Source: Spirochaetales bacterium (GTDB lineage: Bacteria > Spirochaetota > Spirochaetia > Sphaerochaetales > Sphaerochaetaceae). From it: 64,000 nucleotides of DNA. Made by a program: the position numbers and the translations under genes. Every line of letters starts with the position of its first letter. Position 1 is the stretch's first letter. Below are positions 1 through 64,000 of the stretch, piece after piece. The stretch covers positions 12,414 through 76,413 of the forward strand of contig JAGABZ010000013.1 in the NCBI GenBank assembly GCA_017614375.1. The letters are read 5' to 3'. Under the pieces are notes generated by a model. It ran no database searches. It saw nothing but the letters and a program-made list of their open reading frames with translations, and was not told where the DNA came from.

Positions 1-274
1 TCCGATCCTGATTCTCGACGACTCTACGTCCGCCCTGGACATGGAAACTGAAAAGGAAATCCAGCGTGAACTGTCGGCGCTGCAGGAAACCCGCAGTTCA
101 ATCGTCGTCGCCCACCGCATTTCGGCGGTCCGCCGCGCCGATGAAATCATCTACCTGGAAAAGGGAAGAATCGTGGAGCGCGGAACCCACGAGAGCCTCA
201 TGGCACTCAAGGGACGCTACTACGACACCTTCGTAGCCCAGTACTCAAAGGAGGAAGCCGATGGCCGTCAATAG
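1..274 (+). CDS. ABC transporter ATP-binding/permease subunit, C-terminal end (gene starts upstream of window)
   Basis: Translation contains ABC signature-region/Walker B/H-loop context ('ILILDDSTSALD', 'SSIVVAHRISAV'); runs in frame from window edge; overlaps next ABC gene by 14 nt (typical heterodimer pair). Confidence 0.8.
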   Translation, partial: PILILDDSTSALDMETEKEIQRELSALQETRSSIVVAHRISAVRRADEIIYLEKGRIVERGTHESLMALKGRYYDTFVAQYSKEEADGRQ

Positions 275-2021
275 ATCAAACGCCGACGAGAAGCGGTCGA
301 CCGTCAGCAAGAAAACGACAATCCTCCGCGTACTGAAATACATAGCCGAATACAGGCTGCAGGTGACCTGCGTCATTCTTATGATGCTGGTGGCCTCGGT
401 CATCACGGTCGTCCTGCCCCTGCTTACAGAGAACGCCATCGATGTCCAGATTGCCGGAGGAAACAGGCAGGGCCTGATTACGGTCTCGATAATCGCCGCC
501 GCCCTGGCTCTCCTCTGGTCGGCGCTGATCATCATCCGCGTCCGGATCATGGCCAAGATCTCCAACGCAGTCGTGCTCAGGGTACGCTCGGAGGCGTTTG
601 CACATCTGCAGACCCTGGGCCTGCACTACTTCGACTCCAGGCCGACCGGAAAGATCCTCTCCAGGCTGATCGGAGACGTGACCTCGCTTAAGGACCTGCT
701 CAGGCAGATGGTGACCAACCTCATCCCGAACCTCTTCTTCCTGATTGTCGTCTCGGTGGTGATGGCGGTGAAGAACATCCTCTTCTTCGGAGCTACGGTC
801 GTCGTCATGCCGATCATGGTCGCCGGCACCTTCATCATCTTCAGAAAGGCCTTTGACTACTGGCAGGGCTTCAGGCAGAAGCAGTCCAACGTAAACGCCT
901 TTGCCCACGAGGTCACCTCCGGCATCCGCGTAGTGCAGAGCTTCAACGCCCAGGAAGAGGTCAAGAAGTCGTTCAGGACCATAACCGAAGAGGTCCAGCA
1001 GCAGTGGACCGGCGCCGTATCGCGCTCCGACTTCATCGGAATAGTCATCGACGTCAGCCAGGGTCTGGGATACTTCCTTCTGTACTTCCTGGCGGTCCGG
1101 ACCCATGCCACCGTCGGATCCCTGGTCGCATTCACCACCTTTATCGGCCTGTTCTGGCGCCCGCTGAGGCAGCTTGCCAGCATGGCCAACAACCTGGGCA
1201 ACCAGCTCTCCGGTGCCGAGCGCGTGTTTGAGATCATGGACACCAAGTCCACCCTGCTTGAAAGCGAGAATCCCGTCCCGCTCAAAGCCGTAAGCGGCAG
1301 AGTAGACTTCGAGGACGTCAGTTTCGCCTACCCGGACGAGCCGGAAACCTCGGTTCTGGAGCACGTCAGCTTCAGCGTCGAACCGGGAAAGACCATCGCC
1401 CTGGTCGGGCCCACCGGAGCCGGCAAGACGACGATCATCAACCTCCTGGCCAGATTCTACGACCCGGTCGGAGGCAGAATCCTCATTGACGGAACGGATA
1501 TCAAGGACGTGAAGATCGAGGACCTGAGGAGACACATCGGGGTCATGACCCAGGACAGCTTCCTCTTTTCCGGTACCATCCGCGACAACCTCGTATACGG
1601 AAAGCTTGACGCCACCCAGGAGGAAATCGAGCGTGCCTGCAAGGCCCTCGGAGCCCATGACTTCATCATGGCCACCGAAAAGGGTTACGACACCGAGATC
1701 AACGACCAGACCCTGTCACAGGGGCAGAGGCAGCTCCTCTCCCTGTCCAGAACCCTCCTGGCTGATCCGTCGATTCTCATCCTCGACGAGGCGACCAGTG
1801 CCATCGACACCTATACCGAGATGCTCGTCCAGAAGGGAATCCGCCTGCTGACCGAGGGCCGCACCAGCTTTGTGGTGGCCCACCGTCTGTCGACGATCAA
1901 GAACGCCGACCGGATTCTCGTCATCGACCGCAAGGGCATACAGGAACAGGGCAACCATCAGGAGTTGCTTGAAAAGGGCGGCCAGTACAGCGCCCTGTAC
2001 CGCGCCCAGTTCGAATGGTAG
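261..2021 (+). CDS. ABC transporter ATP-binding/permease protein (MsbA/heterodimeric exporter type)
   Basis: 586 aa; N-terminal six-TM permease domain, Walker A 'GPTGAGKTT', signature 'LSQGQRQL', Walker B 'ILILDEATSAID', H-loop 'VVAHRLSTI'. Confidence 0.9.
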   Translation: MAVNRSNADEKRSTVSKKTTILRVLKYIAEYRLQVTCVILMMLVASVITVVLPLLTENAIDVQIAGGNRQGLITVSIIAAALALLWSALIIIRVRIMAKISNAVVLRVRSEAFAHLQTLGLHYFDSRPTGKILSRLIGDVTSLKDLLRQMVTNLIPNLFFLIVVSVVMAVKNILFFGATVVVMPIMVAGTFIIFRKAFDYWQGFRQKQSNVNAFAHEVTSGIRVVQSFNAQEEVKKSFRTITEEVQQQWTGAVSRSDFIGIVIDVSQGLGYFLLYFLAVRTHATVGSLVAFTTFIGLFWRPLRQLASMANNLGNQLSGAERVFEIMDTKSTLLESENPVPLKAVSGRVDFEDVSFAYPDEPETSVLEHVSFSVEPGKTIALVGPTGAGKTTIINLLARFYDPVGGRILIDGTDIKDVKIEDLRRHIGVMTQDSFLFSGTIRDNLVYGKLDATQEEIERACKALGAHDFIMATEKGYDTEINDQTLSQGQRQLLSLSRTLLADPSILILDEATSAIDTYTEMLVQKGIRLLTEGRTSFVVAHRLSTIKNADRILVIDRKGIQEQGNHQELLEKGGQYSALYRAQFEW

Positions 2022-2026
2022 GATTA

Positions 2027-3286
2027 TCAGCCCTGTGCGGTGTTCTTGATCACATCGTACAGGGTTCTGTCTCCCAGACTTGAAAAACCGCCGCGTCTGA
2101 ATTCAGCGGTGAGGCACTCTCCCGGCAGGGCCTGCTTCACGGCGGCGGGATTGACTTCGCCCAGGACCGCGGAGGCGATGTCGGTCAGCAGAATCCCGTC
2201 AAGCGGACGCCCGGGAACATAGGCGGTCTTTGAGGCGGGAACCTCGATGAGCAGCCCGGCGGCAGTCAGCGACCTGAGATCCTCAATCAGGTTCAGGTGG
2301 GTTGAAATCATACCCCGTTCCATCTCATCCAGGGTGACGGCACCCCGGCCCTCCTCATAGCGTCCGGCTATGAAGACCATCAGGTCAAAGGCATCGGACA
2401 GGGTCTTGACCCCGGTGCGGGTTTCCCGCTCCGGCCTGGGTTCAGGTCTGAACTGCAGCACAAAGCAGAGCTCGAATCCGGTGAGGATTATCTGCCAGAA
2501 AATGTAGAGCCACAGAATCGAGATGAACAGCACGGCCAGCGAACCGTAGATGATTGAGTATTTGACCATCTGGCGGGAGATTCTGTAAAAGACCGTGTTG
2601 AGAATAGTCAGCGCAACGGTGACCGTAAACGCGCTGATTGCGGCGTATCCCGGTCTGACCTTGGTATTCGGGACCATCATTGTCAGCCAGAACAGGATCA
2701 GGAACATCACCGCCCGGCCGCCGAGGAATCTCAGCACGCGGTTGGTATGAACCGGAGCCTCCGCGGTGAGTTTGCTGTACCAGGAGCTCATCTTGGCAGT
2801 CATACCGAGCGCCAGACCCAGAATCACCGTCGAGACAATCAGCACCATGAAGAAGTTCAGGTAGCGCTTCAGGACGTTCTGCTCGATGTTGGTCCGAAAA
2901 AGCTTGTTTGCCACAGTCCAGAACTTGTTGATAAGAAGGATGAAGGTCACCATGAACGAGACGATTCCGAATACCCCGAGGGTACCGGCGTTCTTGGTCA
3001 TAGTGGAAATCGTCGTCGTCAGAAGTTGACCCTGATCGGCTCCGAACGTCTCGACCAGGAAAGTTCCCACCCCCTCCAGAAACGGGTCCAGGACACCGAA
3101 GGCACCGAAGAAAAACACAAAGAAGGTGACGCACGGCACCAGGGCGACTATGGTCGAATAGACCATGCCGCTGGCCAGGATTGACACACCGTCCTTGGTG
3201 AAACGGCCCAGAAGGGCAGAAAACAGATACTTTGGCGTCAGGCGCGCATGCCCGGCTTCCGGTTTGACTTTGGAATTTCTTTTCAT
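2027..3286 (-). CDS. YihY/BrkB (virulence factor BrkB / RNase BN-like) family membrane protein with C-terminal extension
   Basis: Multi-TM protein with typical YihY N-terminus ('LSALLGRFTKDGVSILASGMVYSTIVALVP'); start placed at internal Met 'MKRNSK' to avoid overlap with downstream hydrolase gene; ORF track allows 3322. Confidence 0.7.
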   Translation of the reverse strand: MKRNSKVKPEAGHARLTPKYLFSALLGRFTKDGVSILASGMVYSTIVALVPCVTFFVFFFGAFGVLDPFLEGVGTFLVETFGADQGQLLTTTISTMTKNAGTLGVFGIVSFMVTFILLINKFWTVANKLFRTNIEQNVLKRYLNFFMVLIVSTVILGLALGMTAKMSSWYSKLTAEAPVHTNRVLRFLGGRAVMFLILFWLTMMVPNTKVRPGYAAISAFTVTVALTILNTVFYRISRQMVKYSIIYGSLAVLFISILWLYIFWQIILTGFELCFVLQFRPEPRPERETRTGVKTLSDAFDLMVFIAGRYEEGRGAVTLDEMERGMISTHLNLIEDLRSLTAAGLLIEVPASKTAYVPGRPLDGILLTDIASAVLGEVNPAAVKQALPGECLTAEFRRGGFSSLGDRTLYDVIKNTAQG

Positions 3287-3296
3287 GGTTTGTTTA

Positions 3297-4232
3297 TCAG
3301 ACGTGGCCGCGGATCCAGTCAAGCAGATAATCGTATGTATTCTGCCTGTCCGTCTCGTTGAGCAGTTCGTGACGGGCTCCGGGTACGAGCTTCAGCGTCA
3401 GGTCGGTCAGACCGCATTCGGTGTACATCCTGAACACCTTCTGTACGCCCTTTCCGAAGTTTCCCACCGGGTCCTCCTGTCCGCTGATCAGCAGCACGGG
3501 CAGGTCCCTGGGGATCCTTGAGGCGTTCTGGCGGCTGTTTGCCAACCTGATTCCGTCGATGATATCGACAAAGAACTCACCGGTGCACAGAAAACCGCAC
3601 ATCGGGTCATCGACATACTTCTTGACCTGGGCGGTGTCGCGCGACAGCCACTCGAATCCGGTGACACCCGGCTGGAAGCGCTTGTTGTAGCTGGAGAAAC
3701 TCAGGGCGTTCATCTTCACCGAGGGCTTTCTCCTGCCGTTCTTCCGGACCTCGCACAGGGCGATCCGGCGACCGATGACCCCGAGCAGCCCCTGTCCGGC
3801 TCCGGTGCCCATGACTATGACGCCGTTGTACAGGTTCGGGTGCTGGACCATCAGAGTCCGGGCGAGGAAACTTCCCATGCTGTGTCCCATCAGAAACAGC
3901 GGCACACCGGGGTTCTCGGTGGCGATACTGCCCGACAGCTCATAGGCATCGTCGGCGACCCTCTGCCATCCGCCGTTGTCCGCGAAAAAGCCCTTTTCAC
4001 CGTTCTCCACCGATTCACCGTGACCGCGGTGATCCTGGGCATAGACGGCAATCCCCTGACTGTTGAGGAAAGTCGCGAAATCATCGTAGCGGGCGCTGTG
4101 CTCAGCCATCCCGTGCAGGATGTGCACAACGGCTGTAATCCCGGTTCCCTTCGGGGGGAGCCAGACATGATAGGCGATGTTTCGGGAGTCACTGCATTTG
4201 AATGTTCTTGTCTCCATGGCGGCCGTCCTCAT
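3297..4232 (-). CDS. alpha/beta hydrolase (lysophospholipase / monoacylglycerol lipase-like)
   Basis: 'HGMAEHSARY' N-terminal motif and nucleophile elbow 'GHSMGS'; 311 aa. Confidence 0.8.
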   Translation of the reverse strand: MRTAAMETRTFKCSDSRNIAYHVWLPPKGTGITAVVHILHGMAEHSARYDDFATFLNSQGIAVYAQDHRGHGESVENGEKGFFADNGGWQRVADDAYELSGSIATENPGVPLFLMGHSMGSFLARTLMVQHPNLYNGVIVMGTGAGQGLLGVIGRRIALCEVRKNGRRKPSVKMNALSFSSYNKRFQPGVTGFEWLSRDTAQVKKYVDDPMCGFLCTGEFFVDIIDGIRLANSRQNASRIPRDLPVLLISGQEDPVGNFGKGVQKVFRMYTECGLTDLTLKLVPGARHELLNETDRQNTYDYLLDWIRGHV

Positions 4233-4406
4233 CGTTTTTATATAAGTGCTATATCATACTAACATCGGAATTACAGTTGTACAAGAGACCAGAAACGGTT
4301 TTTTGCCCCTTTTTTCGACTTTTTTATCCTTTTATCCGCCTTTTCGTCCCCGTTTCAGTGCTTTTCTTGACAGGTGACGTTTTCACGGGGTAGATTTCTC
4401 ATTGTC

Positions 4407-6224
4407 ATGAAATCAAGGTTGTTCGCTTTCGCCGAGGCCGTGGACGCACGCCAGAAACCCCGTCTGTGCGCCTCACCCTCAGCCCCGCTCAGGGCAGAAG
4501 GGGCGGTCAACGCACTGGAAGTCAACCTTGCCTCCGGCTCCTGCGTCCGGGTCCGGATACCAGACGGTTTCATGGATGCTTACCTCGGCGGCCGGGCCCT
4601 GGCCTGCCGGCTGTTTGCCGAACACGCCTGCGGCGACAATCCCGCCGACAACCCGATAATCATCACCGCCGGACTCCTCAACAACACCCTCACCCCGTAC
4701 GGAGACAACTTCAGCATCGCCTTTCACAGCCCCGTTACCGGACGCTTTTGCGTATTCGGCTCCGACTGCGGCTTCGGGAGCAAGATGAAGGCCCTCGGCC
4801 TGGACGCCATAATAATCACGGGCAAGTCCCAGCAGACCGGCACAATAGAGATCGGAACCCAGACGGTTTTCACCGCCCACCCCGAACTCAAAGGCCTGTC
4901 CACCGCCGAAATCGAGAATGTCCTCAGGCACACACCTGAACAGGCAATCCTGACCACCGGGCCTGCCGCCGACAACGGGGCCCCGTTCGCCGCTCCTGTC
5001 TGTGAAAACACCGTTCTCGGCCGCGGAGGCCTGGGTCTGCTGATGGGCCAGAAGAACCTCAAGGCCATAATCCTCAACCCGGACCCGGAAAAGCTCGAGG
5101 CTCCTCTCAAAACCACCGTCAACTCTGCGCAGCGAAGCAGCACTCACGCCCGCACCCGTCTGAAGAAGATCCTCGAAGGCAGCCGCTATCTGGGCAGATA
5201 CGGGCTTAATATCCTGTACAAGGGCATGCGGGCCGGCTTCATTCCCGTATGCGGATTCTCCGAACGTACCGACCCTCGGGCGCAGTACCTGCTCTCCAAG
5301 CAGGACATCAGTCTGGCCATATATCACGGCGAATCCTATCAGGCTCCCCTTCTTTCAACCCAGGCAGAGGGCCTGCCCTACGCCGTTTCCTCCATGTTGG
5401 GGACAAACCTCGGCGTGTTCAACATCGACCGGGTCCGCGAATGGGGCCGCGAATGCGTCCTGCTGGGCCTGGATCCTGTTTCAGCGGGAAACGTCATCGG
5501 CTGGGCTGTACAGGAACGCAGAAAGGGCAATCTGGAAGAGTACCCGGAACTCGAAGACCTGTCGGCCCGCAATGTTTCCCGTTTTTTAAGCCGTCTGGCC
5601 AAGCCCTGGGGCCGCAAGCTCTATGGGCTGATGGCTTTGGGAGCGGCGGAGCTGAAAGCCTCCGGTCTGGCAGAGTCCTCGACGCTGCATGAGATTTCCG
5701 CACTGGAGTGCGGACCGTTCGATTACCGCGGACTGAGGGCGATGGCAATCGAGGACTACTACGGTTATCAGCTGACCTGTCCCTGCGAGCCGTTCATGCC
5801 GCTGTACAACGAGACCCCGCGCCGGCTGGCGAAGTTCATCGTCTGGAACAACAACATCAGCGAAGGCCTGGAGTCGGCTGGTTTCTCCCATCTGGTCTCC
5901 GGCCCCGTCCTCTGCGAGCGTGAGAACATCCACAGCTTCGCCTCCTTCCTCTGCCCCACGCTGTTTCTGCCCTGGTACACCTCCGGACTATTCAATGCCT
6001 GCATATGTGAAGTCACAGGCCTTAAGCTGAGAAGAAATGCAATCCGGGACATCGGACGGGCCTGCTACCTGCTGGAGACGGGAATCAACCGGATTCTCTC
6101 TCCGAACCCTCCGGTGTTCGACAACTACTTTTCAACCCAGGCCGCCGACTCCGGCTCCGCCGCCAAAGTCGTACCCTTCACCAAACTCCGCTCGTACTAC
6201 GAAAAAGAACGCCTCAGCAATTGA
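4407..6224 (+). CDS. aldehyde:ferredoxin oxidoreductase (AOR) family protein, divergent
   Basis: N-terminal domain aligns by eye with AOR ('AGLLNNTLTPYGDNFSIAFHSPVTGRF...GFGSKMKALGLDAIIITGKS', 'GRGGLGLLMGQKNLKAIIL'); start chosen at ATG 4407 downstream of TTGACA-17-TAGATT promoter-like element (4367-4396); ORF track start 4374. Confidence 0.6.
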   Translation: MKSRLFAFAEAVDARQKPRLCASPSAPLRAEGAVNALEVNLASGSCVRVRIPDGFMDAYLGGRALACRLFAEHACGDNPADNPIIITAGLLNNTLTPYGDNFSIAFHSPVTGRFCVFGSDCGFGSKMKALGLDAIIITGKSQQTGTIEIGTQTVFTAHPELKGLSTAEIENVLRHTPEQAILTTGPAADNGAPFAAPVCENTVLGRGGLGLLMGQKNLKAIILNPDPEKLEAPLKTTVNSAQRSSTHARTRLKKILEGSRYLGRYGLNILYKGMRAGFIPVCGFSERTDPRAQYLLSKQDISLAIYHGESYQAPLLSTQAEGLPYAVSSMLGTNLGVFNIDRVREWGRECVLLGLDPVSAGNVIGWAVQERRKGNLEEYPELEDLSARNVSRFLSRLAKPWGRKLYGLMALGAAELKASGLAESSTLHEISALECGPFDYRGLRAMAIEDYYGYQLTCPCEPFMPLYNETPRRLAKFIVWNNNISEGLESAGFSHLVSGPVLCERENIHSFASFLCPTLFLPWYTSGLFNACICEVTGLKLRRNAIRDIGRACYLLETGINRILSPNPPVFDNYFSTQAADSGSAAKVVPFTKLRSYYEKERLSN

Positions 6225-6291
6225 GCCTCTCTTTGTATTGCTTTTAGCAATCACCTGATATACAATTTTGTCAGATAGAGGGAGGTGCCAC

Positions 6292-6651
6292 ATGCCGAGA
6301 ACAGCAACCAGAACAGCCAGTGTTTTCACGAGAATCGACCCGGAAACAAAAGAGCAGGCCGAGATAATCCTTGATCAGCTGGGAATTCCGCTTTCCAACG
6401 CCATTTGTATGTTTCTTAGGCAGATTGTGCTTCAGAAAGGAATCCCATTCGATATGAGGCTGCCCCAGCGTGGCCCGGTGGAACTCAACGCGTTATCCAC
6501 CGAGCAATTCGATGCTGAATTGAACCAAGGCTTTGATGATATGTTGAACGCGAGGGTTCTTCCTGCCGATGAAGTCGAGGCGGAAGTCAAACCCCTGGAA
6601 TCATGTATGGCGGACGAGATGTTTCCAGACAACTGGAAGAGGTTCAGATAG
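6292..6651 (+). CDS. RelB/DinJ family type II antitoxin-like protein with C-terminal extension
   Basis: 'SVFTRIDPETKEQAEIILDQLGIPLSNAICMFLRQIVLQKGIPF' matches DinJ/RelB RHH fold signature; GGGAGG RBS 7 nt upstream of ATG 6292. Confidence 0.7.
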   Translation: MPRTATRTASVFTRIDPETKEQAEIILDQLGIPLSNAICMFLRQIVLQKGIPFDMRLPQRGPVELNALSTEQFDAELNQGFDDMLNARVLPADEVEAEVKPLESCMADEMFPDNWKRFR

Positions 6652-6722
6652 ACTGATTCGCTTGACGCAAGGCACAAAACGGACAATGCTCTGAAGTGTA
6701 TTACCGCCTTTGGGAGGTGCTT

Positions 6723-8075
6723 ATGTTCACAAAACCGGAACTGCCGGAGGATTTTCTCTTCGGAACGGCGACGGCCAGCTATCAGGTGGAGGGAGCCGGT
6801 TCGGAAGACGGACGGACCCCCTGCATCTGGGATGATTTCGCCAGGATTCCCGGAGCCGTCTATAAACAGCAGGACGGAAGCGTGGCAGCCGACCAGTACC
6901 ACCGTTTCAGGGAGGATGTCGGGCTGATGGCCGACCTGGGATTCAAGGCCTACCGCTTCTCGGTATCCTGGTCCAGAGTTCTTCCGCATGGCGGAACCCG
7001 GGTCAACCCCAAGGGCATAGCCTATTACCGCAACCTCTGCGAGGAACTCCACCGGCACGGAATGAAGGCCTGCTGCACGATTTACCACTGGGACCTTCCC
7101 AGCGAGATCAGCGCCGCCGGAGGCTGGGCAAACCGTGAGACAGCCTTCTGTTACGCCGCTTACGCAAAAGTCCTGTTCGAGCAGCTCGGCGACCTGGTGG
7201 ACATGTGGATCACAATCAACGAGGCACGCTGCCTGACTTTTCTGGGGTACTTCCTGGGAATCCACGCCCCGGGGGTTAAAGACCTCCGGAAATACATAAA
7301 CAGTATCCACCACATCAACCTGGCCCACGGACTGGCGCTGAAAGAATACCGAAGGACCGGGCTCAAGGCCCCTATCGGGATCACCCACAATCTGGAGGTC
7401 CCGCGTCCCGCGACGGCCGACCCGAAGGACAGGATTTCCGTATCGCGCCACATCGACCTGGCCAGCGGAGTATTCATGCAGCCCATGTTCAGGAAGTCGT
7501 ACCCGGACTACACCACCCGTACCCTGGGCTGGAAGTTCCCTGTGGAACCGGGCGATATGGACCTGATCTCCCTTCCCGTTGATTTCATCGGGGTGAACTA
7601 CTACAGCGAGGCGGCGCTCCGCTGGTCCGACACCGCTCCGGACAACATCGCCCCGGCCCCGCGGTGGGAGGAACACACCTCCGGCATCAACTGGCCAATC
7701 ACCCCGCACGGGCTTCTGCGTCTGCTCAGGTGGACCGCTGAATACACTGATTACAAGGTCCCCATCTTCATAACCGAGAACGGTGCCGCCTGCGACGACA
7801 GGCCTGTCACCGACCCGCAGACCGGCCAATTCCGTGTCCACGACCCTCAGCGCGTCCGCTACCTCTCCGAGCACCTGAACATATGCGCCGAGGCCCTGAA
7901 GGAGGGCATCCCGCTCAAGGGTTACTTCTGCTGGAGTTTCATCGACAACTACGAGTGGACCTACGGCTACAGCATGCGGTTCGGAATCGTCTATTGCGAC
8001 TATGAAACCCAGAGGCGCATCCCCAAGGACAGCGCGTACTTCCTCAGGGACGTGATGGCCGGCTACGGCGACTGA
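6723..8075 (+). CDS. GH1 beta-glucosidase
   Basis: Classic GH1 motifs: 'FLFGTATASYQVEG', acid/base 'TINEARC' (NEP-like), nucleophile 'ITENGAA'; RBS GGGAGGTG before ATG 6723. Confidence 0.9.
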   Translation: MFTKPELPEDFLFGTATASYQVEGAGSEDGRTPCIWDDFARIPGAVYKQQDGSVAADQYHRFREDVGLMADLGFKAYRFSVSWSRVLPHGGTRVNPKGIAYYRNLCEELHRHGMKACCTIYHWDLPSEISAAGGWANRETAFCYAAYAKVLFEQLGDLVDMWITINEARCLTFLGYFLGIHAPGVKDLRKYINSIHHINLAHGLALKEYRRTGLKAPIGITHNLEVPRPATADPKDRISVSRHIDLASGVFMQPMFRKSYPDYTTRTLGWKFPVEPGDMDLISLPVDFIGVNYYSEAALRWSDTAPDNIAPAPRWEEHTSGINWPITPHGLLRLLRWTAEYTDYKVPIFITENGAACDDRPVTDPQTGQFRVHDPQRVRYLSEHLNICAEALKEGIPLKGYFCWSFIDNYEWTYGYSMRFGIVYCDYETQRRIPKDSAYFLRDVMAGYGD

Positions 8076-8142
8076 CTGATCTTACCGCTCAGTGCCGCCG
8101 GAGCCCGGAAACAGCTGGCAAAAACCCTCCTGAGGCAGGACT

Positions 8143-8270
8143 GAGTGTCCGAAAAACGGCTTGTGGCAGATTGTTTCGGATACCCTAGTGTCCGAAAAAC
8201 GACTTGAGACAGGTACTTTCGGATACCTGAGTGTCCGAAAAACGGCTTGAGACTGATTGTTTCGGATACT
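8143..8270. repeat. Three tandem ~44 bp units each containing an imperfect inverted repeat GT(G/A)TCCGAAA...TTTCGGATAC
   Basis: Read directly: 'gagtgtccgaaaaacggcttgtggcagattgtttcggatac' x3 with few substitutions, in convergent intergenic gap. Confidence 0.8.
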
Positions 8271-8272
8271 GC

Positions 8273-8800
8273 TCAGAATGTCAGTTTTGCCGCCAGCGAG
8301 AGACCGGAAGACCCATCTCCGGCGACAGTCGGAGTCATGGCAAACTGAACAGAACTGACCCCTAAGGCTTGTGATAGTTGCCTGTTGTACTCGTTGGTAT
8401 AGCTGATTGGCCTGAATATTTCGTAAAGGCGAAAAGCCAGTAACCCGATGATCCCCATGAGAGCGGTATCCGGGTTCCCGTTGGCGGCTCCCAAGATATA
8501 CACACTGACAGAAGACAACTCTCCCGCCAGCCCGATTAGACCGCCTTCGTTATCCCCCTCTGCAAAAGAACCAATTCCGCACCCCAGGAAAAAGTTCAGT
8601 AACAGCGGAACAGCGAGACCTTTCTGTTGGTTGTTGTAGTACATGATTTTTTGGGTGGTATCCATTCCGGCTACCGCACTTTTAAAGCCGATTATTTCGT
8701 TTTGGTCTTTCGGGCTGAGTTTGACCGCGAATGCTGTACCAGGCACAAGCAACAGGACCAAAAGAGTGGCTGTCAGTATTTTCTTCATAATCCCTCCCAT
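8273..8800 (-). CDS. hypothetical secreted/membrane protein
   Basis: Signal peptide 'MKKILTATLLVLLLVPGTAFA' followed by Gly-rich hydrophobic segments; lower GC than flanks. Confidence 0.5.
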   Translation of the reverse strand: MGGIMKKILTATLLVLLLVPGTAFAVKLSPKDQNEIIGFKSAVAGMDTTQKIMYYNNQQKGLAVPLLLNFFLGCGIGSFAEGDNEGGLIGLAGELSSVSVYILGAANGNPDTALMGIIGLLAFRLYEIFRPISYTNEYNRQLSQALGVSSVQFAMTPTVAGDGSSGLSLAAKLTF

Positions 8801-8866
8801 TCTCAGATCCTTTCTTACAAAGGACTCTGAACAGTGTAGTTTCGCGCAACATCAAAAAGGTCGCCT

Positions 8867-9601
8867 GTGAGGCGAGTTTTGGAATATAATTACTGCATGA
8901 CCAAGGAAGAATTCGCGCAGACAATAGAGCGGTTTCTGAATGACCGGCCAGGCAGGATTATTACCAGAAGGGTTGGATTCGGCCCCTTCAAAAGGAAGAT
9001 CCAGAAACGATTCTTCCTGTCCGACCTGACCCTAATCGGTTATCAGAGTTTCATTGAGAAAAACTATCAGGGCTTCGAAAAGCCCGAAGGCGTCCGCGGA
9101 GGGATTCCGACAGGCGGGCCCACCATTCTTCATCAAGCTATTGCTTCCGAAGATGACGAAAGCGCCACTCTGTATTCTCTTTCGGATAGCAAGAATCTGC
9201 ACAGCAGTATTGAAATACCGGAGGAAATTCGGAAAATCTTGACCCAGAGAGTGACTGGCGAAACCTTTTCCGACATGTTGATAAGACTCCAAAATGAACG
9301 AAGTATCAAAGCGCCTGACCTGTACCGGAGTGCAAGGATTGACTACAGGCATTTCTCAAAAATCATTTCGGACAGGCAGTATCGCCCCCGGAAAGATACG
9401 GTATTTGCCCTGGGGTTGGCACTGAGACTCGACATCGACACCGCTGAGAAGTTCCTTGCCAGAGCCGGGTATTCTTTCAATCCGTCAAGTCTGGCCGACA
9501 TGACCATCCGGTTCTTTTTCGAGATACACAAATATGACAGGAACGCCATTGATACTTTGATGGAGGCCATGGGCTTACCATTACTCCCTCAGAACTGGTA
9601 G
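8867..9601 (+). CDS. hypothetical protein with XRE-like helix-turn-helix segment
   Basis: Central 'ETFSDMLIRLQNERSIKAPDLYRSARIDYRHFSKII' resembles XRE-family HTH; no other recognisable domain; true start may be Met at 8897. Confidence 0.4.
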   Translation: MRRVLEYNYCMTKEEFAQTIERFLNDRPGRIITRRVGFGPFKRKIQKRFFLSDLTLIGYQSFIEKNYQGFEKPEGVRGGIPTGGPTILHQAIASEDDESATLYSLSDSKNLHSSIEIPEEIRKILTQRVTGETFSDMLIRLQNERSIKAPDLYRSARIDYRHFSKIISDRQYRPRKDTVFALGLALRLDIDTAEKFLARAGYSFNPSSLADMTIRFFFEIHKYDRNAIDTLMEAMGLPLLPQNW

Positions 9602-9706
9602 CAGCTGCCTCTACGAAGGTTGACACCGGTCAATCCGCCGTTTATTATTCAGATGCAAAAGCGGCCACCCGAAGCGGTTGTCCTGCCTTTTGCCGTTGGT
9701 TTTCGA

Positions 9707-9752
9707 AACCGCCGGTACTGGTCAAGTTAGCGGCGGTTTTCTTTTTTCTTTC
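9707..9752 (+). terminator. rho-independent terminator-like hairpin
   Basis: 'aaccgccg'-16 nt loop-'cggcggtt' followed by ttcttttttctttcg. Confidence 0.5.
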
Positions 9753-9828
9753 GAATCCAAATCATCAGCACAAGCCGGACAATCTCATTAATATTTGTAT
9801 AGTAATCTCTGCCTGATATCGCTCCCTC

Positions 9829-10326
9829 TTACCGCTTGCGGAAGAGGACGAACTTTTCCAGGGGGAACAGGGTCAGGGTGTAGACAGCGCCGGCGAACAA
9901 CACCGCCAAAGTCGGGGCGAGCTTGATCAGAAAGGCGCTGCCTGAGTTGATGAAGAAGTTGTTGAGCACACCCTGAACCCAGGTGACCACGAAAATCAGG
10001 ATTACAAGGACGACAAGGTAGACTACAAAGCACCACTTCGGGGCCTCGACCTTGAACGTGGTTTTCTTGTTCTGGATGTACTGATAGGTGTTGGCAACCA
10101 GATTCGAGGTGAAAAAAGGCACAACGTAGCCCCAGTTGCTGTTGCCGCTGCCCATCGTGGTCTCGCTGAATATACCGCTCAGAACCGCCGGAAGCGGGGC
10201 AGTCCAACCGCGCATCAGATAGTATAGGACGTTGACGACAACCAGCTGGATAACGCAGCCGATGCCGCCGACCAGCAGGAACTTTACAAACTGCCAGCCC
10301 GTCCTGTTTTCCTTTGTCTCAGACAT
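9829..10326 (-). CDS. GtrA family membrane protein
   Basis: 'FVKFLLVGGIGCVIQLVVVNVLYY' GtrA-type N-terminus, 4 predicted TM helices. Confidence 0.55.
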   Translation of the reverse strand: MSETKENRTGWQFVKFLLVGGIGCVIQLVVVNVLYYLMRGWTAPLPAVLSGIFSETTMGSGNSNWGYVVPFFTSNLVANTYQYIQNKKTTFKVEAPKWCFVVYLVVLVILIFVVTWVQGVLNNFFINSGSAFLIKLAPTLAVLFAGAVYTLTLFPLEKFVLFRKR

Positions 10327-10338
10327 CCCGAAGCCTTC

Positions 10339-11133
10339 TTACTCCCCTTTCGCGACGGCGGCACTGCCTCTTTTGCGCGTCACGAGCCGATAGACCAGCC
10401 AGTCGACACCCAGCAGCAGAAGCACCGCGGCAACCAGAACCGCCCCGGTAAGCCAGATTGAGTCGGGCAGGAAGTCGAGCATGGCGAAGTTGCCGTGCTT
10501 GAGGTAGAGATAGTGGGCGTCTTCATACTTTCCGTTGAAATAGATGCAGGGAACTGCCAGCAGGAACAGAAAGCCCAGGACCATGAGGATCCCGTACGGG
10601 CGGGGTTCGTACTGATGGACGAACATCATGTAGTATACCCCGATGATCGGCAGCAGGTGCTCGCCCCAGTACTGGTAGTAGCGGTAGTACGTCGGCGGCA
10701 TGGCCGAGATGACGGCGGGGAACAGAATCGGCAGCAGCCCGGCGCTCATGGTCAGAAAAAAGCAGAGCGAGAACAGTTTCTTCGACTCACGCATCATCAT
10801 GAACACGGTGGTGATCAGGGTCCACTGGCAGACCTGCAGAGGCAGAAAGCCCATCATCGTCTTGTCCGGGTCGGTGCCGGGACCGACATAAACCAGGCGC
10901 CAGAAGTATGACATCTCGCAGAGAATCATGATAAAGGCGAAGATGAACCTCAGGTCCTTTTCGTATTTCCAGTTGCGGATTTTGTCTTTAAAACGCCACA
11001 CGAGCACGATCAGCCCTACGGCGACCAGAACCGGCAAGAAATGGGCCGGCGTCCACTGTTTGAACTCACCCAGAGTACCGTAACCGAAAAAACCTGATTT
11101 GAAGTAAATCACTTCACGGGCAATCCCATCCAT
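10339..11133 (-). CDS. YwaF/TIGR02206-like integral membrane protein
   Basis: 264 aa polytopic protein; overall similarity to the YwaF/TMEM164-like intramembrane family by pattern recognition only. Confidence 0.45.
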   Translation of the reverse strand: MDGIAREVIYFKSGFFGYGTLGEFKQWTPAHFLPVLVAVGLIVLVWRFKDKIRNWKYEKDLRFIFAFIMILCEMSYFWRLVYVGPGTDPDKTMMGFLPLQVCQWTLITTVFMMMRESKKLFSLCFFLTMSAGLLPILFPAVISAMPPTYYRYYQYWGEHLLPIIGVYYMMFVHQYEPRPYGILMVLGFLFLLAVPCIYFNGKYEDAHYLYLKHGNFAMLDFLPDSIWLTGAVLVAAVLLLLGVDWLVYRLVTRKRGSAAVAKGE

Positions 11134-11234
11134 ACATCTCCCCTTCGGCCTGTTAAGACCGGACTTATTATTACGCTGCGGGTGGTTTTGGACAAGCCCT
11201 TACCGACTGCCGCCTATGGTGTTATAATTCCACC

Positions 11235-12341
11235 ATGACTTTCGGACTTTACATTCTTTGGGCAGGATGTGTGCTGTGCGCCTTCTGCATCGTGAACCTG
11301 GTCCAGCTCCCGCTCCGCCGGGGCCGTCACCCGGTTCTGACACCGATTCTCATGGCGGTCAAGTTCCTGCTGTCCGTCATCGCCGCACTGATGGAAATCG
11401 CACTGGATACCTGGCTCAGCTGGCACGCGGGCTTCGTCCTGGGGGCCCTGCACATCGCCCTTTTCGCCGATGCCACGGCCGATTTAGTCCTGCTCATCCC
11501 GCTGTACAGGAAAAAACAGCCGCTGGGCAGGAAACTGTTCATCATCGTTTCCCTGGTGCTGACAGTCGCCCTGGCCCTGTACGGGACACTGAACATGCAG
11601 GCCACCGCCCGGGCAAACGAGCACACCTACACCTCGGAGAAGCTGACGAAAGAGCACACCTTCGCCTTCCTCTCCGACCTCCATGTCGGCACGGCCCAGA
11701 GCCCCTCGACAATTGAGCGGAACCTGAAGGCAATCAAGGACAGCAACCCCGACTTCATAGTCCTCGGAGGCGACATCACCGACGAGTTCACCAAAAAAGA
11801 GGAGATGCAGGACATCTACAGACAGCTCGGCGCCCTGGGCATCCCGGTGTACTTCGTCTACGGCAACCACGACAGGCAGGCCCACAACGACCTGGCCGGG
11901 GGCAGACAGTACACCCCGGAGGACCTCGAGCAGGCCCTGGAGGCAAACGGCATCATCATCCTCAAAGATCGCTGGGTCAGGATTTCGGACGACCTGGTCC
12001 TGCTCGGAAGGGAGGATGTAACCGTCGATACCAGATTGGAGGTGTCGCAGCTTCAGAGCAGACCTGAGGGCACCTATGTAGTCAGCGTCGACCACGCCCC
12101 GTTCCAGCTGCAGGACATCATCGATACCAAGGCCGATTTGCAGATGTCCGGCCACACCCACGCCGGGCAGATGTTCCCGCTTCAGGCGATGTACAACCTC
12201 CTCGGGTACGATGCCCTGGGTGACTTCCGCTACGGGGACACCACGGTCTGCGTCTCGGCGGGAATCTCAGGCTGGGGCATCCCCTACCGGACCGAATCGA
12301 ACTGTGTTTACGAACTGGTTCATCTGGTTCCTGCCAGATAA
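11235..12341 (+). CDS. membrane-anchored metallophosphoesterase (calcineurin-like)
   Basis: N-terminal TM helices then 'FLSDLHVG', 'GGDITD', 'GNHD', 'GHTH' phosphoesterase motifs. Confidence 0.8.
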   Translation: MTFGLYILWAGCVLCAFCIVNLVQLPLRRGRHPVLTPILMAVKFLLSVIAALMEIALDTWLSWHAGFVLGALHIALFADATADLVLLIPLYRKKQPLGRKLFIIVSLVLTVALALYGTLNMQATARANEHTYTSEKLTKEHTFAFLSDLHVGTAQSPSTIERNLKAIKDSNPDFIVLGGDITDEFTKKEEMQDIYRQLGALGIPVYFVYGNHDRQAHNDLAGGRQYTPEDLEQALEANGIIILKDRWVRISDDLVLLGREDVTVDTRLEVSQLQSRPEGTYVVSVDHAPFQLQDIIDTKADLQMSGHTHAGQMFPLQAMYNLLGYDALGDFRYGDTTVCVSAGISGWGIPYRTESNCVYELVHLVPAR

Positions 12342-12362
12342 AGGCAAAAGAGAGGCCAAACC

Positions 12363-12929
12363 ATGACGGCGTCTGTGATAATCAACTTCATAATCGTTCT
12401 GGGGACCCTGGTGATCTTCTTCGGCGCCCTGGCAAAGAAACTGTTCGGAACCGCCATCCGGTACTTCACCGTCCAGTCGAACTTCCTCTGCGGCGCGGTC
12501 TGCCTGCTTGCCGCCCTCTACGGACTGAAAGGGGAAATCCCGTTCTGGGTCTCGACGCTCAAGTACATCGGCACCTGCGCCGTCACCGTCACCTTCGTCA
12601 CCGTATTCGCGTACCTGGGACCGCGCTTTCACAACTGGGACGTGCTCCTGCGCGACGGAAACCTTTGGATGCACCTCTTCTGTCCGGTTCTGGCCATCGT
12701 TTCCTATCTTTGCTGGGACCGGGTTCCGGCGCCCTTTCCCTACGTCTTTCTGGGAATCCTGCCGATGATACTCTACGGAATCCTGTACTTCTGGAAGGTG
12801 GTCATGGAAAAACCGGAGAAGCGCTGGGACGACCTGTACGGCTTCCAGAACGGCGTGAACTGGAAGACCAGCGCCGCGGCGATGCTCACTCTGGATTTCG
12901 TGCTGAGCCTGGTTTTGTGGGTTCTGTAA
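12363..12929 (+). CDS. Pr6Pr/FAR-17a-AIG1-like six-TM membrane protein
   Basis: 'RYFTVQSN' motif and 6 hydrophobic segments; assignment by motif memory only. Confidence 0.4.
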   Translation: MTASVIINFIIVLGTLVIFFGALAKKLFGTAIRYFTVQSNFLCGAVCLLAALYGLKGEIPFWVSTLKYIGTCAVTVTFVTVFAYLGPRFHNWDVLLRDGNLWMHLFCPVLAIVSYLCWDRVPAPFPYVFLGILPMILYGILYFWKVVMEKPEKRWDDLYGFQNGVNWKTSAAAMLTLDFVLSLVLWVL

Positions 12930-12953
12930 AGCCTTGACCTGAAACCGGAGAAA

Positions 12954-13727
12954 CTACTCCCGGTTCAGGCACCTGTACTTCAGCGGGCTGCCGTCGTTGT
13001 TGTTCCGCCTGAGTTCATAGCGGGTCGGGAAGGCCTCCAGCAGCGTCGAGAGCTTTGAGAAACCGTAGGTGCGGGTGTCGAAATCCGGCTTGGCCCGCTT
13101 GATGTAGTTGCCGGCCAGGCTGACGTCGGCCAGAGCGTTGTCGTCCTGGTAGGAGTCAAAGGCCTTGACCAGAAGGGCGTGGACGTCCTTGGGCACCTTG
13201 GGTTTCTTGACGGGGGCTTTCTTTTCGGCTTCCTTCTGGGCGCTCTTGCTGTCGCCCCGCTCCTGCGCCTCCGGGATTTCCGGCGGTTCGTCATTGGTCA
13301 GGTTTTCCAGGAACAGGAAGTCGTCGCAGGCGTTGCGGAAGGACTCCGGTGTGTTCTGGACTCCGATGCCGACAATCTTGGCCCCCGACTCGCGGAGCCT
13401 GATGGCCAGCGGGGTGAAGTCGCTGTCGCTTGAGACGATGACGAAGCTGTCGTAGGAGTCGGAAGAGAGCAGGTCCATCGCGTCTATGACCAGGGCCATG
13501 TCGGTGGCGTTCTTTCCCGGGACGTAGTCGAACTGCTGCTCCGCCTTTATTCCGAGCCGCTTGAGCTCCTCCTCCCACTTGCTGAGGTTCCGCTTCTTCC
13601 AGTTCCCGTAGGCTCTCTTGACGACGATGCGTCCGCGGGTCGAGACCTCGGTGATTATCGCGTCCAGCTTCTGCAGCTGGGTATTGTCCGCGTCGATGAG
13701 AATTGCAATCTTGTCTGAATCGTTCAT
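12954..13727 (-). CDS. NYN (LabA-like) domain protein with C-terminal OST-HTH/LOTUS domain
   Basis: 'IAILIDADN...RAYGNW...DMALVIDAMDL...FVIVSSDSDFTPL' NYN motifs; Lys-rich linker; C-terminal OST-HTH-like ~70 aa. Confidence 0.75.
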   Translation of the reverse strand: MNDSDKIAILIDADNTQLQKLDAIITEVSTRGRIVVKRAYGNWKKRNLSKWEEELKRLGIKAEQQFDYVPGKNATDMALVIDAMDLLSSDSYDSFVIVSSDSDFTPLAIRLRESGAKIVGIGVQNTPESFRNACDDFLFLENLTNDEPPEIPEAQERGDSKSAQKEAEKKAPVKKPKVPKDVHALLVKAFDSYQDDNALADVSLAGNYIKRAKPDFDTRTYGFSKLSTLLEAFPTRYELRRNNNDGSPLKYRCLNRE

Positions 13728-13833
13728 GGTTCAATGATAGCAACAATCCGCCGTTTGGCAAACGCCCCGGGTCGCAAACCGGTTGATAATCCGGCATTTT
13801 GCCGTCAGAATGGACGCAGTTTACGGAGACACC

Positions 13834-16776
13834 ATGCAATACACCCTCAGGCCCGACCTGTTCAGCGACTTTTCCGTCATAAAGGTCAATGCGCTGCCCG
13901 GACGCAGCTACTTCATCCCCTATCCGCTTTCAGCCCGACCCGAAACAATCCCCGCCACACAGCGCAGATACCGTTCCCCTCTGGTGCGGTGCCTCAACGG
14001 GAAATGGGATTTCAGGTACTTCGCCGACCCGAACGCCCTGGGGCAGACGATCGACACCGACAGGATGATGTTCGGGAGCATCGACGTTCCTTCGGTCTGG
14101 CAGTACCGCGGATACGGCACTCCGATGTATCTCAACGTCCGGTATCCTTTCCCCTACAAACCGCCCGTCATTCCGACGGACCGGCCGGTCGGCAGGTACT
14201 TCTCCATCCTAGACGGTTTCAAAAGGGCCCCGGACAACGAGATGAACAGCACGGGTGTGTACCGGACCTTCTTCGACCTGGAGGAAACGGCCGACAAGCG
14301 GATTGTGATTTCCTTTCTCGGAGTCTGCAGCTGCGTCGAGCTCCACGTGAACGGACAGTTTGCCGGATACAGCGAGGAGTCGCACAACACGGCCGAATTC
14401 GACCTGACCGACCTGGTGCAACCCGGCAGAAACGAGATGGTCTGCGTCGTGCGCCGCTGGTGTAACGGCTCGTATCTGGAATGTCAGGACATGTTCCGCA
14501 ACAATGGCATTTTCCGAGATGTTCTACTCAGAATCACAGACAAAGATGATATCTGGGACATCGATTTCAAGACAAAGAAAGAGAACGGCCGCTACACTGC
14601 AACCATCACGGCGACCGTTGCCGACGGAGTACCCGTCCGGTTCTCGATTAATGGCCACGGCCTGAATCAAAGCACCGAGGTCATCTCCTCCGGCGGCAGG
14701 GCCGAAGCGGTCTTTGAGGATTTGTGCGTCCGGGAGTGGAACGCGGAACAACCCGAACTCTATCTGCTTGGCATCTGCAGTCCCCGGTCGCAGACGGTGC
14801 TGAAAGTCGGGTTCAAGGATGTGCGCATCGACGGCACCCGTTTCACCCTCAACGGTTTCCCGCTGAAGTTCAAAGGGGTCAACCACCACGACACCGACCC
14901 GGACAACGGCTGGTACATGAGCCCGGAGCAGATCCAAAGAGACCTGCGGCTGTGCAAGGAGTACAACATCGACACAATCCGGACCTCGCACTACCCGCCC
15001 GATCCGCTTCTGATCGAGCTGGCCGCCGAGATGGGAATCTACATCATCGACGAGGCCGACATCGAGACCCACGGGGTGCTCTACGGCAAACTCCCGCCCT
15101 CGTTCAACCGGCTGTCGGACAACCCCGGCTGGAAGGAGCACTATCTAAGCCGGATCTGCAACATGTATCAGCGGGACAAGGCCCTGGCCACCCCGGTGGT
15201 GATGTGGAGTCTGGGCAACGAGAGCGGCGCCGGCTGCAACACGGACGCGGCGTACAACTGGCTCAAGGGCGTTTCAGACCTCCCCGTGCACTACGAAGGT
15301 GCGGTCCACTCAAAGCGCAAGGCCTACGATGTGGCCTCGCGCATGTACCCGAAGCCCTCGGAACTTCATGCCGTCAGCAATAATACATGCAAAACCCCGC
15401 AGTTCCAGGACCGCCCGTACTTCATGTGCGAATACGCCCACGCCATGGGAACCGGACCGGGGAACATCGAAGCCTATTGGAATGAAATCTACAACAGCGA
15501 GAACCTCATCGGCGGCTGTGTCTGGGAGATGAACGACCATGCCTTCAGGGAAAAGGACGGGCAGTTTACCTATGGCGGCGACCACGGGGAGTGGATTCAC
15601 GACGGAAACTTCTGCTGCGACGGCCTCTTTTATCCGGACCGCAGGCCGTCTACAGGGGCTCAGATAGTCAGACACGCCTACCGCCCGATCCGGATCCGGC
15701 GGCTTGAGGCCGACAGGTTCACGGTATTCAACACCACCGCCTTTACCCCGGGAAAGGATTTTCTGCTCAAGATCAAAGTCTCCAACGGCCGAAGCTTCGA
15801 TTTCGTACCGCAGGCCGGGCCGCTGGAAACACAATTTGTCCGGTGGGACATCGGCCCTGTCGAGGGGGACTGTTTCCTGACAGCCGAGATCCTGGGCAAA
15901 GACGGGCGCAGCCTGGGAACCGAGCAGATCTGTCTGCACGGGCAGATTCCTTCCGCCCCGCAGACAACCGGGGTATTCCCGCCGTGGGCGGTATGCTGTG
16001 CCGGATTCAACGGGCGTTTCGGAATCAGCACCGGGCGCGGCACCGTTCTTTCCCCAGAAGATCCGTTCACCATTCTCTACAGGGCGGAAACCGACAATGA
16101 CAGCATCAATTTCACCCTCAGGCCGATGCGCAGGTGGTACAAAAACGAAGAGAAGATCATAGCCGGCCAAAATGAGGGCGAAGGCAGAACGGTAATCACC
16201 GAAATCAGGACGGCCGGACGCCTTTTCACATGCAGGGACACTTACCAGGCCTGCATTCTTCCCGACGGCACAAAGGGAATACTGATTACATCGGTGCTCC
16301 ACCCCCACAGCAAAAGGGGATTCATTCCGAGGTTCGGAAAGGTCTTCAGGCTGAGCGAAGACTGTTTCAGCGAGGTGGAATACTTCGGCAGAAGCGGAGA
16401 ATCCTATCCCGATATGAAGGAGCAGTTCCCGATCGGGCTCTGCAGGGTGAAACCTGCGGAGATGGTTGAGCCGAACATCCGTCCGCAGGAGAGCGGACTG
16501 AGGATGGACTGCCGCTGGGCTGCCTTCGGGCCGGTGCGTTTTACGGCAGTGGACGCCCCGTTCGGGCTGTCGGTCAAGACTTGCCCGGACAGCGAACTGA
16601 TCGGGACACGACACCGGGACGACGTGAAGAAAAGCGGGGTGTACGTGACGATAAACGCCTTTCAGCAGGGAATCGGAACTGGAAGCTGCGGGCCGTATGT
16701 GGACCGGCAATACATGTACCCGGCCGACCGGGACTACACGCTGCGCTTTGTAATCAGTCTGGACAGGGAGCAATAG
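13834..16776 (+). CDS. lacZ: GH2 beta-galactosidase (LacZ-like)
   Basis: ~980 aa; LacZ-like N-terminus 'RPDLF...SLNGKWDFRYF'; acid/base 'WSLGNESG' and nucleophile region 'MCEYAHAMGTGPG'; ATG 13834 (ORF track allows 13783). Confidence 0.9.
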   Translation: MQYTLRPDLFSDFSVIKVNALPGRSYFIPYPLSARPETIPATQRRYRSPLVRCLNGKWDFRYFADPNALGQTIDTDRMMFGSIDVPSVWQYRGYGTPMYLNVRYPFPYKPPVIPTDRPVGRYFSILDGFKRAPDNEMNSTGVYRTFFDLEETADKRIVISFLGVCSCVELHVNGQFAGYSEESHNTAEFDLTDLVQPGRNEMVCVVRRWCNGSYLECQDMFRNNGIFRDVLLRITDKDDIWDIDFKTKKENGRYTATITATVADGVPVRFSINGHGLNQSTEVISSGGRAEAVFEDLCVREWNAEQPELYLLGICSPRSQTVLKVGFKDVRIDGTRFTLNGFPLKFKGVNHHDTDPDNGWYMSPEQIQRDLRLCKEYNIDTIRTSHYPPDPLLIELAAEMGIYIIDEADIETHGVLYGKLPPSFNRLSDNPGWKEHYLSRICNMYQRDKALATPVVMWSLGNESGAGCNTDAAYNWLKGVSDLPVHYEGAVHSKRKAYDVASRMYPKPSELHAVSNNTCKTPQFQDRPYFMCEYAHAMGTGPGNIEAYWNEIYNSENLIGGCVWEMNDHAFREKDGQFTYGGDHGEWIHDGNFCCDGLFYPDRRPSTGAQIVRHAYRPIRIRRLEADRFTVFNTTAFTPGKDFLLKIKVSNGRSFDFVPQAGPLETQFVRWDIGPVEGDCFLTAEILGKDGRSLGTEQICLHGQIPSAPQTTGVFPPWAVCCAGFNGRFGISTGRGTVLSPEDPFTILYRAETDNDSINFTLRPMRRWYKNEEKIIAGQNEGEGRTVITEIRTAGRLFTCRDTYQACILPDGTKGILITSVLHPHSKRGFIPRFGKVFRLSEDCFSEVEYFGRSGESYPDMKEQFPIGLCRVKPAEMVEPNIRPQESGLRMDCRWAAFGPVRFTAVDAPFGLSVKTCPDSELIGTRHRDDVKKSGVYVTINAFQQGIGTGSCGPYVDRQYMYPADRDYTLRFVISLDREQ

Positions 16777-16837
16777 CCAAGAACGACGGAAAGGGCTATA
16801 TTGTAGCGGGCGCCTGAAGACGCCGATCGGAGACAAT

Positions 16838-18091
16838 ATGGCATTGCTTTCAAAAAAGAAAATCCCCATCACACTCCTGTGCGGTTACCTGGGAGCGGGC
16901 AAGACGACGCTGCTCAACAGGGTTCTGAACAACCAGCAGGGATACAAGGTCGCCGTCATCGTAAACGACATCGGAGAGGTCAACGTCGATGCCTCGCTGA
17001 TTGCCAAGGGCGGAAACATAACCGACACCAGCGATATCGTGCCGCTGACAAACGGATGCATCTGCTGCACCCTTAAAAGCCAGCTGGCGGCCAACATCGA
17101 GAAGCTCATCAGGACGGGACGCTACGACTACATCCTGATCGAGGCCTCCGGTGTCTGCGAGCCGATGCCGATAGCCCAGGAACTGGAGCTTATCAGAAAC
17201 GGACAGGTGGACAACGTCGTCGGAGTCGTCGATGCGGCCAGACTGGTCGACGAGTTCGCAGGCGGCGAGAATCTGCTTAAGAAGGACTCAATCGAGGAGG
17301 AGGACGTGGAGAGCCTGCTGATCCAGCAGATCGAGTTCTGCTCCACCCTGGTGATAAACAAGACCGACCTGGTCTCCGAGGCGGAACTGGCCAAGGTCAG
17401 AAAGGTTATCCGGGCCCTGCACCCCGGCGTCAGGACCATCGAGACCCACCATGGGGATGTTCCGGTAGGTGACATCCTGGCCACGGGCTCGTTCAACTTC
17501 GACAGCGTCTATGCAGAGGCCGGCTGGTGCCGCGCCCTGGAGGAGGGCGAGCTCGGCTCCGATGATGACGAGCTTCAGGAAGTCTCCCATGAGCACGACG
17601 AACACGAGGAGCACCACGGTCACCACCATCACGACGATGACGACGATGACGATGATGAGCACGGACACCACCACGAACACCATCACGAGCACAGGCACGA
17701 GGGTGAAAGCGAGGACGAATACGGTATCGGTACATTCATCTACTACCGCAGGGTCCCGTTCAACCGCAAGAAACTCAGCGCATATGTAAACACCTGGCCT
17801 AAGGACATCATCCGCTCAAAGGGCCTGGTCTGGTTCGGAGACGAGTACGACACCGCCTATGTTTTCGAGACCTCCGGACGCCAGCTCCTGTGCGGGCCTT
17901 ACGGCAGGTGGGTTGCAGCCGCCCCGGCCCGGGAGAGGGACGCCATCCTGGCGGCGAATCCCCAGATCATCGCCGACTGGGACGGACAGGTCGGAGACAG
18001 GATGGTCAGGCTCTGCATCATCGGGAAGAACCTCGACCGCAAGGGCCTGTCCGAAGCGCTCGACGCCTGTCTGGAGTCAATGGACAAGTGA
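16838..18091 (+). CDS. CobW/G3E-family zinc metallochaperone GTPase with His/Asp-rich insert
   Basis: P-loop 'GYLGAGKTTLLN', 'GCICCTLK' CxCC motif, ~50 aa tract 'HEHDEHEEHHGHHHHDDDDDDDDEHGHHHEHHHEHRHE', CobW C-terminal domain. Confidence 0.85.
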   Translation: MALLSKKKIPITLLCGYLGAGKTTLLNRVLNNQQGYKVAVIVNDIGEVNVDASLIAKGGNITDTSDIVPLTNGCICCTLKSQLAANIEKLIRTGRYDYILIEASGVCEPMPIAQELELIRNGQVDNVVGVVDAARLVDEFAGGENLLKKDSIEEEDVESLLIQQIEFCSTLVINKTDLVSEAELAKVRKVIRALHPGVRTIETHHGDVPVGDILATGSFNFDSVYAEAGWCRALEEGELGSDDDELQEVSHEHDEHEEHHGHHHHDDDDDDDDEHGHHHEHHHEHRHEGESEDEYGIGTFIYYRRVPFNRKKLSAYVNTWPKDIIRSKGLVWFGDEYDTAYVFETSGRQLLCGPYGRWVAAAPARERDAILAANPQIIADWDGQVGDRMVRLCIIGKNLDRKGLSEALDACLESMDK

Positions 18092-18156
18092 CCTTATATG
18101 TGTTAAATAATGAGCAGGGAAACGGGCCCTCGGGGTCCGTTTGACGGAGGCCGACA

Positions 18157-20070
18157 ATGAAGGACGGGTTTATTAAGGTTGCCGCTGCCACTCCGGCAAT
18201 CCGCGTCGCCGACTGTGTCTACAACACCTCGAAAATCACCGACCTTATCCGCAAGGCGATAGCCGAAGGCGTCAGGCTCCTGGTTCTGCCCGAGCTCTGC
18301 GTCACCGGATACACCTGCTCCGACCTGTTTTTTCAAAAGGCCCTGGTCGACAGCGCCCGCGAATCGGCCGAAAAGATAGTCTCCTGCGTTCCGGAGGACC
18401 TGGTTGTCGTCTTCGGCTGCCCGGTCGAGTTCCGCGGCAAGCTGTTCAACTGCGCTATCGTCGCCAGCGACCGCAGAATCCTGGGAATAGTGCCCAAGGT
18501 CAACATTCCCAACTATCAGGAATACTACGAGTGCCGCTGGTTCTCTCCCGCACTCAGCCAGCCCCAGAACATCACCTTTGCCGGTTGCGATACCCTGTTT
18601 TTCAACAAGGTGGTCTTCCAGTGCCGCCAGATGCCCCTGTTCAGGCTGTCGGTGGAAATCTGCGAGGACATCTGGGTTCCCAATCCGCCGAGCGTGTCGC
18701 ATGTGGTCAACGGGGCGACCCTGATCGCCAACCTCTCGGCCAGCGACGAGTTCACCGGAAAGGCGGCCTACCGCACTTCGCTTATCAGCGGCCAGAGCGC
18801 ACGCCTCGTCTGCGCCTACATCTATGCCGACGCCGGAGAGGGCGAATCGACCCAGGATCTGGTGTTCGTCGGGCACAACATGATCTGTGAGGACGGCGAC
18901 ATCCTGGCCCAGCACCGCGAGTCGGAGGACAGATTGCTCGTCACGGAGATCGACCTCCAGAGAATCGACCATGAGCGCAAGGTCCGCAACACCTTTGCCT
19001 GTGCCGACGATCCTTCGTACATCTATGTTCCCTTCGACATGGAGTGCGCCCCCACTTCCCTCACCCGTGTTTACGAACGCCACCCGTTCGTCCCGGAGAA
19101 GGAGGGCCTGCTCTACAGCCGCTGCAACAACATAATCCGCCTTCAGGCCCTGGCCCTCAAGCGCAGGCTGCAGCACACCAATTCCAAAACCGCCGTCATC
19201 GGCCTGTCCGGAGGGCTTGATTCAACCCTGGCCCTGCTGGTCACCGTAAAGGCCTTTGAGATGCTCTCAAAGAGCCGCCGGGACATCATCGCCGTCACCA
19301 TGCCCTGCTTCGGCACGACTTCCAGAACCCGGTCCAACGCGCAGAAACTGGCGGAGTGCTACGGCTGTACCCTGAGGACAATCGACATCCATGACGCCGT
19401 CTACGGCCATCTGAAGGACATAGGGCATGACCCGTCCGTACGCAACGTCGTCTACGAGAACGCACAGGCCCGCGAACGGACCCAGATTCTGATGGATATC
19501 GCAAACGGAGCCAACGGTCTGGTCATCGGAACCGGTGATCTCAGCGAGCTTGCCCTGGGCTGGGCCACCTACAACGGTGACCATATGTCCAGCTACGGAG
19601 TAAACGCCGGAGTGCCAAAGACCCTGGTCCGCGCCCTGGTCAGCGTGGTTGCCCAGAACAGTCCGGCAGAGCTTAAGGCAATACTTGACGACATCGTCGA
19701 CACCCCTGTCAGCCCGGAACTCCTGCCTGCCGACAACGAGGGAAGAATCACCCAGAGCACGGAGAACATCGTCGGTCCGTACGAACTCCACGATTTCTTC
19801 CTCTATCACATCCTCCGCTGGGGCTGCTCCCCGTCAAAGGTACGCCGTCTGGCCCGCCACGCCTTTGAGGGCGAATACTCCTCCGAAGAAATCGAGAAAT
19901 GGCTGAGGATCTTCTACCGGAGGTTCTTCACCCAGCAGTTCAAGCGCTCATGTCTGCCCGACGGCCCGAAGGTCGGTTCGGTTTCCCTCTCCCCGCGCGG
20001 GGATCTGAGGATGCCTTCCGACGCCTCGATGGCTATCTGGATGGATGACCTGGAAGAAGACCAGCAGTAG
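18157..20070 (+). CDS. nadE: glutamine-dependent NAD+ synthetase (CN-hydrolase + NadE domains)
   Basis: 637 aa; N-terminal nitrilase-like domain, 'GLSGGLDS' PP-loop. Confidence 0.9.
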   Translation: MKDGFIKVAAATPAIRVADCVYNTSKITDLIRKAIAEGVRLLVLPELCVTGYTCSDLFFQKALVDSARESAEKIVSCVPEDLVVVFGCPVEFRGKLFNCAIVASDRRILGIVPKVNIPNYQEYYECRWFSPALSQPQNITFAGCDTLFFNKVVFQCRQMPLFRLSVEICEDIWVPNPPSVSHVVNGATLIANLSASDEFTGKAAYRTSLISGQSARLVCAYIYADAGEGESTQDLVFVGHNMICEDGDILAQHRESEDRLLVTEIDLQRIDHERKVRNTFACADDPSYIYVPFDMECAPTSLTRVYERHPFVPEKEGLLYSRCNNIIRLQALALKRRLQHTNSKTAVIGLSGGLDSTLALLVTVKAFEMLSKSRRDIIAVTMPCFGTTSRTRSNAQKLAECYGCTLRTIDIHDAVYGHLKDIGHDPSVRNVVYENAQARERTQILMDIANGANGLVIGTGDLSELALGWATYNGDHMSSYGVNAGVPKTLVRALVSVVAQNSPAELKAILDDIVDTPVSPELLPADNEGRITQSTENIVGPYELHDFFLYHILRWGCSPSKVRRLARHAFEGEYSSEEIEKWLRIFYRRFFTQQFKRSCLPDGPKVGSVSLSPRGDLRMPSDASMAIWMDDLEEDQQ

Positions 20071-20078
20071 TTTCAGCT

Positions 20079-21440
20079 TCAGATATCGAGGTTGTATTCC
20101 GCTATCTTTGAGATCAGCGTCCGTCTGGTTATGCCCAGTTCCGCGGCGGCCTTTGTCCGGTTCCCTTCCCAGCGGCGCAGGGCGTTGATGATCGATTCCT
20201 TTTCGATTTCCTTCAGGCTTTTTTGCGGAGCCAGGGGGGCTCCCGGGGCGAAATCGTTAAGCCCCTGTATCTCGCCCGGTCTGGAAACGCTGCCGCGCAG
20301 ATCAAGGCAGTCCGGAGTAATGAGGTTCCCGTTTGCGAAAATCACCGCTCTTTCGAGAATATTCTCCAGTTCCCGGACATTGCCGTAGAAACTGTGTGAT
20401 TTGAGAAGGTCCATCGCCTCTACGGAGAAACCCTCGATTCTGCGTCCGATTTCCTTGTTCAGCCGGGCCAGGATCTGGGCAGCCAGCGGTTCAATGTCAT
20501 CCGGTCTGGCCCTGAGCGGCGGGATGACTATGCGCACAACGTTGAGGCGGTAGAACAGGTCTTCGCGGAAATCTCCACGGCGGACCATATCCTCCAGGTT
20601 CTTGTTGGTTGCCGAGACGATGCGGGCGTTGATCGGAATCTGGACCGTACCGCCGAGGCGTGAAATCCTGCGCTCCTGAAGCACCCTGAGGATCTTCACC
20701 TGCAGAGGCTTGGGCATGTCGCCGATCTCATCGAGGAAAAGCGTTCCTCCCGATGCCATCTCGAACATTCCGATTTTGCGGGCAACAGCTCCGGTGAAGG
20801 CCCCCTTCTCGTGTCCGAAGAGCTCGCTTTCCAGCAGGTTCTCGGGAACACCGCCGATGTTTATCGGGACGAACGGACCGTCGCTGACCGAGGAGTTGCG
20901 GTGGATGCTCCGGGCAACGACTTCCTTTCCCGTTCCGCTCTCGCCCGTAATCAGGACGCTGGCGTTGCTTTTTGCGACTCTTGAGATGATATCGCGGATC
21001 CGCATGATTTCCGGCGACACTCCGGTGAGCAAATCATCCGGCTGCTGCTTCAGTCCGGCGCTTTCGACCATCCGGGAGAGGTCACGTGACTTGATCAGAG
21101 AGCGGATCCGGATGATGAGTTCCTCCGGGTCGAACGGCTTGACCAGATAGTCCTGGGCCCCGAGTTTCAACGCCTGGACGGCATCCGAGATCTCACCGTG
21201 GGCGCTGATCATGATAGCCGGCATCGAGAAGCCGTTCTGCCGCATCCATCCGATGAGTTCCAGCCCGTCCAGTCCCGGCATCTTGAGGTCAATGACGCAC
21301 AGATCGTAGGCCACCTCGCTCAGCAGGCGCTGGGCGGACAGACCGTTTTCAGCCCCGTCGCAGTCCATGCCCTCGGTGGCCAGATACTTTGAAAGCAGCG
21401 TCCTGATGTTGTCTTCGTCATCTACAATGAGGATTTTCAT
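20079..21440 (-). CDS. sigma-54-dependent two-component response regulator (NtrC family)
   Basis: REC domain, AAA+ 'GESGTGKE', 'GAFTGA' sigma-54 contact motif, C-terminal Fis-type HTH. Confidence 0.9.
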   Translation of the reverse strand: MKILIVDDEDNIRTLLSKYLATEGMDCDGAENGLSAQRLLSEVAYDLCVIDLKMPGLDGLELIGWMRQNGFSMPAIMISAHGEISDAVQALKLGAQDYLVKPFDPEELIIRIRSLIKSRDLSRMVESAGLKQQPDDLLTGVSPEIMRIRDIISRVAKSNASVLITGESGTGKEVVARSIHRNSSVSDGPFVPINIGGVPENLLESELFGHEKGAFTGAVARKIGMFEMASGGTLFLDEIGDMPKPLQVKILRVLQERRISRLGGTVQIPINARIVSATNKNLEDMVRRGDFREDLFYRLNVVRIVIPPLRARPDDIEPLAAQILARLNKEIGRRIEGFSVEAMDLLKSHSFYGNVRELENILERAVIFANGNLITPDCLDLRGSVSRPGEIQGLNDFAPGAPLAPQKSLKEIEKESIINALRRWEGNRTKAAAELGITRRTLISKIAEYNLDI

Positions 21441-22792
21441 TCTGCGGACCCCACGTGGCCGGCGGCAAGGATGACCGCGGCAAACTTCTCAGGAACCGCC
21501 GGAAGGGTAACCTCCGCGCGGGTGCCCCCGCCTTCGCGGGCAGAGAGCTCTATGGTGCCGTTTCTGGCCTTCAGGAACTGGCGGGTAATCGCCAGACCGA
21601 TGCCTGAACCGTGGATTTTGGTGGTGAAGAACGGGTCGAACACCTTCTTTTGATCCGAACCCTCCGGCAGGCCATCTCCCCTGTCGAGAACGGAAATCGA
21701 AACCATTCCGCGGCGTCCCGAGGTGATTTCGACCTCGACCTCAGGGTCACGCCCCGTACAGCTTTCCATGGCGTTCTTAAGCAGGTTCTCGAAAACCGAA
21801 CGGGCACGGTCGGGATCGAACTCGATGTAGGCGCGGCTGAGGCTGTCCCCGGTGAACCGCACCGGAAGGGCAAAGAGGCTGAACAGCCCCTCGATGAAGG
21901 ACCTGACCTCGATCAGCTGCGGGTTCCCGACGGGATTGCGCAGGAAATCGCTTACCTTGTTGGTCAGCTGGGTCAGACGGCCGATTTCCTGGTCGACCAC
22001 CGCGAGTTCCCCGCTGTACTGTTCGGGCAGCACCTTTTTAAGCAGGGCGACCTGGATCGTCATGGCCGAGAGCGGATTCTTGATTTCGTGGGCCAGAGTC
22101 CGGGCCGCGGCTCCCAGACTTACCAGGCTTTCCTGGCGGGTGAGCATCTCGCGGTAACGGACGTTGTTCAGATACATCCTGACAAAGATGAAGAACACCA
22201 CAATCAGCAGTGTTTCGGCGGCCCCCGCGAGCATCCAGATCCGGGTCAGGGCCTTGGCGTAGCTGCCGGCGTCCATAACGACGTAAAGAACCTCGGGGAA
22301 GTTCAGGTCGGTCTTGAGCTGTCCGGCCGTGTCGATCTGCAGCGAACCGGCGTCGATATCGATTGAAAGCCTGGCCATCCTCATGTACTGGAGAATTCCG
22401 CTTGAGCGGTTGAACCGGTACATCCCGTAGGCGGCGCTCTGCGTGCCCGCGGCGGTTTCGGTCTGGAAATCGTCATAGGGAAAGACAAACGGGACGTTTC
22501 CCAGCCAGCGGACCAGGCGGCCGGCGCTGGAATAGATTCCTATTCCGATGACGCCCTCCTCGTTCATCAGCGACGTGGCCTTGTCCGTCGTCGGATTCTC
22601 GGTCAGTGCCATATAGATCGAGTTGAAGGCGCGCTCGGCCTCAGTCTTCATCAGCAGCGTTTCCTTTTCCTCGTTGGAATAGCCGACGTAGAAGACCATC
22701 GCCGAAAAGAGGATGAAAAGCAGTCCGATCATGGCGTACGCGAACGCCTGGTCCTTTTTCTGAAACAGCTTTCCGAAAAACGCGCCGTTCAT
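21437..22792 (-). CDS. sensor histidine kinase
   Basis: TM segments, H-box 'LAHEIKNPLSAM', HATPase N/G boxes; 4-nt overlap with response regulator. Confidence 0.85.
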   Translation of the reverse strand: MNGAFFGKLFQKKDQAFAYAMIGLLFILFSAMVFYVGYSNEEKETLLMKTEAERAFNSIYMALTENPTTDKATSLMNEEGVIGIGIYSSAGRLVRWLGNVPFVFPYDDFQTETAAGTQSAAYGMYRFNRSSGILQYMRMARLSIDIDAGSLQIDTAGQLKTDLNFPEVLYVVMDAGSYAKALTRIWMLAGAAETLLIVVFFIFVRMYLNNVRYREMLTRQESLVSLGAAARTLAHEIKNPLSAMTIQVALLKKVLPEQYSGELAVVDQEIGRLTQLTNKVSDFLRNPVGNPQLIEVRSFIEGLFSLFALPVRFTGDSLSRAYIEFDPDRARSVFENLLKNAMESCTGRDPEVEVEITSGRRGMVSISVLDRGDGLPEGSDQKKVFDPFFTTKIHGSGIGLAITRQFLKARNGTIELSAREGGGTRAEVTLPAVPEKFAAVILAAGHVGSAE

Positions 22793-22793
22793 G

Positions 22794-25028
22794 TCAGTCC
22801 CGCTCCGCCGGGTTGTCCCTCTCCCGCAGACGGGCCTTCAGTCCGTGCTTCACCGCGAGGGGGACCTTTTTTCTGTGACGGATCTCAAAGCAGTAGTGTA
22901 TCCTGCGGTTGCGCTTGAAGTCGTCGCCGATTGTCTGCTCCGAGATGTCGCTTACATCGTAAAGCTCGCCGATGTACGGGTCCAGTTTGAATTTCGTGAA
23001 GTTTGTCGAGAAGATCAGAAGCCCGTCATCCGAAAGGTGGGCCATGCAGGCCTTGATCAGACGGCTGTGGTCGTACTGCACGTCGAACGTGTCCCGGCTC
23101 TTGCTGTTGGAGAAGGTCGGCGGGTCACAGAAGATCAGGTCAAAGGTGTCCCTGCAGGACTGAAGGTACTTGCGGCAATCCTGAAGGTAGTAGAAGTGGT
23201 TCAGACCGTCAAAGCCGTTGATCTCCATGTTCTTCTGCGCCCAGTCGAGGTAGGTCCCGCTGGCATCGACGCTGACGGTGCTCAGGGCTCCGCCGGCTGC
23301 CGCGCATACCGTGGCGGTGGCCGTGTAGCAGAAGAGGTTCAGAAAGCGCTTGTCCTTGGAGAGCGACTCGATCATTCCCCTCACCGGCCGGTGGTCGAGA
23401 AAGATTCCGGTATCGATGTAATCCGCGAAGTTGGCCAGGAAACGATGTCCGTTCTCATGAATCAGATACGATTTTCCGTCAGCTTTTGAGGATTTGGAGT
23501 ATTGATTGCTTCCCTTCTGGATTGAGCGCTGCTTGACGTAGATGTTCTCGATGTCGATGCCCGTCACCCTCTCGGTGGCCAGGACGAGTTCCTCCAGCCG
23601 CCTTTTGGCCGCCTCCGGGTCGATGGTCGAAGGCGCGGCGTATTCCTGCAGGCAGATCCAGCGCTTTTCGTACATGTCTATGGCGGCGCTGTACTCAGGC
23701 ATGTCGGCGTCGTAGATTCTGAAGCAGGTGACCCCCTGCTTTTCCATAAGCGGCAGGAGGGTGTCCAGATTCTTTTTGAGTCTGTTGGCCGCCATCTGTG
23801 CCCCCGGCGAAAGCGGTGTGGAAAGCCGCTCTTCCTTTCTCTGCCTGGCACGCTCGACCAGGGCGGCCTTTTCATCGGCCGTGTAGATGTAGTAGTGGGC
23901 CAGCTGGCACTCAATCCCGCCGTTGTACAGGGTGTTGGTCCTGTCGGGCTTCATGTCGACGTATCCGAGCAGGCTGCTGTCGCCGCAGAGGATCGAGGCG
24001 TACCAGCCCTCGAAAAGGGAGGTTATTGTCCGGCCTATGGCCATGTACAGCTTTTCCATTCCGCCTTCGCCGCTTCCCAGCCTGAGGCCGTACGGAGGGT
24101 CGGTGACTATGCAGCCGGGTCCGTCCGGAACATCCGAGCCGGTCACTGCGGTGAAATCGGCAACCCTGAATTCAATCTGGTCCTCGACTCCGGCGGCTCT
24201 GGCATTCTCGCGGGCAATCCGGATTGCCTTTGGGTCTATGTCCCAGCCGATAATCCGGCACTGAGGGGGCTGCTGCTTTTCGTCGGCTTCGCGGAAGACC
24301 CTGTCCCAGATTTCCTCGTCGTGGAACGGCAGCTTGTAAAAGGCGTACCTGTACGGGTCGATAAGTCCCGGGGCTGTGTTTCCGGCGGCCAGGGCAGCCT
24401 CGATGCACAAAGTACCGCTCCCGCAGAACGGGTCGAGAAATGTCGTGTTCATCCCGGACTTGTACCACTGGCTGCGCATGATGACGCTGGATGCCAGGAA
24501 CTCCGAAAGACAGGCGGAAGTCTGGTGCTTCCGATAGCCCCGTTTGGCCAGGTCACGGCCCGAGAAGTCGACGTAGTAGCTGACTTCATCACCGTGGATA
24601 TGCAGCGCAAATGAAACATCGGGGTTCTTCAGATCGACCGAGGGCCGCTCCCCTCCGCATTCCTGACGGATTCTGTCGACTATGGCGTCCTTGAGGCGGA
24701 TTGAAACGTAATGGGTGTTGTTCAGCCACCTGCAGCCGGTAACCGTCTCCGAGACGGCAAAGAGCGAATCAGGAGTCAGGAAGTTCTCCCACGGCAGGGT
24801 CAGGCTGTGCTCATAGAAACCGTCCAGCGAATCGACCGTGGCCTGATGAATCAGAACCAGAAGCCGGCTGGCGCAGCGGCTGTACAGGCAGAATCTGTAA
24901 CCCGTCTCGAGGTCTCCCTTGAAGAAAACTCCGCCGGCAGTGACCTTCACGTCATCCGAACCGGCGGCCCGGGCCTCGGTCTCTACCAGGTCGGTCTGGT
25001 TGGCAGCTGTGGTTGCGAAGAAAATCAT
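22794..25028 (-). CDS. rlmL: bifunctional 23S rRNA (G2445-N2/G2069-N7) methyltransferase RlmKL
   Basis: THUMP + two SAM-MTase domains, 'FCDPPTFSNSK' motif; 744 aa. Confidence 0.85.
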   Translation of the reverse strand: MIFFATTAANQTDLVETEARAAGSDDVKVTAGGVFFKGDLETGYRFCLYSRCASRLLVLIHQATVDSLDGFYEHSLTLPWENFLTPDSLFAVSETVTGCRWLNNTHYVSIRLKDAIVDRIRQECGGERPSVDLKNPDVSFALHIHGDEVSYYVDFSGRDLAKRGYRKHQTSACLSEFLASSVIMRSQWYKSGMNTTFLDPFCGSGTLCIEAALAAGNTAPGLIDPYRYAFYKLPFHDEEIWDRVFREADEKQQPPQCRIIGWDIDPKAIRIARENARAAGVEDQIEFRVADFTAVTGSDVPDGPGCIVTDPPYGLRLGSGEGGMEKLYMAIGRTITSLFEGWYASILCGDSSLLGYVDMKPDRTNTLYNGGIECQLAHYYIYTADEKAALVERARQRKEERLSTPLSPGAQMAANRLKKNLDTLLPLMEKQGVTCFRIYDADMPEYSAAIDMYEKRWICLQEYAAPSTIDPEAAKRRLEELVLATERVTGIDIENIYVKQRSIQKGSNQYSKSSKADGKSYLIHENGHRFLANFADYIDTGIFLDHRPVRGMIESLSKDKRFLNLFCYTATATVCAAAGGALSTVSVDASGTYLDWAQKNMEINGFDGLNHFYYLQDCRKYLQSCRDTFDLIFCDPPTFSNSKSRDTFDVQYDHSRLIKACMAHLSDDGLLIFSTNFTKFKLDPYIGELYDVSDISEQTIGDDFKRNRRIHYCFEIRHRKKVPLAVKHGLKARLRERDNPAERD

Positions 25029-25948
25029 GTCTCGTCTCCGAAAATCTCTTCTTTTGAAAATGAATAATCCGTTCCGCAGTTCAGGCAGGTGACGGTCAGC
25101 GGGTATTTCCCTTCGGCCCTGATTGCGTCCTTTTCATCCTTAGGCAGGTTCCTGACATGGGACAGGTAGTTGTCGCGGTTGCACGGGCATGAGAAGCCTG
25201 CAGGAGCCTTCTGAAGAAAGACAGGATTCAGCGGGCCGAAAACATCCGCAACATAATCCCTGAGGTCCGTACCCTCGCTGACCGCCTTTCCCAGATACGG
25301 GATTCCGGAGATTAGTTTCTCAAGTCTGCCGATGCTCTGGTCGGGACAGCCGGGAAGCACCTGTATAAACAGTCCTCCGGCGCCCATGACCCGCCCCTGC
25401 CGGTCGAACTTCAGACTGAGATCGAACACTGTCGGGGTCTGTTCACTCTGCTGATAGTAGAACGCCAGATCCTTTGCCAGGTCCCCGTACTCCATCATGA
25501 TTTCGCCCCTGAACGGTTCCTTGCTTCCTTCGATTATTTTCGTGATGCTGAGAAAACCCGGTCCGTACAGCAGGTTCAGGTCGTTGCTCTCAAGGGGTTT
25601 GTCGATCACAATCGGCGGGTCTGCCAGGCCACCCCGTACCGCTCCGCAAGCCCAGGCTTCGACGTTGAAACCCTTGATCGGACCGCCGCACTGTACGCCG
25701 AGGATTATCCGGTCATTGCCTTTGACCTCGCCGGCAAGCAGACCCGCGGCGATGTAGGCCTGACCCAGAACCCAGGTTTCCAGAAAGCCGAGGGAAAAGT
25801 TCGCCCTGACCTGGTTCACCATTTGTGTTCCCTGCAGCGCGGTCAACCGGAAATGTCCGTCGTCCATCGTGTAGATGTAACGGCAGTCACCGGGCAGTCT
25901 GCCCAGCTGTTCCAGCACCGCACCGTCACCGATGCGTTTTTTGATCAT
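25025..25948 (-). CDS. hslO: Hsp33 redox-regulated chaperone
   Basis: Hsp33 fold with C-terminal zinc centre 'CPC...CLNCG'. Confidence 0.9.
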   Translation of the reverse strand: MIKKRIGDGAVLEQLGRLPGDCRYIYTMDDGHFRLTALQGTQMVNQVRANFSLGFLETWVLGQAYIAAGLLAGEVKGNDRIILGVQCGGPIKGFNVEAWACGAVRGGLADPPIVIDKPLESNDLNLLYGPGFLSITKIIEGSKEPFRGEIMMEYGDLAKDLAFYYQQSEQTPTVFDLSLKFDRQGRVMGAGGLFIQVLPGCPDQSIGRLEKLISGIPYLGKAVSEGTDLRDYVADVFGPLNPVFLQKAPAGFSCPCNRDNYLSHVRNLPKDEKDAIRAEGKYPLTVTCLNCGTDYSFSKEEIFGDET

Positions 25949-26002
25949 AACATCCAGAATGTATTGGATTTGCGGCTTTTTTTCAAGCCGCAGGCAAGCC
26001 TC

Positions 26003-26764
26003 TCAGCTGACGACGGCCTCGGAGAGCACGTCAATCAGAAGCTGGTACTCACCGGTTATCGCGCTGATGTCCGCCTCAAGCAGCCGGTCCGGGTCAATCT
26101 CGTACCACTTCATGTCATAGCCGGCGTTGAGAATCAGCAGATAGAAGAAAGCCCTCGCCGAGCGGCCGTTTCCGTCGAAGAACGGATGCAGCGCCTGGAC
26201 CTCGCCCATGTAAAAGGCCAGGTCGTTTATGAAGCTCTCCTCGTCCCTGTCGGTGAGGTAGCGGTCGGCAAGCAGCTTGCCGAAGATATTATCCGCCATG
26301 TCCTGGATGTACTCCGGACGGCAGAACGAGGTCCGCTTCGAAGCTCCGAAGTGCCTGATTTCGCCGGCTGACGGATAGATGTCCGAAAAAAGCGCCGAAT
26401 GAATTTCCCTCAACAGATTGAAATCGAACTTCACCGGCAGTTCCCCCGCCAGAAGCTGGGCCATGCGGATCGGGACGATGCGGCTCTCGACGGCCTTGAG
26501 CTTTTCGCGGTCACGGATGTTGAAGAAGTTGACCAGGCACTTGGTCCCCGGATAGCGGCCGTCCTCGTCGCCGGAAGGTTTGAAGGCGTCATCCAGTCCC
26601 AGTTCATCGACAATCTCCTGAACCGCCTCATCGGGGTTCAATTCACCGTCGAGCACCATCCTCAGCTGCTCGTCCTGGGACTCGGTCATCTGCGCACCCT
26701 CGGCCTCCAGCGAGAACCTGAGAAAATCCATGAAAGCCTGTATCTGACCTTCGTTCATCATCAC
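26003..26764 (-). CDS. Fic family protein (class II, N-terminal inhibitory helix)
   Basis: Intact Fic motif 'HPFFDGNGRSARA'; upstream 'SLEAEG' fits (S/T)xxxE(G/N) inhibitory motif. Confidence 0.85.
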   Translation of the reverse strand: MMMNEGQIQAFMDFLRFSLEAEGAQMTESQDEQLRMVLDGELNPDEAVQEIVDELGLDDAFKPSGDEDGRYPGTKCLVNFFNIRDREKLKAVESRIVPIRMAQLLAGELPVKFDFNLLREIHSALFSDIYPSAGEIRHFGASKRTSFCRPEYIQDMADNIFGKLLADRYLTDRDEESFINDLAFYMGEVQALHPFFDGNGRSARAFFYLLILNAGYDMKWYEIDPDRLLEADISAITGEYQLLIDVLSEAVVS

Positions 26765-26780
26765 CTCCGCGCGCCGGACA

Positions 26781-27662
26781 TCAGAACTCCAGCCCGAACG
26801 CCACGCCGCCGGAGAAGCACACCCCGGTCGTAAGAATATGGAAAGTCCCCCGGCCCTCCAGCCTGAGGGAAGAAGTCGGGCGGAAACCCATCATCACACC
26901 CAGCGTCAGACCGAACCCGAAGCGCCTGTTGCCTGAAGTTAAGTCCATAGCCGCCTCCAGCCCCGCCACGGCCCCGACCGAAAGCTTTTCGGTCAGGGGG
27001 TACTCTGCCAGGGCATATCCGGTGATTCCGACCGACTCGAGCTCAAACGGCCCGTACGGATGAATCACCGCGTACAGCTCAGTTCCGGCATCCAGCACCA
27101 TTCCCAGGGCAAGTTCCGACAGATCCCCGAATTCAAGGTTCAGCCCGGTTCGGATTGCTTTCTTCGTCGTCTTGGCGACGGCGCTCTGAATTTCGGCAAA
27201 GGCCCCGATTTCAATCGGCCCACGGGTCCTTGCCGGCTCTTCAGGTTCGAGCTGAACCTCAAATTCGAGGGCGGCGTCAGACTCCGCCTCCGGGGTTTCG
27301 GTGCCGGACTCCTGTGTCTGAATTGCGGCATCGGATTCATCAAAGGACAATCCCTGACCGGGCAGTATCTCCGACTCCTCGGCAGGATAGTATGTAAGTT
27401 CCGCCGTCTCGCTCCAAATCTGTCCGTCGTAGGTCTGCTGTATATACAGCGTGTGCGGCACGCTCAGATCAAGGTCATAAAATGTGGCCGAGGTGAGGTA
27501 ATAATCCTGCCACGTCCACTCTCCCTCCGTGCTGTCCAGCTGGTAGCGGTATCCGGTCACGCTGAAGTCGTTCCAGTCCCAGACGAAGGTCAGACCCTCG
27601 CCGGTGGCCCAGATCGCGGCACAGACCGCAAACGCCAGAATCAGACAGAGTGCGCGTTTCAT
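26781..27662 (-). CDS. putative outer-membrane beta-barrel protein
   Basis: Signal peptide, alternating-hydrophobic C-terminal half ending in '...GLEF'; paralog of next gene. Confidence 0.5.
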   Translation of the reverse strand: MKRALCLILAFAVCAAIWATGEGLTFVWDWNDFSVTGYRYQLDSTEGEWTWQDYYLTSATFYDLDLSVPHTLYIQQTYDGQIWSETAELTYYPAEESEILPGQGLSFDESDAAIQTQESGTETPEAESDAALEFEVQLEPEEPARTRGPIEIGAFAEIQSAVAKTTKKAIRTGLNLEFGDLSELALGMVLDAGTELYAVIHPYGPFELESVGITGYALAEYPLTEKLSVGAVAGLEAAMDLTSGNRRFGFGLTLGVMMGFRPTSSLRLEGRGTFHILTTGVCFSGGVAFGLEF

Positions 27663-27664
27663 GA

Positions 27665-28474
27665 TCAGAGCGCCTTCGTCTTTATCGGGAGGATGTAGTT
27701 GATCTTGGCTCCGATGCTGAAGTCATTGTTGGCATAGAGCCTCAGTCCGGCCTCACCGACGAAACTGAACGTCAGGGCATCGTGGGTCAGGACGTTCATG
27801 TCGACCATCCCGCCGATTCCCGCCGCGAATCCGATCAGGCCCAGCTTGTAGGCGACTTCACCTCCGAACTTGAAACCGAGGGTCATGGGCTTGTCCCAGA
27901 ACAACCCGAGAACGAATCCGGCTCCGACCTTTGAATTACCGGAGAAGTAATCACGGGCATAGGAAATGGACAGGGCCTTTGACAGGCCGCTCTGAGTCTG
28001 GTACAGAGCCCCGGCAAAGTCAAAACTGGTAATGCCGTATGTGCCTTTCTTCTCTGCCGGTGCCTCTGCCTCAACCTCGGCAACAGCTTCAGTGGTCGCA
28101 ACCTCCGGCTCGGGGGACGGCTCGCTTACAGCCACCGCGGCGGCATAGAAGGCCTCGGCGGAAACGCTCCAGATTGTTCCGTCATAGGAGGCCTGAACAT
28201 ATACGGTGTGGTCGGCGTTCTCGTCGACGGTAATCAGGATTCCCGGAACGGAGCTGTCACACGCAATCCACAGGCCGTCCTCCTGTCCGTCAACCTGATA
28301 GCGCAGGTACTGGGGGACGTTCTCGACTCCGGTCCAGTCGAAGGAAACGAAGATGTCGGCGGCGAATACCATCGCCGAAGCGGCAATCAGAACCAACAAA
28401 AAGGCTGCTGTTCTCTTATTCATCATTCTCTCCTGTCCGGACATCCGCGGATGCCGGCTGTTTGAATATAGCAC
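27665..28474 (-). CDS. putative outer-membrane protein (paralog of 26781..27662)
   Basis: Signal peptide; shared N-terminal W-x-W containing domain ('FDWTGVENVPQYLRYQVDG' vs 'WDWNDFSVTGYRYQLDS'). Confidence 0.5.
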   Translation of the reverse strand: MLYSNSRHPRMSGQERMMNKRTAAFLLVLIAASAMVFAADIFVSFDWTGVENVPQYLRYQVDGQEDGLWIACDSSVPGILITVDENADHTVYVQASYDGTIWSVSAEAFYAAAVAVSEPSPEPEVATTEAVAEVEAEAPAEKKGTYGITSFDFAGALYQTQSGLSKALSISYARDYFSGNSKVGAGFVLGLFWDKPMTLGFKFGGEVAYKLGLIGFAAGIGGMVDMNVLTHDALTFSFVGEAGLRLYANNDFSIGAKINYILPIKTKAL

Positions 28475-28507
28475 TAAAAGTCCGACTAATCCACATCAAG
28501 ACTTCCC

Positions 28508-29416
28508 TCAGAACGAATCGGGACGGGAAAGGGATTTGAAGCCCTCACCAAGTACATTGTAGGCGTCCGACACGACCATGAAGGCCTTCGGATCGGCGTT
28601 TCTGACGATTCTCGTAAGCCCGGCGACCTTGTTGTTCTTCACCACGGTCATTATCACCGGCCTGTCCTCTCCGCTGTACATCCCGGTTCCCTTGAGAATC
28701 GTGCCGCCGTGGTTGAGCTCGCTGAGGATATTCCTCTCGACCTCCTCCATGTTGCTGGAGCAGATGATGTAGACGGTCTTGGCGTGGTTCTTGCCCAGGG
28801 TGAGCACGACCTTGTCGATCATCACCCCGGCTATATAGACGGTGATGACGGCATAAAGAGCATGTGTGATTCCGAAGATGAAAGCCGAGGAGCAGATGAT
28901 TATCCCGTCGACAACCGTAAGGGCCACTCCGAGGCTCATCGGGGTGTATCGCGAGATTATCTGGGCTATGATGTCCGTCCCGCCGGTGTTGGCACCGCTT
29001 CGCATCACCAGCCCCATCCCGATGCCGGTCACCACCCCTCCGAACACTGCCGAGAGCAGGGTCGAAATCGGGTCGGCGTAGTCGAGAATCCCCTCGGGGC
29101 CGATAACCCGGATCAGCAGGCTGGTACTCCCGGAAAGGAGAATCGTCCCGAGAAAGGACTTGAAGCCATAGACCTTGCCGAAGATGGCAAAGCCTGCCAG
29201 AAACAGCGGCACTCCGAGGACGAAGATCATCAGACCGGGGTCCCAGCCGAGGGTATGGAACAGGATGGTGGCGATACCGCTCACCCCGCCGGCGGCGATT
29301 TTCCCCGGGTTGATGAACATGACCAGGCCGGCTCCCGTCACAAACGAACCGATGACTATGTAAAGATAGCTCGGAAGGACATCCCGGATTTTAGCCGCCT
29401 TCTGCTCAGCTGACAT
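28508..29416 (-). CDS. YitT family (DUF161/DUF2179) membrane protein
   Basis: Five TM helices with YitT-like layout plus C-terminal DUF2179-like soluble domain. Confidence 0.75.
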   Translation of the reverse strand: MSAEQKAAKIRDVLPSYLYIVIGSFVTGAGLVMFINPGKIAAGGVSGIATILFHTLGWDPGLMIFVLGVPLFLAGFAIFGKVYGFKSFLGTILLSGSTSLLIRVIGPEGILDYADPISTLLSAVFGGVVTGIGMGLVMRSGANTGGTDIIAQIISRYTPMSLGVALTVVDGIIICSSAFIFGITHALYAVITVYIAGVMIDKVVLTLGKNHAKTVYIICSSNMEEVERNILSELNHGGTILKGTGMYSGEDRPVIMTVVKNNKVAGLTRIVRNADPKAFMVVSDAYNVLGEGFKSLSRPDSF

Positions 29417-29420
29417 CGGC

Positions 29421-30341
29421 TCAGTCCTTTTCCCAGAGTTTCTCGGGGTAGAGGCCTTCGGCGGTCTTGCGGATCAGGTTTTCCCTGACGACCTCCCGGT
29501 CTTCCCTGTAGGTCATGCCGAACCAGCGCTCCGGGGTCCCGAAGACCCTCATCGTCCCCAGTCCGAGCCTGACGATTTGTCCGGCGGCGTCGGGCAGCAG
29601 GCACTCCCCCTTCGGGGTCGAGACGGCAGCGGGAATGAAGTCGGCGAAGTACTTGCCGAAATAGTCAAAGGCGGCGGGGGTAAACCCGAAGAAGTTCATC
29701 GACACCGGCTCCTCGCCGGTCAGGTATACATCACCCTCCGGCAGGTGGCTGACCACCCTGCCCTGCGGGTCGAACTCAATCTTTGTGTTCTCCCTCATCC
29801 CCTGCAGAAATCCGTCCTTTACCTGGCAGACTCCGCGGGATACCGAGCCGGCGGGGGTCATGGTCTTGTTCAGCGTGTAGCCGACCATGGCGTACTGTGT
29901 CGAATCGGGGGTAAGTGTCGACAGGTAATCCCCCAGGATTTTGTACGACTGCACTCCGTAGTAGTCGTCGGCGTTGATGACGGTAAACGGCTCCTTTACC
30001 GCGTCCCGGGCGCAGAGCAGCGCGTGCACCGTGCCCCAGGGTTTGGCCCGTCCGTTTTCGCAGGCGGTCCGGTACTGGTCCTCCGTCAGCAGGCTGTCCA
30101 GCCCCTGGAATACATACTGAGCGTCCATGTTCCGGGCGATGCGGTCGAACAGGCGCTCCCTGAAATCCTTTTCTATGTCCTTGCGGATGATGAACACGAC
30201 TTTCCCGTATCCGGCCCGGCGGGCATCGTAAACACTGTAATCCAGCAGTGCCTCGCCGTGCGCTCCGACGGCATCGATCTGCTTCACTCCGCCGTAGCGG
30301 CTGCCCATTCCGGCGGCCAGAACCAAAAGCGTAGGTTTCAT
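29421..30341 (-). CDS. sugar-phosphate nucleotidyltransferase (NTP_transferase domain) protein
   Basis: 'LVLAAGMGSRYGG' pyrophosphorylase signature, 'PWGTVHAL'; strong AGGAGG RBS before Met 30341 (ORF track extends to 30416). Confidence 0.7.
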   Translation of the reverse strand: MKPTLLVLAAGMGSRYGGVKQIDAVGAHGEALLDYSVYDARRAGYGKVVFIIRKDIEKDFRERLFDRIARNMDAQYVFQGLDSLLTEDQYRTACENGRAKPWGTVHALLCARDAVKEPFTVINADDYYGVQSYKILGDYLSTLTPDSTQYAMVGYTLNKTMTPAGSVSRGVCQVKDGFLQGMRENTKIEFDPQGRVVSHLPEGDVYLTGEEPVSMNFFGFTPAAFDYFGKYFADFIPAAVSTPKGECLLPDAAGQIVRLGLGTMRVFGTPERWFGMTYREDREVVRENLIRKTAEGLYPEKLWEKD

Positions 30342-30434
30342 ATAATCCTCCTGCTTCAAAGTGTTAAAATCATAACATATAGGCCGGGTTGAATCAAACA
30401 CGGACCCGGCCGTCATCCCCCGAGTTCCGGGGCA

Positions 30435-31139
30435 CTATTTGCGCTTGGTGACCTTGCAGAGCCGGTTGCGCTCGGCCAGGACGACGAGGATCCTGTTGCA
30501 GAAATCGGCCGTAACCTCTTCGTTCTCGACAACGGCGCTCTGCAGGTCCGCCACCATGGATTCCAGGGTTTTCTCGACATCGGCTGTGGCGTCCGAACTG
30601 ACCGGGTCGCTGTATCTGAACTCCTCCGACACCCGCCGCAACAGCTCGTTCGTCTCCGGATCCTTGGCAAATCCCACCAGGGAATTGACCTTTGAGCGCA
30701 ACCCGATGATGCACTGGGTCTGGCTGGACAGGATGTCGTCCTGCCGCTCAATCTCGGACCTGACGATATCGACAGTGATGAATCCGATGGCGCAGAGGCA
30801 CAGCAGTACTGCAAAGACCGCCAGCGGAATCCACAGCGGCACCGTTTGGGGCAGGAGCATCGTGACGATGCTCAGCACAACCTGCGCAATCAGATAGACG
30901 GTTCCGAGTTTCGCGACTGGAATCCCGTAGAACCGGCTGCGCGGCGCCCCCTCCCTGCCGAAGGCGTTGAGTATGGCCAGCAGATGCAGCACCAGCGCGG
31001 CGACGGCAAACACGTAGGCCAGCCAGAAGTTCGCGCCCCGGCTGAACGGCAGCACGAGGACGATTACGGAAAACACAATCGCCGCCAGAATATAGGCGAT
31101 GACGATCTTTACCAGAACACTCTTTTTCTTTTCAGTCAT
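30435..31139 (-). CDS. hypothetical membrane protein (4 TM + helical cytoplasmic tail)
   Basis: Four hydrophobic helices then charged alpha-helical C-terminus; last gene of the TIR/SPFH cluster. Confidence 0.5.
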   Translation of the reverse strand: MTEKKKSVLVKIVIAYILAAIVFSVIVLVLPFSRGANFWLAYVFAVAALVLHLLAILNAFGREGAPRSRFYGIPVAKLGTVYLIAQVVLSIVTMLLPQTVPLWIPLAVFAVLLCLCAIGFITVDIVRSEIERQDDILSSQTQCIIGLRSKVNSLVGFAKDPETNELLRRVSEEFRYSDPVSSDATADVEKTLESMVADLQSAVVENEEVTADFCNRILVVLAERNRLCKVTKRK

Positions 31140-31168
31140 GGTTCACTCCGTTTGTGCCGCTTCGGCCG

Positions 31169-32863
31169 TCACTCCGCGTCGGGTCTCCTGGCGCCGCAGT
31201 CGGGACAATGCTTTGATGTCAGTCCCCTGGCTCCGCAGGCACAGTCCCATGTGCCTGCCGGCTCGGGCCGGGCGGCTCCGCAATCCGGGCAGAATTTACT
31301 TGTCAGCCCCCTCCGGCCGCAGGAACAGCTCCATGTGTTTCCGGCCGGCTTGTTCTTTGCCGGGCTCATGGCTCTGTCAAGTACAGGTTCAAGAACTTCC
31401 CTGGTAGTCTGGGCTACGGTACTCGCCACACCCAGACCGAATCCGGCTTCGATGACCTTTTCGGCAATGCTGCTGCCGCCGCCGCTCGAGCCGCCGCCTC
31501 CGTTGGCTTTCTTCATCATTTCGGTTGCCACGATACGACCCGTCTCATCCTGATAGGTGTAACCTCCCATGATCCTTCCCTCGGCTTCGGCATAATGATG
31601 GAGCAGTTCCGACGTCGCCTCACCCTGGGATTTGATAACGCTGGCATCCCTGTCCCCTGTGGCCTCAATGATTTTGGTTTCCTTATTGATTTCCGCCACT
31701 TTCTTATCCGTATCCGCCTCTACGGTCTTTAAGAATCTGCTTGCAAACAAATTCTTGGCAGCCTTGAAGTTGGGATCATCATCGGGAAGCATGACATTCT
31801 GGACGATGAACTCGGGGATGGAAAGCCCGTACTCCGCGAACTTCGCATTCAGCTTTTCCCTCAGAGCTTCGGACAACTCCATCAGATAGCGGTCAATCGC
31901 CATTACGGGGATCTTGTTATCCGTTATCGTCTGGGCCAGGCTGGACTTTACCTGGGCGCGGACCAGGGAGCCGAAATACGACCTGCCTTCTTCGCCTGTG
32001 ATATCGCCCCGGCCGAAGGTTCTGCCGGTCCCGACAACCTTGGTCAGCAGTTTCCGGGAGTTGCTCACGCAGACTTTGAACTCGCCCCGGGCGCCGATTT
32101 CAAAATACATTCCCGTGTCCGGGTCGAACAGTCTGACTCTGGAGTCGGTTCCCCACTTGACCCCTTCGATGACCGACAGATTGACGAAGTACACTTCCGA
32201 ATGGAAAACCCCGGTCGGTTCGGTGGGGAAGTCCAGGGCCTTGCCCAAAAGCGGGAGCTTCTGCGTTTCCAGGGTGTACCGCCCCGGTCCGAAGGTGTCC
32301 AGGGCCTGTCCGTCACGGAAAAAGACCGCCTCCTGGGACTCATGGACAATCAGCTGCGAGCCGTAGTTGAAGTCCTCGATCGGGTGCTTCCAGACTATGG
32401 AGCCGATGTCGCCCTCGTACTTGATCAGATTCGGCACGCCGCTCTTTTTGATTTCATCCTGGACGACCTTTGCCTGGACGTTTTCCATCACATGGGAGCA
32501 GACCGGGCAGGTGAAGGACTGTGCGCCCTTGTCCACCAGGAACCGGATTCCGCACTGGTCACATGCAATCTCGACGTTTTTGATCTTGTCTTCGGTCCTG
32601 TTGATCGGATGCTTGCACAGCGGGCAGAGGGCGGCGTCCCCCTTGGTGCGGTCGTAGACGACGATGTTCCCGCAGTGCGGGCACTCCTGGGAAACGAGTT
32701 TTGACTGTCTGATGTCAATCTTGTTTCCGCAGGCGCATTCGACAATCTTCTTTGCGAAGATGCCTCTTCTGGCCTGGACATAACTGCCGCACTCCGGGCA
32801 GCTGATCATGAAAATCTTATCGTTCTTTTCCATCGCGGACACCTCCCCGTCACTCGACTTCAA
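31169..32863 (-). CDS. SPFH/band-7 (Band_7_1-type) domain protein with multiple N- and C-terminal zinc-ribbon motifs
   Basis: Five or more CxxC..CxxC pairs ('CPECG..CACG', 'CPHCG..CPLC', 'CDQCG..CPVC', C-terminal 'CSCG..CPDCG' x2), central SPFH-like core, Gly/Ser linker. Confidence 0.75.
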   Translation of the reverse strand: MKSSDGEVSAMEKNDKIFMISCPECGSYVQARRGIFAKKIVECACGNKIDIRQSKLVSQECPHCGNIVVYDRTKGDAALCPLCKHPINRTEDKIKNVEIACDQCGIRFLVDKGAQSFTCPVCSHVMENVQAKVVQDEIKKSGVPNLIKYEGDIGSIVWKHPIEDFNYGSQLIVHESQEAVFFRDGQALDTFGPGRYTLETQKLPLLGKALDFPTEPTGVFHSEVYFVNLSVIEGVKWGTDSRVRLFDPDTGMYFEIGARGEFKVCVSNSRKLLTKVVGTGRTFGRGDITGEEGRSYFGSLVRAQVKSSLAQTITDNKIPVMAIDRYLMELSEALREKLNAKFAEYGLSIPEFIVQNVMLPDDDPNFKAAKNLFASRFLKTVEADTDKKVAEINKETKIIEATGDRDASVIKSQGEATSELLHHYAEAEGRIMGGYTYQDETGRIVATEMMKKANGGGGSSGGGSSIAEKVIEAGFGLGVASTVAQTTREVLEPVLDRAMSPAKNKPAGNTWSCSCGRRGLTSKFCPDCGAARPEPAGTWDCACGARGLTSKHCPDCGARRPDAE

Positions 32864-33035
32864 CGTTCTTCAAGGCAAACTCAAGCAGGATCTGGACGAT
32901 CTCATTGCGGGTCCTGGCGGAATCATTGGCAATGCGATCGATTTCCTCAAGCATATCCTTGGGGAGTCTGCTTGTGATAACCACCGATTCATCACGGTAC
33001 TTTTTGGATTCGATTTTAAGCTTCACATCTTCCAT
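32850..33035 (-). CDS. ribbon-helix-helix (CopG/Arc-like) DNA-binding protein
   Basis: 61 aa; 'VVITSRLPKDMLEEIDRIA' beta-strand + helix pattern; stop overlaps SPFH start by 14 nt; AGGAG RBS. Confidence 0.6.
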   Translation of the reverse strand: MEDVKLKIESKKYRDESVVITSRLPKDMLEEIDRIANDSARTRNEIVQILLEFALKNVEVE

Positions 33036-33060
33036 AAACTGCTCCTGGCTTACATTGGCA

Positions 33061-33112
33061 ATCTATTTGTAACACAATTGTAATCTATTTGCAAGCACTT
33101 TGTGCTTTTTTA
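33061..33112 (-). promoter_or_regulatory. promoter/operator region of RHH gene with direct repeats and hairpin
   Basis: 'atctatttg' x2 (22-bp period), 'ttgtaa' x2 (11-bp period), hairpin 'agcactttgtgct'+T6; TTGCAA-17-TACAAA promoter-like on minus strand. Confidence 0.35.
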
Positions 33113-33113
33113 A

Positions 33114-35876
33114 TCAGTCCGGGTTCTGCTCCTCTTCTTTCCGGCGGGCCAGCCTGTCGGAAAGAACCGTGGACATCCCCTCAACTCCCTCAAATGCCTG
33201 AAGGGAGGCATAGTGCCCGGCCTGTTGCCAGAGCTGATGAATCTCCTCGTCAATCTTGTCCCTCCTGTCAAAAAGTCGCTTCAATTCGTCTTCCTTGCCG
33301 GCAAGTTCCTTGTCCGCAGCTTCAAAGTTTTCCCTGCACTTTCTAATCGGTCCGCCCAGACAGAGGGAAAGAAGGACTATAACCGGAGGCCCGCAAATCA
33401 AAGTGTCCATCAGGTGGAAATTCTTTGTGTTTTCATTCAACCCTCCGACAAAGAGCAGTACAAGTGCAACCGGGGCAAAAACCCACAGAAACGGGCGTTC
33501 CTTTTTTATGCCGACAATCACGCCGGCAATCATCACTGCGAGCCAGAAGAGGTAGAAAGGTCCGTCATCGAACACCGCCTCGTGGGACGCGTACGAGCCG
33601 AACCACAGCCACAGCAACGGAGGTATTGCAAGCAACACCCCGATCAGAGTCAAAACGAACTGCTTTCTGTTCCTGGTCTTTGCCAAAGCCTCCCGTTGTT
33701 TGCCGTACCCCGCAAACGGATGCATGCTGATCTGTTTCCGGATGGGAACCTTCTCCATGGCCTTTGCGCAGATTTCCACCCATAAATGACTGCCGTTGTA
33801 GTCTTTCAGTTCCTGGAAAATCTCAGAGGCAGCCTGATACTCAGTGTCGTCATACTTCTTTCTGGCCTCCTGAAACCTCTGCTCAAGCTTTGCCTTCTGA
33901 CAGTTTTCTATCCAGCGGTCCGAACCCTTGTATTGCTCTTTTTGCAGTTGTCTGAAGATTACCAGAGCCCGGTCAAAGTCTCCGTTGTCGTACAGGCCTT
34001 TCGCCTCTTTGAATTTCTCCTCAAGCATCCTGTCGCGGTCGGCCTCAATATCGCCGCGGACCGCTTCAAGCTCGGAGCGCACCCGGTCAAACTCCTCCGA
34101 TGCGTCCTTGTAATCGGTAACCATCCCGAAGAGAAAGACTGCCACTGCGAGGCTTGCTTCCTTCGCCTTCGGATCAGATTGACTCAAGGCATTATCCCTG
34201 CTCTCCGATGCGGCGTTGTATATTGCTTCGCAGCAGTTCTCTTGCAGGGCATCGTTTCCGAAGCGCTTTGTACATGCCGAAACGAATTTCTCCGCACTGC
34301 GCATCTGTGGCTTCAAGTCCTCAAGGAAGTCGGATTCGGGATTATCGACCGCTCTCTTCAGAAGCCTTGAATAACAGAACTCCGCGTATTGATTTGCCAG
34401 GCGTTCGGAATCGGCATTGACAGTCTCCAGGAGTTCTGCTCTCTCGTCCAGTTTTTCCGGCAGTTGCTCAATCTTCGCGATAACCTCGTCAAAATCAGCC
34501 ATGAACTCATCAAAAGTCACGGCAAACAACGGCTGGTCCTTCGTAATCCGCGCACCGGAGCGTTTGACAGCCTGCTCGTGAAGACTCATGCACTGGGCAC
34601 AGTGCCTGCTCAAAACCCGCTTCAGAACCGACCGGAGGTAGCCGGTAATCTCTTCTTTGAGTTCGGGCGAAGCGTAGCGCTGGATTTTCTTCAGATACTT
34701 GTTGTTGTCAAAGGCCGCAGAGGAATCGAGATTTCCGAGGTCCTCCCGGTGGTGCAGCCCGAGGGAGGCCAGCCACTGTCCGAGATAGGCTTCGGCGTTT
34801 TCAGGATCCATGTCCAGAATCCGGTCGCTGTATTCGACGGCCTTGTCGAACTCCCCGTCTTCGAGGAACTGGAACATCCTCTTGTGCAAGCCTGCGATTT
34901 CCGGCCTCATGAATGAGGAGCCGGCCCGGGCGGGTTCCTCTCTTTTGCCGCCGGCGCCGCGGACGATTGTCTTCACCCCGTACACCAGATTCTGCAGGTA
35001 CCCCAGGGCGGACATATCAACTGCCTGGAGCTTGAGGCCGCTCGGAGACTCCTGAAGCTCCCTGGGTATATCCATCAGGTCGATGTCCGCGTACGCCGTC
35101 ATCAGGACCTTTGACGGGTCATCAGCCATCAGACGCTTGAACCGGGACCACTCGTTCTTGACCCAGGGGGCGTTGAAATACACCTGCTCGGTCCCCACCA
35201 CTATCATCACCTTTGCTGTCTGCAGAGCGCCGAAAATGTAGGGCTCATACTCAATCCCGGGCTTGTTCTTCAGCGTCACCTTGGAAAAGAAGACTCTCAG
35301 TCCTTCCTTTTCAAGGGCATTGTAGATATCGAAGGCATAAACGCTGTCCTTCGTCTTGGCTTTTGTCTTGTCATCGGTTTCCTTGTAGCAGATGAAGACA
35401 TCATAAGGTTCGGTATTCCGGGAAACCATGAGGATGTTTTTCTGCATCTCGTCAATCCGGGCCGCTTCTTCCTCGTAGAACTCCCGCTGCCGGGCATCTG
35501 CGTATTCCAGGGCCGAGAGGTAATCCTCATCCTCGAGTATCGAGGACTGCTGTGTTCTGTGGACAGTAGGAACAAGGCGCTTTGTCTCGCGGTTTTCCAC
35601 ATACTCTATGCCGTATCTGCAGAGCACTATGGACCAGTAGCTTTCGGCGTCGGTGCTGTCCTCCGCAAGTACCTGCTCGTACAGGCTCATGGCACGGTCG
35701 AAATCATTGTTCCGCCGGAAGTGGTCCGCCCGTTTGTAGAGGTTCTGTTTCTTGTCCGAATCCAGTCTGGGTACGGTCTGTTCAGTACCGCAGTACGGAC
35801 ACTTCGCCACAAGAGAGCCTTCCTCAACCAGAAGATTCGCTCCACAATTCTTACACATCCGGCTGTTCGTCAACAT
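33114..35876 (-). CDS. TIR-domain protein with N-terminal zinc ribbon, TPR-like helical repeats, four TM helices and C-terminal coiled coil
   Basis: 'CKNCG...CPYCG' ribbon; TIR core 'YDVFICYKETDDKTK...DIYNALEKEGLRVFF...VMIVVGTEQ...WVKNEWSRF'; hydrophobic helices near residues 730-830; lower GC than flanks. Confidence 0.8.
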   Translation of the reverse strand: MLTNSRMCKNCGANLLVEEGSLVAKCPYCGTEQTVPRLDSDKKQNLYKRADHFRRNNDFDRAMSLYEQVLAEDSTDAESYWSIVLCRYGIEYVENRETKRLVPTVHRTQQSSILEDEDYLSALEYADARQREFYEEEAARIDEMQKNILMVSRNTEPYDVFICYKETDDKTKAKTKDSVYAFDIYNALEKEGLRVFFSKVTLKNKPGIEYEPYIFGALQTAKVMIVVGTEQVYFNAPWVKNEWSRFKRLMADDPSKVLMTAYADIDLMDIPRELQESPSGLKLQAVDMSALGYLQNLVYGVKTIVRGAGGKREEPARAGSSFMRPEIAGLHKRMFQFLEDGEFDKAVEYSDRILDMDPENAEAYLGQWLASLGLHHREDLGNLDSSAAFDNNKYLKKIQRYASPELKEEITGYLRSVLKRVLSRHCAQCMSLHEQAVKRSGARITKDQPLFAVTFDEFMADFDEVIAKIEQLPEKLDERAELLETVNADSERLANQYAEFCYSRLLKRAVDNPESDFLEDLKPQMRSAEKFVSACTKRFGNDALQENCCEAIYNAASESRDNALSQSDPKAKEASLAVAVFLFGMVTDYKDASEEFDRVRSELEAVRGDIEADRDRMLEEKFKEAKGLYDNGDFDRALVIFRQLQKEQYKGSDRWIENCQKAKLEQRFQEARKKYDDTEYQAASEIFQELKDYNGSHLWVEICAKAMEKVPIRKQISMHPFAGYGKQREALAKTRNRKQFVLTLIGVLLAIPPLLWLWFGSYASHEAVFDDGPFYLFWLAVMIAGVIVGIKKERPFLWVFAPVALVLLFVGGLNENTKNFHLMDTLICGPPVIVLLSLCLGGPIRKCRENFEAADKELAGKEDELKRLFDRRDKIDEEIHQLWQQAGHYASLQAFEGVEGMSTVLSDRLARRKEEEQNPD

Positions 35877-35933
35877 CAATGCCCCTTCCGGAACCGAAGA
35901 CCGCCCGGGTTCCGGCAGCTCTCCAGCCTCGCA

Positions 35934-35977
35934 GATTACATTTGCAACTTAAATGTAATCGCTTTGTAATCAGAGCG
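35934..35977 (-). promoter_or_regulatory. palindromic operator-like element upstream of TIR gene
   Basis: Perfect inverted repeat 'attacattt-gcaactt-aaatgtaat' plus 'cgct-ttgtaatcag-agcg'; TGTAATC motifs shared with RHH upstream region. Confidence 0.3.
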
Positions 35978-36040
35978 CAAGCCCCTTTTTCAAGGGGAAT
36001 CTGATTTCACGTATGTGATGATGCTCTGTGAGGCCGGGAC

Positions 36041-36562
36041 TCAGGTGGTCTCGAACTGGATGTAAATTGTGGCGGTGTACTCTTCGTCCTCATCCTCGCC
36101 GAAACCCTCGGGCCGGCCGAAGGGGAAGCAGACGTAGATTCCACCGAGAAGGGCGTTGGGAGAATCGCTGATCAGATTCAGTATGTTCAGGCCCGAGGTC
36201 TGCTGGATTCCTGAAACGAGTCCTTCGTGGTTGTAGGAAATAATCGCAATCTCAAAGGGATAGACAGCATCCGAATTCTTCGCCCGCAGCAGGAAAACCG
36301 CGTCTCCGTTTCCGGGGACAATCGAAAGCTTCGCCGAAGAATTTGTGCTGTTTTCGGAGAGGTTGAAAGTCGCAAGGGCGAACTGTTTGCCTTCTACGTT
36401 CTTGAGAGCCAACCCGCTCTGGTCGGACTCTACGACGGAGAAGTCCATCTTGGCGTTGACCCTTCCGGAAACCGAGATTTCAACGGTGTTGGAGGTCAGA
36501 TCATCAGCGTACAGTGACAGCGCCGAAACCAGGACCAGAATCATCACCAGGAGCTTCTTCAT
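36041..36562 (-). CDS. hypothetical secreted protein
   Basis: Signal peptide 'MKKLLVMILVLVSALSLYA'; no recognisable domain; lower GC. Confidence 0.5.
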   Translation of the reverse strand: MKKLLVMILVLVSALSLYADDLTSNTVEISVSGRVNAKMDFSVVESDQSGLALKNVEGKQFALATFNLSENSTNSSAKLSIVPGNGDAVFLLRAKNSDAVYPFEIAIISYNHEGLVSGIQQTSGLNILNLISDSPNALLGGIYVCFPFGRPEGFGEDEDEEYTATIYIQFETT

Positions 36563-36750
36563 AACAGACACATCCTCTTCCAATGCCGATTCTAGAGGAA
36601 CTTCAAACTTCTGTCAATAGTTTGAATTGCCCGTTGTTTTTTTCGGCCGGTTTTTGACCCCAAAACCATCTAAATGCCTCTGTTTGCGAAATTTGCGCTT
36701 ATGTCATAATTGCCTCTGCCCACCCCGCTTCCTCCTATCTTCCCGCTTCC

Positions 36751-36779
36751 TTGTAAAACCCCCGGCTTTGCGCTATATT
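36751..36779 (+). promoter_or_regulatory. sigma-70-like promoter for tRNA-Arg
   Basis: TTGTAA-17 nt-TATATT ending 9 nt before tRNA 5' end. Confidence 0.45.
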
Positions 36780-36788
36780 CTTCCTTGC

Positions 36789-36862
36789 GGGTGCGTAGCG
36801 AAGTTGGATATCGCGTGTCCCTCCGGAGGATAAGGTCGTGGGTTCGAATCCCGCCGCACTCA
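36789..36862 (+). tRNA. tRNA-Arg (anticodon CCG)
   Basis: Hand-folded cloverleaf: acceptor gggtgcg/cgcactc, D-arm gcga/tcgc, anticodon stem tgtcc/ggata with loop 'ctCCGga', T-arm gtggg-ttcgaat-cccgc, discriminator A; CCA not encoded. Confidence 0.85.
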
Positions 36863-36864
36863 AG

Positions 36865-36905
36865 AACAGGCTAGCTGCCTCGTGCAGCGGGCCTGTTTTT
36901 ATTTG
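36865..36905 (+). terminator. rho-independent terminator after tRNA-Arg
   Basis: 7-bp stem aacaggc/gcctgtt with inner gctgc/gcagc helix, followed by tttttattt. Confidence 0.55.
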
Positions 36906-36926
36906 TCGGAACGCCAGGGATTCGAA

Positions 36927-37445
36927 GCGAGACGGGAGAATCCCACCGGCACCTGAATCGCAGCAGGCATTGACCCAAATGGTGTTTTTTTTTCAAATCG
37001 CACGAAAAACCACCTCGAAAATGGTGGTTTTTTTTCAAATCTTGAGGAAAACCACCACGAAATTGGTGGTTTTTTTGAAAACTCGGGAAAAACCACCAAT
37101 GAGTAATAGGGAAGAGACCAATCGGCAACGGGGATGGGTCAGGCCTTGCCCGGAATTGTAGAGATAGTCCAGCTTTTTCGGGGAAGGCCGGACCGGCTTC
37201 AGCAGAGATGATTAGACTCAGCGAGACGGGAGAATCCCGCCGACCACTGAATCGCAGCAGGCATTAACTCAAGTGGTGGTTTTTGTCAAATCGCACGAAA
37301 ATCCACCTCGGAAATGGTGGATTTTTTCAAATCGTGAGGAAAACCACCACGAAATTGGTGGATTTTTTGAAAACTCGGGAAAAACCACCAAAGAGCAACA
37401 GGGAGGAGACTGATCGGCAACGGGGATGGGTCAGCCGGGATATTA
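36927..37445. repeat. Two ~220 bp direct repeats (~90% identical, 78 bp apart), each starting with tRNA-3'-end-like sequence and containing three hairpin + T-tract sub-repeats
   Basis: Copy 1 36927-37142, copy 2 37221-37445; sub-repeat 'caaatc..gaaaaaccacc-N7-ggtggttttttt' x3 per copy; both end 'ggcaacggggatgggtcag'. Confidence 0.85.
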
Positions 37446-37449
37446 GGAC

Positions 37450-38061
37450 TCAGCGGTAGTCGTCGACGTCGAACCGGCGGTCGCGGAAGTAGAAGTCGCG
37501 GTCGGCCTGTGTGATGCTGCGCAGAACGCGGCAGGGGTTGCCGACGGCGATTACGTTGGCGGGGATGTCTGATGTCACGACGCTGCCGGCGCCGATGACG
37601 GTGTTGTCACCGATGGTCACGCCGGGGAGGATGCAGACGTTGCCCCCGATCCAGACGTTGTTTCCGATGGTCACGTCGATGCCGTACTCATAGCCGGAGT
37701 TGCGGGTTTCGGGGTGGATCGGGTGGCCGGCGGTGTAGATGGCTACGTTCGGGGCGATCTGGACATTGTCGCCGATACGGACGTGGGCGACGTCGAGGAC
37801 GATGAAGTTGTAGTTGGCAAAGAAGTTGTCGCCTACAGTTATGTTGTATCCGTAGTCGCAGTGGAACGGAGGCTCGATGTGGGGGTCCGCCCCGGCCGCA
37901 CCGAGAATCCCGCGCAGAAGCTCTTCACGCCGGTCCCACTGATTGGGGCTGAGGTGGTTGTATTCGTAAATCCGTCTGCGGTTGTCGGTACGCTCCTCCT
38001 TGAGCCCGTCGAGCCAGGCCTTGTAGGGAAGATTTGCGAGCATTCTCTCTTTTTGCGTCAT
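37450..38061 (-). CDS. maa: maltose/galactoside O-acetyltransferase (hexapeptide-repeat family)
   Basis: Left-handed beta-helix hexapeptide repeats 'IGDNVQIAPNVAIY...IGNNVWIGGNVCILPGVTIGDNTVIGAGSVV'; start at 'MTQKERML' (ORF track extends to 38193). Confidence 0.85.
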   Translation of the reverse strand: MTQKERMLANLPYKAWLDGLKEERTDNRRRIYEYNHLSPNQWDRREELLRGILGAAGADPHIEPPFHCDYGYNITVGDNFFANYNFIVLDVAHVRIGDNVQIAPNVAIYTAGHPIHPETRNSGYEYGIDVTIGNNVWIGGNVCILPGVTIGDNTVIGAGSVVTSDIPANVIAVGNPCRVLRSITQADRDFYFRDRRFDVDDYR

Positions 38062-38174
38062 CGGGAACTCCTCGGAAGTCTTTTCGGGACAACCCGGGAC
38101 AATCATAACACAAATGTCCCGGATGTGGCAGGGCGGCAATTGCACTCTCCCGGGCGGGCAGGTATAGTCAAACC

Positions 38175-38747
38175 ATGTCGGACAATCCTTCAATTACAAT
38201 CCGCAGCGCGGAATTACTGGACGCCGGGCGGCTGCTGGAAATCTACGGGCACTATGTCAGCCGCACCGCCGTGACTTTCGAATACGATATTCCCACGGCA
38301 GAGGAGTTTCTGGCGCGGATGAAGAGGACGATGGCCCGCTATCCCTTTCTGGTCATTCTCCGGGACGGCCAGATTGAGGGGTATTCCTACGCCGGGCCAT
38401 TCTACGGAAGGGCGGCCTACGGCTGGTGCTGCGAGACGAGTGTCTACCTCGCCCCTCAGGCCCGGGGACAGGGTCTGGGTCGCCTGCTGTACGGTGCGCT
38501 GGAGAGCCGGCTGAAGGAAATGGGGATTGTCAGCATGTATGCCTGTATCGCGGTGCCGGAGGTGCCGGATGAGTATCTGACCGGCGACAGCGAGGCTTTT
38601 CACAGGCATCTGGGTTTCACCCGGGCCGGGTATTTCAGGGAGTGCGGCTATAAGTTCGGCCACTGGTACAGCATGGTCTGGATGGAGAAAACCATCGGAA
38701 AGCGCGTATCGCCGCAGCCCCCGGTCAGGGCCGGTCACTCGAACTGA
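38175..38747 (+). CDS. GNAT family N-acetyltransferase (phosphinothricin acetyltransferase-like)
   Basis: 'QARGQGLGRLLYGAL' acetyl-CoA binding motif. Confidence 0.8.
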   Translation: MSDNPSITIRSAELLDAGRLLEIYGHYVSRTAVTFEYDIPTAEEFLARMKRTMARYPFLVILRDGQIEGYSYAGPFYGRAAYGWCCETSVYLAPQARGQGLGRLLYGALESRLKEMGIVSMYACIAVPEVPDEYLTGDSEAFHRHLGFTRAGYFRECGYKFGHWYSMVWMEKTIGKRVSPQPPVRAGHSN

Positions 38748-40504
38748 GAGGAGTAGAGCCGGTAGTAGAAGCCCCGGGCGGCCATCAGTGATTCGTGGGT
38801 GCCCTGCTCCACCACGTCGCCGCCGTCGATGACGAGGATGTTGTCGGCGTTGCGGATTGTCGACAGACGGTGGGCGATGACAAAGCATGTGCGGTCGCTC
38901 ATCAGGGCACGCATGGCCTTTTGGATCTGCATCTCCGTGCCGGTGTCCACGTTGGAGGTGGCCTCGTCCAGAATCAGCATGCTGGTGTCGTACAGCATGG
39001 CCCGGGCTATGGTCAGAAGCTGCTTCTGACCCTTTGAGATGTTGCCTCCGTCCTCGCTGATGACCGTGTTGTAGCCCTCGGGCAGGCGCATTATGTACGG
39101 ATGGATGTGGGCAGCCTTGGCGGCCGCGACCACTTCGTCCATCGTGGCGTTTTCCTTGCCGTAGGCGATGTTCTCGAAGATTGTCCCCCTGAAGACCCAT
39201 GTATCCTGCAGCACCATGGCAAAGGCGCCGCGGAGGCTGCCGCGGGTGTAGTCTCTGATGTCATTTCCGTCGACGCGGATACTGCCGCTTATGGGGTCGT
39301 AGAAGCGCATGAGCAGGCTGATTATCGTCGTCTTGCCCGCCCCTGTCGGACCGACGATGGCGATGAGTTTTCCGCTGTCGGCCTTCATCGACAGGTCGTG
39401 GATGACGATCTTTTCGGGGAGGTAACCGAAGACGACGTGCTCAAGTTCCACATCGCCGCGGGCGTTTTCGAGGACCAGTGCCTGAGGTCTGTCCGCCGGC
39501 TCCTCATCCTGGTCGAGCAGCTCAAAGACGCGCTCCGAGGCGGCCAGGGCGGAGAAGATTTCGTTGAAAATGTTGGAAATCTCGTTGATCGGTCCGGAGA
39601 ACTTGCGCGAATAGAGGATGAACGAGGAGATCTGGCCGAGGCCGACGATGCCGTTCATGTAGAGGACGGCGCCGAACACCCCGATGAGCCCGAGCGAGAT
39701 GTTGTTTATGCAGCCCATCGTCGGCCCGATCGAGATTCCCCAGTAGTCTGCCTCGTAGTAGGCGTCGGCGGCAGTGGAGTTGACCTCGTCAAAGCGCTCT
39801 TCGACCTTGTGCTCGTAGGCATAGGCCTGGATTGTCTTCTGGCCGGAGAGCATCTCCTCCACAAAGCCGTTCATCGCCCCGTAGCACTTCGAACGGCGGG
39901 AGTATTTGGGCTGGGTCTTTTTTCGCATCCTGATTGTGAAGATCACCGAGACGGGAATCGTGACCAGAACCATCAGGGACATCAGCGGGGAGATTCGGAC
40001 CATCATGATCAGAGAGCCGACGACCGAGACGGTACAGGTGAGAATTGCGACGACATCGGTGGCCAGACAGGTGCTGACGACGTCGATGTCGTATGAGACG
40101 CGGCTGATTATGTCGCCGGCTGCGTTGCGGTGATAGAAGCCGACGGGAATCTTCATGAGTTTGGAAAAGACATCGGCGCGCATCCGTTTGGCGATGCCCT
40201 TGCTGACGTACATCATAGTCACGTTGATGCAGATGTTTATAAGTGACGAGGCGGCGTAGCAGAGCAGCATCCGGCGGGCATAGTAGAACACGGCGTCGAA
40301 GTTGACCAATCCTGCGCCGGCGGCGGCCTCGTTGATTGCCGAACCGGCCAGACGCGGCCCCTGGAGGGCCAGAAGGTTGGAACAGAAGCTGAGAACCAGC
40401 ACCAGAAGGATGACGAATCTGAACGGACCCATGTAGGACAGGACCCTGCGCAGGGCCTTTCTGGAATCCTTGGGTTTCTTCATCACTTTCGGAGGTCCGG
40501 GCAT
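38735..40504 (-). CDS. ABC transporter ATP-binding/permease protein
   Basis: 6-TM domain, Walker A 'GPTGAGKTT', signature 'ISKGQKQLL', 'ILDEATSNVD'. Confidence 0.9.
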   Translation of the reverse strand: MPGPPKVMKKPKDSRKALRRVLSYMGPFRFVILLVLVLSFCSNLLALQGPRLAGSAINEAAAGAGLVNFDAVFYYARRMLLCYAASSLINICINVTMMYVSKGIAKRMRADVFSKLMKIPVGFYHRNAAGDIISRVSYDIDVVSTCLATDVVAILTCTVSVVGSLIMMVRISPLMSLMVLVTIPVSVIFTIRMRKKTQPKYSRRSKCYGAMNGFVEEMLSGQKTIQAYAYEHKVEERFDEVNSTAADAYYEADYWGISIGPTMGCINNISLGLIGVFGAVLYMNGIVGLGQISSFILYSRKFSGPINEISNIFNEIFSALAASERVFELLDQDEEPADRPQALVLENARGDVELEHVVFGYLPEKIVIHDLSMKADSGKLIAIVGPTGAGKTTIISLLMRFYDPISGSIRVDGNDIRDYTRGSLRGAFAMVLQDTWVFRGTIFENIAYGKENATMDEVVAAAKAAHIHPYIMRLPEGYNTVISEDGGNISKGQKQLLTIARAMLYDTSMLILDEATSNVDTGTEMQIQKAMRALMSDRTCFVIAHRLSTIRNADNILVIDGGDVVEQGTHESLMAARGFYYRLYSSQFE

Positions 40505-42297
40505 CAGCAGTCCCCCATCTGGATATCGCGGATTTCCCTGTACTGCGGACAGGTCTGAAGCAGTTCGTCATGGCTTCCGTAGCCTATGACGTGCCCCTCG
40601 TCCAGTACGATGATCCGGTCAAGGTTCATTATCGAGCTTATCCGCTGGGCGATGATAATCGTCGTCGTGCCGGCGTAGTTGGTGTTGACCGCTTTCCGCA
40701 GCGAGGCGTCGGTCCGGTAGTCCAGGGCGCTGGAGGAATCGTCCAGGACGAGGATTTCCGGCCTGGCCGCCAGGGCGCGGGAGATGAGGATCCTCTGCTT
40801 CTGACCGCCGCTGAAGTTGGAGCCGTGGATTTCGGCCATGTGCTCAAGCCCGTCGTCGTAATCGCCGATGAAGTCCGTGGCCATCGCGTCTGAGACGGCC
40901 TGCTGCATCCGCTCTCCCGAGACATCTCTTCCGAATGAGATGTTTTCCGAAATGGTGTCCGCAAAGATGACATCATTTTGGAAAACAACTCCGAACTTGC
41001 GCCTGAGGTCATCAAGCTGATAAGTCCTGACATCTTTGCCGTCGATGAACACGTGGCCCGATGTGGCATCGTAGAAGCGCATCATCAGGTTTATCATCGT
41101 GGTCTTTCCGCTGCCGGTGGGGCCGATGATTCCCAGCGAGCCGCCCCGGGGAATGCTGAAGCTGACGCTGTCCAGACTCATCCGGCGCTTTTCCCCGGCG
41201 AAACCGGAACTGTCCTCCGGCTCCGACGGGTCGACATAGCTGAACGAGACATTGTCGAACACCACCGCGTCGGAGGAGCCGGTGGCGGCCGCATCCTCCT
41301 CTGAAACGGCAACGGGCTCGGCCGGGCTGTCCGAGACCGCCTGGATTCTCTTTGCCGAGGCGTTGGCCTTCGAGGCCATCATGAACACCCTGTTTAAGCC
41401 GAGCACACCCATCAGAATCATGTTGAAGTAGGTCAGGAAGGCCAGGATTACTCCGGGCAGTGTCCGGCCGGCGTTTACCCTGTAGGCGCCGACCACAACG
41501 ACCACCGTAAGTCCGAGGTTCAGAGCCAGCGACATGATCGGCCCGGGAAGGGCCATGACGATTCCCGCCTTGCGGTCCCTCCGGGCCAGGGTCTCGTTGG
41601 CCTCGGAGTACCGGCGCCTCTCGTAGTCCTCTTTGGACAAGGCCTTGACGACCTTTATCCCGGTGATGTTTTCCCTCATGATCCGGACGATGCTGTCCAT
41701 CCCCTGCTGGACCTTGTCGTACAGGGGCACCCCGCGGCGTGAGACAAAGACGATGATGGCAATCATTACCGGGGCCATGATGCACAACACGCCGGCCAGG
41801 CCGGTGTCCATCGTCATCGTGACGACAATCCCGCCGAAAAGAAGGATCGGGGCACGGACGACGAGGGTCTGGGAACTCTGGATGAAGCCCTGGACGTTGT
41901 AGGTGTCGCTCGTCATGCGGGAGGTGATCGAGGGCAGGCCGAAGCCGTCCGTCTGGCGGCCGGAGAGGTTTATCGAAGTGTGGAACAAATCGCGCCGGAC
42001 CTCGTAGATGCAGAGTTTGGCGACCTTGACCGCGTTGCGGTTCGCCTTGACGTTCAGAAAGCGGACCGTCAGGGCCAGAAGGAGCATCGCCGTTCCGGAG
42101 AGCAGGACGATGCTGAGGTTCTTCGAAGGAGCGGCGTAGTCGATGATGTACTCAAGGACGTACGGAATGAGCAGCTCTGAAAGGGTCGCGAGAAACTTTA
42201 TGAAGACACCGAAGGCAATCATCCTCCGGTATTTCCTCATGTATCTGAAAATGAACTGCATCCATGCTAGGATAAGGCATCGGCTCCGCCTGTTCAA
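40504..42297 (-). CDS. ABC transporter ATP-binding/permease protein (partner of 38735..40504)
   Basis: Walker A 'GPTGSGKTT', 'FSGGQKQRI', 'LVLDDSSSALD'; 1-nt overlap with partner. Confidence 0.9.
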   Translation of the reverse strand: MNRRSRCLILAWMQFIFRYMRKYRRMIAFGVFIKFLATLSELLIPYVLEYIIDYAAPSKNLSIVLLSGTAMLLLALTVRFLNVKANRNAVKVAKLCIYEVRRDLFHTSINLSGRQTDGFGLPSITSRMTSDTYNVQGFIQSSQTLVVRAPILLFGGIVVTMTMDTGLAGVLCIMAPVMIAIIVFVSRRGVPLYDKVQQGMDSIVRIMRENITGIKVVKALSKEDYERRRYSEANETLARRDRKAGIVMALPGPIMSLALNLGLTVVVVVGAYRVNAGRTLPGVILAFLTYFNMILMGVLGLNRVFMMASKANASAKRIQAVSDSPAEPVAVSEEDAAATGSSDAVVFDNVSFSYVDPSEPEDSSGFAGEKRRMSLDSVSFSIPRGGSLGIIGPTGSGKTTMINLMMRFYDATSGHVFIDGKDVRTYQLDDLRRKFGVVFQNDVIFADTISENISFGRDVSGERMQQAVSDAMATDFIGDYDDGLEHMAEIHGSNFSGGQKQRILISRALAARPEILVLDDSSSALDYRTDASLRKAVNTNYAGTTTIIIAQRISSIMNLDRIIVLDEGHVIGYGSHDELLQTCPQYREIRDIQMGDC

Positions 42298-42311
42298 TCA
42301 TGAAGCCGGTC

Positions 42312-43016
42312 TCAGAAAGCAAAAAACCTCCCGGCCTCCATCATCGACAGGTAGCCCTCGCTGCTGAAAATCAGATGATCCAGGACCCTGATTCCCAGAA
42401 GCTTGCCCGATTTGATCAGCATTTCGGTGACCATCAGATCCTCCTGGCTCGGCTCGAGGTTGCCCGAAGGATGGTTGTGGGCGATTACGATGGCGGTCGC
42501 CCTCAGCCGGAGGGCGTCGGCGAAGACTTCCCTGGGGTGGACGAGCGAGCGGTTGACCAGCCCGACCGAGACGACGTTGACCCCCATTATCTCATGGGCG
42601 CCGTTGAGGAGAACGGAGAGGAAGCTCTCCTGCTCCCGGTCGCCGAAGTGCCGGATGACGTTGAAGATCTCCGACGGGTGGCGGGCTACCTTCTTCACGG
42701 ACACACAGCGGCGGCGCCCGAGTTCCAGACAGGCACAGAGCATGGCGGCCTTGGCAGCCCCGAGGCCCTCGACCCTGAGCAGCTGCTGAGGGTCGGGCTG
42801 GGAACAGCCGCCGAGTCCGTCGAGATAGGCCACGACGCTTCTGGCCACGGAGCGGACATCCCTGCCACGGGTGCCGGAACCCAGGAGGACACAGGCCAGT
42901 TCCTCATCGGACAGAAACTGCGGCCCGAGTTCGAAAAGACGTTCCCTCGGCCGCTCGGACCGGGGAAGCTCGGTAATCGACAATACCTGAGAGTTGTTTG
43001 AGAGATCGTACTTCAT
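42312..43016 (-). CDS. radC: RadC-family JAB/MPN domain protein
   Basis: JAMM motif 'HNHPSGNLEPSQED'. Confidence 0.85.
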   Translation of the reverse strand: MKYDLSNNSQVLSITELPRSERPRERLFELGPQFLSDEELACVLLGSGTRGRDVRSVARSVVAYLDGLGGCSQPDPQQLLRVEGLGAAKAAMLCACLELGRRRCVSVKKVARHPSEIFNVIRHFGDREQESFLSVLLNGAHEIMGVNVVSVGLVNRSLVHPREVFADALRLRATAIVIAHNHPSGNLEPSQEDLMVTEMLIKSGKLLGIRVLDHLIFSSEGYLSMMEAGRFFAF

Positions 43017-43055
43017 GCCCCTATATCGGGGCGGGAAGCCGAATCGCTGAGAAAA

Positions 43056-43637
43056 TCAGTTCAATTCTTCGACGGAATTCTTTGTCTGTTTCTCCCTGAC
43101 CTTTATCGCGATGGTGGAGATGAGGGTCACCAGGCCGCCGGTGATCAGCACAATCCCGGCGACGGTCAGCAAGGTCTGGCCCAGAGCCTGCGGAGAGAGG
43201 ATCAGGATGATGCCCAGCAGCAGGTCGATGAGGAACTCGGTCAACAGATTGTTCGAACTGACGTTGAGCGCCAGCAGGCCGAAGTACATCCTTGCGGCGA
43301 CAAAGGCGGAGAAGAAGAGGAACACGGCCAGGGCGTAGGAGACGATCGTGCCGATGGTGTCCGCCCAGGCGATGGGGGCTATGACGGCGATGATGCCGAT
43401 GACGATTCCGAGGATGCAGTCCACCGCGTCGAGGACCTTCGCACCGTGGCTGTGGTCGAAGAGGGCCTTGTAGTTGGACCCGGAGAACAGGCGCGAGGCG
43501 CAGTTGCAGACGATGACCAGCCCGCATACGACGATGAGAATCCGGGTGAAGGTCTCATTATGCGATACGGAGAGAATGCCGATGAAAACCATCAGCACGC
43601 CGACGAAAATGCGGAACAGAAAGGTTCTGAGTTTCAT
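43056..43637 (-). CDS. hypothetical polytopic membrane protein (HdeD/DUF308-like)
   Basis: Six hydrophobic helices with repeated GIxxI patterns. Confidence 0.4.
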   Translation of the reverse strand: MKLRTFLFRIFVGVLMVFIGILSVSHNETFTRILIVVCGLVIVCNCASRLFSGSNYKALFDHSHGAKVLDAVDCILGIVIGIIAVIAPIAWADTIGTIVSYALAVFLFFSAFVAARMYFGLLALNVSSNNLLTEFLIDLLLGIILILSPQALGQTLLTVAGIVLITGGLVTLISTIAIKVREKQTKNSVEELN

Positions 43638-43652
43638 ATTTGCTCCAACGGT

Positions 43653-44486
43653 CTAGTTGTTGATTGCCAACAGCTCGACCTCGAATATCAGCAGTGTATT
43701 CGGCTCGATTGCCGACGAACCGGACTCGCCGTAACCGAGTTTCGGGTGGATGAAGAAGCGGAACTTCGAGCCGACCTTCATCAGCTGAAGGCCTTCGGAG
43801 AAACCGGTGATCACGGCGTTGAGGTTGAAGTCGGAGGGGACCTTGCGGTTGTAGGAACTGTCGATGACGCTGCCGTCGAGCAATGTCAGCTCATAGTCGA
43901 CGCGGACGTTGCTGTTCGGACCGGGTTTCTCGCCTGTACCCTCCCTGAGGATCTGGTACTGCAGGCCCGATGCGGTCTCGTACACACCCTGCTGGGTCTT
44001 GTTGATCTTCAGAAAGTCCTCGGCAAGCTTGAGGTTCTCCTGGGCGAGCTTGCGCTGGGCCTCGGCGTTGGCCTCCAGGGTCATCATCTGGTAATCGGTG
44101 AGAATCTGCTGCATCTGCGCGGTGGTGAAGAACATCTCACCGTTCAAAGCGTCGTAGATGCCCTTTCCCCAATAGGCTATGTCCAGATCCGGGTAGGACT
44201 GGAGAATCGACTGGATTACAAGCAGGCCGTAGACATAACTGAACTGACTGTCCAGGTCGGTCGGAGCGGGCAGCGCGGCCATGGCTGCAAGGGCCGACGT
44301 GTCGGCCGCCGAAGCGAGCAGACAGAACCCTGTGCAGAAAATCAAAGCGATGACTAATACTCTTTTCACCGTCTCTCCCTGAGAGCAGTTTTTTACGACC
44401 TTTTGCCCGTCAATCCTAAACCCACAGGGGCCGTTGTGTCTACTTTTTTGTATCCGGGACGCTCCGGGTTGCAAGCAGATTGACAA
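43653..44486 (-). CDS. FKBP-type peptidyl-prolyl cis-trans isomerase (FkpA/Mip-like, secreted)
   Basis: C-terminal FKBP domain '...GFSEGLQLMKVGSKFRFFIHPKLGYG...LIFEVELL'; internal signal peptide suggests true start downstream of 44486. Confidence 0.8.
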   Translation of the reverse strand: MSICLQPGASRIQKSRHNGPCGFRIDGQKVVKNCSQGETVKRVLVIALIFCTGFCLLASAADTSALAAMAALPAPTDLDSQFSYVYGLLVIQSILQSYPDLDIAYWGKGIYDALNGEMFFTTAQMQQILTDYQMMTLEANAEAQRKLAQENLKLAEDFLKINKTQQGVYETASGLQYQILREGTGEKPGPNSNVRVDYELTLLDGSVIDSSYNRKVPSDFNLNAVITGFSEGLQLMKVGSKFRFFIHPKLGYGESGSSAIEPNTLLIFEVELLAINN

Positions 44487-44832
44487 AAACCGACGAAATC
44501 AGGGCGCCCAGGAGAGCTCCGGAGGCGTCCATGACGAAGTCGAGCCACTCCCGGCTTCTTCCGGTGAAGGGCTGGACCAACTCAATCGCCGCGCCGAGGG
44601 CCGAACCCAGAACCAGGGGCAGAAGAATCCTCACCCACAAAGGCCTGGCGGAGCTGAAGAAGCACATCTGCAGGAAAAAGCCGACGGCGATATAGGCCAG
44701 AAAGTGCCCGAGCTTGTCGTTGACCTGCCCCAGACCGGTCGAGGGTACGGTTTTCGAGAGGGAGAGCACAATGACGAGCACGGTGACCACCGACGACATG
44801 ACCAGTCCGATTGTGTTGATCAGTTTGCGCAC
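44440..44832 (-). CDS. VanZ family protein
   Basis: 'NDKLGHFLAYIAVGFFL...ELVQPFTGR...DFVMDASGALLGAL' VanZ signature. Confidence 0.6.
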   Translation of the reverse strand: MRKLINTIGLVMSSVVTVLVIVLSLSKTVPSTGLGQVNDKLGHFLAYIAVGFFLQMCFFSSARPLWVRILLPLVLGSALGAAIELVQPFTGRSREWLDFVMDASGALLGALISSVFVNLLATRSVPDTKK

Positions 44833-45818
44833 AGATCCCCCTGATACGCCCCCTTCTGACGCATCCGCTGCTCCAGCGCCCGCAAAAAGGCGGACTTGTC
44901 CGGAAACTGGCGGGGAGAAGCCAGCCTGTGGGCCGGGGTTTCGCAGATGAGGCGCTCGATTACTATATCAGGACGGAGCCTTCTGAGAAAGAGCACCGTC
45001 GACTGCAGATGCCGCTCAAACGACGGAGCTGTAATCTCCCCTTTGAAATAATCACCCAGCAGGGCAGTCCGGGCGGTGATGTTGAGGTTGTGGATTTTAA
45101 GCGCCGACACCGCAGAGCGGTTGATCGTCTCCACGGTCAGGGCCTGGTCTTCGTCCGTTTCGGTCGGAAAACCGAGAATCACGTGGGCCCCGACCTTCAG
45201 CCCCGAACCGGAGGCCCTGCTCACCGCGTCCTGCCAGCATGAGACGTCATGGCCGCGGTTCATCATCCGAAGCAGCCTGTCACTGGCGCTCTGCAGACCC
45301 AGCTCGACCCAGACCTCATCCACACGGTCACGGTATGAGGCCAGCAGCGCGATTGTCTCATCCGTCAGGCAGTCCGGGCGGGTCGAGACGATCAGCTCGG
45401 TGAAATCCCCGCAATCAAGGGCGGCGTCATACAGCTTTTTCAGATCCTGAACCGGGGCATAGGTATTCGTGAAGGCCTGGAAGTACAGGCTGACGCGGCG
45501 CGAACCGTACCGGCGCAATATGAAGTCCCTGCCCTTCTCAATCTGCTTTTCGATTGCCCCGATCCGCTCCCTCAGCGGGAGCCGGCTCCTGCCGCAGTCA
45601 CCCTGCCCGATTGTTTCCTCAAACGGGCTTGAGCGCCTGAACGAGCTTTCCGAGGTCCTCAGCCAGGCGGCGCTGGCTCCGAGGGCATCGCAGTAGACGC
45701 AGCCCCCGTTTCCGTTTTCGCGGTTGGGGCAGGAAAAGCCTCCGTCGATCCCGATTCTGTAGACAGGTTCCCCGTAAAGCGAGACGAGGTGCTCCTTGTA
45801 TGAGTTCCAGGGCGGCAT
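44820..45818 (-). CDS. radical SAM protein, TIGR01212 (YhcC-like) family
   Basis: 'GGFSCPNRENGNGGCVYCD' cluster motif near N-terminus. Confidence 0.8.
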   Translation of the reverse strand: MPPWNSYKEHLVSLYGEPVYRIGIDGGFSCPNRENGNGGCVYCDALGASAAWLRTSESSFRRSSPFEETIGQGDCGRSRLPLRERIGAIEKQIEKGRDFILRRYGSRRVSLYFQAFTNTYAPVQDLKKLYDAALDCGDFTELIVSTRPDCLTDETIALLASYRDRVDEVWVELGLQSASDRLLRMMNRGHDVSCWQDAVSRASGSGLKVGAHVILGFPTETDEDQALTVETINRSAVSALKIHNLNITARTALLGDYFKGEITAPSFERHLQSTVLFLRRLRPDIVIERLICETPAHRLASPRQFPDKSAFLRALEQRMRQKGAYQGDLCAN

Positions 45819-46762
45819 CAGAGGCCGAACCTCATGCCGACGAGGTTCTTCTTCTGGTTGGCCAGGTCCTGCCAGCTGATTTCCTTTCTGGTCGGAAGCT
45901 GAACCCTGCTGATGTGGATGAAGCTGTCGGAGCAGGCGACCTTCAAACCCTTGCCCTTCTCCAAGGCGACGATCGTTCCCGGCGGAGTGCCGGCGCAGTC
46001 CCAGGAGGAATCAAGTTCCTCAAAGCCGCCCCAGACACCGGTGATGAGAATCGGAGAACCGTCCAATGTCGTGGAGGCCTTTGGCCAGTCGTACATCGCC
46101 CGGATCAGGGCATGGACGGCCAGGGCGTTTTGGTTGAAGTCGATAAGTCCGTCGTCCTTTCCGATGAGACGGCAGTACGAAGGCTCACCGCTTTGTCCGA
46201 CAGGGACGGCGGTGCCCGCCTCTATGCGGCGAAGAACCTCGGGACAACGGGCGGCAGCAAGCGAAGCGATGGTCTGTGTGAGAGAAACCGTGTCTTCTCT
46301 GCCTGTGAGATTGAATCTAAGGACATCGTACAGCCGTCCGCAGTCCATCTCCAATCCGATTTCCTGAAAGCTGATTCCCCACTCCCTCTCCCCGGAAAGG
46401 ATTGCCTGCTGCACAGGTGCCGGGCCTCTGGATTTCGGAAGAACCGACGGATGGATGTTCATCGTCCGGTCAAACAGGGAAAGGAACTTCGGGCCGAAAA
46501 TCCGGCCGAAACTGAAGCTCAGAAGAAAATCACCCCCCAAGGCACAAACCGCCTCACGCTCGGGACGGTTCACATGCTCGCATTGGATTACCGGCAGGCC
46601 CAGGGCATCGGCGGCGGTTTTCACCGGAGGGTCGACAAGCCGGCGGGAGCGCCCCTCGGGCTTGGATGCTGCGGTCAGCACCCCGGCGACCTCGAAGTTC
46701 TCCGCCAGGGTCTGCAGGGTCGGGACCGCGATTTCCGATGTTCCGGCGAATACAATCCTCAT
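45818..46762 (-). CDS. fmt: methionyl-tRNA formyltransferase
   Basis: 'MRIVFAGTSEIAVPTLQTL' N-terminus, formyltransferase core and C-terminal domain; adjacent to def. Confidence 0.9.
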   Translation of the reverse strand: MRIVFAGTSEIAVPTLQTLAENFEVAGVLTAASKPEGRSRRLVDPPVKTAADALGLPVIQCEHVNRPEREAVCALGGDFLLSFSFGRIFGPKFLSLFDRTMNIHPSVLPKSRGPAPVQQAILSGEREWGISFQEIGLEMDCGRLYDVLRFNLTGREDTVSLTQTIASLAAARCPEVLRRIEAGTAVPVGQSGEPSYCRLIGKDDGLIDFNQNALAVHALIRAMYDWPKASTTLDGSPILITGVWGGFEELDSSWDCAGTPPGTIVALEKGKGLKVACSDSFIHISRVQLPTRKEISWQDLANQKKNLVGMRFGL

Positions 46763-46774
46763 CCCGGCCTCCGT

Positions 46775-47284
46775 TCAGTGCTTTTTCCTGCGGCTCTGGC
46801 GGCTGAGTTTCTCATACTGGCGCACCGCCCCTTCACGCTTGTGGGGAGGCAGGCGGTCTATGAACAGCTTGCCGTCGAGATGGTCGTACTCATGCTGGAT
46901 ACAGCGGGCCAGAAGGCCTTCGGCATCGAGGTTGAACGGCCTGCCCTTGGCATCGTAGGCAAAGACGGAGACGGCTTTCGGCCGTGAAACGTCGGCCCAC
47001 AGCCCGGGGATGCTCAGACAGCCCTCCTCGTACATGGAGCGTTCGGCGGAAGTGGCGGTAATCTCGGGGTTGATGAAGACCCTGGGAATCCCGTCGTCGA
47101 GCTTTATCACGAACAGTCTGAGGTTGACGCCTATCTGCGGGGCGGCCAGTCCGATCCCGGGATTGGCGTCGAGGGTCTCGAACATGTCTTTGATGAGTTC
47201 AGCCAGCGCGGAGTCGAAACTGCCGACGGGAACAGCCGTGCGGGCAAGCTCCTCCGAACCGAGGGTAAGTATTTCTCTGACCAT
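46775..47284 (-). CDS. def: peptide deformylase
   Basis: 'GIGLAAPQIG', 'EGCLSIPG', 'QHEYDHLDG' motifs; ATG 47284 preferred over upstream TTG 47320. Confidence 0.9.
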   Translation of the reverse strand: MVREILTLGSEELARTAVPVGSFDSALAELIKDMFETLDANPGIGLAAPQIGVNLRLFVIKLDDGIPRVFINPEITATSAERSMYEEGCLSIPGLWADVSRPKAVSVFAYDAKGRPFNLDAEGLLARCIQHEYDHLDGKLFIDRLPPHKREGAVRQYEKLSRQSRRKKH

Positions 47285-47402
47285 GCCAGAATAATAACAA
47301 CTACGGTCCGCCGCGGTCAATCAAACGGGCCCGGCCGGGACAGGTACAAAAACTATGAAAACGGCCGGAAATATTCTATAATCACCCCTACGGAGGAAAA
47401 GG

Positions 47403-48899
47403 ATGAGATATATAGGAGCCCTGGACCAGGGTACCACCAGCACACGTTTCATCGTTTTCAGCGAACAGGGTGAAATCTGCGGCTCCCACCAGCTGGAACA
47501 CAGGCAGATTTATCCGAAGCCGGGCTGGGTCGAGCACGACCCGATGGAAATCTGGCGCAACTCGGAGATCTGCATCCGCGAAACCCTCTCGAAGCTCGGC
47601 CTCAGGGGCTCTGACATCAGCGCCGTGGGAATCACGAACCAGCGCGAGACCATCATAGCCTGGGACCCGGAGACGGGAGTACCCTACCACAACGCCATCG
47701 TCTGGCAGGATTTAAGGGGTGCGAAACTCATCGATTCGCTCAAGCAGCAGGGGCTGGAGGCTTCCATCCAGAAGACGACCGGATTGATTCCCAGTCCGTA
47801 TTTCTCCGCGTCCAAGATCCGCTGGCTGTTGGCAAACGTCCCGGACCTGAGGAAACAGGTCAGTCAGGGACGGGCCGTGTTCGGCACGATCGACAGCTGG
47901 CTGATCTACAACCTGACCGGGAAAAAGGCCCTGGTGACCGACGCCACCAACGCCTCCAGATACATGCTGATGGACATCCGCAGGCTCGAATGGGACCCTG
48001 CGATGCTCAAGCTGTTCGGCGTTCCGGAAAAGGCCCTGCCCAGAATCGTCAGTTCCACCGGCGAGGTATACGGGCTGACTACCCAGGACGGACCGTTCTC
48101 CTTCGCCGTCCCTGTATGCGGGGCCATGGGGGACCAGCAGGCGGCCCTGTTCGGGCAGGCCTGTTTCGACCCCGGCCAGGCGAAGTGCACCTACGGTACC
48201 GGCTGCTTCCTGCTTCAGAACACGGGAACCAAGCTCTGCCGCTCCAAATCGGGGCTGCTGACCACCGTGGCCTACAAGGCTCCCAACAAGCCCCCCGTCT
48301 ATGCCCTGGAGGGTTCCATCGCCGTGGCCGGATCGCTGGTCCAGTGGGCCCGTGACAGCCTGAAGATGGTGAAAACCCCGCAGGAACTCGACCTGGCGGC
48401 CTCCGAGGTCTCGGACTGCGGCGGCGTGTACGTCGTGCCTGCCTTCAGCGGGCTGTTCGCCCCCTACTGGCGTTCCGACGCCCGGGGAATCATAGCCGGA
48501 CTTACCGGATTCGCCACCCGCAACCACATCTGCCGGGCCATTCTGGAGTCGACGGCCTTCCAGGCCTACGACATATTCAAGGCAATCGAGTCGGACAGCA
48601 AGGTCAAGATGACCGAACTCAAGGTCGACGGAGGCCTGACCAACAGCGACCCGCTGATGGCTTTCCAGGCCGATGTCCTCAGGGTGCCCGTAATCCGTCC
48701 GGCGATAGTGGAAACCACCGCCCTCGGCGCCGCCTATGCCGCCGGCCTGACCGCCGGGGTGTTCAACGGCACGGAGGAGCTGACCCTCCACTGGAAGCAG
48801 GAGAAACGCTGGGACCCGAAGCTTGACGAAAAGACGGTCAGGGCCAAGGTCCGCTTCTGGAAGAAGGCTGTCGAAAGAACCCTGGACTGGGTGGACTGA
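47403..48899 (+). CDS. glpK: glycerol kinase
   Basis: 'YIGALDQGTTSTRF' FGGY kinase N-terminus; 498 aa; GGAGG RBS. Confidence 0.95.
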   Translation: MRYIGALDQGTTSTRFIVFSEQGEICGSHQLEHRQIYPKPGWVEHDPMEIWRNSEICIRETLSKLGLRGSDISAVGITNQRETIIAWDPETGVPYHNAIVWQDLRGAKLIDSLKQQGLEASIQKTTGLIPSPYFSASKIRWLLANVPDLRKQVSQGRAVFGTIDSWLIYNLTGKKALVTDATNASRYMLMDIRRLEWDPAMLKLFGVPEKALPRIVSSTGEVYGLTTQDGPFSFAVPVCGAMGDQQAALFGQACFDPGQAKCTYGTGCFLLQNTGTKLCRSKSGLLTTVAYKAPNKPPVYALEGSIAVAGSLVQWARDSLKMVKTPQELDLAASEVSDCGGVYVVPAFSGLFAPYWRSDARGIIAGLTGFATRNHICRAILESTAFQAYDIFKAIESDSKVKMTELKVDGGLTNSDPLMAFQADVLRVPVIRPAIVETTALGAAYAAGLTAGVFNGTEELTLHWKQEKRWDPKLDEKTVRAKVRFWKKAVERTLDWVD

Positions 48900-48906
48900 G
48901 GAAGAT

Positions 48907-49698
48907 ATGAGCCTGATAAACGTTTTGCAGATAATCGCCGAGATAGTTCTGGTAGCCTGGCTGAGCTACTACTTCTACACCGCAGTCAAGAACACCCGTG
49001 CCGTGAGGATGATCAGGGTCTTTCTGTACGCCTTCGTCATCTACTCCGCCGCCGTGTTTCTGAAACTGGACGTCATAGTGACAATCACCGGCTTTGCCAT
49101 CGTGCCGCTTATGGTGATGATGCTCCTTGTATACCAGCCGGAACTGCGCAGGGCCTTCGCCACCGAGCAGAAGAACACCAGCTTCTTCAAGAAAAAAGTC
49201 CAGACCAGCGGTGACCAGATCGATTCGATTCTCAGCGCGTGCAAGGTTCTGGCCTCCGAGCGCCGCGGGGCCCTCATAGTCTTCCCCAGACAGATTTCCC
49301 TGAAATCGATCATCGACACGGGCACGAAGATCAACGCCGACCTGTCCAGTTCGCTGATTCTGACCGTGTTCGACCACGACACCCCACTCCACGACGGGGC
49401 CATGATAGTCAGCGAGGGCCGCATAGTCGCCTGCGGCTGCTACCTGCCGCTCTCCGACCAGCGTGATATAAAGAAGACCTTCGGAACCCGCCACCGCGCC
49501 GCCCTGGGTATGGCCGAGGAGAGCGACGCCATCGTGCTGGTCGTCTCCGAGGAAAAGGGTACGATCAGTCTGGCGTACAACAGTGATCTGTACTACGACC
49601 TGGAGAGCGAGACGATCAAGCGGACGTTGCTGTCGCTGTTCAACTACCAGTCCGACGCGCCCGAGGTAATCGGGGAGGTGAACAATGAAAACGAATAA
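48907..49698 (+). CDS. cdaA: diadenylate cyclase CdaA (DisA_N domain, membrane anchored)
   Basis: 3 N-terminal TM helices, 'HDGAMIVSEGRIVACGCYLPLS', 'GTRHRAALG' DAC motifs. Confidence 0.85.
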   Translation: MSLINVLQIIAEIVLVAWLSYYFYTAVKNTRAVRMIRVFLYAFVIYSAAVFLKLDVIVTITGFAIVPLMVMMLLVYQPELRRAFATEQKNTSFFKKKVQTSGDQIDSILSACKVLASERRGALIVFPRQISLKSIIDTGTKINADLSSSLILTVFDHDTPLHDGAMIVSEGRIVACGCYLPLSDQRDIKKTFGTRHRAALGMAEESDAIVLVVSEEKGTISLAYNSDLYYDLESETIKRTLLSLFNYQSDAPEVIGEVNNENE

Positions 49699-50113
49699 CT
49701 TCTCCCGCAAAATCTTCAACAACTGGCCGGCGAAGCTCTGCTGCTTCCTCTTTGCGGTCTGCATAGTCTTTGTCCTGCGCTTCCAGATGTACAACAGCCA
49801 TCAGGTCAACATCCCGCTGGAAGTGAGGATTCCCGAGGGCTACGAGGTGGTGAACAACCTCGACACCACCGCCGTCCTGACCATCCGCGGAGACCGGAAG
49901 ATCATCTACATGATCGACCCGTCGCAGATCACCGCGGTGGCGGACTTCTCCGTAGTCACCGAGGCAGAAATCGAGGAATCGATCCGCACCGGAGTCCCGC
50001 TGATCGTGCGCACGACCCTCGTATATGACAAGGGAATCGTCGACCTCAGCGAGGAAATCGTCCTCACGATAGAACCGTCCAGGGTCAGGGTACTGCTGAG
50101 GGAGGTCAAATGA
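49685..50113 (+). CDS. YbbR-like domain protein (short CdaR-like)
   Basis: N-terminal TM then YbbR-type beta-rich repeat; 14-nt overlap with cdaA; only 142 aa. Confidence 0.55.
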   Translation: MKTNNFSRKIFNNWPAKLCCFLFAVCIVFVLRFQMYNSHQVNIPLEVRIPEGYEVVNNLDTTAVLTIRGDRKIIYMIDPSQITAVADFSVVTEAEIEESIRTGVPLIVRTTLVYDKGIVDLSEEIVLTIEPSRVRVLLREVK

Positions 50114-50508
50114 CCTCTTTCCGCGTGGGAATAGACGCGGTCTCGATCAGCCGGGCGCGCAAGCTTTCCGGACACTTCATCGCGTCCTATTACCACCCCG
50201 ACGAGGTCGCAAAGGCCCGGTCAATCGGAAACGAACAACTGCGGGCACAGTATCTGGCGTCCCGCTTCGCCGTGAAGGAGGCCTATTGCAAGGCCTGCTC
50301 AAAGGGCATCTTCGATACGACCCTCAGGGAAATCCAGGTCGTCTCCTCCCCCTCCGGGCAGCCGTCGGTCGTACTTCACGGCAGGGAGCTTGAGCGCTTC
50401 AACTCCGCCTATCCCGGCGGGAACATCCAGGTTTCCATCACCCACGAGGACCCGCTGGCCGTGGCGGTCGTCCTGATCAGTTTCGGAGAAGTCAATGTCG
50501 CGAACTGA
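50110..50508 (+). CDS. acpS: holo-[acyl-carrier-protein] synthase (4'-phosphopantetheinyl transferase)
   Basis: ~130 aa, 'GIDAVSISR' N-terminus and AcpS-like fold pattern. Confidence 0.75.
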   Translation: MTSFRVGIDAVSISRARKLSGHFIASYYHPDEVAKARSIGNEQLRAQYLASRFAVKEAYCKACSKGIFDTTLREIQVVSSPSGQPSVVLHGRELERFNSAYPGGNIQVSITHEDPLAVAVVLISFGEVNVAN

Positions 50509-50566
50509 CTGGAACCGCCCTGCCCCCGGACAATACCGCCTCAGGCCGGGATTCAGACGCATCGCC

Positions 50567-51346
50567 ATGACGGTGGCCTATGACGGCAGGGATTTCTGCG
50601 GCTGGCAGACCCAGGACGGACAGCGTACCGTCCAGGAAACCCTCGAGCAGTGCCTGAAGGACCTGACCGGGCTGACGCTGAACGTGGTCGGCTCGGGCAG
50701 GACCGACAGCAAGGTTCACGCCATGGGCCAGGTCTGCCATTTCGATCTGCCCTGCGAATCGGCCATCCCGGCGGAGGCGTTCGCCAAAGCCCTGATCGTT
50801 CCCCCGGACATCACGATCCGAAGCTCATGGGAGGCCGACGCATCCTTTCACAGCCGTTTCTCGGCCATGGCCAGGGAATACAGGTACTTCATCCGCGACA
50901 GGCGGGATTTCACCTGCATGGAGAGAGGTCTGGCCACAGCGGTGAAAAACCTCCCCGATGTTAAGCTGATGAACTCCTACGCCGCCTGCCTGAAGGGAAC
51001 CCACGACTTCTCCGCTTTTGCCGCGGCGGGGGATCTGTCGGAGAGCAAGTGCAGGGACATCTACGAATCCGAAGTGTTTTCATGTGACTCACCCTACGGC
51101 GGACCCGTGCAGGTCTTCAGAATCTGCGGCAACGCCTTTTTGTACAGACAGGTCCGCTCGATGGTCGGGACGATGCTCTGCCTGGCCAGGGACAATGCCC
51201 CGGCAGAGCAGTTTGCAGCGATTCTCGAGAGCAAAGACCGCTCCCGGGCCCTCGATACTGCCAGGCCGGACGGTCTGTACCTCTGGCGCGTCAGCTTTGA
51301 CCCCGACGAGTACGGCTGGTTTGAGGAGGCCCCGGATGGGAATTGA
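50567..51346 (+). CDS. truA: tRNA pseudouridine(38-40) synthase
   Basis: 'VAYDGRDFCGWQTQ', 'GSGRTDSKVHA' catalytic Asp motif; ATG 50567. Confidence 0.85.
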   Translation: MTVAYDGRDFCGWQTQDGQRTVQETLEQCLKDLTGLTLNVVGSGRTDSKVHAMGQVCHFDLPCESAIPAEAFAKALIVPPDITIRSSWEADASFHSRFSAMAREYRYFIRDRRDFTCMERGLATAVKNLPDVKLMNSYAACLKGTHDFSAFAAAGDLSESKCRDIYESEVFSCDSPYGGPVQVFRICGNAFLYRQVRSMVGTMLCLARDNAPAEQFAAILESKDRSRALDTARPDGLYLWRVSFDPDEYGWFEEAPDGN

Positions 51347-52076
51347 CCGGGAAAGAAAAGAATTCCTCGACGCGGCATTCTCGGAAATCTGGAACGCCGC
51401 CTCGGACTTTGAGCGGACCATCGACCCGGACCTGCCGATCCGTCCCGCAGCGCCCGATTTCTCACCTGTCACCAGGACCCTGGCAGAGGAAGCCTCGACC
51501 TCCGCGGAGGTCTACGGGGCTGATTTGCCCAGACTGGAGGAAATCTGCCGCAGATGCACCTCCTGCCGCCTGGCCGGAACGAGGACGAACGTCGTCTTCG
51601 GCACGGGCAGCACCAACCCGCTGGTCATGGTCATCGGCGAAGGCCCGGGCTACCACGAGGATGTCCGGGGCCTGCCGTTCGTCGGGGACTCGGGGCAGTA
51701 TCTGGACAAGTGGCTGGCGGCCATCAACCTCAGCAGGGATACCAACGTCTATATCTGCAACATAGTCAAATGCCGCCCACCGCAGAACCGCGACCCGATG
51801 GATGATGAGATTTCCGCCTGCCGCGGCTATCTGATCCAGCAGATCAGGCTCCTCAAGCCGAGGGCGATCCTCGGTGTGGGCAAATTCGCGGCGCAGTTTC
51901 TGTGCAACAGCGACCGGGGAATCAGCGACCTGCGGGGGAATTTCCGAATCTACAGCGGAATCCCCGTGATCTGCACCTATCACCCCTCGGCGGTTCTCCG
52001 CAACCCCGGACTTAAGCGGGACGTCTGGGAGGACCTGAAAAAGCTCTCCGCATTCATCACCAGGGCCTCGTCATGA
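51337..52076 (+). CDS. uracil-DNA glycosylase, family 4, with ~70 aa N-terminal extension
   Basis: 'GEGPGYHEDVRGLPFVGDSG' family-4 UDG motif; 4-Cys pattern 'CxxC...C' consistent with Fe-S UDG; overlaps truA by 10 nt. Confidence 0.8.
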
Positions 52077-54046
52077 CAAGATTCGCCACGGTTTTCGTCC
52101 CCGTTCCGCTTAAGACGGCGTTCACCTACTCCTTTGATCCGGACAAGTGCCCGGTACAGCCGGGAATCAGGGTCCGCGTTCCGCTGGGAAACAGGAGCGT
52201 CACGGGCTTTGTCACCGGGGTCTCCGACAGCCGCCCGCAGGGAGAGTTCGAAATCAGGGAAATCGAAAAGCCGGTGGACAAGCAGCCGATTTTCGGAGAG
52301 GGCGAGACGGAGCTGGCCCTGTGGATGGAAAAGTTCTACCTCTGTTCCCGCGGCGAGGCGCTGGATACCATGATTCCCAACGCCAGGCGGGACAGCAGTC
52401 TGCCGCCGCTGGGCTTTGACCCGGAGCCGATGAAGGAGGGCATGGTTCTCTCCGACGAGCAGCAATCCGCCCTTGATGCGATTCTGTCACGAAAGCACGG
52501 GGCGTACTACCTGTACGGGGTCACCGGCTCGGGAAAGACCGAGGTATTCCTGCGCGTCGCCGAGCAGGTCATCGCCCAAGGCAGGCAGGTCATCTACCTG
52601 GTTCCGGAGATCACCCTGACCCACCAGCTGGCCAGGGCCGTGGCCTCCAGATTCGGAGACAAAGTCGCCATCCTCCACTCGGCCCTGACCCAGGCGCAGA
52701 GAATCAAGCAGTGGAGGCGGATCAGAAACGGCGAGGCCGCCCTGGTGATCGGGGCCCGCAGCGCCGTGTTCGCCCCCTGCCCGGATCTGGGCCTGGTCAT
52801 CATCGACGAGGAGCATGAGAACTCGTACAAGTCGGGCAACACCCCCCGCTACCATGCACGCCAGGTTGCCTGGCACCGCTGTCAGGAAACCGGAGCCCTG
52901 CTTCTGATGGGAAGCGCCACCCCTTCGCTTGAGTGCTACAAACTCGCCGAGGACCCGGACAGGCTGTGCATGATCAGGCTGACAAAGAGGGTCGCCGGCG
53001 GAAAGCTGCCTGAGATAAAGGTCGTGAGCATCCTCGGCCAGAAACCGATCCTCAGCCCGGTTCTGGTGCACGCGATGAACACCGTCCTGGACCAGAAGCG
53101 CCAGGTGATTCTCTTTCTCAACCGCCGCGGTTACAACCACAGTTTCCGCTGCAACTCCTGCGGCTTTGAGCTGACCTGCCCCCACTGCTCCGTCGCCCTG
53201 ACCTGGCACCGCCGGGAACAGGCACTGATCTGCCACTACTGCGGGTACCGGACAGCCCCTCTTTCGGCCTGTCCGAACTGCAACTCACTGGATGTGACCT
53301 ATGCCGGTTTCGGAACGGAGAAGGTCGAGGATGAGGTCCGCAGGGCCTTTCCCAAAGCCGCCGTGGCCAGATTGGACACCGACGTGACAAAGGGGCGCGA
53401 GGCGGGGAAAATCATCGACGATTTCCGCGAGGGTCGCACCGACATCCTCCTGGGGACCCAGATGGTGGCAAAGGGTCTGAACTTCCCCAACCTGGCGCTG
53501 GTCGGGATCGTCCAGGCGGACAGCACTCTGAGCCTGCCGGACTTCCGCTCGGCGGAGAGGACCTTCAGCCTGATCGTCCAGGTCAGCGGCAGGAGCGGGC
53601 GGTACGACGACCAGGGCCGGGTCCTGATCCAGACTACCCGGCCGAACGAGCCGGCCATCGCATACGCCGTGGCGGGAAAGGTCGATGAATTCTATGCCCT
53701 GGAACTGGAAAACCGCCGGCAGACGGCCTTTCCGCCCTACACCAGGCTGGTTCAACTGGTGTTCCGGGGAAAGAACGAACAAAAGGTCAAAGCCGCCTGC
53801 GAAGAGGCCGGGGAGTTGTTCAAAGCCTCGGCGCGGGCCTACCGCCGCTCAGGCGAGCTGCTGGAGGTCCTCGGCCCGGAGGAGTGCCCGGTTTACCGGA
53901 TTGCCCAGAACTACCGGCGCCAGCTTCTGATCCGCGGGGAGAATCCTTCCCGGGTCCACAACCTGGTCTCCAAAGTCGCGGAAAAACTCAAGCCCGTTTC
54001 GGGTGTGTACATCGAGATAGACTTCGACCCGCTGAGCCTGATGTAG
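52073..54046 (+). CDS. priA: primosomal protein N' (replication restart helicase)
   Basis: Walker A 'GVTGSGKTE', 'DEEHE', zinc-binding 'CNSCGFELTCPHC...CHYCG...CPNC'. Confidence 0.9.
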   Translation: MTRFATVFVPVPLKTAFTYSFDPDKCPVQPGIRVRVPLGNRSVTGFVTGVSDSRPQGEFEIREIEKPVDKQPIFGEGETELALWMEKFYLCSRGEALDTMIPNARRDSSLPPLGFDPEPMKEGMVLSDEQQSALDAILSRKHGAYYLYGVTGSGKTEVFLRVAEQVIAQGRQVIYLVPEITLTHQLARAVASRFGDKVAILHSALTQAQRIKQWRRIRNGEAALVIGARSAVFAPCPDLGLVIIDEEHENSYKSGNTPRYHARQVAWHRCQETGALLLMGSATPSLECYKLAEDPDRLCMIRLTKRVAGGKLPEIKVVSILGQKPILSPVLVHAMNTVLDQKRQVILFLNRRGYNHSFRCNSCGFELTCPHCSVALTWHRREQALICHYCGYRTAPLSACPNCNSLDVTYAGFGTEKVEDEVRRAFPKAAVARLDTDVTKGREAGKIIDDFREGRTDILLGTQMVAKGLNFPNLALVGIVQADSTLSLPDFRSAERTFSLIVQVSGRSGRYDDQGRVLIQTTRPNEPAIAYAVAGKVDEFYALELENRRQTAFPPYTRLVQLVFRGKNEQKVKAACEEAGELFKASARAYRRSGELLEVLGPEECPVYRIAQNYRRQLLIRGENPSRVHNLVSKVAEKLKPVSGVYIEIDFDPLSLM

Positions 54047-54118
54047 GCCGAGACGTTCAGGACTTGCCCGGAAACAAAAAACCTGTGTCGGGGCGGCAAA
54101 GCGTGTTATAATCGCACC

Positions 54119-54466
54119 ATGATGAAACTCAGTGATATTGTCAAGGCGATAGACGGAGAGGTCCTCTGCTGCGAGGACCAGCTGGACATGGAGGTCAGAT
54201 TCGGGTTCTCGAGCGACCTGATGAGCGATGTCCTGACCCTGAGGGATGATGACATCCTCCTGATTACGGGGCTGGCGAACATCCAGTCGATCCGCACCGC
54301 CGAACTGTCCGACATAAACGCGATCGTGCTCGTCCGGAACAAGGTTGCCACCGACCAGATGATCGACATGGCGGCCGACGCGGGAATCGTCCTGATTACG
54401 ACGAAGTATTCGATGTTCAAGACCAGCGGCCTGTTGTACGCCGCGGGGCTGTCTCCCATTTACTGA
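54119..54466 (+). CDS. DRTGG domain protein
   Basis: 'ILLITGLANIQSIRTAELSDINAIVLVRN' DRTGG-like; first gene of conserved sensory triad. Confidence 0.6.
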   Translation: MMKLSDIVKAIDGEVLCCEDQLDMEVRFGFSSDLMSDVLTLRDDDILLITGLANIQSIRTAELSDINAIVLVRNKVATDQMIDMAADAGIVLITTKYSMFKTSGLLYAAGLSPIY

Positions 54467-54479
54467 GCCCGGAGGCAGG

Positions 54480-54899
54480 ATGCATACGGTATTTCCCGTA
54501 GAGGCGGGCAATTTCACAAAGGCAGGCAACGTTTCCAGCGACGTCAAGAGGATGCTCAAACAGCTGGGCGTGCCGCACAAGACGGTCAAGCGGATCGTCG
54601 TGGCCCTGTTCGAGGCCGAGGTCAACGTCATCGCCCACTCCTGGGGCGGCCAGGTCGAGATCACTGTCGACCCGAAACAGGTTCTGGTCAGGGTGGTCGA
54701 CACCGGACCGGGTATCCCCGATCTGGATCTGGCGATGACCGAGGGATTTTCAACGGCCTCCGAGGAGGTCCGCGAGATGGGATACGGCGCCGGAATGGGC
54801 CTGCCAAACATCCGCAACAACGCCGACGAGCTCAAAATCGAGACGGGGGCGAACTCGCACACCGACATACACATGACGTTCTACATCGACGAGGAATAG
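54480..54899 (+). CDS. anti-sigma regulatory factor-like Ser/Thr kinase (HATPase_c)
   Basis: 'VVDTGPGIPD', 'GMGLPNIRNNADEL' GHKL ATPase motifs; 139 aa. Confidence 0.7.
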   Translation: MHTVFPVEAGNFTKAGNVSSDVKRMLKQLGVPHKTVKRIVVALFEAEVNVIAHSWGGQVEITVDPKQVLVRVVDTGPGIPDLDLAMTEGFSTASEEVREMGYGAGMGLPNIRNNADELKIETGANSHTDIHMTFYIDEE

Positions 54900-54900
54900 C

Positions 54901-56229
54901 ATGAGCACATATCACCACAGTCTTGCCATCAGGGAGCGCCTGTGCCACGGCTGCACCCACTGCATGAAAAAATGCCCCACCGCCGCAATCCGCATCGAAA
55001 AGGGCCGTGCCCAGGTGGATTCGGCAAAGTGCATCAACTGCGGTCAGTGCATGCAGGCCTGCGCCAACAACGCCATCGGGGTCGAGCAGAGTCCTTTTGA
55101 GATGCTCTTTTCGTTCAAGCAGCGCGTGGCCATCGTACCGGCGGTTTTCTTTTCCCAGTTCGAAGAGGAAATCACCAACAAGCAGATCTGCATGGCCCTG
55201 TACGACATCGGGTTCACCCATCTGTACTTCGCCGAGTTCGGCATCGACATCCTCGACGTCCTGGGCGTTACCGAGCCTGAGGACGTGCCCAAGCCGGTAA
55301 TCTCCAACTACTGCCCGGCGGTCAAGCACCTGATCCACACCCGCTATCCGGGGCTGGTCCAGCATCTGTCCCGCCTGCGCGCGCCCAGCCAGCTGACCGC
55401 CATCCTGGCCCGGGCCGAGGTCGACCTGCTGTCCGGTTCCCCCGAAGACACGGGTGTCTTCCTGATCACCCCCTGCCCCGCCAAAATCGCGGAGCTCAAG
55501 ACCGAGGAGAGCGACGGCATCATCACCGGCCTGTTCGACGGGGTTCTCAACCTGGACACCGTGTACAACATGGTCCGCAACTCGCTGACCAAGAACCGGC
55601 GCCGCTTCGCCGCCGCGCTCGAGGACACGATTCTCCCGCCGATGACGGCGCGGGCCTGCAAATGGAGCCTCATCGCCGGCGAGAAACCGACCGACACCCT
55701 GCGGCGCCTGGCAATCGACGAAATCCACCAGGTCATCGACTTTCTGGAATACATCGAGGAAGAAGACGACCTGACCATCGACTTTCTCGAGCTTAAAAGT
55801 TGCGCCGAGGGTTGCGTGGGTGGAATCCTCTGCACGAGAAACAAGTTCCTGGCAAAGGAGCGCCTGACCCACCTGGTCACCCAGTTCCCCGAGACTCTGG
55901 ATGACGCCACCCGGGCCCGCATCCTGGCCCACGCGGACCTGCTGCGGGAAAACGTCTACGAACAGGAGCCGGAAACCGACGAGTCAATCAAACTGGACGA
56001 AGACCTGGAGGTGGCGATCCACAAGATGGAAAAGGCCCGCCGGATTGTGGCGGCCCTGCCGGGAATCGACTGCGGCCTGTGCGGCGCTCCGACCTGCGCG
56101 GAACTTGCCCGGGACATCGCGCAGAGTTCTGCCAGCATCCGCCAGTGCGCCGTGCTCCGCCTCAAGGACCCGAAGGAACTCAATACCCTCGCGCGGATCT
56201 GGGGTGAAAAAATCTCAACCGAGAGCTGA
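54901..56229 (+). CDS. [FeFe]-hydrogenase-like sensory protein (2x[4Fe-4S] ferredoxin + Fe_hyd_lg_C-like domain)
   Basis: 'CHGCTHCMKKCP'/'CINCGQCMQAC' ferredoxin motifs; H-cluster-like 'TPCPAK' and 'ELKSCAEGCVGG' but L1 is 'SNYCP' not 'TSCCP'; C-terminal 'CGLCG..C..C'. Confidence 0.7.
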   Translation: MSTYHHSLAIRERLCHGCTHCMKKCPTAAIRIEKGRAQVDSAKCINCGQCMQACANNAIGVEQSPFEMLFSFKQRVAIVPAVFFSQFEEEITNKQICMALYDIGFTHLYFAEFGIDILDVLGVTEPEDVPKPVISNYCPAVKHLIHTRYPGLVQHLSRLRAPSQLTAILARAEVDLLSGSPEDTGVFLITPCPAKIAELKTEESDGIITGLFDGVLNLDTVYNMVRNSLTKNRRRFAAALEDTILPPMTARACKWSLIAGEKPTDTLRRLAIDEIHQVIDFLEYIEEEDDLTIDFLELKSCAEGCVGGILCTRNKFLAKERLTHLVTQFPETLDDATRARILAHADLLRENVYEQEPETDESIKLDEDLEVAIHKMEKARRIVAALPGIDCGLCGAPTCAELARDIAQSSASIRQCAVLRLKDPKELNTLARIWGEKISTES

Positions 56230-56401
56230 TTCCACTGACTGCGCTCCGGTGGGTAGAAAACCGCGCTTTTTCCCGTTTCGCACCCACTTCGGTGGGTAGA
56301 AAAATGCTTTTTTGCGGGAAAAAGTCCACTTTTCCGATTCCTGCCCGATCTACGAGTCCGGGCAAGTCCTGACCGGTTCCCGCATAGGTGCCGGTTAACT
56401 G

Positions 56402-59302
56402 TCAGACATTGAGAGTGATGGTCCCGGGGAGTAAAAAGCCCTCCGGGCGCAGGCGCTCCTCCGAGGCGAAGACCAAGGTGCGCACGCCCGGGCCGTCCAT
56501 TGCCTTCAGAAGCTCCCGCGCCTGCTGAACGATGTCCTCTGCTTTCAGCTCCAGTACCGCCCTGAGCCTGCTGCGCAGGCGCTCCTCGGACATCCCCAGG
56601 ACAAAGCTCTTACGGGCCTCGCCGCAGATGTCGGCAGGCGACCGCGGCCTCAGCTCACGGCCGATGAGGGAGATGATTTCGGACAGGACGACCCCGGGGT
56701 CGGCCGCGCCGGCGGCGACCGAGGCAACGGCGTTGCGGAAATCCTTCAGCGTGCCCCCGATTCGGGGGTCGCGGTAACTGGAAAAGCAGAAACAGTCGTT
56801 GTAGGCCGACATGCGGGCATAGGCCATGTACGCCCCGCCGCCGCGGACGCTCTCCCAAAGAGCATTGTCCGAAATCATGGCTCCGAGAACGATCTTTGCC
56901 ATTCTCTGTTTGTCGGTCTGCGGCCCGAGAGGGACTGCGACACCGTTGTAAGACACCTGACCGGGTATGATGAATGACTCCTTTTCACTGTAGGGGGCGG
57001 TCCTGTAGAAATCAGGGTCCGGAACCACCGGTGTGGCCGGGCCCGGGTCCAGGGCCAGGGCAAACGCTTCAAATGCCGAGACGCACATGCCCAGGTCGTC
57101 CGGGTCGCTTCCCGTCTGGCCCTCGAGCCTGAAGCAGCAGAAAACCCTGGAGCGCAGAGCCTCGAGTTTCGCGGCGGTTTCCCCGACCGGGGCTTTGTCG
57201 ATTTCGCAGAGGAACTGCCACTGGCGGATTCCGGTCAGGACTTCCTGTTCATTCGAGGACGGATTGAGCGGCGCCGTGACCCGGCGGAGGGAGAACACGT
57301 TGGCCAGTTCGATGAAGTTGGCCTTGAAGTCGGTCAGCAGGTCCGTTACCGCGGCCTTTATCCTCCCGGTATCGGAGACATCGGTATCCCGAAGCATCCG
57401 CGCCAGGAATGCCAAAGCGGCGGGAGTGTCCTCTCGGGTTGCCTTGGCGGAAAGAATCACCATCGAAACAGGCCTGCCGTCTACGGTCATGGCGCAGGCG
57501 GGAGCGAGCAACGAACCTCCGGTCAGTTCCTTGAGCCTGACGGCGACGGCCGAATAATCCAGCTCCCCAACCCCTGTCATCCACATCAGCCTGGTAAGAA
57601 GCGGCAGCAGAAGGTGTTCTTCCTCGCTCAGGTCCCTCGTATCGAAACTCATGTTGAAATAGCAGATTCCGTTGGTGAACATCGTCTGCGTGTAAAGAGT
57701 GCGCCCGGCGACGACACTCCGGTCATACGGGAAATACCTGAACGCGTCCCCGAGGTCCTCAAGCTTCAGATGCCCGACCGAGGCCAGGGCCTGCGGGCTG
57801 TCGGGTTCGTCGCGGAAGGCCTTCAGATGCTGTTCCTGCTTTTCAAGTTCCGCGTCATCCGCCGGGCCGAGTTTTGCCTTGAGCTTTCCGGCGATGTTCT
57901 TCTCGTAGTTTTCATCCGGATAGACGGTCAGAAGCATCCTGCGGGGGTTGTTCAGGAGGTTGCGTTCAATCCACTTCTCCAGATAGCGCGGATCGGCGGC
58001 GATTGCCTTTTCCAGGTCCCTGAACCCCGCCGTCGTACCGATGGAGATGAACGGATCCCCGCTCTCCCCCAGCCAGCCGCGCAGGGCTCTCGAGCAGGCG
58101 CTGTATCCGATCGGCATGTATTTGCGCTGGACTTCCCTGAGGGAGAAAGCCTCCGCCTTCAGGGTCGCACGGATCAGATCCGGGTCGATGCCCTCCTCAC
58201 AGATTTTCCGGAGGGTGTCCATGATGAAGGTTTCGATTTTTTCCGCGTCCTCACGTCGGGCACCGGAGAAACCGACGGCAAAGGGAATGCGGAAAAAACC
58301 GACGCCCATCCCGCTGGAGTCGCTGAGGTCTTGCCCGAGACCGCTCTCGGTGATTGCCCGGTACAGGGGGTTGCCCGGGTCGCCGAGGAGCACCTCGACC
58401 AGAAAGGACAGGGTGCCGGCATCCAGCCGGCTGTCTTCGGGACAGGTCGCCCAGCATACCAGGACCGACGAGGAGTCGGATGCCGGACCGGGGACATCAA
58501 GCCTGAACGGGGTGTCCTTAGTCAGCGCCGTCCACGGCCCCTGCGTCGGGGCGGCGGTCCGTCCGGCGAGGTAGTTTTCCTCCAGGTACCGCAGGTAGGG
58601 GGCGATGTCCAGATCGCCGTACATAAACAGGCGGCAGTTGGACGGATGGTACCAGAAGCGGTACAGCTCCAGGTATTTCTCATAGGTCAGATCGGGAATC
58701 TCAAGGATGTTTCCGCCGCAGTCGTATCCGTACGGAGTCCCGGGAAACAGCCCCGCGCTGGAGTAGAAGCCCACAAGTGACTCCTGGTCGGAGCAGTTGC
58801 CCTTCATCTCGTTGAAAACCACCCCGTCAAAGCCCTCAGGAGTGCGGCGGATACCCTCCAGCATGAACGATTCACGCCTGAGAAGCGGGTCGAAAACGGC
58901 GTCGGCATAGACCTCGAAGATGTTCCGGAAATCCTTTTCCAGAACCGAGGCAAACGGATAGAGGGTGCAGCCCGGACTGGTCATGGCATTCATGAACGTG
59001 TTCACGCTGCCGCAGGAAACCGCCATGAACGGGTCCTTGACCGGAAACTTCTTCGAGCCGCTGAGGACGGTGTGCTCCAGGATGTGCGAAGCCCCGTTCC
59101 CGCTTGAGGCCAGGGTCCTGAAGATGAAGCAGCAGAAGCGCTCGCTGTCGTCGTTCTTCACGTGGAGGACTTCCATCCCCGTTGCCCGGTGCCGGTAAAG
59201 CAGACCGGTGCCGTGGTAATCCGGCAGTTCGAGAGTCTTTACAAGATCAAAAGTAGATGAAGGTCCTGATCCGGCTGAATGCGATTCGGACATACAGGTC
59301 AA
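56402..59302 (-). CDS. M16-family (PreP-like) zinc metallopeptidase
   Basis: Inverted zinc motif 'HILEHTVLSGSKKFP'; ~965 aa. Confidence 0.85.
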   Translation of the reverse strand: MTCMSESHSAGSGPSSTFDLVKTLELPDYHGTGLLYRHRATGMEVLHVKNDDSERFCCFIFRTLASSGNGASHILEHTVLSGSKKFPVKDPFMAVSCGSVNTFMNAMTSPGCTLYPFASVLEKDFRNIFEVYADAVFDPLLRRESFMLEGIRRTPEGFDGVVFNEMKGNCSDQESLVGFYSSAGLFPGTPYGYDCGGNILEIPDLTYEKYLELYRFWYHPSNCRLFMYGDLDIAPYLRYLEENYLAGRTAAPTQGPWTALTKDTPFRLDVPGPASDSSSVLVCWATCPEDSRLDAGTLSFLVEVLLGDPGNPLYRAITESGLGQDLSDSSGMGVGFFRIPFAVGFSGARREDAEKIETFIMDTLRKICEEGIDPDLIRATLKAEAFSLREVQRKYMPIGYSACSRALRGWLGESGDPFISIGTTAGFRDLEKAIAADPRYLEKWIERNLLNNPRRMLLTVYPDENYEKNIAGKLKAKLGPADDAELEKQEQHLKAFRDEPDSPQALASVGHLKLEDLGDAFRYFPYDRSVVAGRTLYTQTMFTNGICYFNMSFDTRDLSEEEHLLLPLLTRLMWMTGVGELDYSAVAVRLKELTGGSLLAPACAMTVDGRPVSMVILSAKATREDTPAALAFLARMLRDTDVSDTGRIKAAVTDLLTDFKANFIELANVFSLRRVTAPLNPSSNEQEVLTGIRQWQFLCEIDKAPVGETAAKLEALRSRVFCCFRLEGQTGSDPDDLGMCVSAFEAFALALDPGPATPVVPDPDFYRTAPYSEKESFIIPGQVSYNGVAVPLGPQTDKQRMAKIVLGAMISDNALWESVRGGGAYMAYARMSAYNDCFCFSSYRDPRIGGTLKDFRNAVASVAAGAADPGVVLSEIISLIGRELRPRSPADICGEARKSFVLGMSEERLRSRLRAVLELKAEDIVQQARELLKAMDGPGVRTLVFASEERLRPEGFLLPGTITLNV

Positions 59303-60680
59303 ATGCCTCCCTTATTGCCTCGTCACGGGTCCCGGCTCCGGCAATGGTCTGCACCGTGCCGCTTTCATCCAGGACCCGGCCGTCGGCGGTCGAGATTGAG
59401 AGCGAGCCGTTGGCGATTACCCAGAACCGGCCGCCCGCCTCCTCGACCTGTCCGATTGCCACAACACAGCGGATTACATGTGTGCAGCCCTCAACCGCCG
59501 ATGTCGCGTATGCGTAGAAATCCTCGTCGTCGTCATCGCTGGCGTAGTCGAACGGGGCCGTCTCGATTCCGTCCGCGGCCAAAAGGCCCGACAGCATCAG
59601 GGTGCTCGGGTTCAGATCGCCCTCAAAGGCCAGGGCATCGCCGGTCTCGTTGTATTCGGACACGCACAGGGCCAGCTGCTTCCCCGAAAACGGACTTTTC
59701 AGTTCATACTCCAGCTCCATGTCCTTTTTGCGAAGCGACTGCTCGATCTGCAGGACGCTGCTGTCCGGCATGACGCTCTTGAAGTACTCGTACTCCTCCC
59801 CCAGATCGAGGGAGAACGAAACGGTTCCCTTGTTCACAAGCCCGCCGTTGGGGCTGAGGAAGTCAAAATACCCGCTGCTTCCCGTGGCGAAGACGTAGCT
59901 CTCCTGATAGACCTCGCCGTCACCCCGCCCGGCACTGAGGGTGGCCCGGATCGTGGCGTTGACGATGTCCGACGGCAGAATCACGTAACGCCGCTGGACG
60001 GTAATCCGGCATGAAGCCCTCGAGGCGTCGATGCCAGTCATCCTGATCTGAAGGTTGTCTATGAGATTGACGACCCGGGTGATCAAAGCGTCGGTCGAAA
60101 TCGTTGTCACATCGTTCTCATAGGCAATCGCGGCAGTTTTTAAAAAGGTCTTGACGGCGTCCACATCGCGCTCGGTCTGGTAGCATTCCTGAGCCGAGAG
60201 CACCAGGGCGTCAAGGTCGTTTATCAGCTGCTCCCGTTCAAGGGCCACGACCGAACGGCTTCGGGCCAGACGGCTCGAGCTGCCGACGGCAAGCAGATAC
60301 ACGGTCGTTTCACCCTCTACGGTCTTTTCCGCCCGGTTCTGGATAATCAGTGAAAAGGCGGAAATAGCCGAAGTCGACGTCAGTTCGCGGAACTGGTCAT
60401 CGGTCAGCTCGGCCCCGAGATACTCTGCCAGCTGATTCGAGATGTCGACATAGGCCTTCAGCCCCGCTCTCTGGACATCGGCATCGGTCCCCGTCCCCAT
60501 GAAGGCCATCCGTCCTTCCGGCGGGTCGTAGGAAAAGACCCACACAGGCAGCCCTTCGTTCTGGGCCTTCACCTCCAGGGACAGACTGGTGCAGGAGGCA
60601 CAGACCATGAGGCACAGGACGGCCAGACAGGCCGCTGCCCACCTCGGAAACAGTGCTGTTTTCCCGGCTGTCCTTCTCAT
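59247..60680 (-). CDS. hypothetical lipoprotein
   Basis: Lipobox-like 'LMVCASC' after signal peptide; start placed at 'MRRTAG'; overlaps M16 gene start by ~55 nt. Confidence 0.45.
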   Translation of the reverse strand: MRRTAGKTALFPRWAAACLAVLCLMVCASCTSLSLEVKAQNEGLPVWVFSYDPPEGRMAFMGTGTDADVQRAGLKAYVDISNQLAEYLGAELTDDQFRELTSTSAISAFSLIIQNRAEKTVEGETTVYLLAVGSSSRLARSRSVVALEREQLINDLDALVLSAQECYQTERDVDAVKTFLKTAAIAYENDVTTISTDALITRVVNLIDNLQIRMTGIDASRASCRITVQRRYVILPSDIVNATIRATLSAGRGDGEVYQESYVFATGSSGYFDFLSPNGGLVNKGTVSFSLDLGEEYEYFKSVMPDSSVLQIEQSLRKKDMELEYELKSPFSGKQLALCVSEYNETGDALAFEGDLNPSTLMLSGLLAADGIETAPFDYASDDDDEDFYAYATSAVEGCTHVIRCVVAIGQVEEAGGRFWVIANGSLSISTADGRVLDESGTVQTIAGAGTRDEAIREAFDLYVRIAFSRIRTFIYF

Positions 60681-61630
60681 AAGGTCCGCGTAACCCCCGC
60701 TCCGAAATCGTTCTGCCGGTACGTACCGGCCGCCGACGTTTCTATTCTGCGCACATAAAACACACTCCAGGACCAACCGGCGCTGAGGCTGTGCTCATAG
60801 GCAAATCCGTACTGGGCGCACCAGAGAGCCTTTCCCTTGGAATCCAGACCGATGCCGGCGTCGGCCTCGGCGCATATGCGGGCATCGGCGAGCATGGTGA
60901 ACGCCGCCCCGGTCAGGCGGTACAGGCTCAGGGAGTATCTCAGCCCTGCCAGGATGTTGAGTCCCAGACCGTACGTGTACGAAACCCGGATCTCCGGTGA
61001 AAGAGGATAGGAAAACGACGGAGAGAATCCGAGGCGGACACCGGCTGAGGAAGTGCCCACGACCAGCCCGAGCGAAACCGGGGACGGGCTTCGGCTGAGT
61101 TTCATTCCGGTTGTAAGCGACGGGGCGTAGACACGGTCGAACAAAGCCAAATCTCCGTTGTCACCCCGCTTTACGAGAACCCCTCCGTTGTCCAGGGTAA
61201 AGAACGTTCCGTCCGGGACTTCGGATGAAAGGCTCCGGGAAACCAGTTCCCCCCGGTAAACATAGTCCAGGCGGTCATCGGGGTCCGTTGCCGTGACAAA
61301 AGCTGCTATATCCGACTCAAACTGCAAAATCAGGACATCGGCAATCTGCTCTGCGGTCATCCGGTCATCAAAGATGCCCATCGCCCTCAAAGCGACCTGT
61401 CTTTCGTCCACGGTCAGAGTCACAAGGACTTCCGAAACCCCGTCATCACCGGTGACGACCTGAACGCTCAGCCCGGTTTCCCCGTCCTTTCCCAAACCGG
61501 AAAGCACCTTCCCCACAGCCCGGAGCGCTCCGTCCCGGACAGTCTGCTCATCAGCGCAGAAAGCACAGGCGCAGGATACAATCAGAATCACAAGGACAAG
61601 AAAGGCCCGCTTCATTATTCGGCCCAGCAC
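60677..61630 (-). CDS. hypothetical secreted protein
   Basis: Signal peptide 'MKRAFLVLVILIVSCACAFCA'; beta-rich C-terminus. Confidence 0.45.
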   Translation of the reverse strand: MLGRIMKRAFLVLVILIVSCACAFCADEQTVRDGALRAVGKVLSGLGKDGETGLSVQVVTGDDGVSEVLVTLTVDERQVALRAMGIFDDRMTAEQIADVLILQFESDIAAFVTATDPDDRLDYVYRGELVSRSLSSEVPDGTFFTLDNGGVLVKRGDNGDLALFDRVYAPSLTTGMKLSRSPSPVSLGLVVGTSSAGVRLGFSPSFSYPLSPEIRVSYTYGLGLNILAGLRYSLSLYRLTGAAFTMLADARICAEADAGIGLDSKGKALWCAQYGFAYEHSLSAGWSWSVFYVRRIETSAAGTYRQNDFGAGVTRTL

Positions 61631-62844
61631 CTGATAATCTGCCCGACGAGACGGAAGGCCTCGTGCATCGCTTCAAGCGAGGCCCACTCATTCAGGCTGT
61701 GGAAGTTATAACCGCCGGCGAAGATGTTCGGGCAGGGTATGCCCCTTTCGGCCAGTCTGGCTCCGTCCGTACCTCCGCGGATCAGCCCGACCTGTATCGG
61801 CATTTCCAGCTCTCCGGCGGCCTTCATCAGCATTTCAAGCGGAACCGGGTCGGCGTCGTTGGCCTGCTGCATGTTTCTGTACGAAATTGAGGATGAGAAA
61901 TCAATCCTGGAGCCGGGGTACAGTTCTCCGATGGTGTTGCTGAGGGTCTTAAGGACATCAATCCGCCTCTGAAGCCCGTCAAAGTCAAAGTCGCGGAGCA
62001 TCAGCTTCAGCCGGACCGACTCGACCGAACCTTCGATCGAATAAGGGCAGTAGTACCCCAGACGGCCGTCGGTAGCCTCGGGGCTCTCCGACTGGGGGAG
62101 AGAACTTACAAAGGCGCTGGCCATCGTCAGGGCATTTACCATCCTCCCCCGCGCGGCACCGAGGTGGGCCGAAACTCCGGTGAACCCGATGTTGACCGTG
62201 GCGGCGTTGAAACACTCAGTCTCGATCCGGTAGCAGGCACTCCCGTCCAGGGTGTAGACAGCCCGGCTCTTGAGCCTGTCCATCGGGAAATGATCCATCC
62301 CCATCCCGGTTTCCTCGTCCGGGGTGAAGATCACCTGAACCGGTCCGTGCTTGATCGAGGGGTTCTCCATCAGGACGCGGACGTTTGACATTATGACGGC
62401 CACACCGGCCTTGTCGTCCGCGCCGAGAAGCGAGGTCCCGTCGGTTACTATCAGCGTCGTGCCGCGGTACTTCTCCAGATCGGGGTTTTCCGCGGTCTTC
62501 AGAACCAGATCGTTTCCCAGGACAATGTCGTTGCCGTCATAGCTCCCGATGACCCTGGCATGGACATTGTTTCCGTTGCAGGCGCTTGAGGTATCGACAT
62601 GGGCCATGAAGGCCACCGACGGGGCATCCGAGCCGTTGGCCGGGATATTTCCGACGACAAACCCGTTTTCATCCAGTACGGTGTCCTTCACCCCCATTGC
62701 CAGCAGCTCGTCCCTCAGGGCCCTGAGCAGGTCCCACTGTCCGTCGGTCGAAGGATGCTTGGCCGGCAGACGGGTCTCGTCGCTCATCGTGTCGTATTTC
62801 GTGTATCTGACAAATCTCTCAAGCAGGTCCTTTCTGGTGTCCAT
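61615..62844 (-). CDS. pepT: peptidase T (tripeptide aminopeptidase, M20B)
   Basis: 'ERFVRYTKYDTMSDE' N-terminus, 'AHVDT', 'GADDKAG' M20 motifs. Confidence 0.9.
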   Translation of the reverse strand: MDTRKDLLERFVRYTKYDTMSDETRLPAKHPSTDGQWDLLRALRDELLAMGVKDTVLDENGFVVGNIPANGSDAPSVAFMAHVDTSSACNGNNVHARVIGSYDGNDIVLGNDLVLKTAENPDLEKYRGTTLIVTDGTSLLGADDKAGVAVIMSNVRVLMENPSIKHGPVQVIFTPDEETGMGMDHFPMDRLKSRAVYTLDGSACYRIETECFNAATVNIGFTGVSAHLGAARGRMVNALTMASAFVSSLPQSESPEATDGRLGYYCPYSIEGSVESVRLKLMLRDFDFDGLQRRIDVLKTLSNTIGELYPGSRIDFSSSISYRNMQQANDADPVPLEMLMKAAGELEMPIQVGLIRGGTDGARLAERGIPCPNIFAGGYNFHSLNEWASLEAMHEAFRLVGQIIRCWAE

Positions 62845-62923
62845 GGGTACTCCTCGCGTTTCCGGCCCTCAGCGGGCCGGAACACAGTCGCATTATCCCA
62901 TAAACAATCAGTTGGCACAATCG

Positions 62924-63754
62924 CTACACATTCAGATTGTAGGTCTCCAACATCGGCTTGAGGATGTCGATTGCCTGGTATATGGCATAGACGCAGAGGA
63001 CTATTCCCGTCACCACGGGCCCCTGTTTGAGGGTGGTGCCCATCGTGATGACGGTCGTGGCTATGGCGTACTCGGCCTGCGGCAGGGTGATGACCTCCTG
63101 AAGCCATTGCTTGAAACTCTCATCGCCGCTTCTGCCGAACTTGTAATGCTCGTAAATCGACAGAACCGTCACGGCGGTGGCTCCGGCGGCTATCGAGATG
63201 CCCGCAGCGGCGGCGACCTTGCCCCAGAGCATCACCTCCGGCATGAAGCAGTAGACTATCCCCGCCGTCATGAGCACTATCGACTTGACCGCCAGTTTCT
63301 TTACGTCGGCAAAGAACTTCTCCTGCTGTGCCACCGGCAGACCCTTTGCCGCCTCGGACGCGACCCCCTGAAGCTCCTCCTCCAGCTCCCGGGCCTGTTG
63401 CTCGATTTCGGCGTAGGTCTGTGCATCGACAAGTCCCCTGGCCTTTTGAAGAACCCCGGAGGCGTCCTCAGCGTCCTCCACGGCAGCGCAGAACTCGATG
63501 TAGGCCCTGCCGTTCTCCTCCTCAAGCGCCCTGGCCACTATCGTGTCCGGGTCCTCATCAAGCAGAGCCGGGTCGATGTCCAGATACGAACTGATTATCC
63601 CCTTCTGAGATTCGACCAGGCCGGACACCCTGCCGATCAGTTCGCTGTCCGACAACTCGCGGCGCTTGATCGATACGTTTTCCACCGAGCAGCCGGTCAT
63701 GCAGACAATCAGCAGCAGTATCAGGGCAAAGCGGGCCCGTTTATGTCTTTTCAT
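62924..63754 (-). CDS. hypothetical lipoprotein
   Basis: 'MKRHKRARFALILLLIVCMTGCS' lipoprotein signal; alpha-helical Glu-rich body, C-terminal TM helices. Confidence 0.5.
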   Translation of the reverse strand: MKRHKRARFALILLLIVCMTGCSVENVSIKRRELSDSELIGRVSGLVESQKGIISSYLDIDPALLDEDPDTIVARALEEENGRAYIEFCAAVEDAEDASGVLQKARGLVDAQTYAEIEQQARELEEELQGVASEAAKGLPVAQQEKFFADVKKLAVKSIVLMTAGIVYCFMPEVMLWGKVAAAAGISIAAGATAVTVLSIYEHYKFGRSGDESFKQWLQEVITLPQAEYAIATTVITMGTTLKQGPVVTGIVLCVYAIYQAIDILKPMLETYNLNV

Positions 63755-64000
63755 CTTCTTCCTCCCTCAAGAGAATCCACCCCAGAGCCAGCCTGACCCT
63801 GAAGGTTCCGTAGTCCCTGTATCCGGAGCGGATCATCGAGTACTCCTCCCTGAACGCCCCGGAGGGATCCCTGAATACGGCCTCCGCCCGCAGGCAGAGG
63901 TGCTCACTGAAGCTCCACACCCATCCCAGGCTGACCTCGTTGAGCGAGAACAGGGACTGCTGCAGTTGCCTCTGCCCCACCTCGAATCCGAAGTGCAGCA
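63741..64000 (-). CDS. hypothetical protein, 3' end only (gene starts beyond window)
   Basis: ORF open to window edge; overlaps downstream lipoprotein gene by 14 nt. Confidence 0.3.
   Translation of the reverse strand, partial: LHFGFEVGQRQLQQSLFSLNEVSLGWVWSFSEHLCLRAEAVFRDPSGAFREEYSMIRSGYRDYGTFRVRLALGWILLREEEDEKT

Follow-up and report, generated by a model that had tools for sequence, protein, structure and literature searches.

In a 64-kb window of DNA from the MAG of a gut spirochaete of the Spirochaetales (the window being the whole stretch that was analysed), we identified a cluster of four co-directional minus-strand genes (region 30435-37445) encoding an RHH protein, a TIR membrane protein, an SPFH protein and a protein with four transmembrane (TM) segments. 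Tentatively, we take the cluster to be one copy of a conserved TIR conflict system that is associated with the membrane, seems not to have been described before and probably acts against phage. The four genes are not chance neighbours: they make up a functional unit that is conserved over hundreds of species and across gut Clostridia, for which we infer a role in anti-phage defence. TIR domains are shared by the immune systems of bacteria, plants and animals and, to our knowledge, the bacterial TIR systems known so far comprise cytosolic sensors or effectors. If the module described here is immune in function, it would add a large family to the TIR systems (its cluster representatives number in the thousands and are frequent in Clostridia of the gut and rumen), bring SPFH/band-7 proteins into bacterial immunity, provide a receptor-like topology with the sensor outside, a TM segment and the TIR domain inside, give a function to a large unannotated 4-TM family, and place the many genes annotated as 'TIR domain-containing protein' in gut Clostridia in a genetic context. 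The idea is directly testable, since the module is present in cultured bacteria such as Ruminococcus sp. FC2018 and Pseudoflavonifractor capillosus An827.

Organization of the locus

An earlier sequence-only reading of this DNA had claimed four minus-strand, co-directional genes and a tRNA-Arg, all of which were borne out by the ORF list and the tRNA call, while its domain identities (TIR, RHH, zinc-ribbon SPFH and membrane protein) were upheld by Pfam searches and hydropathy. The features of the region are as follows:

30435-31139, minus strand: 4-TM membrane partner, 234 aa (ORF and hydropathy)
31169-32863, minus strand: SPFH protein, 564 aa as longest ORF (Band_7_1, E 6e-41)
32850-33035, minus strand: RHH (CopG-type) protein, 61 aa (RHH_1, 22.4 bits)
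33052-33107, minus strand: intergenic control region, candidate promoter and RHH operator (repeats, hairpin)
33114-35879, minus strand: membrane TIR protein, 921 aa (TIR_2, E 5e-11)
35934-35971, minus strand: candidate operator 5' of the TIR gene (inverted repeat and motif copy)
36041-36583: signal-peptide (secreted) protein, 180 aa (ORF list)
36789-36862: tRNA-Arg(CCG)

The gaps of 78, -14 and 29 nt given in that reading are correct for the longest ORFs, but the true start of the SPFH gene is probably the ATG at 32833, since M11 is invariant in the alignment and a 95% relative is called at 554 aa, and this start replaces the 14-nt overlap by a gap of 16 nt.

The RHH gene is the first of an RHH-SPFH-membrane operon. 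Its product scores 22.4 bits (E 1e-4) with Pfam RHH_1, for which the cut-off is 20.5, is 49% identical to the RHH protein of one Clostridia locus, and is presumed to be a transcriptional regulator. After the TIR stop codon lies a terminator-like hairpin (33093-33107), beyond which two tandem 22-nt repeats each carry the 15-nt motif TTRCAAANNGATTRC (33058-33072 and 33080-33094). A third copy (35955-35969) is found upstream of the TIR gene, together with a 10-nt inverted repeat, GATTACATTT / AAATGTAATC, within 35934-35971 and a further terminator-like hairpin (35982-35997) at the end of the upstream secreted-protein gene. The motif, which was defined post hoc from the very sequences in which it was counted, occurs three times in 64 kb against 0.12 expected, solely at the two promoter regions, and the 95% relative carries it at the same places. 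Judged from these sequence patterns, 33052-33107 and 35934-35971 are candidate operators, the former being also a candidate promoter.

Domain architecture of the encoded proteins

From its N-terminus, the TIR protein consists of a zinc ribbon, a TPR/beta-hairpin module, the TIR domain (residues 161-267, matched by Pfam TIR_2), TPR-like repeats, four TM segments at 741-845 (hydropathy) and a cytosolic coiled-coil tail. Its structural model (pLDDT 84.4) matches the TIR domains of SARM1, AbTir, MAL, RPP1 and Roq1, with Foldseek TM-scores of 0.65-0.71 (normalised to the target) against those of SARM1, AbTir and MAL. The catalytic glutamate, which the comparison with NAD+-consuming TIR effectors in the sequence-only reading presupposed, is present: the WxxxE motif corresponds to W239-E243, where E243 is invariant and W239 nearly invariant among 43 aligned sequences, and it aligns with the catalytic-Glu motif of flax L6 (SxWCxxEL in plant TIRs). 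By fold and WxxxE motif the domain fits the NADase TIRs and is predicted to be a competent enzyme.

The N-terminal 415 aa of this protein are common to more than 7900 homologues. Across TIR-module relatives the zinc-ribbon/TPR/TIR part is strongly conserved and the C-termini are very variable, with C-terminal domains that include extracellular DUF6273/lectin-like, LRR, RCC1 and RHS types; the window protein itself ends in the 4-TM bundle and coiled coil, with no ectodomain. Single-pass proteins account for 35 of 88 TIR-module relatives and have a median tail of 356 aa after the TM segment, with binding-type domains in these tails. Another 37 of the 88 have no TM segment and no ectodomain, and nonetheless keep the catalytic motif, from which it follows that membrane sensing is not universal in the family.

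The SPFH protein begins with three zinc ribbons (six CxxC-type pairs, counting CACG), followed by Band_7_1 at residues 163-362 (Pfam) and a coiled coil; a segment rich in glycine then leads to two C-terminal zinc ribbons, with CxxC pairs at residues 525 and 553. It is soluble, with zero TM segments by hydropathy. Its homologues number over 7700, the best match sharing ~50% identity across 97% of its length, and the Cys and SPFH residues are invariant in the alignment. The 234-aa partner has four TM helices by hydropathy; its predicted fold is a plain helical bundle, and TM4 is prolonged into a long helix that enters a bundle of helices in the cytosol. It has the conserved motifs RSKFYGFP, FRYSDPVS and LAERNRLCK, and matched no Pfam or NCBIfam family.

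Conservation of the module and its association with conflict genes

For a survey, which included no control set, 80 genome loci were gathered with the SPFH protein alone as query. The 4-TM gene was found directly downstream of the SPFH gene in 59 of the 70 loci with enough flank, which shows the two genes to be an almost invariant pair. Of 32 loci, 30 have between one and five TIR-module genes in the same orientation and no more than 6 kb from the SPFH gene, and 15 have an operon that starts with an RHH gene; all five TIR homologues taken for a reverse look-up adjoin Band_7_1 and a protein of ~230 aa. RHH genes occur in 29 of the 80 loci, 28 of them at most 124 nt upstream of an SPFH or TIR gene, and every other gene family appears in eight or fewer of the 80. 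Homologues of the TIR, RHH, SPFH and 4-TM genes thus recur together; had they never done so, the sequence-only reading would by its own terms have been refuted. The pair is also encountered with no TIR gene, on plasmid pNP21 and on four viral contigs (L167-L170), so that the SPFH and 4-TM proteins must have a function of their own, which need not be immune.

Several properties of the related loci are those of conflict systems. The TIR genes occur as paralogue arrays with exchanged C-terminal domains, and further conflict genes, HipA-type ones among them, are interspersed within the operons. In seven of the 80 loci (~9%) and in one further locus (L174), the operon includes a SIR2 gene that matches the ThsA SIR2 model at E 7e-16; in the seven loci the match is confined to the SIR2 portion of the ThsA profile (positions 18-169 of 478). 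Some copies of the module reside in mobile contexts, among them an ICE (L174), a locus with Mob_Pre (L002), plasmid pNP21 and, elsewhere, the vicinity of resolvases or integrases, and some neighbouring genes match strong defence models (AriA, AbiLi, LeoA/BC, MADS and DRT). The window proteins themselves reach no model, ThsB included, in a PADLOC scan at E<=0.1. The contention that no known system combines TIR, RHH and zinc-ribbon SPFH proteins also stands, as no described equivalent of the module was found in PADLOC or in the papers searched.

A proposed mechanism and its alternatives

As a conflict system, the module could operate as follows. The RHH protein would repress both promoters through the shared TTRCAAANNGATTRC sites, and the soluble, YdjI-like SPFH protein would be anchored at the inner face of the membrane by its 4-TM partner to form an oligomeric platform; this anchoring is suggested by the four TM segments of the partner, the SPFH protein itself having none, and by analogy with YdjI. 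The TIR proteins may dock on the platform through their conserved N-terminal module, a contact that we infer, with their variable C-termini serving as sensors. An envelope trigger would then cluster the TIR domains and lead to NAD+ cleavage at the WxxxE site, and the loss of NAD+ would halt growth of the infected cell. In its most far-reaching form, which we regard as rather unlikely, the module would be a novel type of immune receptor complex in bacteria, in which an SPFH platform with a 4-TM anchor organises Toll-like-receptor-style TM TIR proteins whose swappable ectodomains sense phage at the surface, before or during genome entry, with NAD+ then cleaved inside; it would parallel, in prokaryotes, the immune receptors that are organised in nanodomains in plants and animals.

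Other explanations assign different roles to the same parts. In an arrangement resembling Thoeris, the TIR paralogues would act as sensors and convert NAD+ into a nucleotide signal, and the SPFH and 4-TM proteins (with SIR2 where present) an effector that damages or seals the membrane. The catalytic glutamate (E243) is shared with Thoeris, a constant pair beside one to five divergent TIR genes resembles the layout in which a single ThsA gene is accompanied by several ThsB genes (Ofir 2021, cited in PMC13069673), some loci have the ThsA-like SIR2 gene, and the SPFH protein has a Gly-rich, GxxxG-like stretch that could enter the membrane. However, known domains for signal binding (SLOG, Macro, CARF, SAVED or others) were not found in the SPFH, 4-TM and SIR2 proteins, and none of the five proteins from the window has a SLOG or Macro domain, so that an effector of that kind is missing, as is a match to the ThsB model; the constant partner is instead an SPFH and 4-TM pair that also exists with no TIR gene nearby, and the TIR proteins are large, contain zinc ribbons and TPRs and are often transmembrane. 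We consider this division of labour unlikely. A role in envelope stress or membrane maintenance, with the SPFH protein and its anchor organising or repairing the membrane and the TIR/TPR proteins as non-immune clients, appears distinctly improbable, even though the SPFH protein has the architecture of YdjI of Bacillus subtilis (soluble Band_7_1, low-complexity segment, C-terminal zinc ribbon) and is encoded next to a membrane protein, of the kind that YdjI needs for its localisation (PMC8581546; the architecture is also cited from PMC11237479), and even though it occurs beside its membrane partner in TIR-free pairs. Unlike the PspA-YdjGHI system, the module has TIR proteins linked to it, extra zinc ribbons fused at the N-terminus of its SPFH protein, and neither a TPM-domain partner nor a YdjG-like NTF2 protein. 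Linkage to pspA, which the sequence-only reading had named as the mark of such a module, does not emerge either: phmmer with E. coli PspA (E<=1, of limited sensitivity for distant relatives) returned nothing in the window or in 91 loci (L001-L083 and viral L165-L172), and PspA is absent among the recurrent neighbours of the related loci. Moreover, an invariant WxxxE motif, SIR2 insertions, mobile contexts and paralogue arrays are unexpected for housekeeping stress genes, and the distribution is patchy and cross-phylum. Surface recognition or adhesion, whereby the ectodomains would bind ligands of a host or neighbouring cell and the TIR/TPR and SPFH parts would serve signalling or anchoring rather than immunity, could account for the binding-type tails of the single-pass proteins and for DUF6273, a receptor-binding, DGR-diversified fold in phages (PMC10743442); it seems very improbable to us, given that the window protein and the 37 relatives described above are ectodomain-free yet retain an invariant catalytic motif, and that conflict genes of SIR2, HipA and other types are interspersed in the operons.

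Viewed as a conflict system, the module also shares features with a number of other assemblies. Like SPFH-NfeD pairs and the HflK/C-FtsH cage, it pairs an SPFH protein with a dedicated small membrane partner in what is presumably an oligomeric client-holding platform, but it has no protease, its SPFH protein has no membrane anchor of its own, and NfeD was matched neither by the 4-TM partner nor by the neighbouring genes. With the TIR NADase effectors (AbTir, TIR-STING, SPARTA TIR-APAZ, SARM1 and plant TIR-NLRs) it has in common the TIR fold, WxxxE and a presumed activation by oligomerisation, and it differs from them in its partner domains and membrane/SPFH context and in having no NTPase, Argonaute or STING module. 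The 2TM-1TM-TIR system of E. coli P2/P4 hotspots, reportedly described by Rousset and colleagues in 2022, also encodes a TIR protein with small membrane proteins, but its TIR architecture differs and it is not known to include an SPFH protein; the window proteins matched no PADLOC model of any system. Finally, DGR-diversified lectin-fold sensors are known from bacterial conflict systems (PMC10907252, PMC7159879), and many paralogues in the related loci end in DUF6273 (lectin-like, a phage DGR target) and similarly join a conserved signalling part to a hypervariable sensor part. In contrast to those systems, the core here is SPFH/TIR and not a STAND NTPase, the window protein has no such domain, and no reverse transcriptase was found among the recurrent neighbours of related loci.

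Origin of the locus in the spirochaete

The sequence-only reading had taken the region for horizontally acquired defence cargo bounded by the tRNA and att-like repeats. The repeats proved to be two blocks (36977-37098 and 37274-37390), each of 2.9 copies of a 41-42-nt hairpin unit, lying in a ~293 bp duplication between the tRNA and the acetyltransferase gene, and no second copy of the tRNA 3' end exists in the window, even when up to three mismatches are allowed. No integrase was seen among the ORFs of 27-41 kb (the Pfam scan covered the five proteins of the cluster and a small number of ORFs beside it). The 95% relative holds the module at the same site and shares the arrangement of hairpin units and duplication, and the closest relatives of the flanking NTP-transferase are 56-60% identical with no shared synteny. 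With no att repeat, integrase or empty site found, a tRNA-bounded island is not demonstrable. The 180-aa secreted protein, which had been counted as part of the cargo, has homologues only in the same species and was rejected as a member of the module.

A horizontal origin is nevertheless plausible, and with it that part of the cargo proposal. Some 75 of the 80 related loci belong to Bacillota (as named in the records), mostly Clostridia, and none to spirochaetes; because nearly all relatives are from Clostridia and the host is a Spirochaetales MAG, transfer across phyla is likely, and we propose a Clostridia-type donor. In composition, the region has a GC of 0.541 against 0.583 for the window and is its lowest 7-kb stretch (rank 2 of 570 positions). 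The proposed dip is therefore real but modest, and far smaller than hand counts had indicated (40-55% within the genes and 62-63% in the flanks): GC is 0.589, 0.571, 0.537 and 0.530 for the four cluster genes and 0.598-0.599 for the flanking genes. GC3 is host-like in the membrane gene (0.80), and 0.73 in the SPFH, 0.68 in the TIR and 0.69 in the secreted-protein gene, typical genes having ~0.74-0.83. Composition is largely ameliorated, so that acquisition was not recent, and the spirochaete would have gained the module long enough ago for this to occur. Elsewhere in the window, a second low-GC stretch is located at 8-10 kb.

Domain content and organization of the gene cluster

The sequence-only reading had described a co-directional cluster encoding TIR, RHH, zinc-ribbon SPFH and membrane proteins, and these domain calls were upheld by Pfam searches and a hydropathy scan. 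The gene spacing reported there (78, -14 and 29 nt) is correct for the longest open reading frames. The genes and their neighbours are listed below.

Features of the module and the adjoining region
30435-31139, minus strand: 4-TM membrane partner, 234 aa; four TM segments by hydropathy scan, no family match
31169-32863, minus strand: SPFH protein, 564 aa; Pfam Band_7_1, E 6e-41, residues 163-362
32850-33035, minus strand: RHH protein, 61 aa; Pfam RHH_1, 22.4 bits (cut-off 20.5)
33114-35879, minus strand: TIR protein, 921 aa; Pfam TIR_2, E 5e-11, residues 161-267
36041-36583, minus strand: secreted protein, 180 aa; signal peptide, no family match
36789-36862, plus strand: tRNA-Arg(CCG)

The SPFH protein carries several zinc ribbons on either side of Band_7_1 in Pfam searches and has no TM segment in the hydropathy scan, while the TIR protein possesses, besides TIR_2, an N-terminal zinc ribbon and TPRs (Pfam), with four TM segments at residues 741-845 and then a charged coiled-coil tail (hydropathy scan). 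Because M11 of the SPFH reading frame is invariant in an alignment of homologues and a close relative is annotated from this residue, the true start is probably the ATG at 32833, which would leave a 16-nt gap behind the RHH gene and not a 14-nt overlap. In the 4-TM partner Pfam detected neither a TPM nor an NfeD domain, and a fold search returned only generic helical bundles that offer no functional lead. The five proteins listed gave no significant match in PADLOC or NCBIfam, and none of them reaches any PADLOC model. We also observed that the 4-TM gene ends 18 nt before the start of a host NTP-transferase gene on the same strand (30416-30435), and transcription of the module may continue into host genes on this side.

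Conservation of the gene combination

The combination of TIR, RHH, zinc-ribbon SPFH and membrane protein proved to be real and conserved. Scanning one genome per species (GTDB) with the SPFH alignment alone yielded 578 confirmed relatives, and the six-frame open reading frames of the best 80 loci were searched with the window proteins. A homologue of the 234-aa partner lies directly downstream of the SPFH gene in 59 of the 70 loci with enough downstream sequence. Among the 32 loci with 4-kb flanks on either side, 30 have a homologue of the conserved zinc-ribbon/TPR/TIR part within 6 kb on the same strand (E<1e-30), at one to five genes per locus, and 15 have an RHH homologue (29 of 80 overall), which in 28 of the 29 RHH-bearing loci stands no more than 124 nt upstream of the SPFH gene or a TIR gene. 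Every other gene family is limited to 8 or fewer of the 80 loci. In the reverse test, Band_7_1 and a protein of ~230 aa adjoin the TIR homologue on 5 of the 5 contigs inspected, so that co-localization elsewhere was found from both directions.

Each family is large. More than 7900 homologues of the TIR protein share the first ~415 residues at about 50% identity and differ widely in their C-termini (DUF6273, LRR, RCC1 or RHS); for the SPFH protein the count exceeds 7700, and the best matches are full-length. With a membrane-partner profile, 3966 cluster representatives were recovered at E<=1e-3, nearly all of ~230 aa and all lacking Pfam domains. The RHH protein and membrane partner encoded in one Clostridia genome are 49% and 26% identical, respectively, to their window counterparts (E 5e-24 for the partner). 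No fusion of TIR with SPFH or 4-TM proteins occurs among the 120 best matches each of the TIR and SPFH families. Distant SPFH genes, such as those on a plasmid of Butyrivibrio fibrisolvens and on several viral contigs, keep the 4-TM partner with no TIR gene nearby, and the SPFH and 4-TM pair is therefore the core of the module, which TIR genes join in a large clade. A contig from another metagenome (L001) carries these genes at the same site, with a TIR protein 95% identical, and we saw no within-species variation. The combination is apparently undescribed: full-text literature on SPFH with TIR, Thoeris or anti-phage contained no described equivalent that we could find.

In contrast to the sequence-only reading, which had placed the secreted 180-aa protein in the islet, this protein is unrelated to the module; the open reading frames of the 80 SPFH loci contain no homologue from outside the window's own species, and with its sole homologue in that species it was rejected as a module member.

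The TIR domain and diversification of TIR genes

The segment NAPWVKNEWSRF of the TIR protein aligns to SKWCLMELAEI of flax L6, the motif in which plant TIR domains have their catalytic glutamate, with an E-value that is weak (0.11) and consistent with the Pfam match. Across 43 aligned sequences E243 never varies and W239 is almost invariant; the conserved catalytic glutamate is thus present, and W239-E243 is the predicted WxxxE motif of bacterial TIR NADases. Zinc-ribbon residues C12, C27 and C30 are likewise invariant and C9 nearly so, as are many other residues of the N-terminal module. Furthermore, an AlphaFold model of residues 1-420 (pLDDT 84.4) resembles the TIR domains of Roq1, RPP1, SARM1, AbTir and MAL, in addition to TPR superhelices.

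TIR genes form paralogue arrays with swapped C-termini. Among 88 complete paralogues, 37 lack TM segments, 35 are single-pass with a tail of median 356 aa behind the segment, and the remaining 16 possess two to four segments; the four-TM form found in the window is a minority type. A common tail of these paralogues is DUF6273, a lectin-like receptor-binding fold that is diversified by retroelements in phages (PMC10743442). Arrays at loci L013, L028, L064, L080, L016 and L020 also hold TIR-less zinc-ribbon/TPR proteins with RCC1 or DUF6273 tails, and small zinc-ribbon membrane proteins of ~170 aa were seen at L072, L077, L081, L082 and L002 (at 10867-11382 in the last). The N-terminal zinc ribbon may be a common docking element.

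A gene of ~300 aa matching Pfam SIR2_2 lies inside the operon in 7 of the 80 loci and in L174, a further locus, in each case separating the TIR gene from the SPFH or 4-TM genes (L031, L042, L057, L063, L068, L072, L081 and L174). The L072 copy matches the SIR2 part of the PADLOC ThsA model (E 7e-16) and LmuA (E 1.5e-9), and has no SLOG domain. At a Lachnospiraceae locus (L175, 9068-9970), a HipA_C kinase gene separates the 4-TM partner from the TIR gene, and is another toxin-type insertion in the operon. Roughly a dozen of 150 flanking genes match strong defence models (among them AriA, AbiLi, LeoA/BC, MADS and DRT), matches that are only suggestive since the survey had no control set; the remaining flanking genes are heterogeneous.

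Origin and mobility

Window proteins other than the TIR protein are recorded in identical form in an NCBI MAG labelled Spirochaetales bacterium (MBO4388706-17); an exact look-up of the TIR protein itself gave no record. Judged by record titles, Bacillota account for about 75 of the 80 loci (mostly Lachnospiraceae, Oscillospiraceae and Ruminococcus) and spirochaetes for none. Outside the species, identity to the nearest relatives is about 50-55%. Candidate carriers of the module in culture are Ruminococcus sp. FC2018 (NZ_JHXH01000003.1), Pseudoflavonifractor capillosus An827 (NZ_JACJJE010000007.1) and bacterium 1xD42-67. The GC content of 30435-37445 is 0.541 against 0.583 for the whole window, making it the lowest 7-kb stretch (rank 2 of 570 positions); the dip noticed in the sequence-only reading is real, but amounts to about four points and not the ten to twenty counted by hand. 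GC3 is 0.80 in the membrane gene, 0.73 in the SPFH gene, 0.68 in the TIR gene and 0.69 in the 180-aa gene, compared with about 0.74-0.83 for most genes, so that the membrane gene is host-like and the other three are mildly low; the left border of the module is not visible in composition. Given the Bacillota bias, the distance of the nearest relatives and the GC dip, it is likely that the module was transferred from a Clostridia-type donor, and its amelioration shows that this transfer was not recent. Among the 80 loci, L020, L045 and L053 belong to MAGs with the labels Chloroflexi, Bacteroidales and Kiritimatiellaeota, and are either further cross-phylum transfers or binning errors.

Some relatives of the module reside on mobile elements. 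In L174 (1-17500) Band_7_1, a 232-aa partner, SIR2_2 and TIR-RCC1 genes lie within an integrative conjugative element that encodes MobL, a TraG-type coupling protein, a resolvase and three large serine recombinases. Mob_Pre is present in locus L002, and resolvases or integrases in several others. The 20.5-kb plasmid pNP21 of Butyrivibrio fibrisolvens D1, a cultured rumen isolate (NZ_CP146965.1, L164), carries at 6700-8649 an SPFH gene and a frameshifted 4-TM partner gene with no TIR gene, among genes for a restriction-modification S subunit, a recombinase and a YoeB/RelB toxin-antitoxin pair. A phage database gave no relevant match, and IMG/VR only 8 loci, so that the module is not mainly phage-borne.

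Candidate regulatory sites

The 78-nt gap between the TIR and RHH genes contains a terminator-like hairpin and two tandem 22-nt repeats, and the region upstream of the TIR gene a 10-nt inverted repeat. A 15-nt motif, TTRCAAANNGATTRC, occurs in exactly three copies in the 64 kb with one mismatch allowed, against 0.12 expected, a generous statistic in that the motif was defined post hoc from the same sequences. All copies are on the coding strand and in the TIR-RHH gap or the TIR-upstream region, and L001 has them at the same places; the simplest reading is a shared candidate operator for the RHH protein. GATTACA alone was rejected as operator, the heptamer being in excess throughout the window (15 copies against 3.0 expected from shuffles), an excess that is genome-wide and not confined to the module. 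The 180-aa gene is equipped with a strong promoter-like site of its own (TTGACA-17-TAGAAT at 36617-36589), as well as with a terminator-like hairpin at 35982-35997.

Proposed mechanism and alternative explanations

Gene linkage, domain content, the invariant catalytic motif, membrane topology and taxonomic pattern are observations; a function in defence is what we infer, with good motivation, and we class the module with TIR-based conflict systems. Signs of such a system are the SIR2 insertions, the paralogue arrays with their DUF6273 and other exchanged tails, the copies on mobile elements and, suggestively, the defence-type neighbours. In the mechanism we propose, the RHH protein would repress both promoters, and the 4-TM protein would anchor the soluble SPFH protein, which would oligomerize beneath the membrane. 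The conserved zinc-ribbon/TPR module would dock TIR proteins onto this platform, and their variable C-termini may serve as sensors of an envelope trigger. Clustering of TIR domains would then switch on NAD+ cleavage and arrest the infected cell. As a whole we advance this mechanism tentatively, judging its chance to be somewhat short of even.

The main rival, which we consider unlikely, is also an immune system, of Thoeris-like design, in which the TIR proteins produce a signal and the SPFH pair is the effector, although no signal-binding domain was found. A role in envelope stress seems improbable. In B. subtilis, the Band_7_1 protein YdjI is soluble, combines a low-complexity segment with a C-terminal zinc finger, and depends on membrane proteins for its membrane localization (PMC8581546, PMC11237479). 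The window SPFH protein shares this architecture and would suit such a role, whereas the rest of the B. subtilis operon is missing at the window locus, and the catalytic TIR motif, the SIR2 insertions and the mobility of the module are all misfits; moreover, the PspA/YdjGHI-like module offered as an alternative in the sequence-only reading loses its link to pspA, as PspA was found neither in the window nor in 91 loci. Surface recognition without immunity, which would suit the ectodomains but is at odds with the many members that have none, we regard as highly doubtful. Under the platform mechanism that we favour, the 15-nt motif would be the point at which the RHH protein acts.

Borders, repeats and other features of the window

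The tRNA-bounded island proposed from the sequence does not survive closer analysis, there being no att site and no integrase, a small dip and a secreted protein unrelated to the module. The 3' end of tRNA-Arg has no second copy anywhere in the window, no integrase was seen among the open reading frames of the region, and the supposed att-like repeats, rejected as tRNA-derived island borders, are tandem hairpin units. They belong to a duplication of ~293 bp (36926-37142 and 37220-37434) between tRNA-Arg and the acetyltransferase gene, each copy comprising 2.9 units of a 41-42-nt hairpin, AAAACCACC-loop-GGTGGTTTT, with an RNA fold of z = -3.1. L001 has the same nested arrangement, for which a terminator array, a small RNA and a repeat element are all candidate explanations. 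Over 28-40 kb the tRNA alone exceeded the Rfam threshold, and we rejected two sub-threshold P9 matches to the hairpin repeats. When metagenome contigs were searched for an empty site by means of the flanking NTP-transferase, the best relatives of that protein were only 56-60% identical, shared no synteny and were too distant to reveal one.

A second low-GC stretch at 8001-10000 (0.485-0.505) includes a Borrelia_P13 family membrane protein (8273-8800, E 8e-14), which fits a Spirochaetales host, and a 244-aa open reading frame with no family (8867-9601). At 26781-28474 two adjoining genes encode signal-peptide proteins of 293 and 269 aa that have no Pfam family and similar N-terminal motifs (FVWDW / FDWTG ... 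YRYQLD / LRYQVD), and these may be spirochaete-specific surface proteins.

Follow-up and report, generated by a model that had tools for sequence, protein, structure and literature searches.

To our knowledge, every bacterial TIR protein that has been characterised is a soluble sensor or effector. Those of the TcpB/TcpC type interfere with animal Toll-like receptor (TLR) signalling, and in the Thoeris and Rst_2TM_1TM_TIR systems a TIR protein is encoded together with partner genes, some of which specify membrane proteins. Another point of reference is the PspA-YdjGHI (SamGHI) system of Bacillus subtilis, whose YdjI belongs to the Band_7_1 family. This SPFH protein is soluble, carries a zinc finger at its C-terminus and is brought to the membrane by integral membrane partners (PMC8581546).

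Here, we analyzed a window of 64,000 nucleotides (the whole stretch of DNA under study) from a Spirochaetales bacterium. It contains a TIR-family gene next to genes for a ribbon-helix-helix (RHH) protein, a soluble SPFH protein and a protein with four transmembrane helices (4TM protein). With enzymatic TIRs (SARM1/TIR-1, L6/L7, RPP1, Roq1, AbTir, TIR-SAVED and the SPARTA TIR-APAZ protein) the TIR protein shares only 12-18% identity, and it differs from them in being an integral membrane protein without SAM, NB-ARC, SAVED or APAZ partner domains. As to Thoeris, none of the proteins encoded in the window matched a ThsB, ThsA or TIR-system model of PADLOC, Pfam gave no SIR2 or Macro domain in the neighbours, and a ThsA-type effector is absent from the window; one related locus (L027) does carry a ThsA-like SIR2 gene between its 4TM gene and its TIR gene. 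Among the operon-region proteins there was also no match to the protein models of Rst_2TM_1TM_TIR or of Pycsar/CBASS TIR or TM effectors (PADLOC-DB v2).

Both the spirochaete operon and PspA-YdjGHI encode an SPFH protein of the Band_7_1 family that is soluble and carries a zinc finger. Unlike in the Bacillus system, however, no PspA/IM30 domain is found in the neighbours, the 4TM partner has no detectable similarity to known domains, and the SPFH protein carries additional N-terminal zinc ribbons, whereas the Bacillus operon has no TIR genes. [quoted passage not shown] We regard this likeness as an analogy, which does not imply common descent of the whole architecture. The spirochaete protein itself lacks the TLR arrangement, having an N-terminal TIR domain, four TM helices and no ectodomain.

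The comparisons below show that the spirochaete protein belongs, as a divergent member, to a very large and unstudied family of TIR proteins that are bound to the membrane in gut bacteria. The TIR annotation itself was already known, an NCBI homologue from a host annotated as Spirochaetales (MBO4388713.1) being named 'TIR domain-containing protein'; what is new is the orphan C-terminus of four TM helices and tail, and the conserved TIR/SPFH/4TM cluster. Literature on TIR with SPFH/flotillin, on zinc ribbon plus TM proteins in Clostridia, on DUF6273 and on SPFH proteins in anti-phage contexts gave no description of the family or the operon, nor is the family described in a survey of TIR divergence.

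Gene structure and the constant N-terminal module

The TIR gene occupies positions 33114..35879 of the minus strand as a single unbroken ORF, which encodes 921 amino acids from the TTG at 35879 in the ORF list and ends with the stop codon at 33114-33116. The likely start is the ATG at 35876, one codon past the TTG, which gives 920 amino acids and has an RBS-like GGAAGGGG 5 nt upstream; this is also the start adopted in the preliminary description. In nine alleles from several metagenomes the ORF is intact, of equal length and free of indels, and the length spread of 894-921 amino acids among them reflects start-codon calls. The domain order given in the preliminary description (zinc ribbon, TPR, TIR, four TM helices and a charged helical tail) was confirmed by Pfam, conservation, AF2 models and hydropathy. 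All the motifs on which it was based were located, namely YDVFICYKETDD at residues 159-170, KVMIVVGTEQ at 223-232 and WVKNEWSRF at 239-247, together with four hydrophobic stretches at residues 741-760, 775-791, 797-814 and 827-845.

The N-terminal module begins with a Cys4 zinc ribbon of the form CKNC...CPYC (residues 9-30; 35790..35855, minus strand), which is indicated by Cys conservation, the AF2 model and weak Pfam zinc-ribbon matches. Three of the cysteines (C12, C27 and C30) do not vary among 67 homologues and the fourth, C9, is at least 90% conserved; the AF2 model has beta strands at residues 24-26 and 33-35. The ribbon is followed by the first TPR-like helical hairpins (residues 42-88; 35616..35756, minus strand), where Pfam TPR_14, TPR_16 and TPR_7 match residues 47-83 and AF2 places helices at 42-56, 60-73 and 78-88 with pLDDT values of 85-95. 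A second TPR block (residues 326-373; 34761..34904, minus strand), supported by Pfam TPR_19 at 339-367 (E=1.2e-9) and AF2 pLDDT values of 95-97, closes the module of about residues 1-420, and homologues align up to approximately residue 420 with 45-55% identity. The module is under strong purifying selection, with a dN/dS ratio of 0.017 over residues 2-420 compared with 0.4-0.65 over the C-terminal half, and residues 51-250 contain no variable column among the nine alleles.

The TIR domain and Glu243

The TIR domain spans residues 158-308 (34956..35408, minus strand). Pfam TIR_2 (PF13676) matches residues 161-267 at E=4.9e-11, its 43.6 bits exceeding the curated cut-off of 28, and the domain has the flavodoxin-like TIR fold. 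As Foldseek returned only generic TPR proteins for the full-length model, a separate TIR-only model was built. The fold of the domain is equally near to adaptor TIRs and enzymatic TIRs, and the best PDB sequence match of the family TIR profile is the TLR15/TLR2 TIR (E=6e-6).

The motif WVKNEW contains Glu243 (codon 35151..35153, minus strand), which conservation and alignment identify as the equivalent of the catalytic Glu of NADase TIRs. It fits the W-x-x-x-E pattern of NAD+-cleaving TIRs, with Glu at the catalytic alpha-C position, and is aligned with the Glu of 'WCLMEL' in flax L6/L7 (in L6 the catalytic residue) and of 'WCQYEL' in TLR15. Both Glu243 and the box-1 motif DVFICYK are invariant in the 67 homologues. 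The TIR core and the conserved Glu, on which the preliminary description had made its TIR assignment depend, are present, and the domain most likely cleaves NAD+.

The C-terminal half

Two TPR-like repeats of the type 'G-x-F/Y-D-x-A...F..L..YKGS/YNGS...C' occupy residues 620-710 (33750..34022, minus strand; AF2 pLDDT 92-96). They align with the post-TM 'YKDS' repeats of homologues, and are predicted to be cytoplasmic in the spirochaete protein and extracellular in the relatives. With the Pfam TPR matches at 47-83 and 339-367, they account for the TPR-like helical regions noted previously. Two further matches were below threshold and treated as helical-repeat noise, one to a Csx1/Csm6 model of PADLOC (E=0.0018, residues 622-695) and the other to Csm6_6H in a homologue.

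The four TM helices lie at residues 739-846 (33342..33665, minus strand) and are evident from both Kyte-Doolittle hydropathy and loop charges, in agreement with the preliminary description. The 19-residue peaks of the four segments are 2.24, 2.09, 2.26 and 2.06, compared with at most 1.12 in the first 700 residues. Lys/Arg counts of 6, 0, 3, 1 and 4 in the flanks and loops fit the positive-inside rule with an N-in/C-in topology, in which the external loops have no more than 14 residues and an ectodomain is absent. Only 6 columns in about 100 of this block are variable among the nine alleles. An Acyl_transf_3 match on the TM region was below the Pfam threshold and was treated as hydrophobic noise. 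We also rejected the idea that the adjacent 4TM protein had been copied and fused to the TIR protein to give its C-terminus (BLASTP E>=0.1; hhalign probability 0.2%).

The remaining residues 847-921 (33117..33341, minus strand) form a charged helical tail that is predicted to be cytoplasmic and is the most variable part of the protein among the nine alleles. Its a/d heptad pattern at 856-883 is stronger than in 498 of 500 shuffles, and AF2 gives helices in the tail; because their pLDDT is below 50, a short coiled coil is plausible but unproven. The charged and helical character of the previously described coiled-coil tail thus stands, and the coiled coil itself is retained only as plausible.

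For residues 700-921, an exhaustive search of 1.84 billion representatives found no homologue outside the protein's own Spirochaetales lineage, two matches having been dismissed, one as an artefact of repetitive hydrophobic sequence and the other as a coiled-coil protein. It replaced a word-index search that had come back empty while missing the 95%-identical P0001 (phmmer 1e-138), so that this earlier negative was dropped. The representative of the TIR protein's own 50% cluster was absent from the C-terminus matches and presumably has a different C-terminus.

Operon partners

Three genes lie downstream of the TIR gene. The first (32850..33035, minus strand) encodes a ribbon-helix-helix (CopG-type) protein of 61 amino acids (Pfam RHH_1, 22.4 bits against a cut-off of 20.5), a probable operon regulator whose homologues (44-59% identity) adjoin TIR genes in seven other loci. 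The second (31169..32863, minus strand; likely start ATG 32833) encodes a soluble SPFH protein (Pfam Band_7_1, E=6.3e-41) with zinc ribbons at both ends and a Gly/Ser-rich linker; it has no TM segment and seven CxxC motifs, with CxxC at both ends, and gave no match to PDB sequences. The third (30435..31139, minus strand) encodes the 4TM protein of 234 amino acids, with Kyte-Doolittle peaks up to 3.2, a cytoplasmic helical tail and the invariant motifs RYSDPVSS and ERNRLCK. No Pfam family matches it, and all of its 162 homologues are unannotated.

RHH, SPFH and 4TM genes were found on the same strand as TIR genes in 15 of 24 GTDB loci. This same-strand arrangement was also present in all three long contigs picked via TIR homologues and, when loci were picked via homologues of the 4TM protein instead, in four out of four, where Band_7_1 and TIR_2 genes adjoined the 4TM gene. 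Moreover, some loci have an extracellular extension on the 4TM partner and not on the TIR protein, and this shift argues that the two proteins act in one membrane complex. Action at the membrane, as suggested in the preliminary description, gains support from this conserved operon with its soluble SPFH and 4TM proteins, with the sensing or effector role remaining putative.

A widespread family of membrane TIR proteins

The N-terminal module of approximately 420 amino acids is common to at least 7,907 protein clusters, most of which come from Clostridia of the gut and rumen. A TM segment occurs in 115 of the 120 top homologues, and about 112 have exactly one, at approximately residues 430-620, after which DUF6273, BspA-type LRR_5, RCC1, RHS or PASTA domains follow. 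The unnamed Clostridial ZnR-TPR-TIR_2 proteins (such as P0005, P0038 and P0108), listed in databases as 'TIR domain-containing protein', are like the spirochaete protein in the collinear module with its invariant residues (Cys4 ribbon, box-1 motif and Glu), in having a downstream anchor, and in their operon partners, an RHH gene, a same-strand Band_7_1 SPFH gene and a 4TM gene of about 230 codons. By contrast, the spirochaete protein has four TM helices at 739-846 instead of a single helix and an extracellular variable domain, and ends in the orphan 4TM and tail part. Multi-TM variants exist elsewhere too, for example in loci L020-L022, one of them with SH3_3; since these arose independently in other lineages, multi-TM anchoring is recurrent and presumably functional. 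The Clostridial relatives often occur as 2-4 tandem paralogues, whereas the spirochaete gene is single-copy. The preliminary description had called the protein unusual, which does not hold for the zinc ribbon-TPR-TIR-TPR arrangement with an anchor (at least 7,900 clusters) and applies only to the 4TM and tail part, the missing ectodomain and the spirochaete host.

The TIR gene was probably acquired horizontally, since the host belongs to Spirochaetales while the relatives are Clostridia or Bacilli, and it looks like an old transfer from Clostridia into the spirochaete. Consistent with this, GC3 is 0.60-0.73 in the RHH, TIR and SPFH genes versus 0.78-0.82 in the flanks, and a tRNA-Arg gene is adjacent. 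In related loci, accessory genes within or beside the cluster match PDC-M03A (HipA-like), ThsA-type SIR2 and REase_II models, and serine recombinases and conjugation genes are located nearby. Neither the PLSDB plasmids nor the INPHARED phages gave a match to the family, and IMG/VR gave one; hence it is not typically plasmid- or phage-borne.

Proposed function and alternatives

The reading we favour, though tentatively, is that the protein is a membrane-tethered, NAD+-cleaving TIR that acts together with a scaffold of the SPFH type as part of a module for defence or membrane stress. The cytoplasmic N-terminal module would be the constant 'business end' at the inner membrane, where the TIR domain would cleave NAD+, leading either to its depletion or to production of an ADP-ribose-derived signal. 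The protein would cooperate with the products of the three downstream genes: the RHH regulator, the zinc-ribbon (YdjI-like) SPFH scaffold and the 4TM protein, which probably anchors the scaffold to the membrane, and the SPFH/4TM assembly would organise or restrain the TIR proteins there. The trigger would be engagement of the ectodomain in the Clostridial relatives and perturbation of the membrane in the ectodomain-less spirochaete variant. It would cause the TIR domains to cluster and turn active, and the outcome would be a response of the defence or abortive-infection type, or one to membrane stress. In the spirochaete copy, the ancestral single TM helix and ectodomain would have been swapped for a 4TM bundle peculiar to its lineage and a coiled-coil tail in the cytoplasm. 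We infer the NADase activity, the physical interaction of the TIR protein with the SPFH and 4TM proteins, the trigger and the biological role.

Several observations count against this model. The five operon-region proteins gave no relevant match in PADLOC-DB v2, and the flanking genes within the window are housekeeping genes. Conservation of the N-terminal module among the Clostridial paralogues is unusually high, whereas defence sensors typically evolve fast. The lack of the family in the plasmid and phage collections and its near-absence from IMG/VR point the same way. In addition, the only characterised Band_7_1 relative takes part, together with PspA, in the repair of membrane stress and not in immunity (PMC8581546).

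It is conceivable, if on balance unlikely, that the locus is a housekeeping module for membrane homeostasis or signalling, in which the SPFH protein and its 4TM anchor form a YdjI/SamI-like stress platform. The TIR protein would then be a scaffold, an adaptor or a local source of a NAD-derived signal that couples the state of the envelope to a non-lethal response, and in the Clostridial relatives the ectodomain would read cell-wall or surface cues. Such a role is in line with the housekeeping neighbours, the very strong conservation of the constant module and the absence of PADLOC matches. The SPFH protein, soluble and with zinc ribbons, a low-complexity linker and adjoining membrane partners, does resemble YdjI, but a PspA/IM30 gene is absent and the 4TM protein has no YdjG/YdjH-type domain. 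The TIR fold is equally near to adaptors and enzymes, yet enzymatic activity is the simplest explanation for a Glu that does not vary at the catalytic position. Similarly, the PASTA and SH3_3 ectodomains of relatives are cell-wall-binding domain types, whereas tandem paralogues with swapped ectodomains, mobile contexts and SIR2, HipA-like and REase-like cargo are typical of conflict systems.

The fast evolution of the 4TM and tail parts could mean relaxed constraint, which also counts against the favoured model. The gene might be a decaying or neo-functionalising remnant of a Clostridial receptor gene transferred into a diderm spirochaete, hydrophobic sequence of chance origin having taken the place of the lost TM helix and ectodomain; the C-terminal half would then be largely or wholly functionless, leaving the N-terminal module or the downstream genes as the parts that matter. 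We consider this improbable. Residues 700-921 indeed have no homologue elsewhere, the C-terminal half has dN/dS values of 0.41-0.65 where the N-terminal module has 0.017, the tail varies most among alleles, and the TPR-like repeats, extracellular in relatives, are here predicted to be cytoplasmic. However, the ORF is intact, indel-free and of the same length in nine of nine alleles, the four helices have near-ideal TM hydrophobicity with loop charges that obey the positive-inside rule, few columns of the TM block vary, and multi-pass variants arose independently elsewhere. A role in host interaction, whether by TcpB/TcpC-like interference with animal TLR signalling or by surface adhesins whose TIR acts on host cells, is very improbable: the family does inhabit gut and rumen bacteria, its TIR profile matches an animal TLR TIR best in the PDB, and relatives carry adhesin-like LRR, RCC1 and RHS ectodomains, but the absence of a signal peptide and the position of the TIR domain before the anchor, with a Lys/Arg-rich cytoplasmic flank, indicate that it stays inside the bacterium, and the spirochaete protein has only short external loops, no ectodomain and operon partners that are cytoplasmic or in the inner membrane.

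Implications

Beyond the membrane-tethered NAD+-cleaving TIR proposed for the spirochaete, a bolder reading, which we regard as quite doubtful at present, is that the RHH/TIR/SPFH/4TM cluster represents a widespread undescribed membrane TIR system that would form a Toll-like 'outside-in' receptor array in gut Clostridia. Tandem TIR paralogues would combine a constant cytoplasmic ZnR-TPR-TIR part with swappable ectodomains (LRR, RCC1, DUF6273, RHS, PASTA and SH3) on an SPFH scaffold, and contact with a surface ligand or phage would lead to TIR NADase signalling. The spirochaete protein would be a captured, ectodomain-less derivative that reads the membrane state via its own 4TM bundle.

Many thousands of integral-membrane TIRs whose surface domains vary and whose flotillin-like partner is obligatory would constitute a membrane or surface branch of bacterial TIR biology. 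In architecture they would also be a parallel to the Toll-like receptors of animals that arose independently. For the Band_7_1 SPFH proteins, which are poorly understood, recruitment of PspA would no longer be the sole functional context. As a natural 'ectodomain-deleted' version of such proteins, the spirochaete variant is useful for separating anchoring from sensing.

Domain architecture of the TIR protein

The TIR gene (33114..35879, minus strand) is a single uninterrupted ORF of 921 aa counted from a TTG codon, from which residues are numbered here. The preliminary description had started it at the codon right after this TTG, the ATG at 35876, which is preceded by GGAAGGGG and gives a product of 920 aa; this start and all peptides cited there were found in the protein. 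As claimed, a Pfam scan revealed a TIR_2 match at residues 161-267 (E=4.9e-11; 43.6 bits, the threshold being 28), with TPR families covering residues 47-83 and 339-367. The zinc ribbon was recovered as well: in an alignment of 67 family members, C12, C27 and C30 are invariant and C9 nearly so. The four transmembrane (TM) helices correspond to four segments within residues 739-846 that are predicted from Kyte-Doolittle hydropathy in 19-residue windows (peaks of 2.24, 2.09, 2.26 and 2.06), the maximum over the first 700 residues being at most 1.12. Lys/Arg counts (six ahead of helix 1; zero, three and one in the loops; four beyond helix 4) fit a predicted N-in/C-in topology with external loops of up to 14 residues, in agreement with the positive-inside rule. 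As for the coiled-coil tail, helices were indeed modelled by AlphaFold2 (AF2), with pLDDT below 50, and the a/d heptad pattern of residues 856-883 beats 498 of 500 shuffles; therefore, a short coiled coil is plausible, and the claim stands only in this form. The feature was thus confirmed as real and correctly read.

Within the TIR domain, D160, F162, C164, Y165 and K166 of box 1, together with V240, N242, E243 and W244, are invariant in the 67 members. In HMMER alignments, WVKNEW falls on WCLMEL in the flax L6/L7 TIR and on WCQYEL in TLR15, so that E243 is positionally equivalent to the catalytic Glu found in NADase TIRs. The Glu at this position is catalytic in both L6 and SARM1. A TIR-only AF2 model (residues 140-320; pLDDT 77.5) matched the L7 TIR, SARM1, TIR-1, Roq1, RPP1, AbTir, TIR-STING and SPARTA in Foldseek, and the modelled fold is certainly that of a TIR domain.

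A large Clostridial family of membrane TIR proteins

Using this protein as query against 5.8 billion proteins, we obtained at least 7,907 significant homologous clusters. The best non-identical matches are 45-55% identical over only the first ~45% of the protein; those with names are called 'TIR domain-containing protein' and come from MAGs of Clostridia, Lachnospiraceae and Eubacteriales. A strongly hydrophobic segment is present in 115 of the best 120 of the at least 7,907 matches, and ~112 of these 115 have exactly one, at about residues 430-620. In the examples scanned, a Lys/Arg-rich stretch precedes the single TM helix, and TPR-like 'YKDS' repeats lie beyond it, followed by DUF6273, BspA-type LRR, RCC1, RHS or PASTA domains. 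These types are typical of extracellular proteins, PASTA being extracellular. Based on this order of Lys/Arg stretch, TM helix and extracellular-type domains, the family plan is predicted to combine a zinc ribbon-TPR-TIR-TPR module, cytoplasmic and constant, with an anchor in the membrane and an outer portion that varies. Conservation of the TIR region is very strong among Clostridial members, with which the window protein shares only ~50% identity. The latter has the features of the TIR superfamily and of the Clostridial family, save the single TM helix plus ectodomain, and is a divergent member. The Clostridial relatives resemble Toll-like receptors in having a variable ectodomain, one TM helix and a cytoplasmic TIR, but their polarity is reversed and they contain additional modules; that layout is absent from the window protein.

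In several related loci of other genomes (L002, L003, L005, L007, L008, L010, L014 and L015), TIR paralogues form tandem arrays of 2-4 genes with a common constant 5' (N-terminal) part and a differing 3' (C-terminal) part. Such a layout would allow recombinational swapping of variable domains.

Operon partners and their conservation

Three genes lie directly downstream on the same strand. The first (32850..33035) encodes a 61-aa RHH_1 protein. The second (31169-32863, minus strand) encodes a 564-aa SPFH protein whose Band_7_1 domain (E=6.3e-41) is flanked by zinc ribbons: of its seven CxxC motifs, five (~three zinc ribbons) are N-terminal, a GGGGSSGGGSS linker is present, and two further zinc ribbons are C-terminal. 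It has no hydrophobic segments and no relative among PDB sequences. With the TTG start listed for it, the gene overlaps that of the RHH protein; a start at ATG 32833 (554 aa) agrees with the gene call in the same-species locus L001. The third (30435-31139, minus strand) encodes a 234-aa protein without a Pfam, NCBIfam or PADLOC match, which has four predicted TM helices and a predicted cytoplasmic helical tail (4TM protein). Its family numbers at least 162 proteins, every one of them labelled 'hypothetical', in which the tail motifs RYSDPVSS and ERNRLCK are invariant; it looks like a candidate new domain family and constant companion of Band_7_1.

Among 24 related GTDB loci, tblastn detected homologues of the SPFH protein in 15, of the 4TM protein in 13 and of the RHH protein in seven, all sharing their strand with between one and four TIR paralogues in tandem. 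The TIR/SPFH/4TM association also recurs across independent samples picked solely for being on long contigs: all three TIR homologues adjoin Band_7_1 and a ~230-aa unannotated gene, and all four 4TM homologues directly follow Band_7_1 and share their cluster with a TIR_2 gene. In L002, L014 and L020-L022, a long extracellular extension with weak resemblance to LRR_5 is present at the N-terminus of the 4TM partner, and a TIR protein is itself multi-pass in L020-L022 and for one gene of L002, one of these having C-terminal SH3_3 domains. The outside part is thus found on either the TIR or the 4TM protein, which argues that both function in one joint membrane complex.

L020 (7974-14556), L021 and L022 belong to uncultured Bacilli; here a ~300-aa TIR module is directly followed by four to five TM helices, the SPFH protein is short (~380 aa) with a double zinc ribbon, and the N-terminal extracellular 4TM extension measures ~230 aa. 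A large serine recombinase adjoins the cluster in L020 and L022. At other related loci (L027, 7258-12052; L026, 6865-12484; L032, 6088-11476), genes in or beside the cluster match ThsA-type SIR2 (SIR2_2; weak similarity, E=1.4e-6), PDC-M03A (a HipA_C kinase of a candidate defence family, E=5e-27) and REase_II models. L027 is inside a conjugative element with MobL, a T4SS coupling protein and serine recombinases, and serine recombinases and conjugation genes are frequent near clusters.

Possible function

The window operon differs from Thoeris and other catalogued TIR defence systems because PADLOC has no match for any operon protein, and from the PspA-YdjGHI operon in lacking PspA and YdjG/H-type domains. 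The SPFH partner has a characterised relative in Bacillus subtilis YdjI, an SPFH protein that is soluble, bears a zinc finger at its C-terminus and is recruited to the membrane by the integral membrane proteins YdjG and YdjH (PMC8581546). By analogy with YdjGHI, the zinc-ribbon SPFH protein would have its anchor in the 234-aa 4TM protein, and the two together would organise the membrane-embedded TIR proteins or hold them in check. Oligomerisation switches on TIR enzymes such as SARM1, plant TIRs and AbTir. A trigger might release or cluster the TIR modules and turn on NAD+ cleavage, leading to NAD+ depletion or a nucleotide signal, while the RHH protein would regulate the operon. In Clostridial relatives the variable ectodomain would supply the trigger when engaged; the window protein has no ectodomain and would respond to the membrane state or to the SPFH complex itself. 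The function that we infer here, a 4TM-anchored SPFH scaffold controlling trigger-activated, NAD+-cleaving membrane TIR proteins, is tentative and has somewhat less than an even chance of being right. The TIR fold alone cannot tell enzymes from adaptors. A non-lethal role in membrane homeostasis or signalling, with the TIR as scaffold or local signal generator, is the main alternative, possible but rather unlikely.

The C-terminus of the spirochaete copy

In the window protein, the hydrophobic part consists of four helices far downstream. Two TPR-like repeats at residues 620-710 (AF2 pLDDT ~95) align with the post-TM repeats of relatives; here they precede the membrane segment and therefore should lie inside the cell. 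An exhaustive phmmer search of residues 700-921 against 1.84 billion representatives returned two matches, both compositional artefacts, and no homologue. A word-index search with the 222-aa hydrophobic/charged C-terminus also gave no match, a negative that we discounted because it missed its positive control, the 95% identical protein P0001; without a control, such negatives are unreliable for TM-rich or low-complexity queries. Exact-sequence look-up placed the protein in a 90% cluster of eight proteins of 894-921 aa, which differ in length by start-codon calls and have no indels. This cluster includes MBO4388713.1 (NCBI, 'Spirochaetales bacterium' MAG), whose 401-kb contig also carries the neighbouring genes.

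Compared with the L001 allele, dN/dS is 0.017 for residues 2-420 (16 synonymous and one nonsynonymous changes) and 0 for the TIR domain (eight and none), vs 0.41 for the middle region (23 and 37), 0.65 for the TM block (two and four) and 0.47 for the tail (five and ten). Across nine alleles, residues 51-250 have no variable columns; six occur in the TM block, and the largest number is in the tail. A decaying C-terminal half would agree with these higher ratios and sits poorly with an indel-free set of alleles; we regard it as improbable. A host-interaction role, for a protein with no ectodomain, is very improbable.

Origin of the locus

GC3 is 0.68, 0.60 and 0.73 in the TIR, RHH and SPFH genes, respectively, vs 0.78-0.82 in the flanks, and a tRNA-Arg(CCG) gene is located 900 bp upstream of the TIR gene. 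No spirochaete is among the 24 related GTDB loci, whose hosts are Acutalibacteraceae, Oscillospiraceae, Lachnospiraceae, Ruminococcus, Eubacterium, uncultured Bacilli and one Odoribacteraceae. From these observations and the orphan C-terminus, we infer an old horizontal acquisition from Clostridia with later remodelling of the C-terminus.

The tRNA gene (36789-36862, plus strand) is followed by a ~290-bp tandem duplication within 36926-37434 (copies 36926-37142 and 37220-37434, 88-96% identical), rich in AAACCACC...GGTGGTTTTTT hairpins, for which Rfam gave sub-threshold matches only (P9 sRNA, 25 bits vs a gathering score of 43). It could represent a stack of bidirectional terminators, two paired small RNAs or the scar of an old integration by the lower-GC TIR region. 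Just upstream of the TIR gene, a 180-aa protein (36041-36583, minus strand; GC3 0.69) has an N-terminal signal-like hydrophobic segment and no family match, and among the fetched loci it recurs only in L001.

Novelty of the family

Our literature search, which is not proof of absence, found no account of the family, the 4TM partner or the TIR-SPFH association, and the family goes unmentioned in a survey of TIR diversity. The protein is not a new kind of molecule, since databases already list it, generically named. What is new is that the protein has an orphan 4TM-plus-tail anchor in a spirochaete, that it belongs to an uncharacterised and very large family of membrane TIR proteins, and that an SPFH scaffold and a novel 4TM protein are its partners in a conserved, apparently undescribed association.
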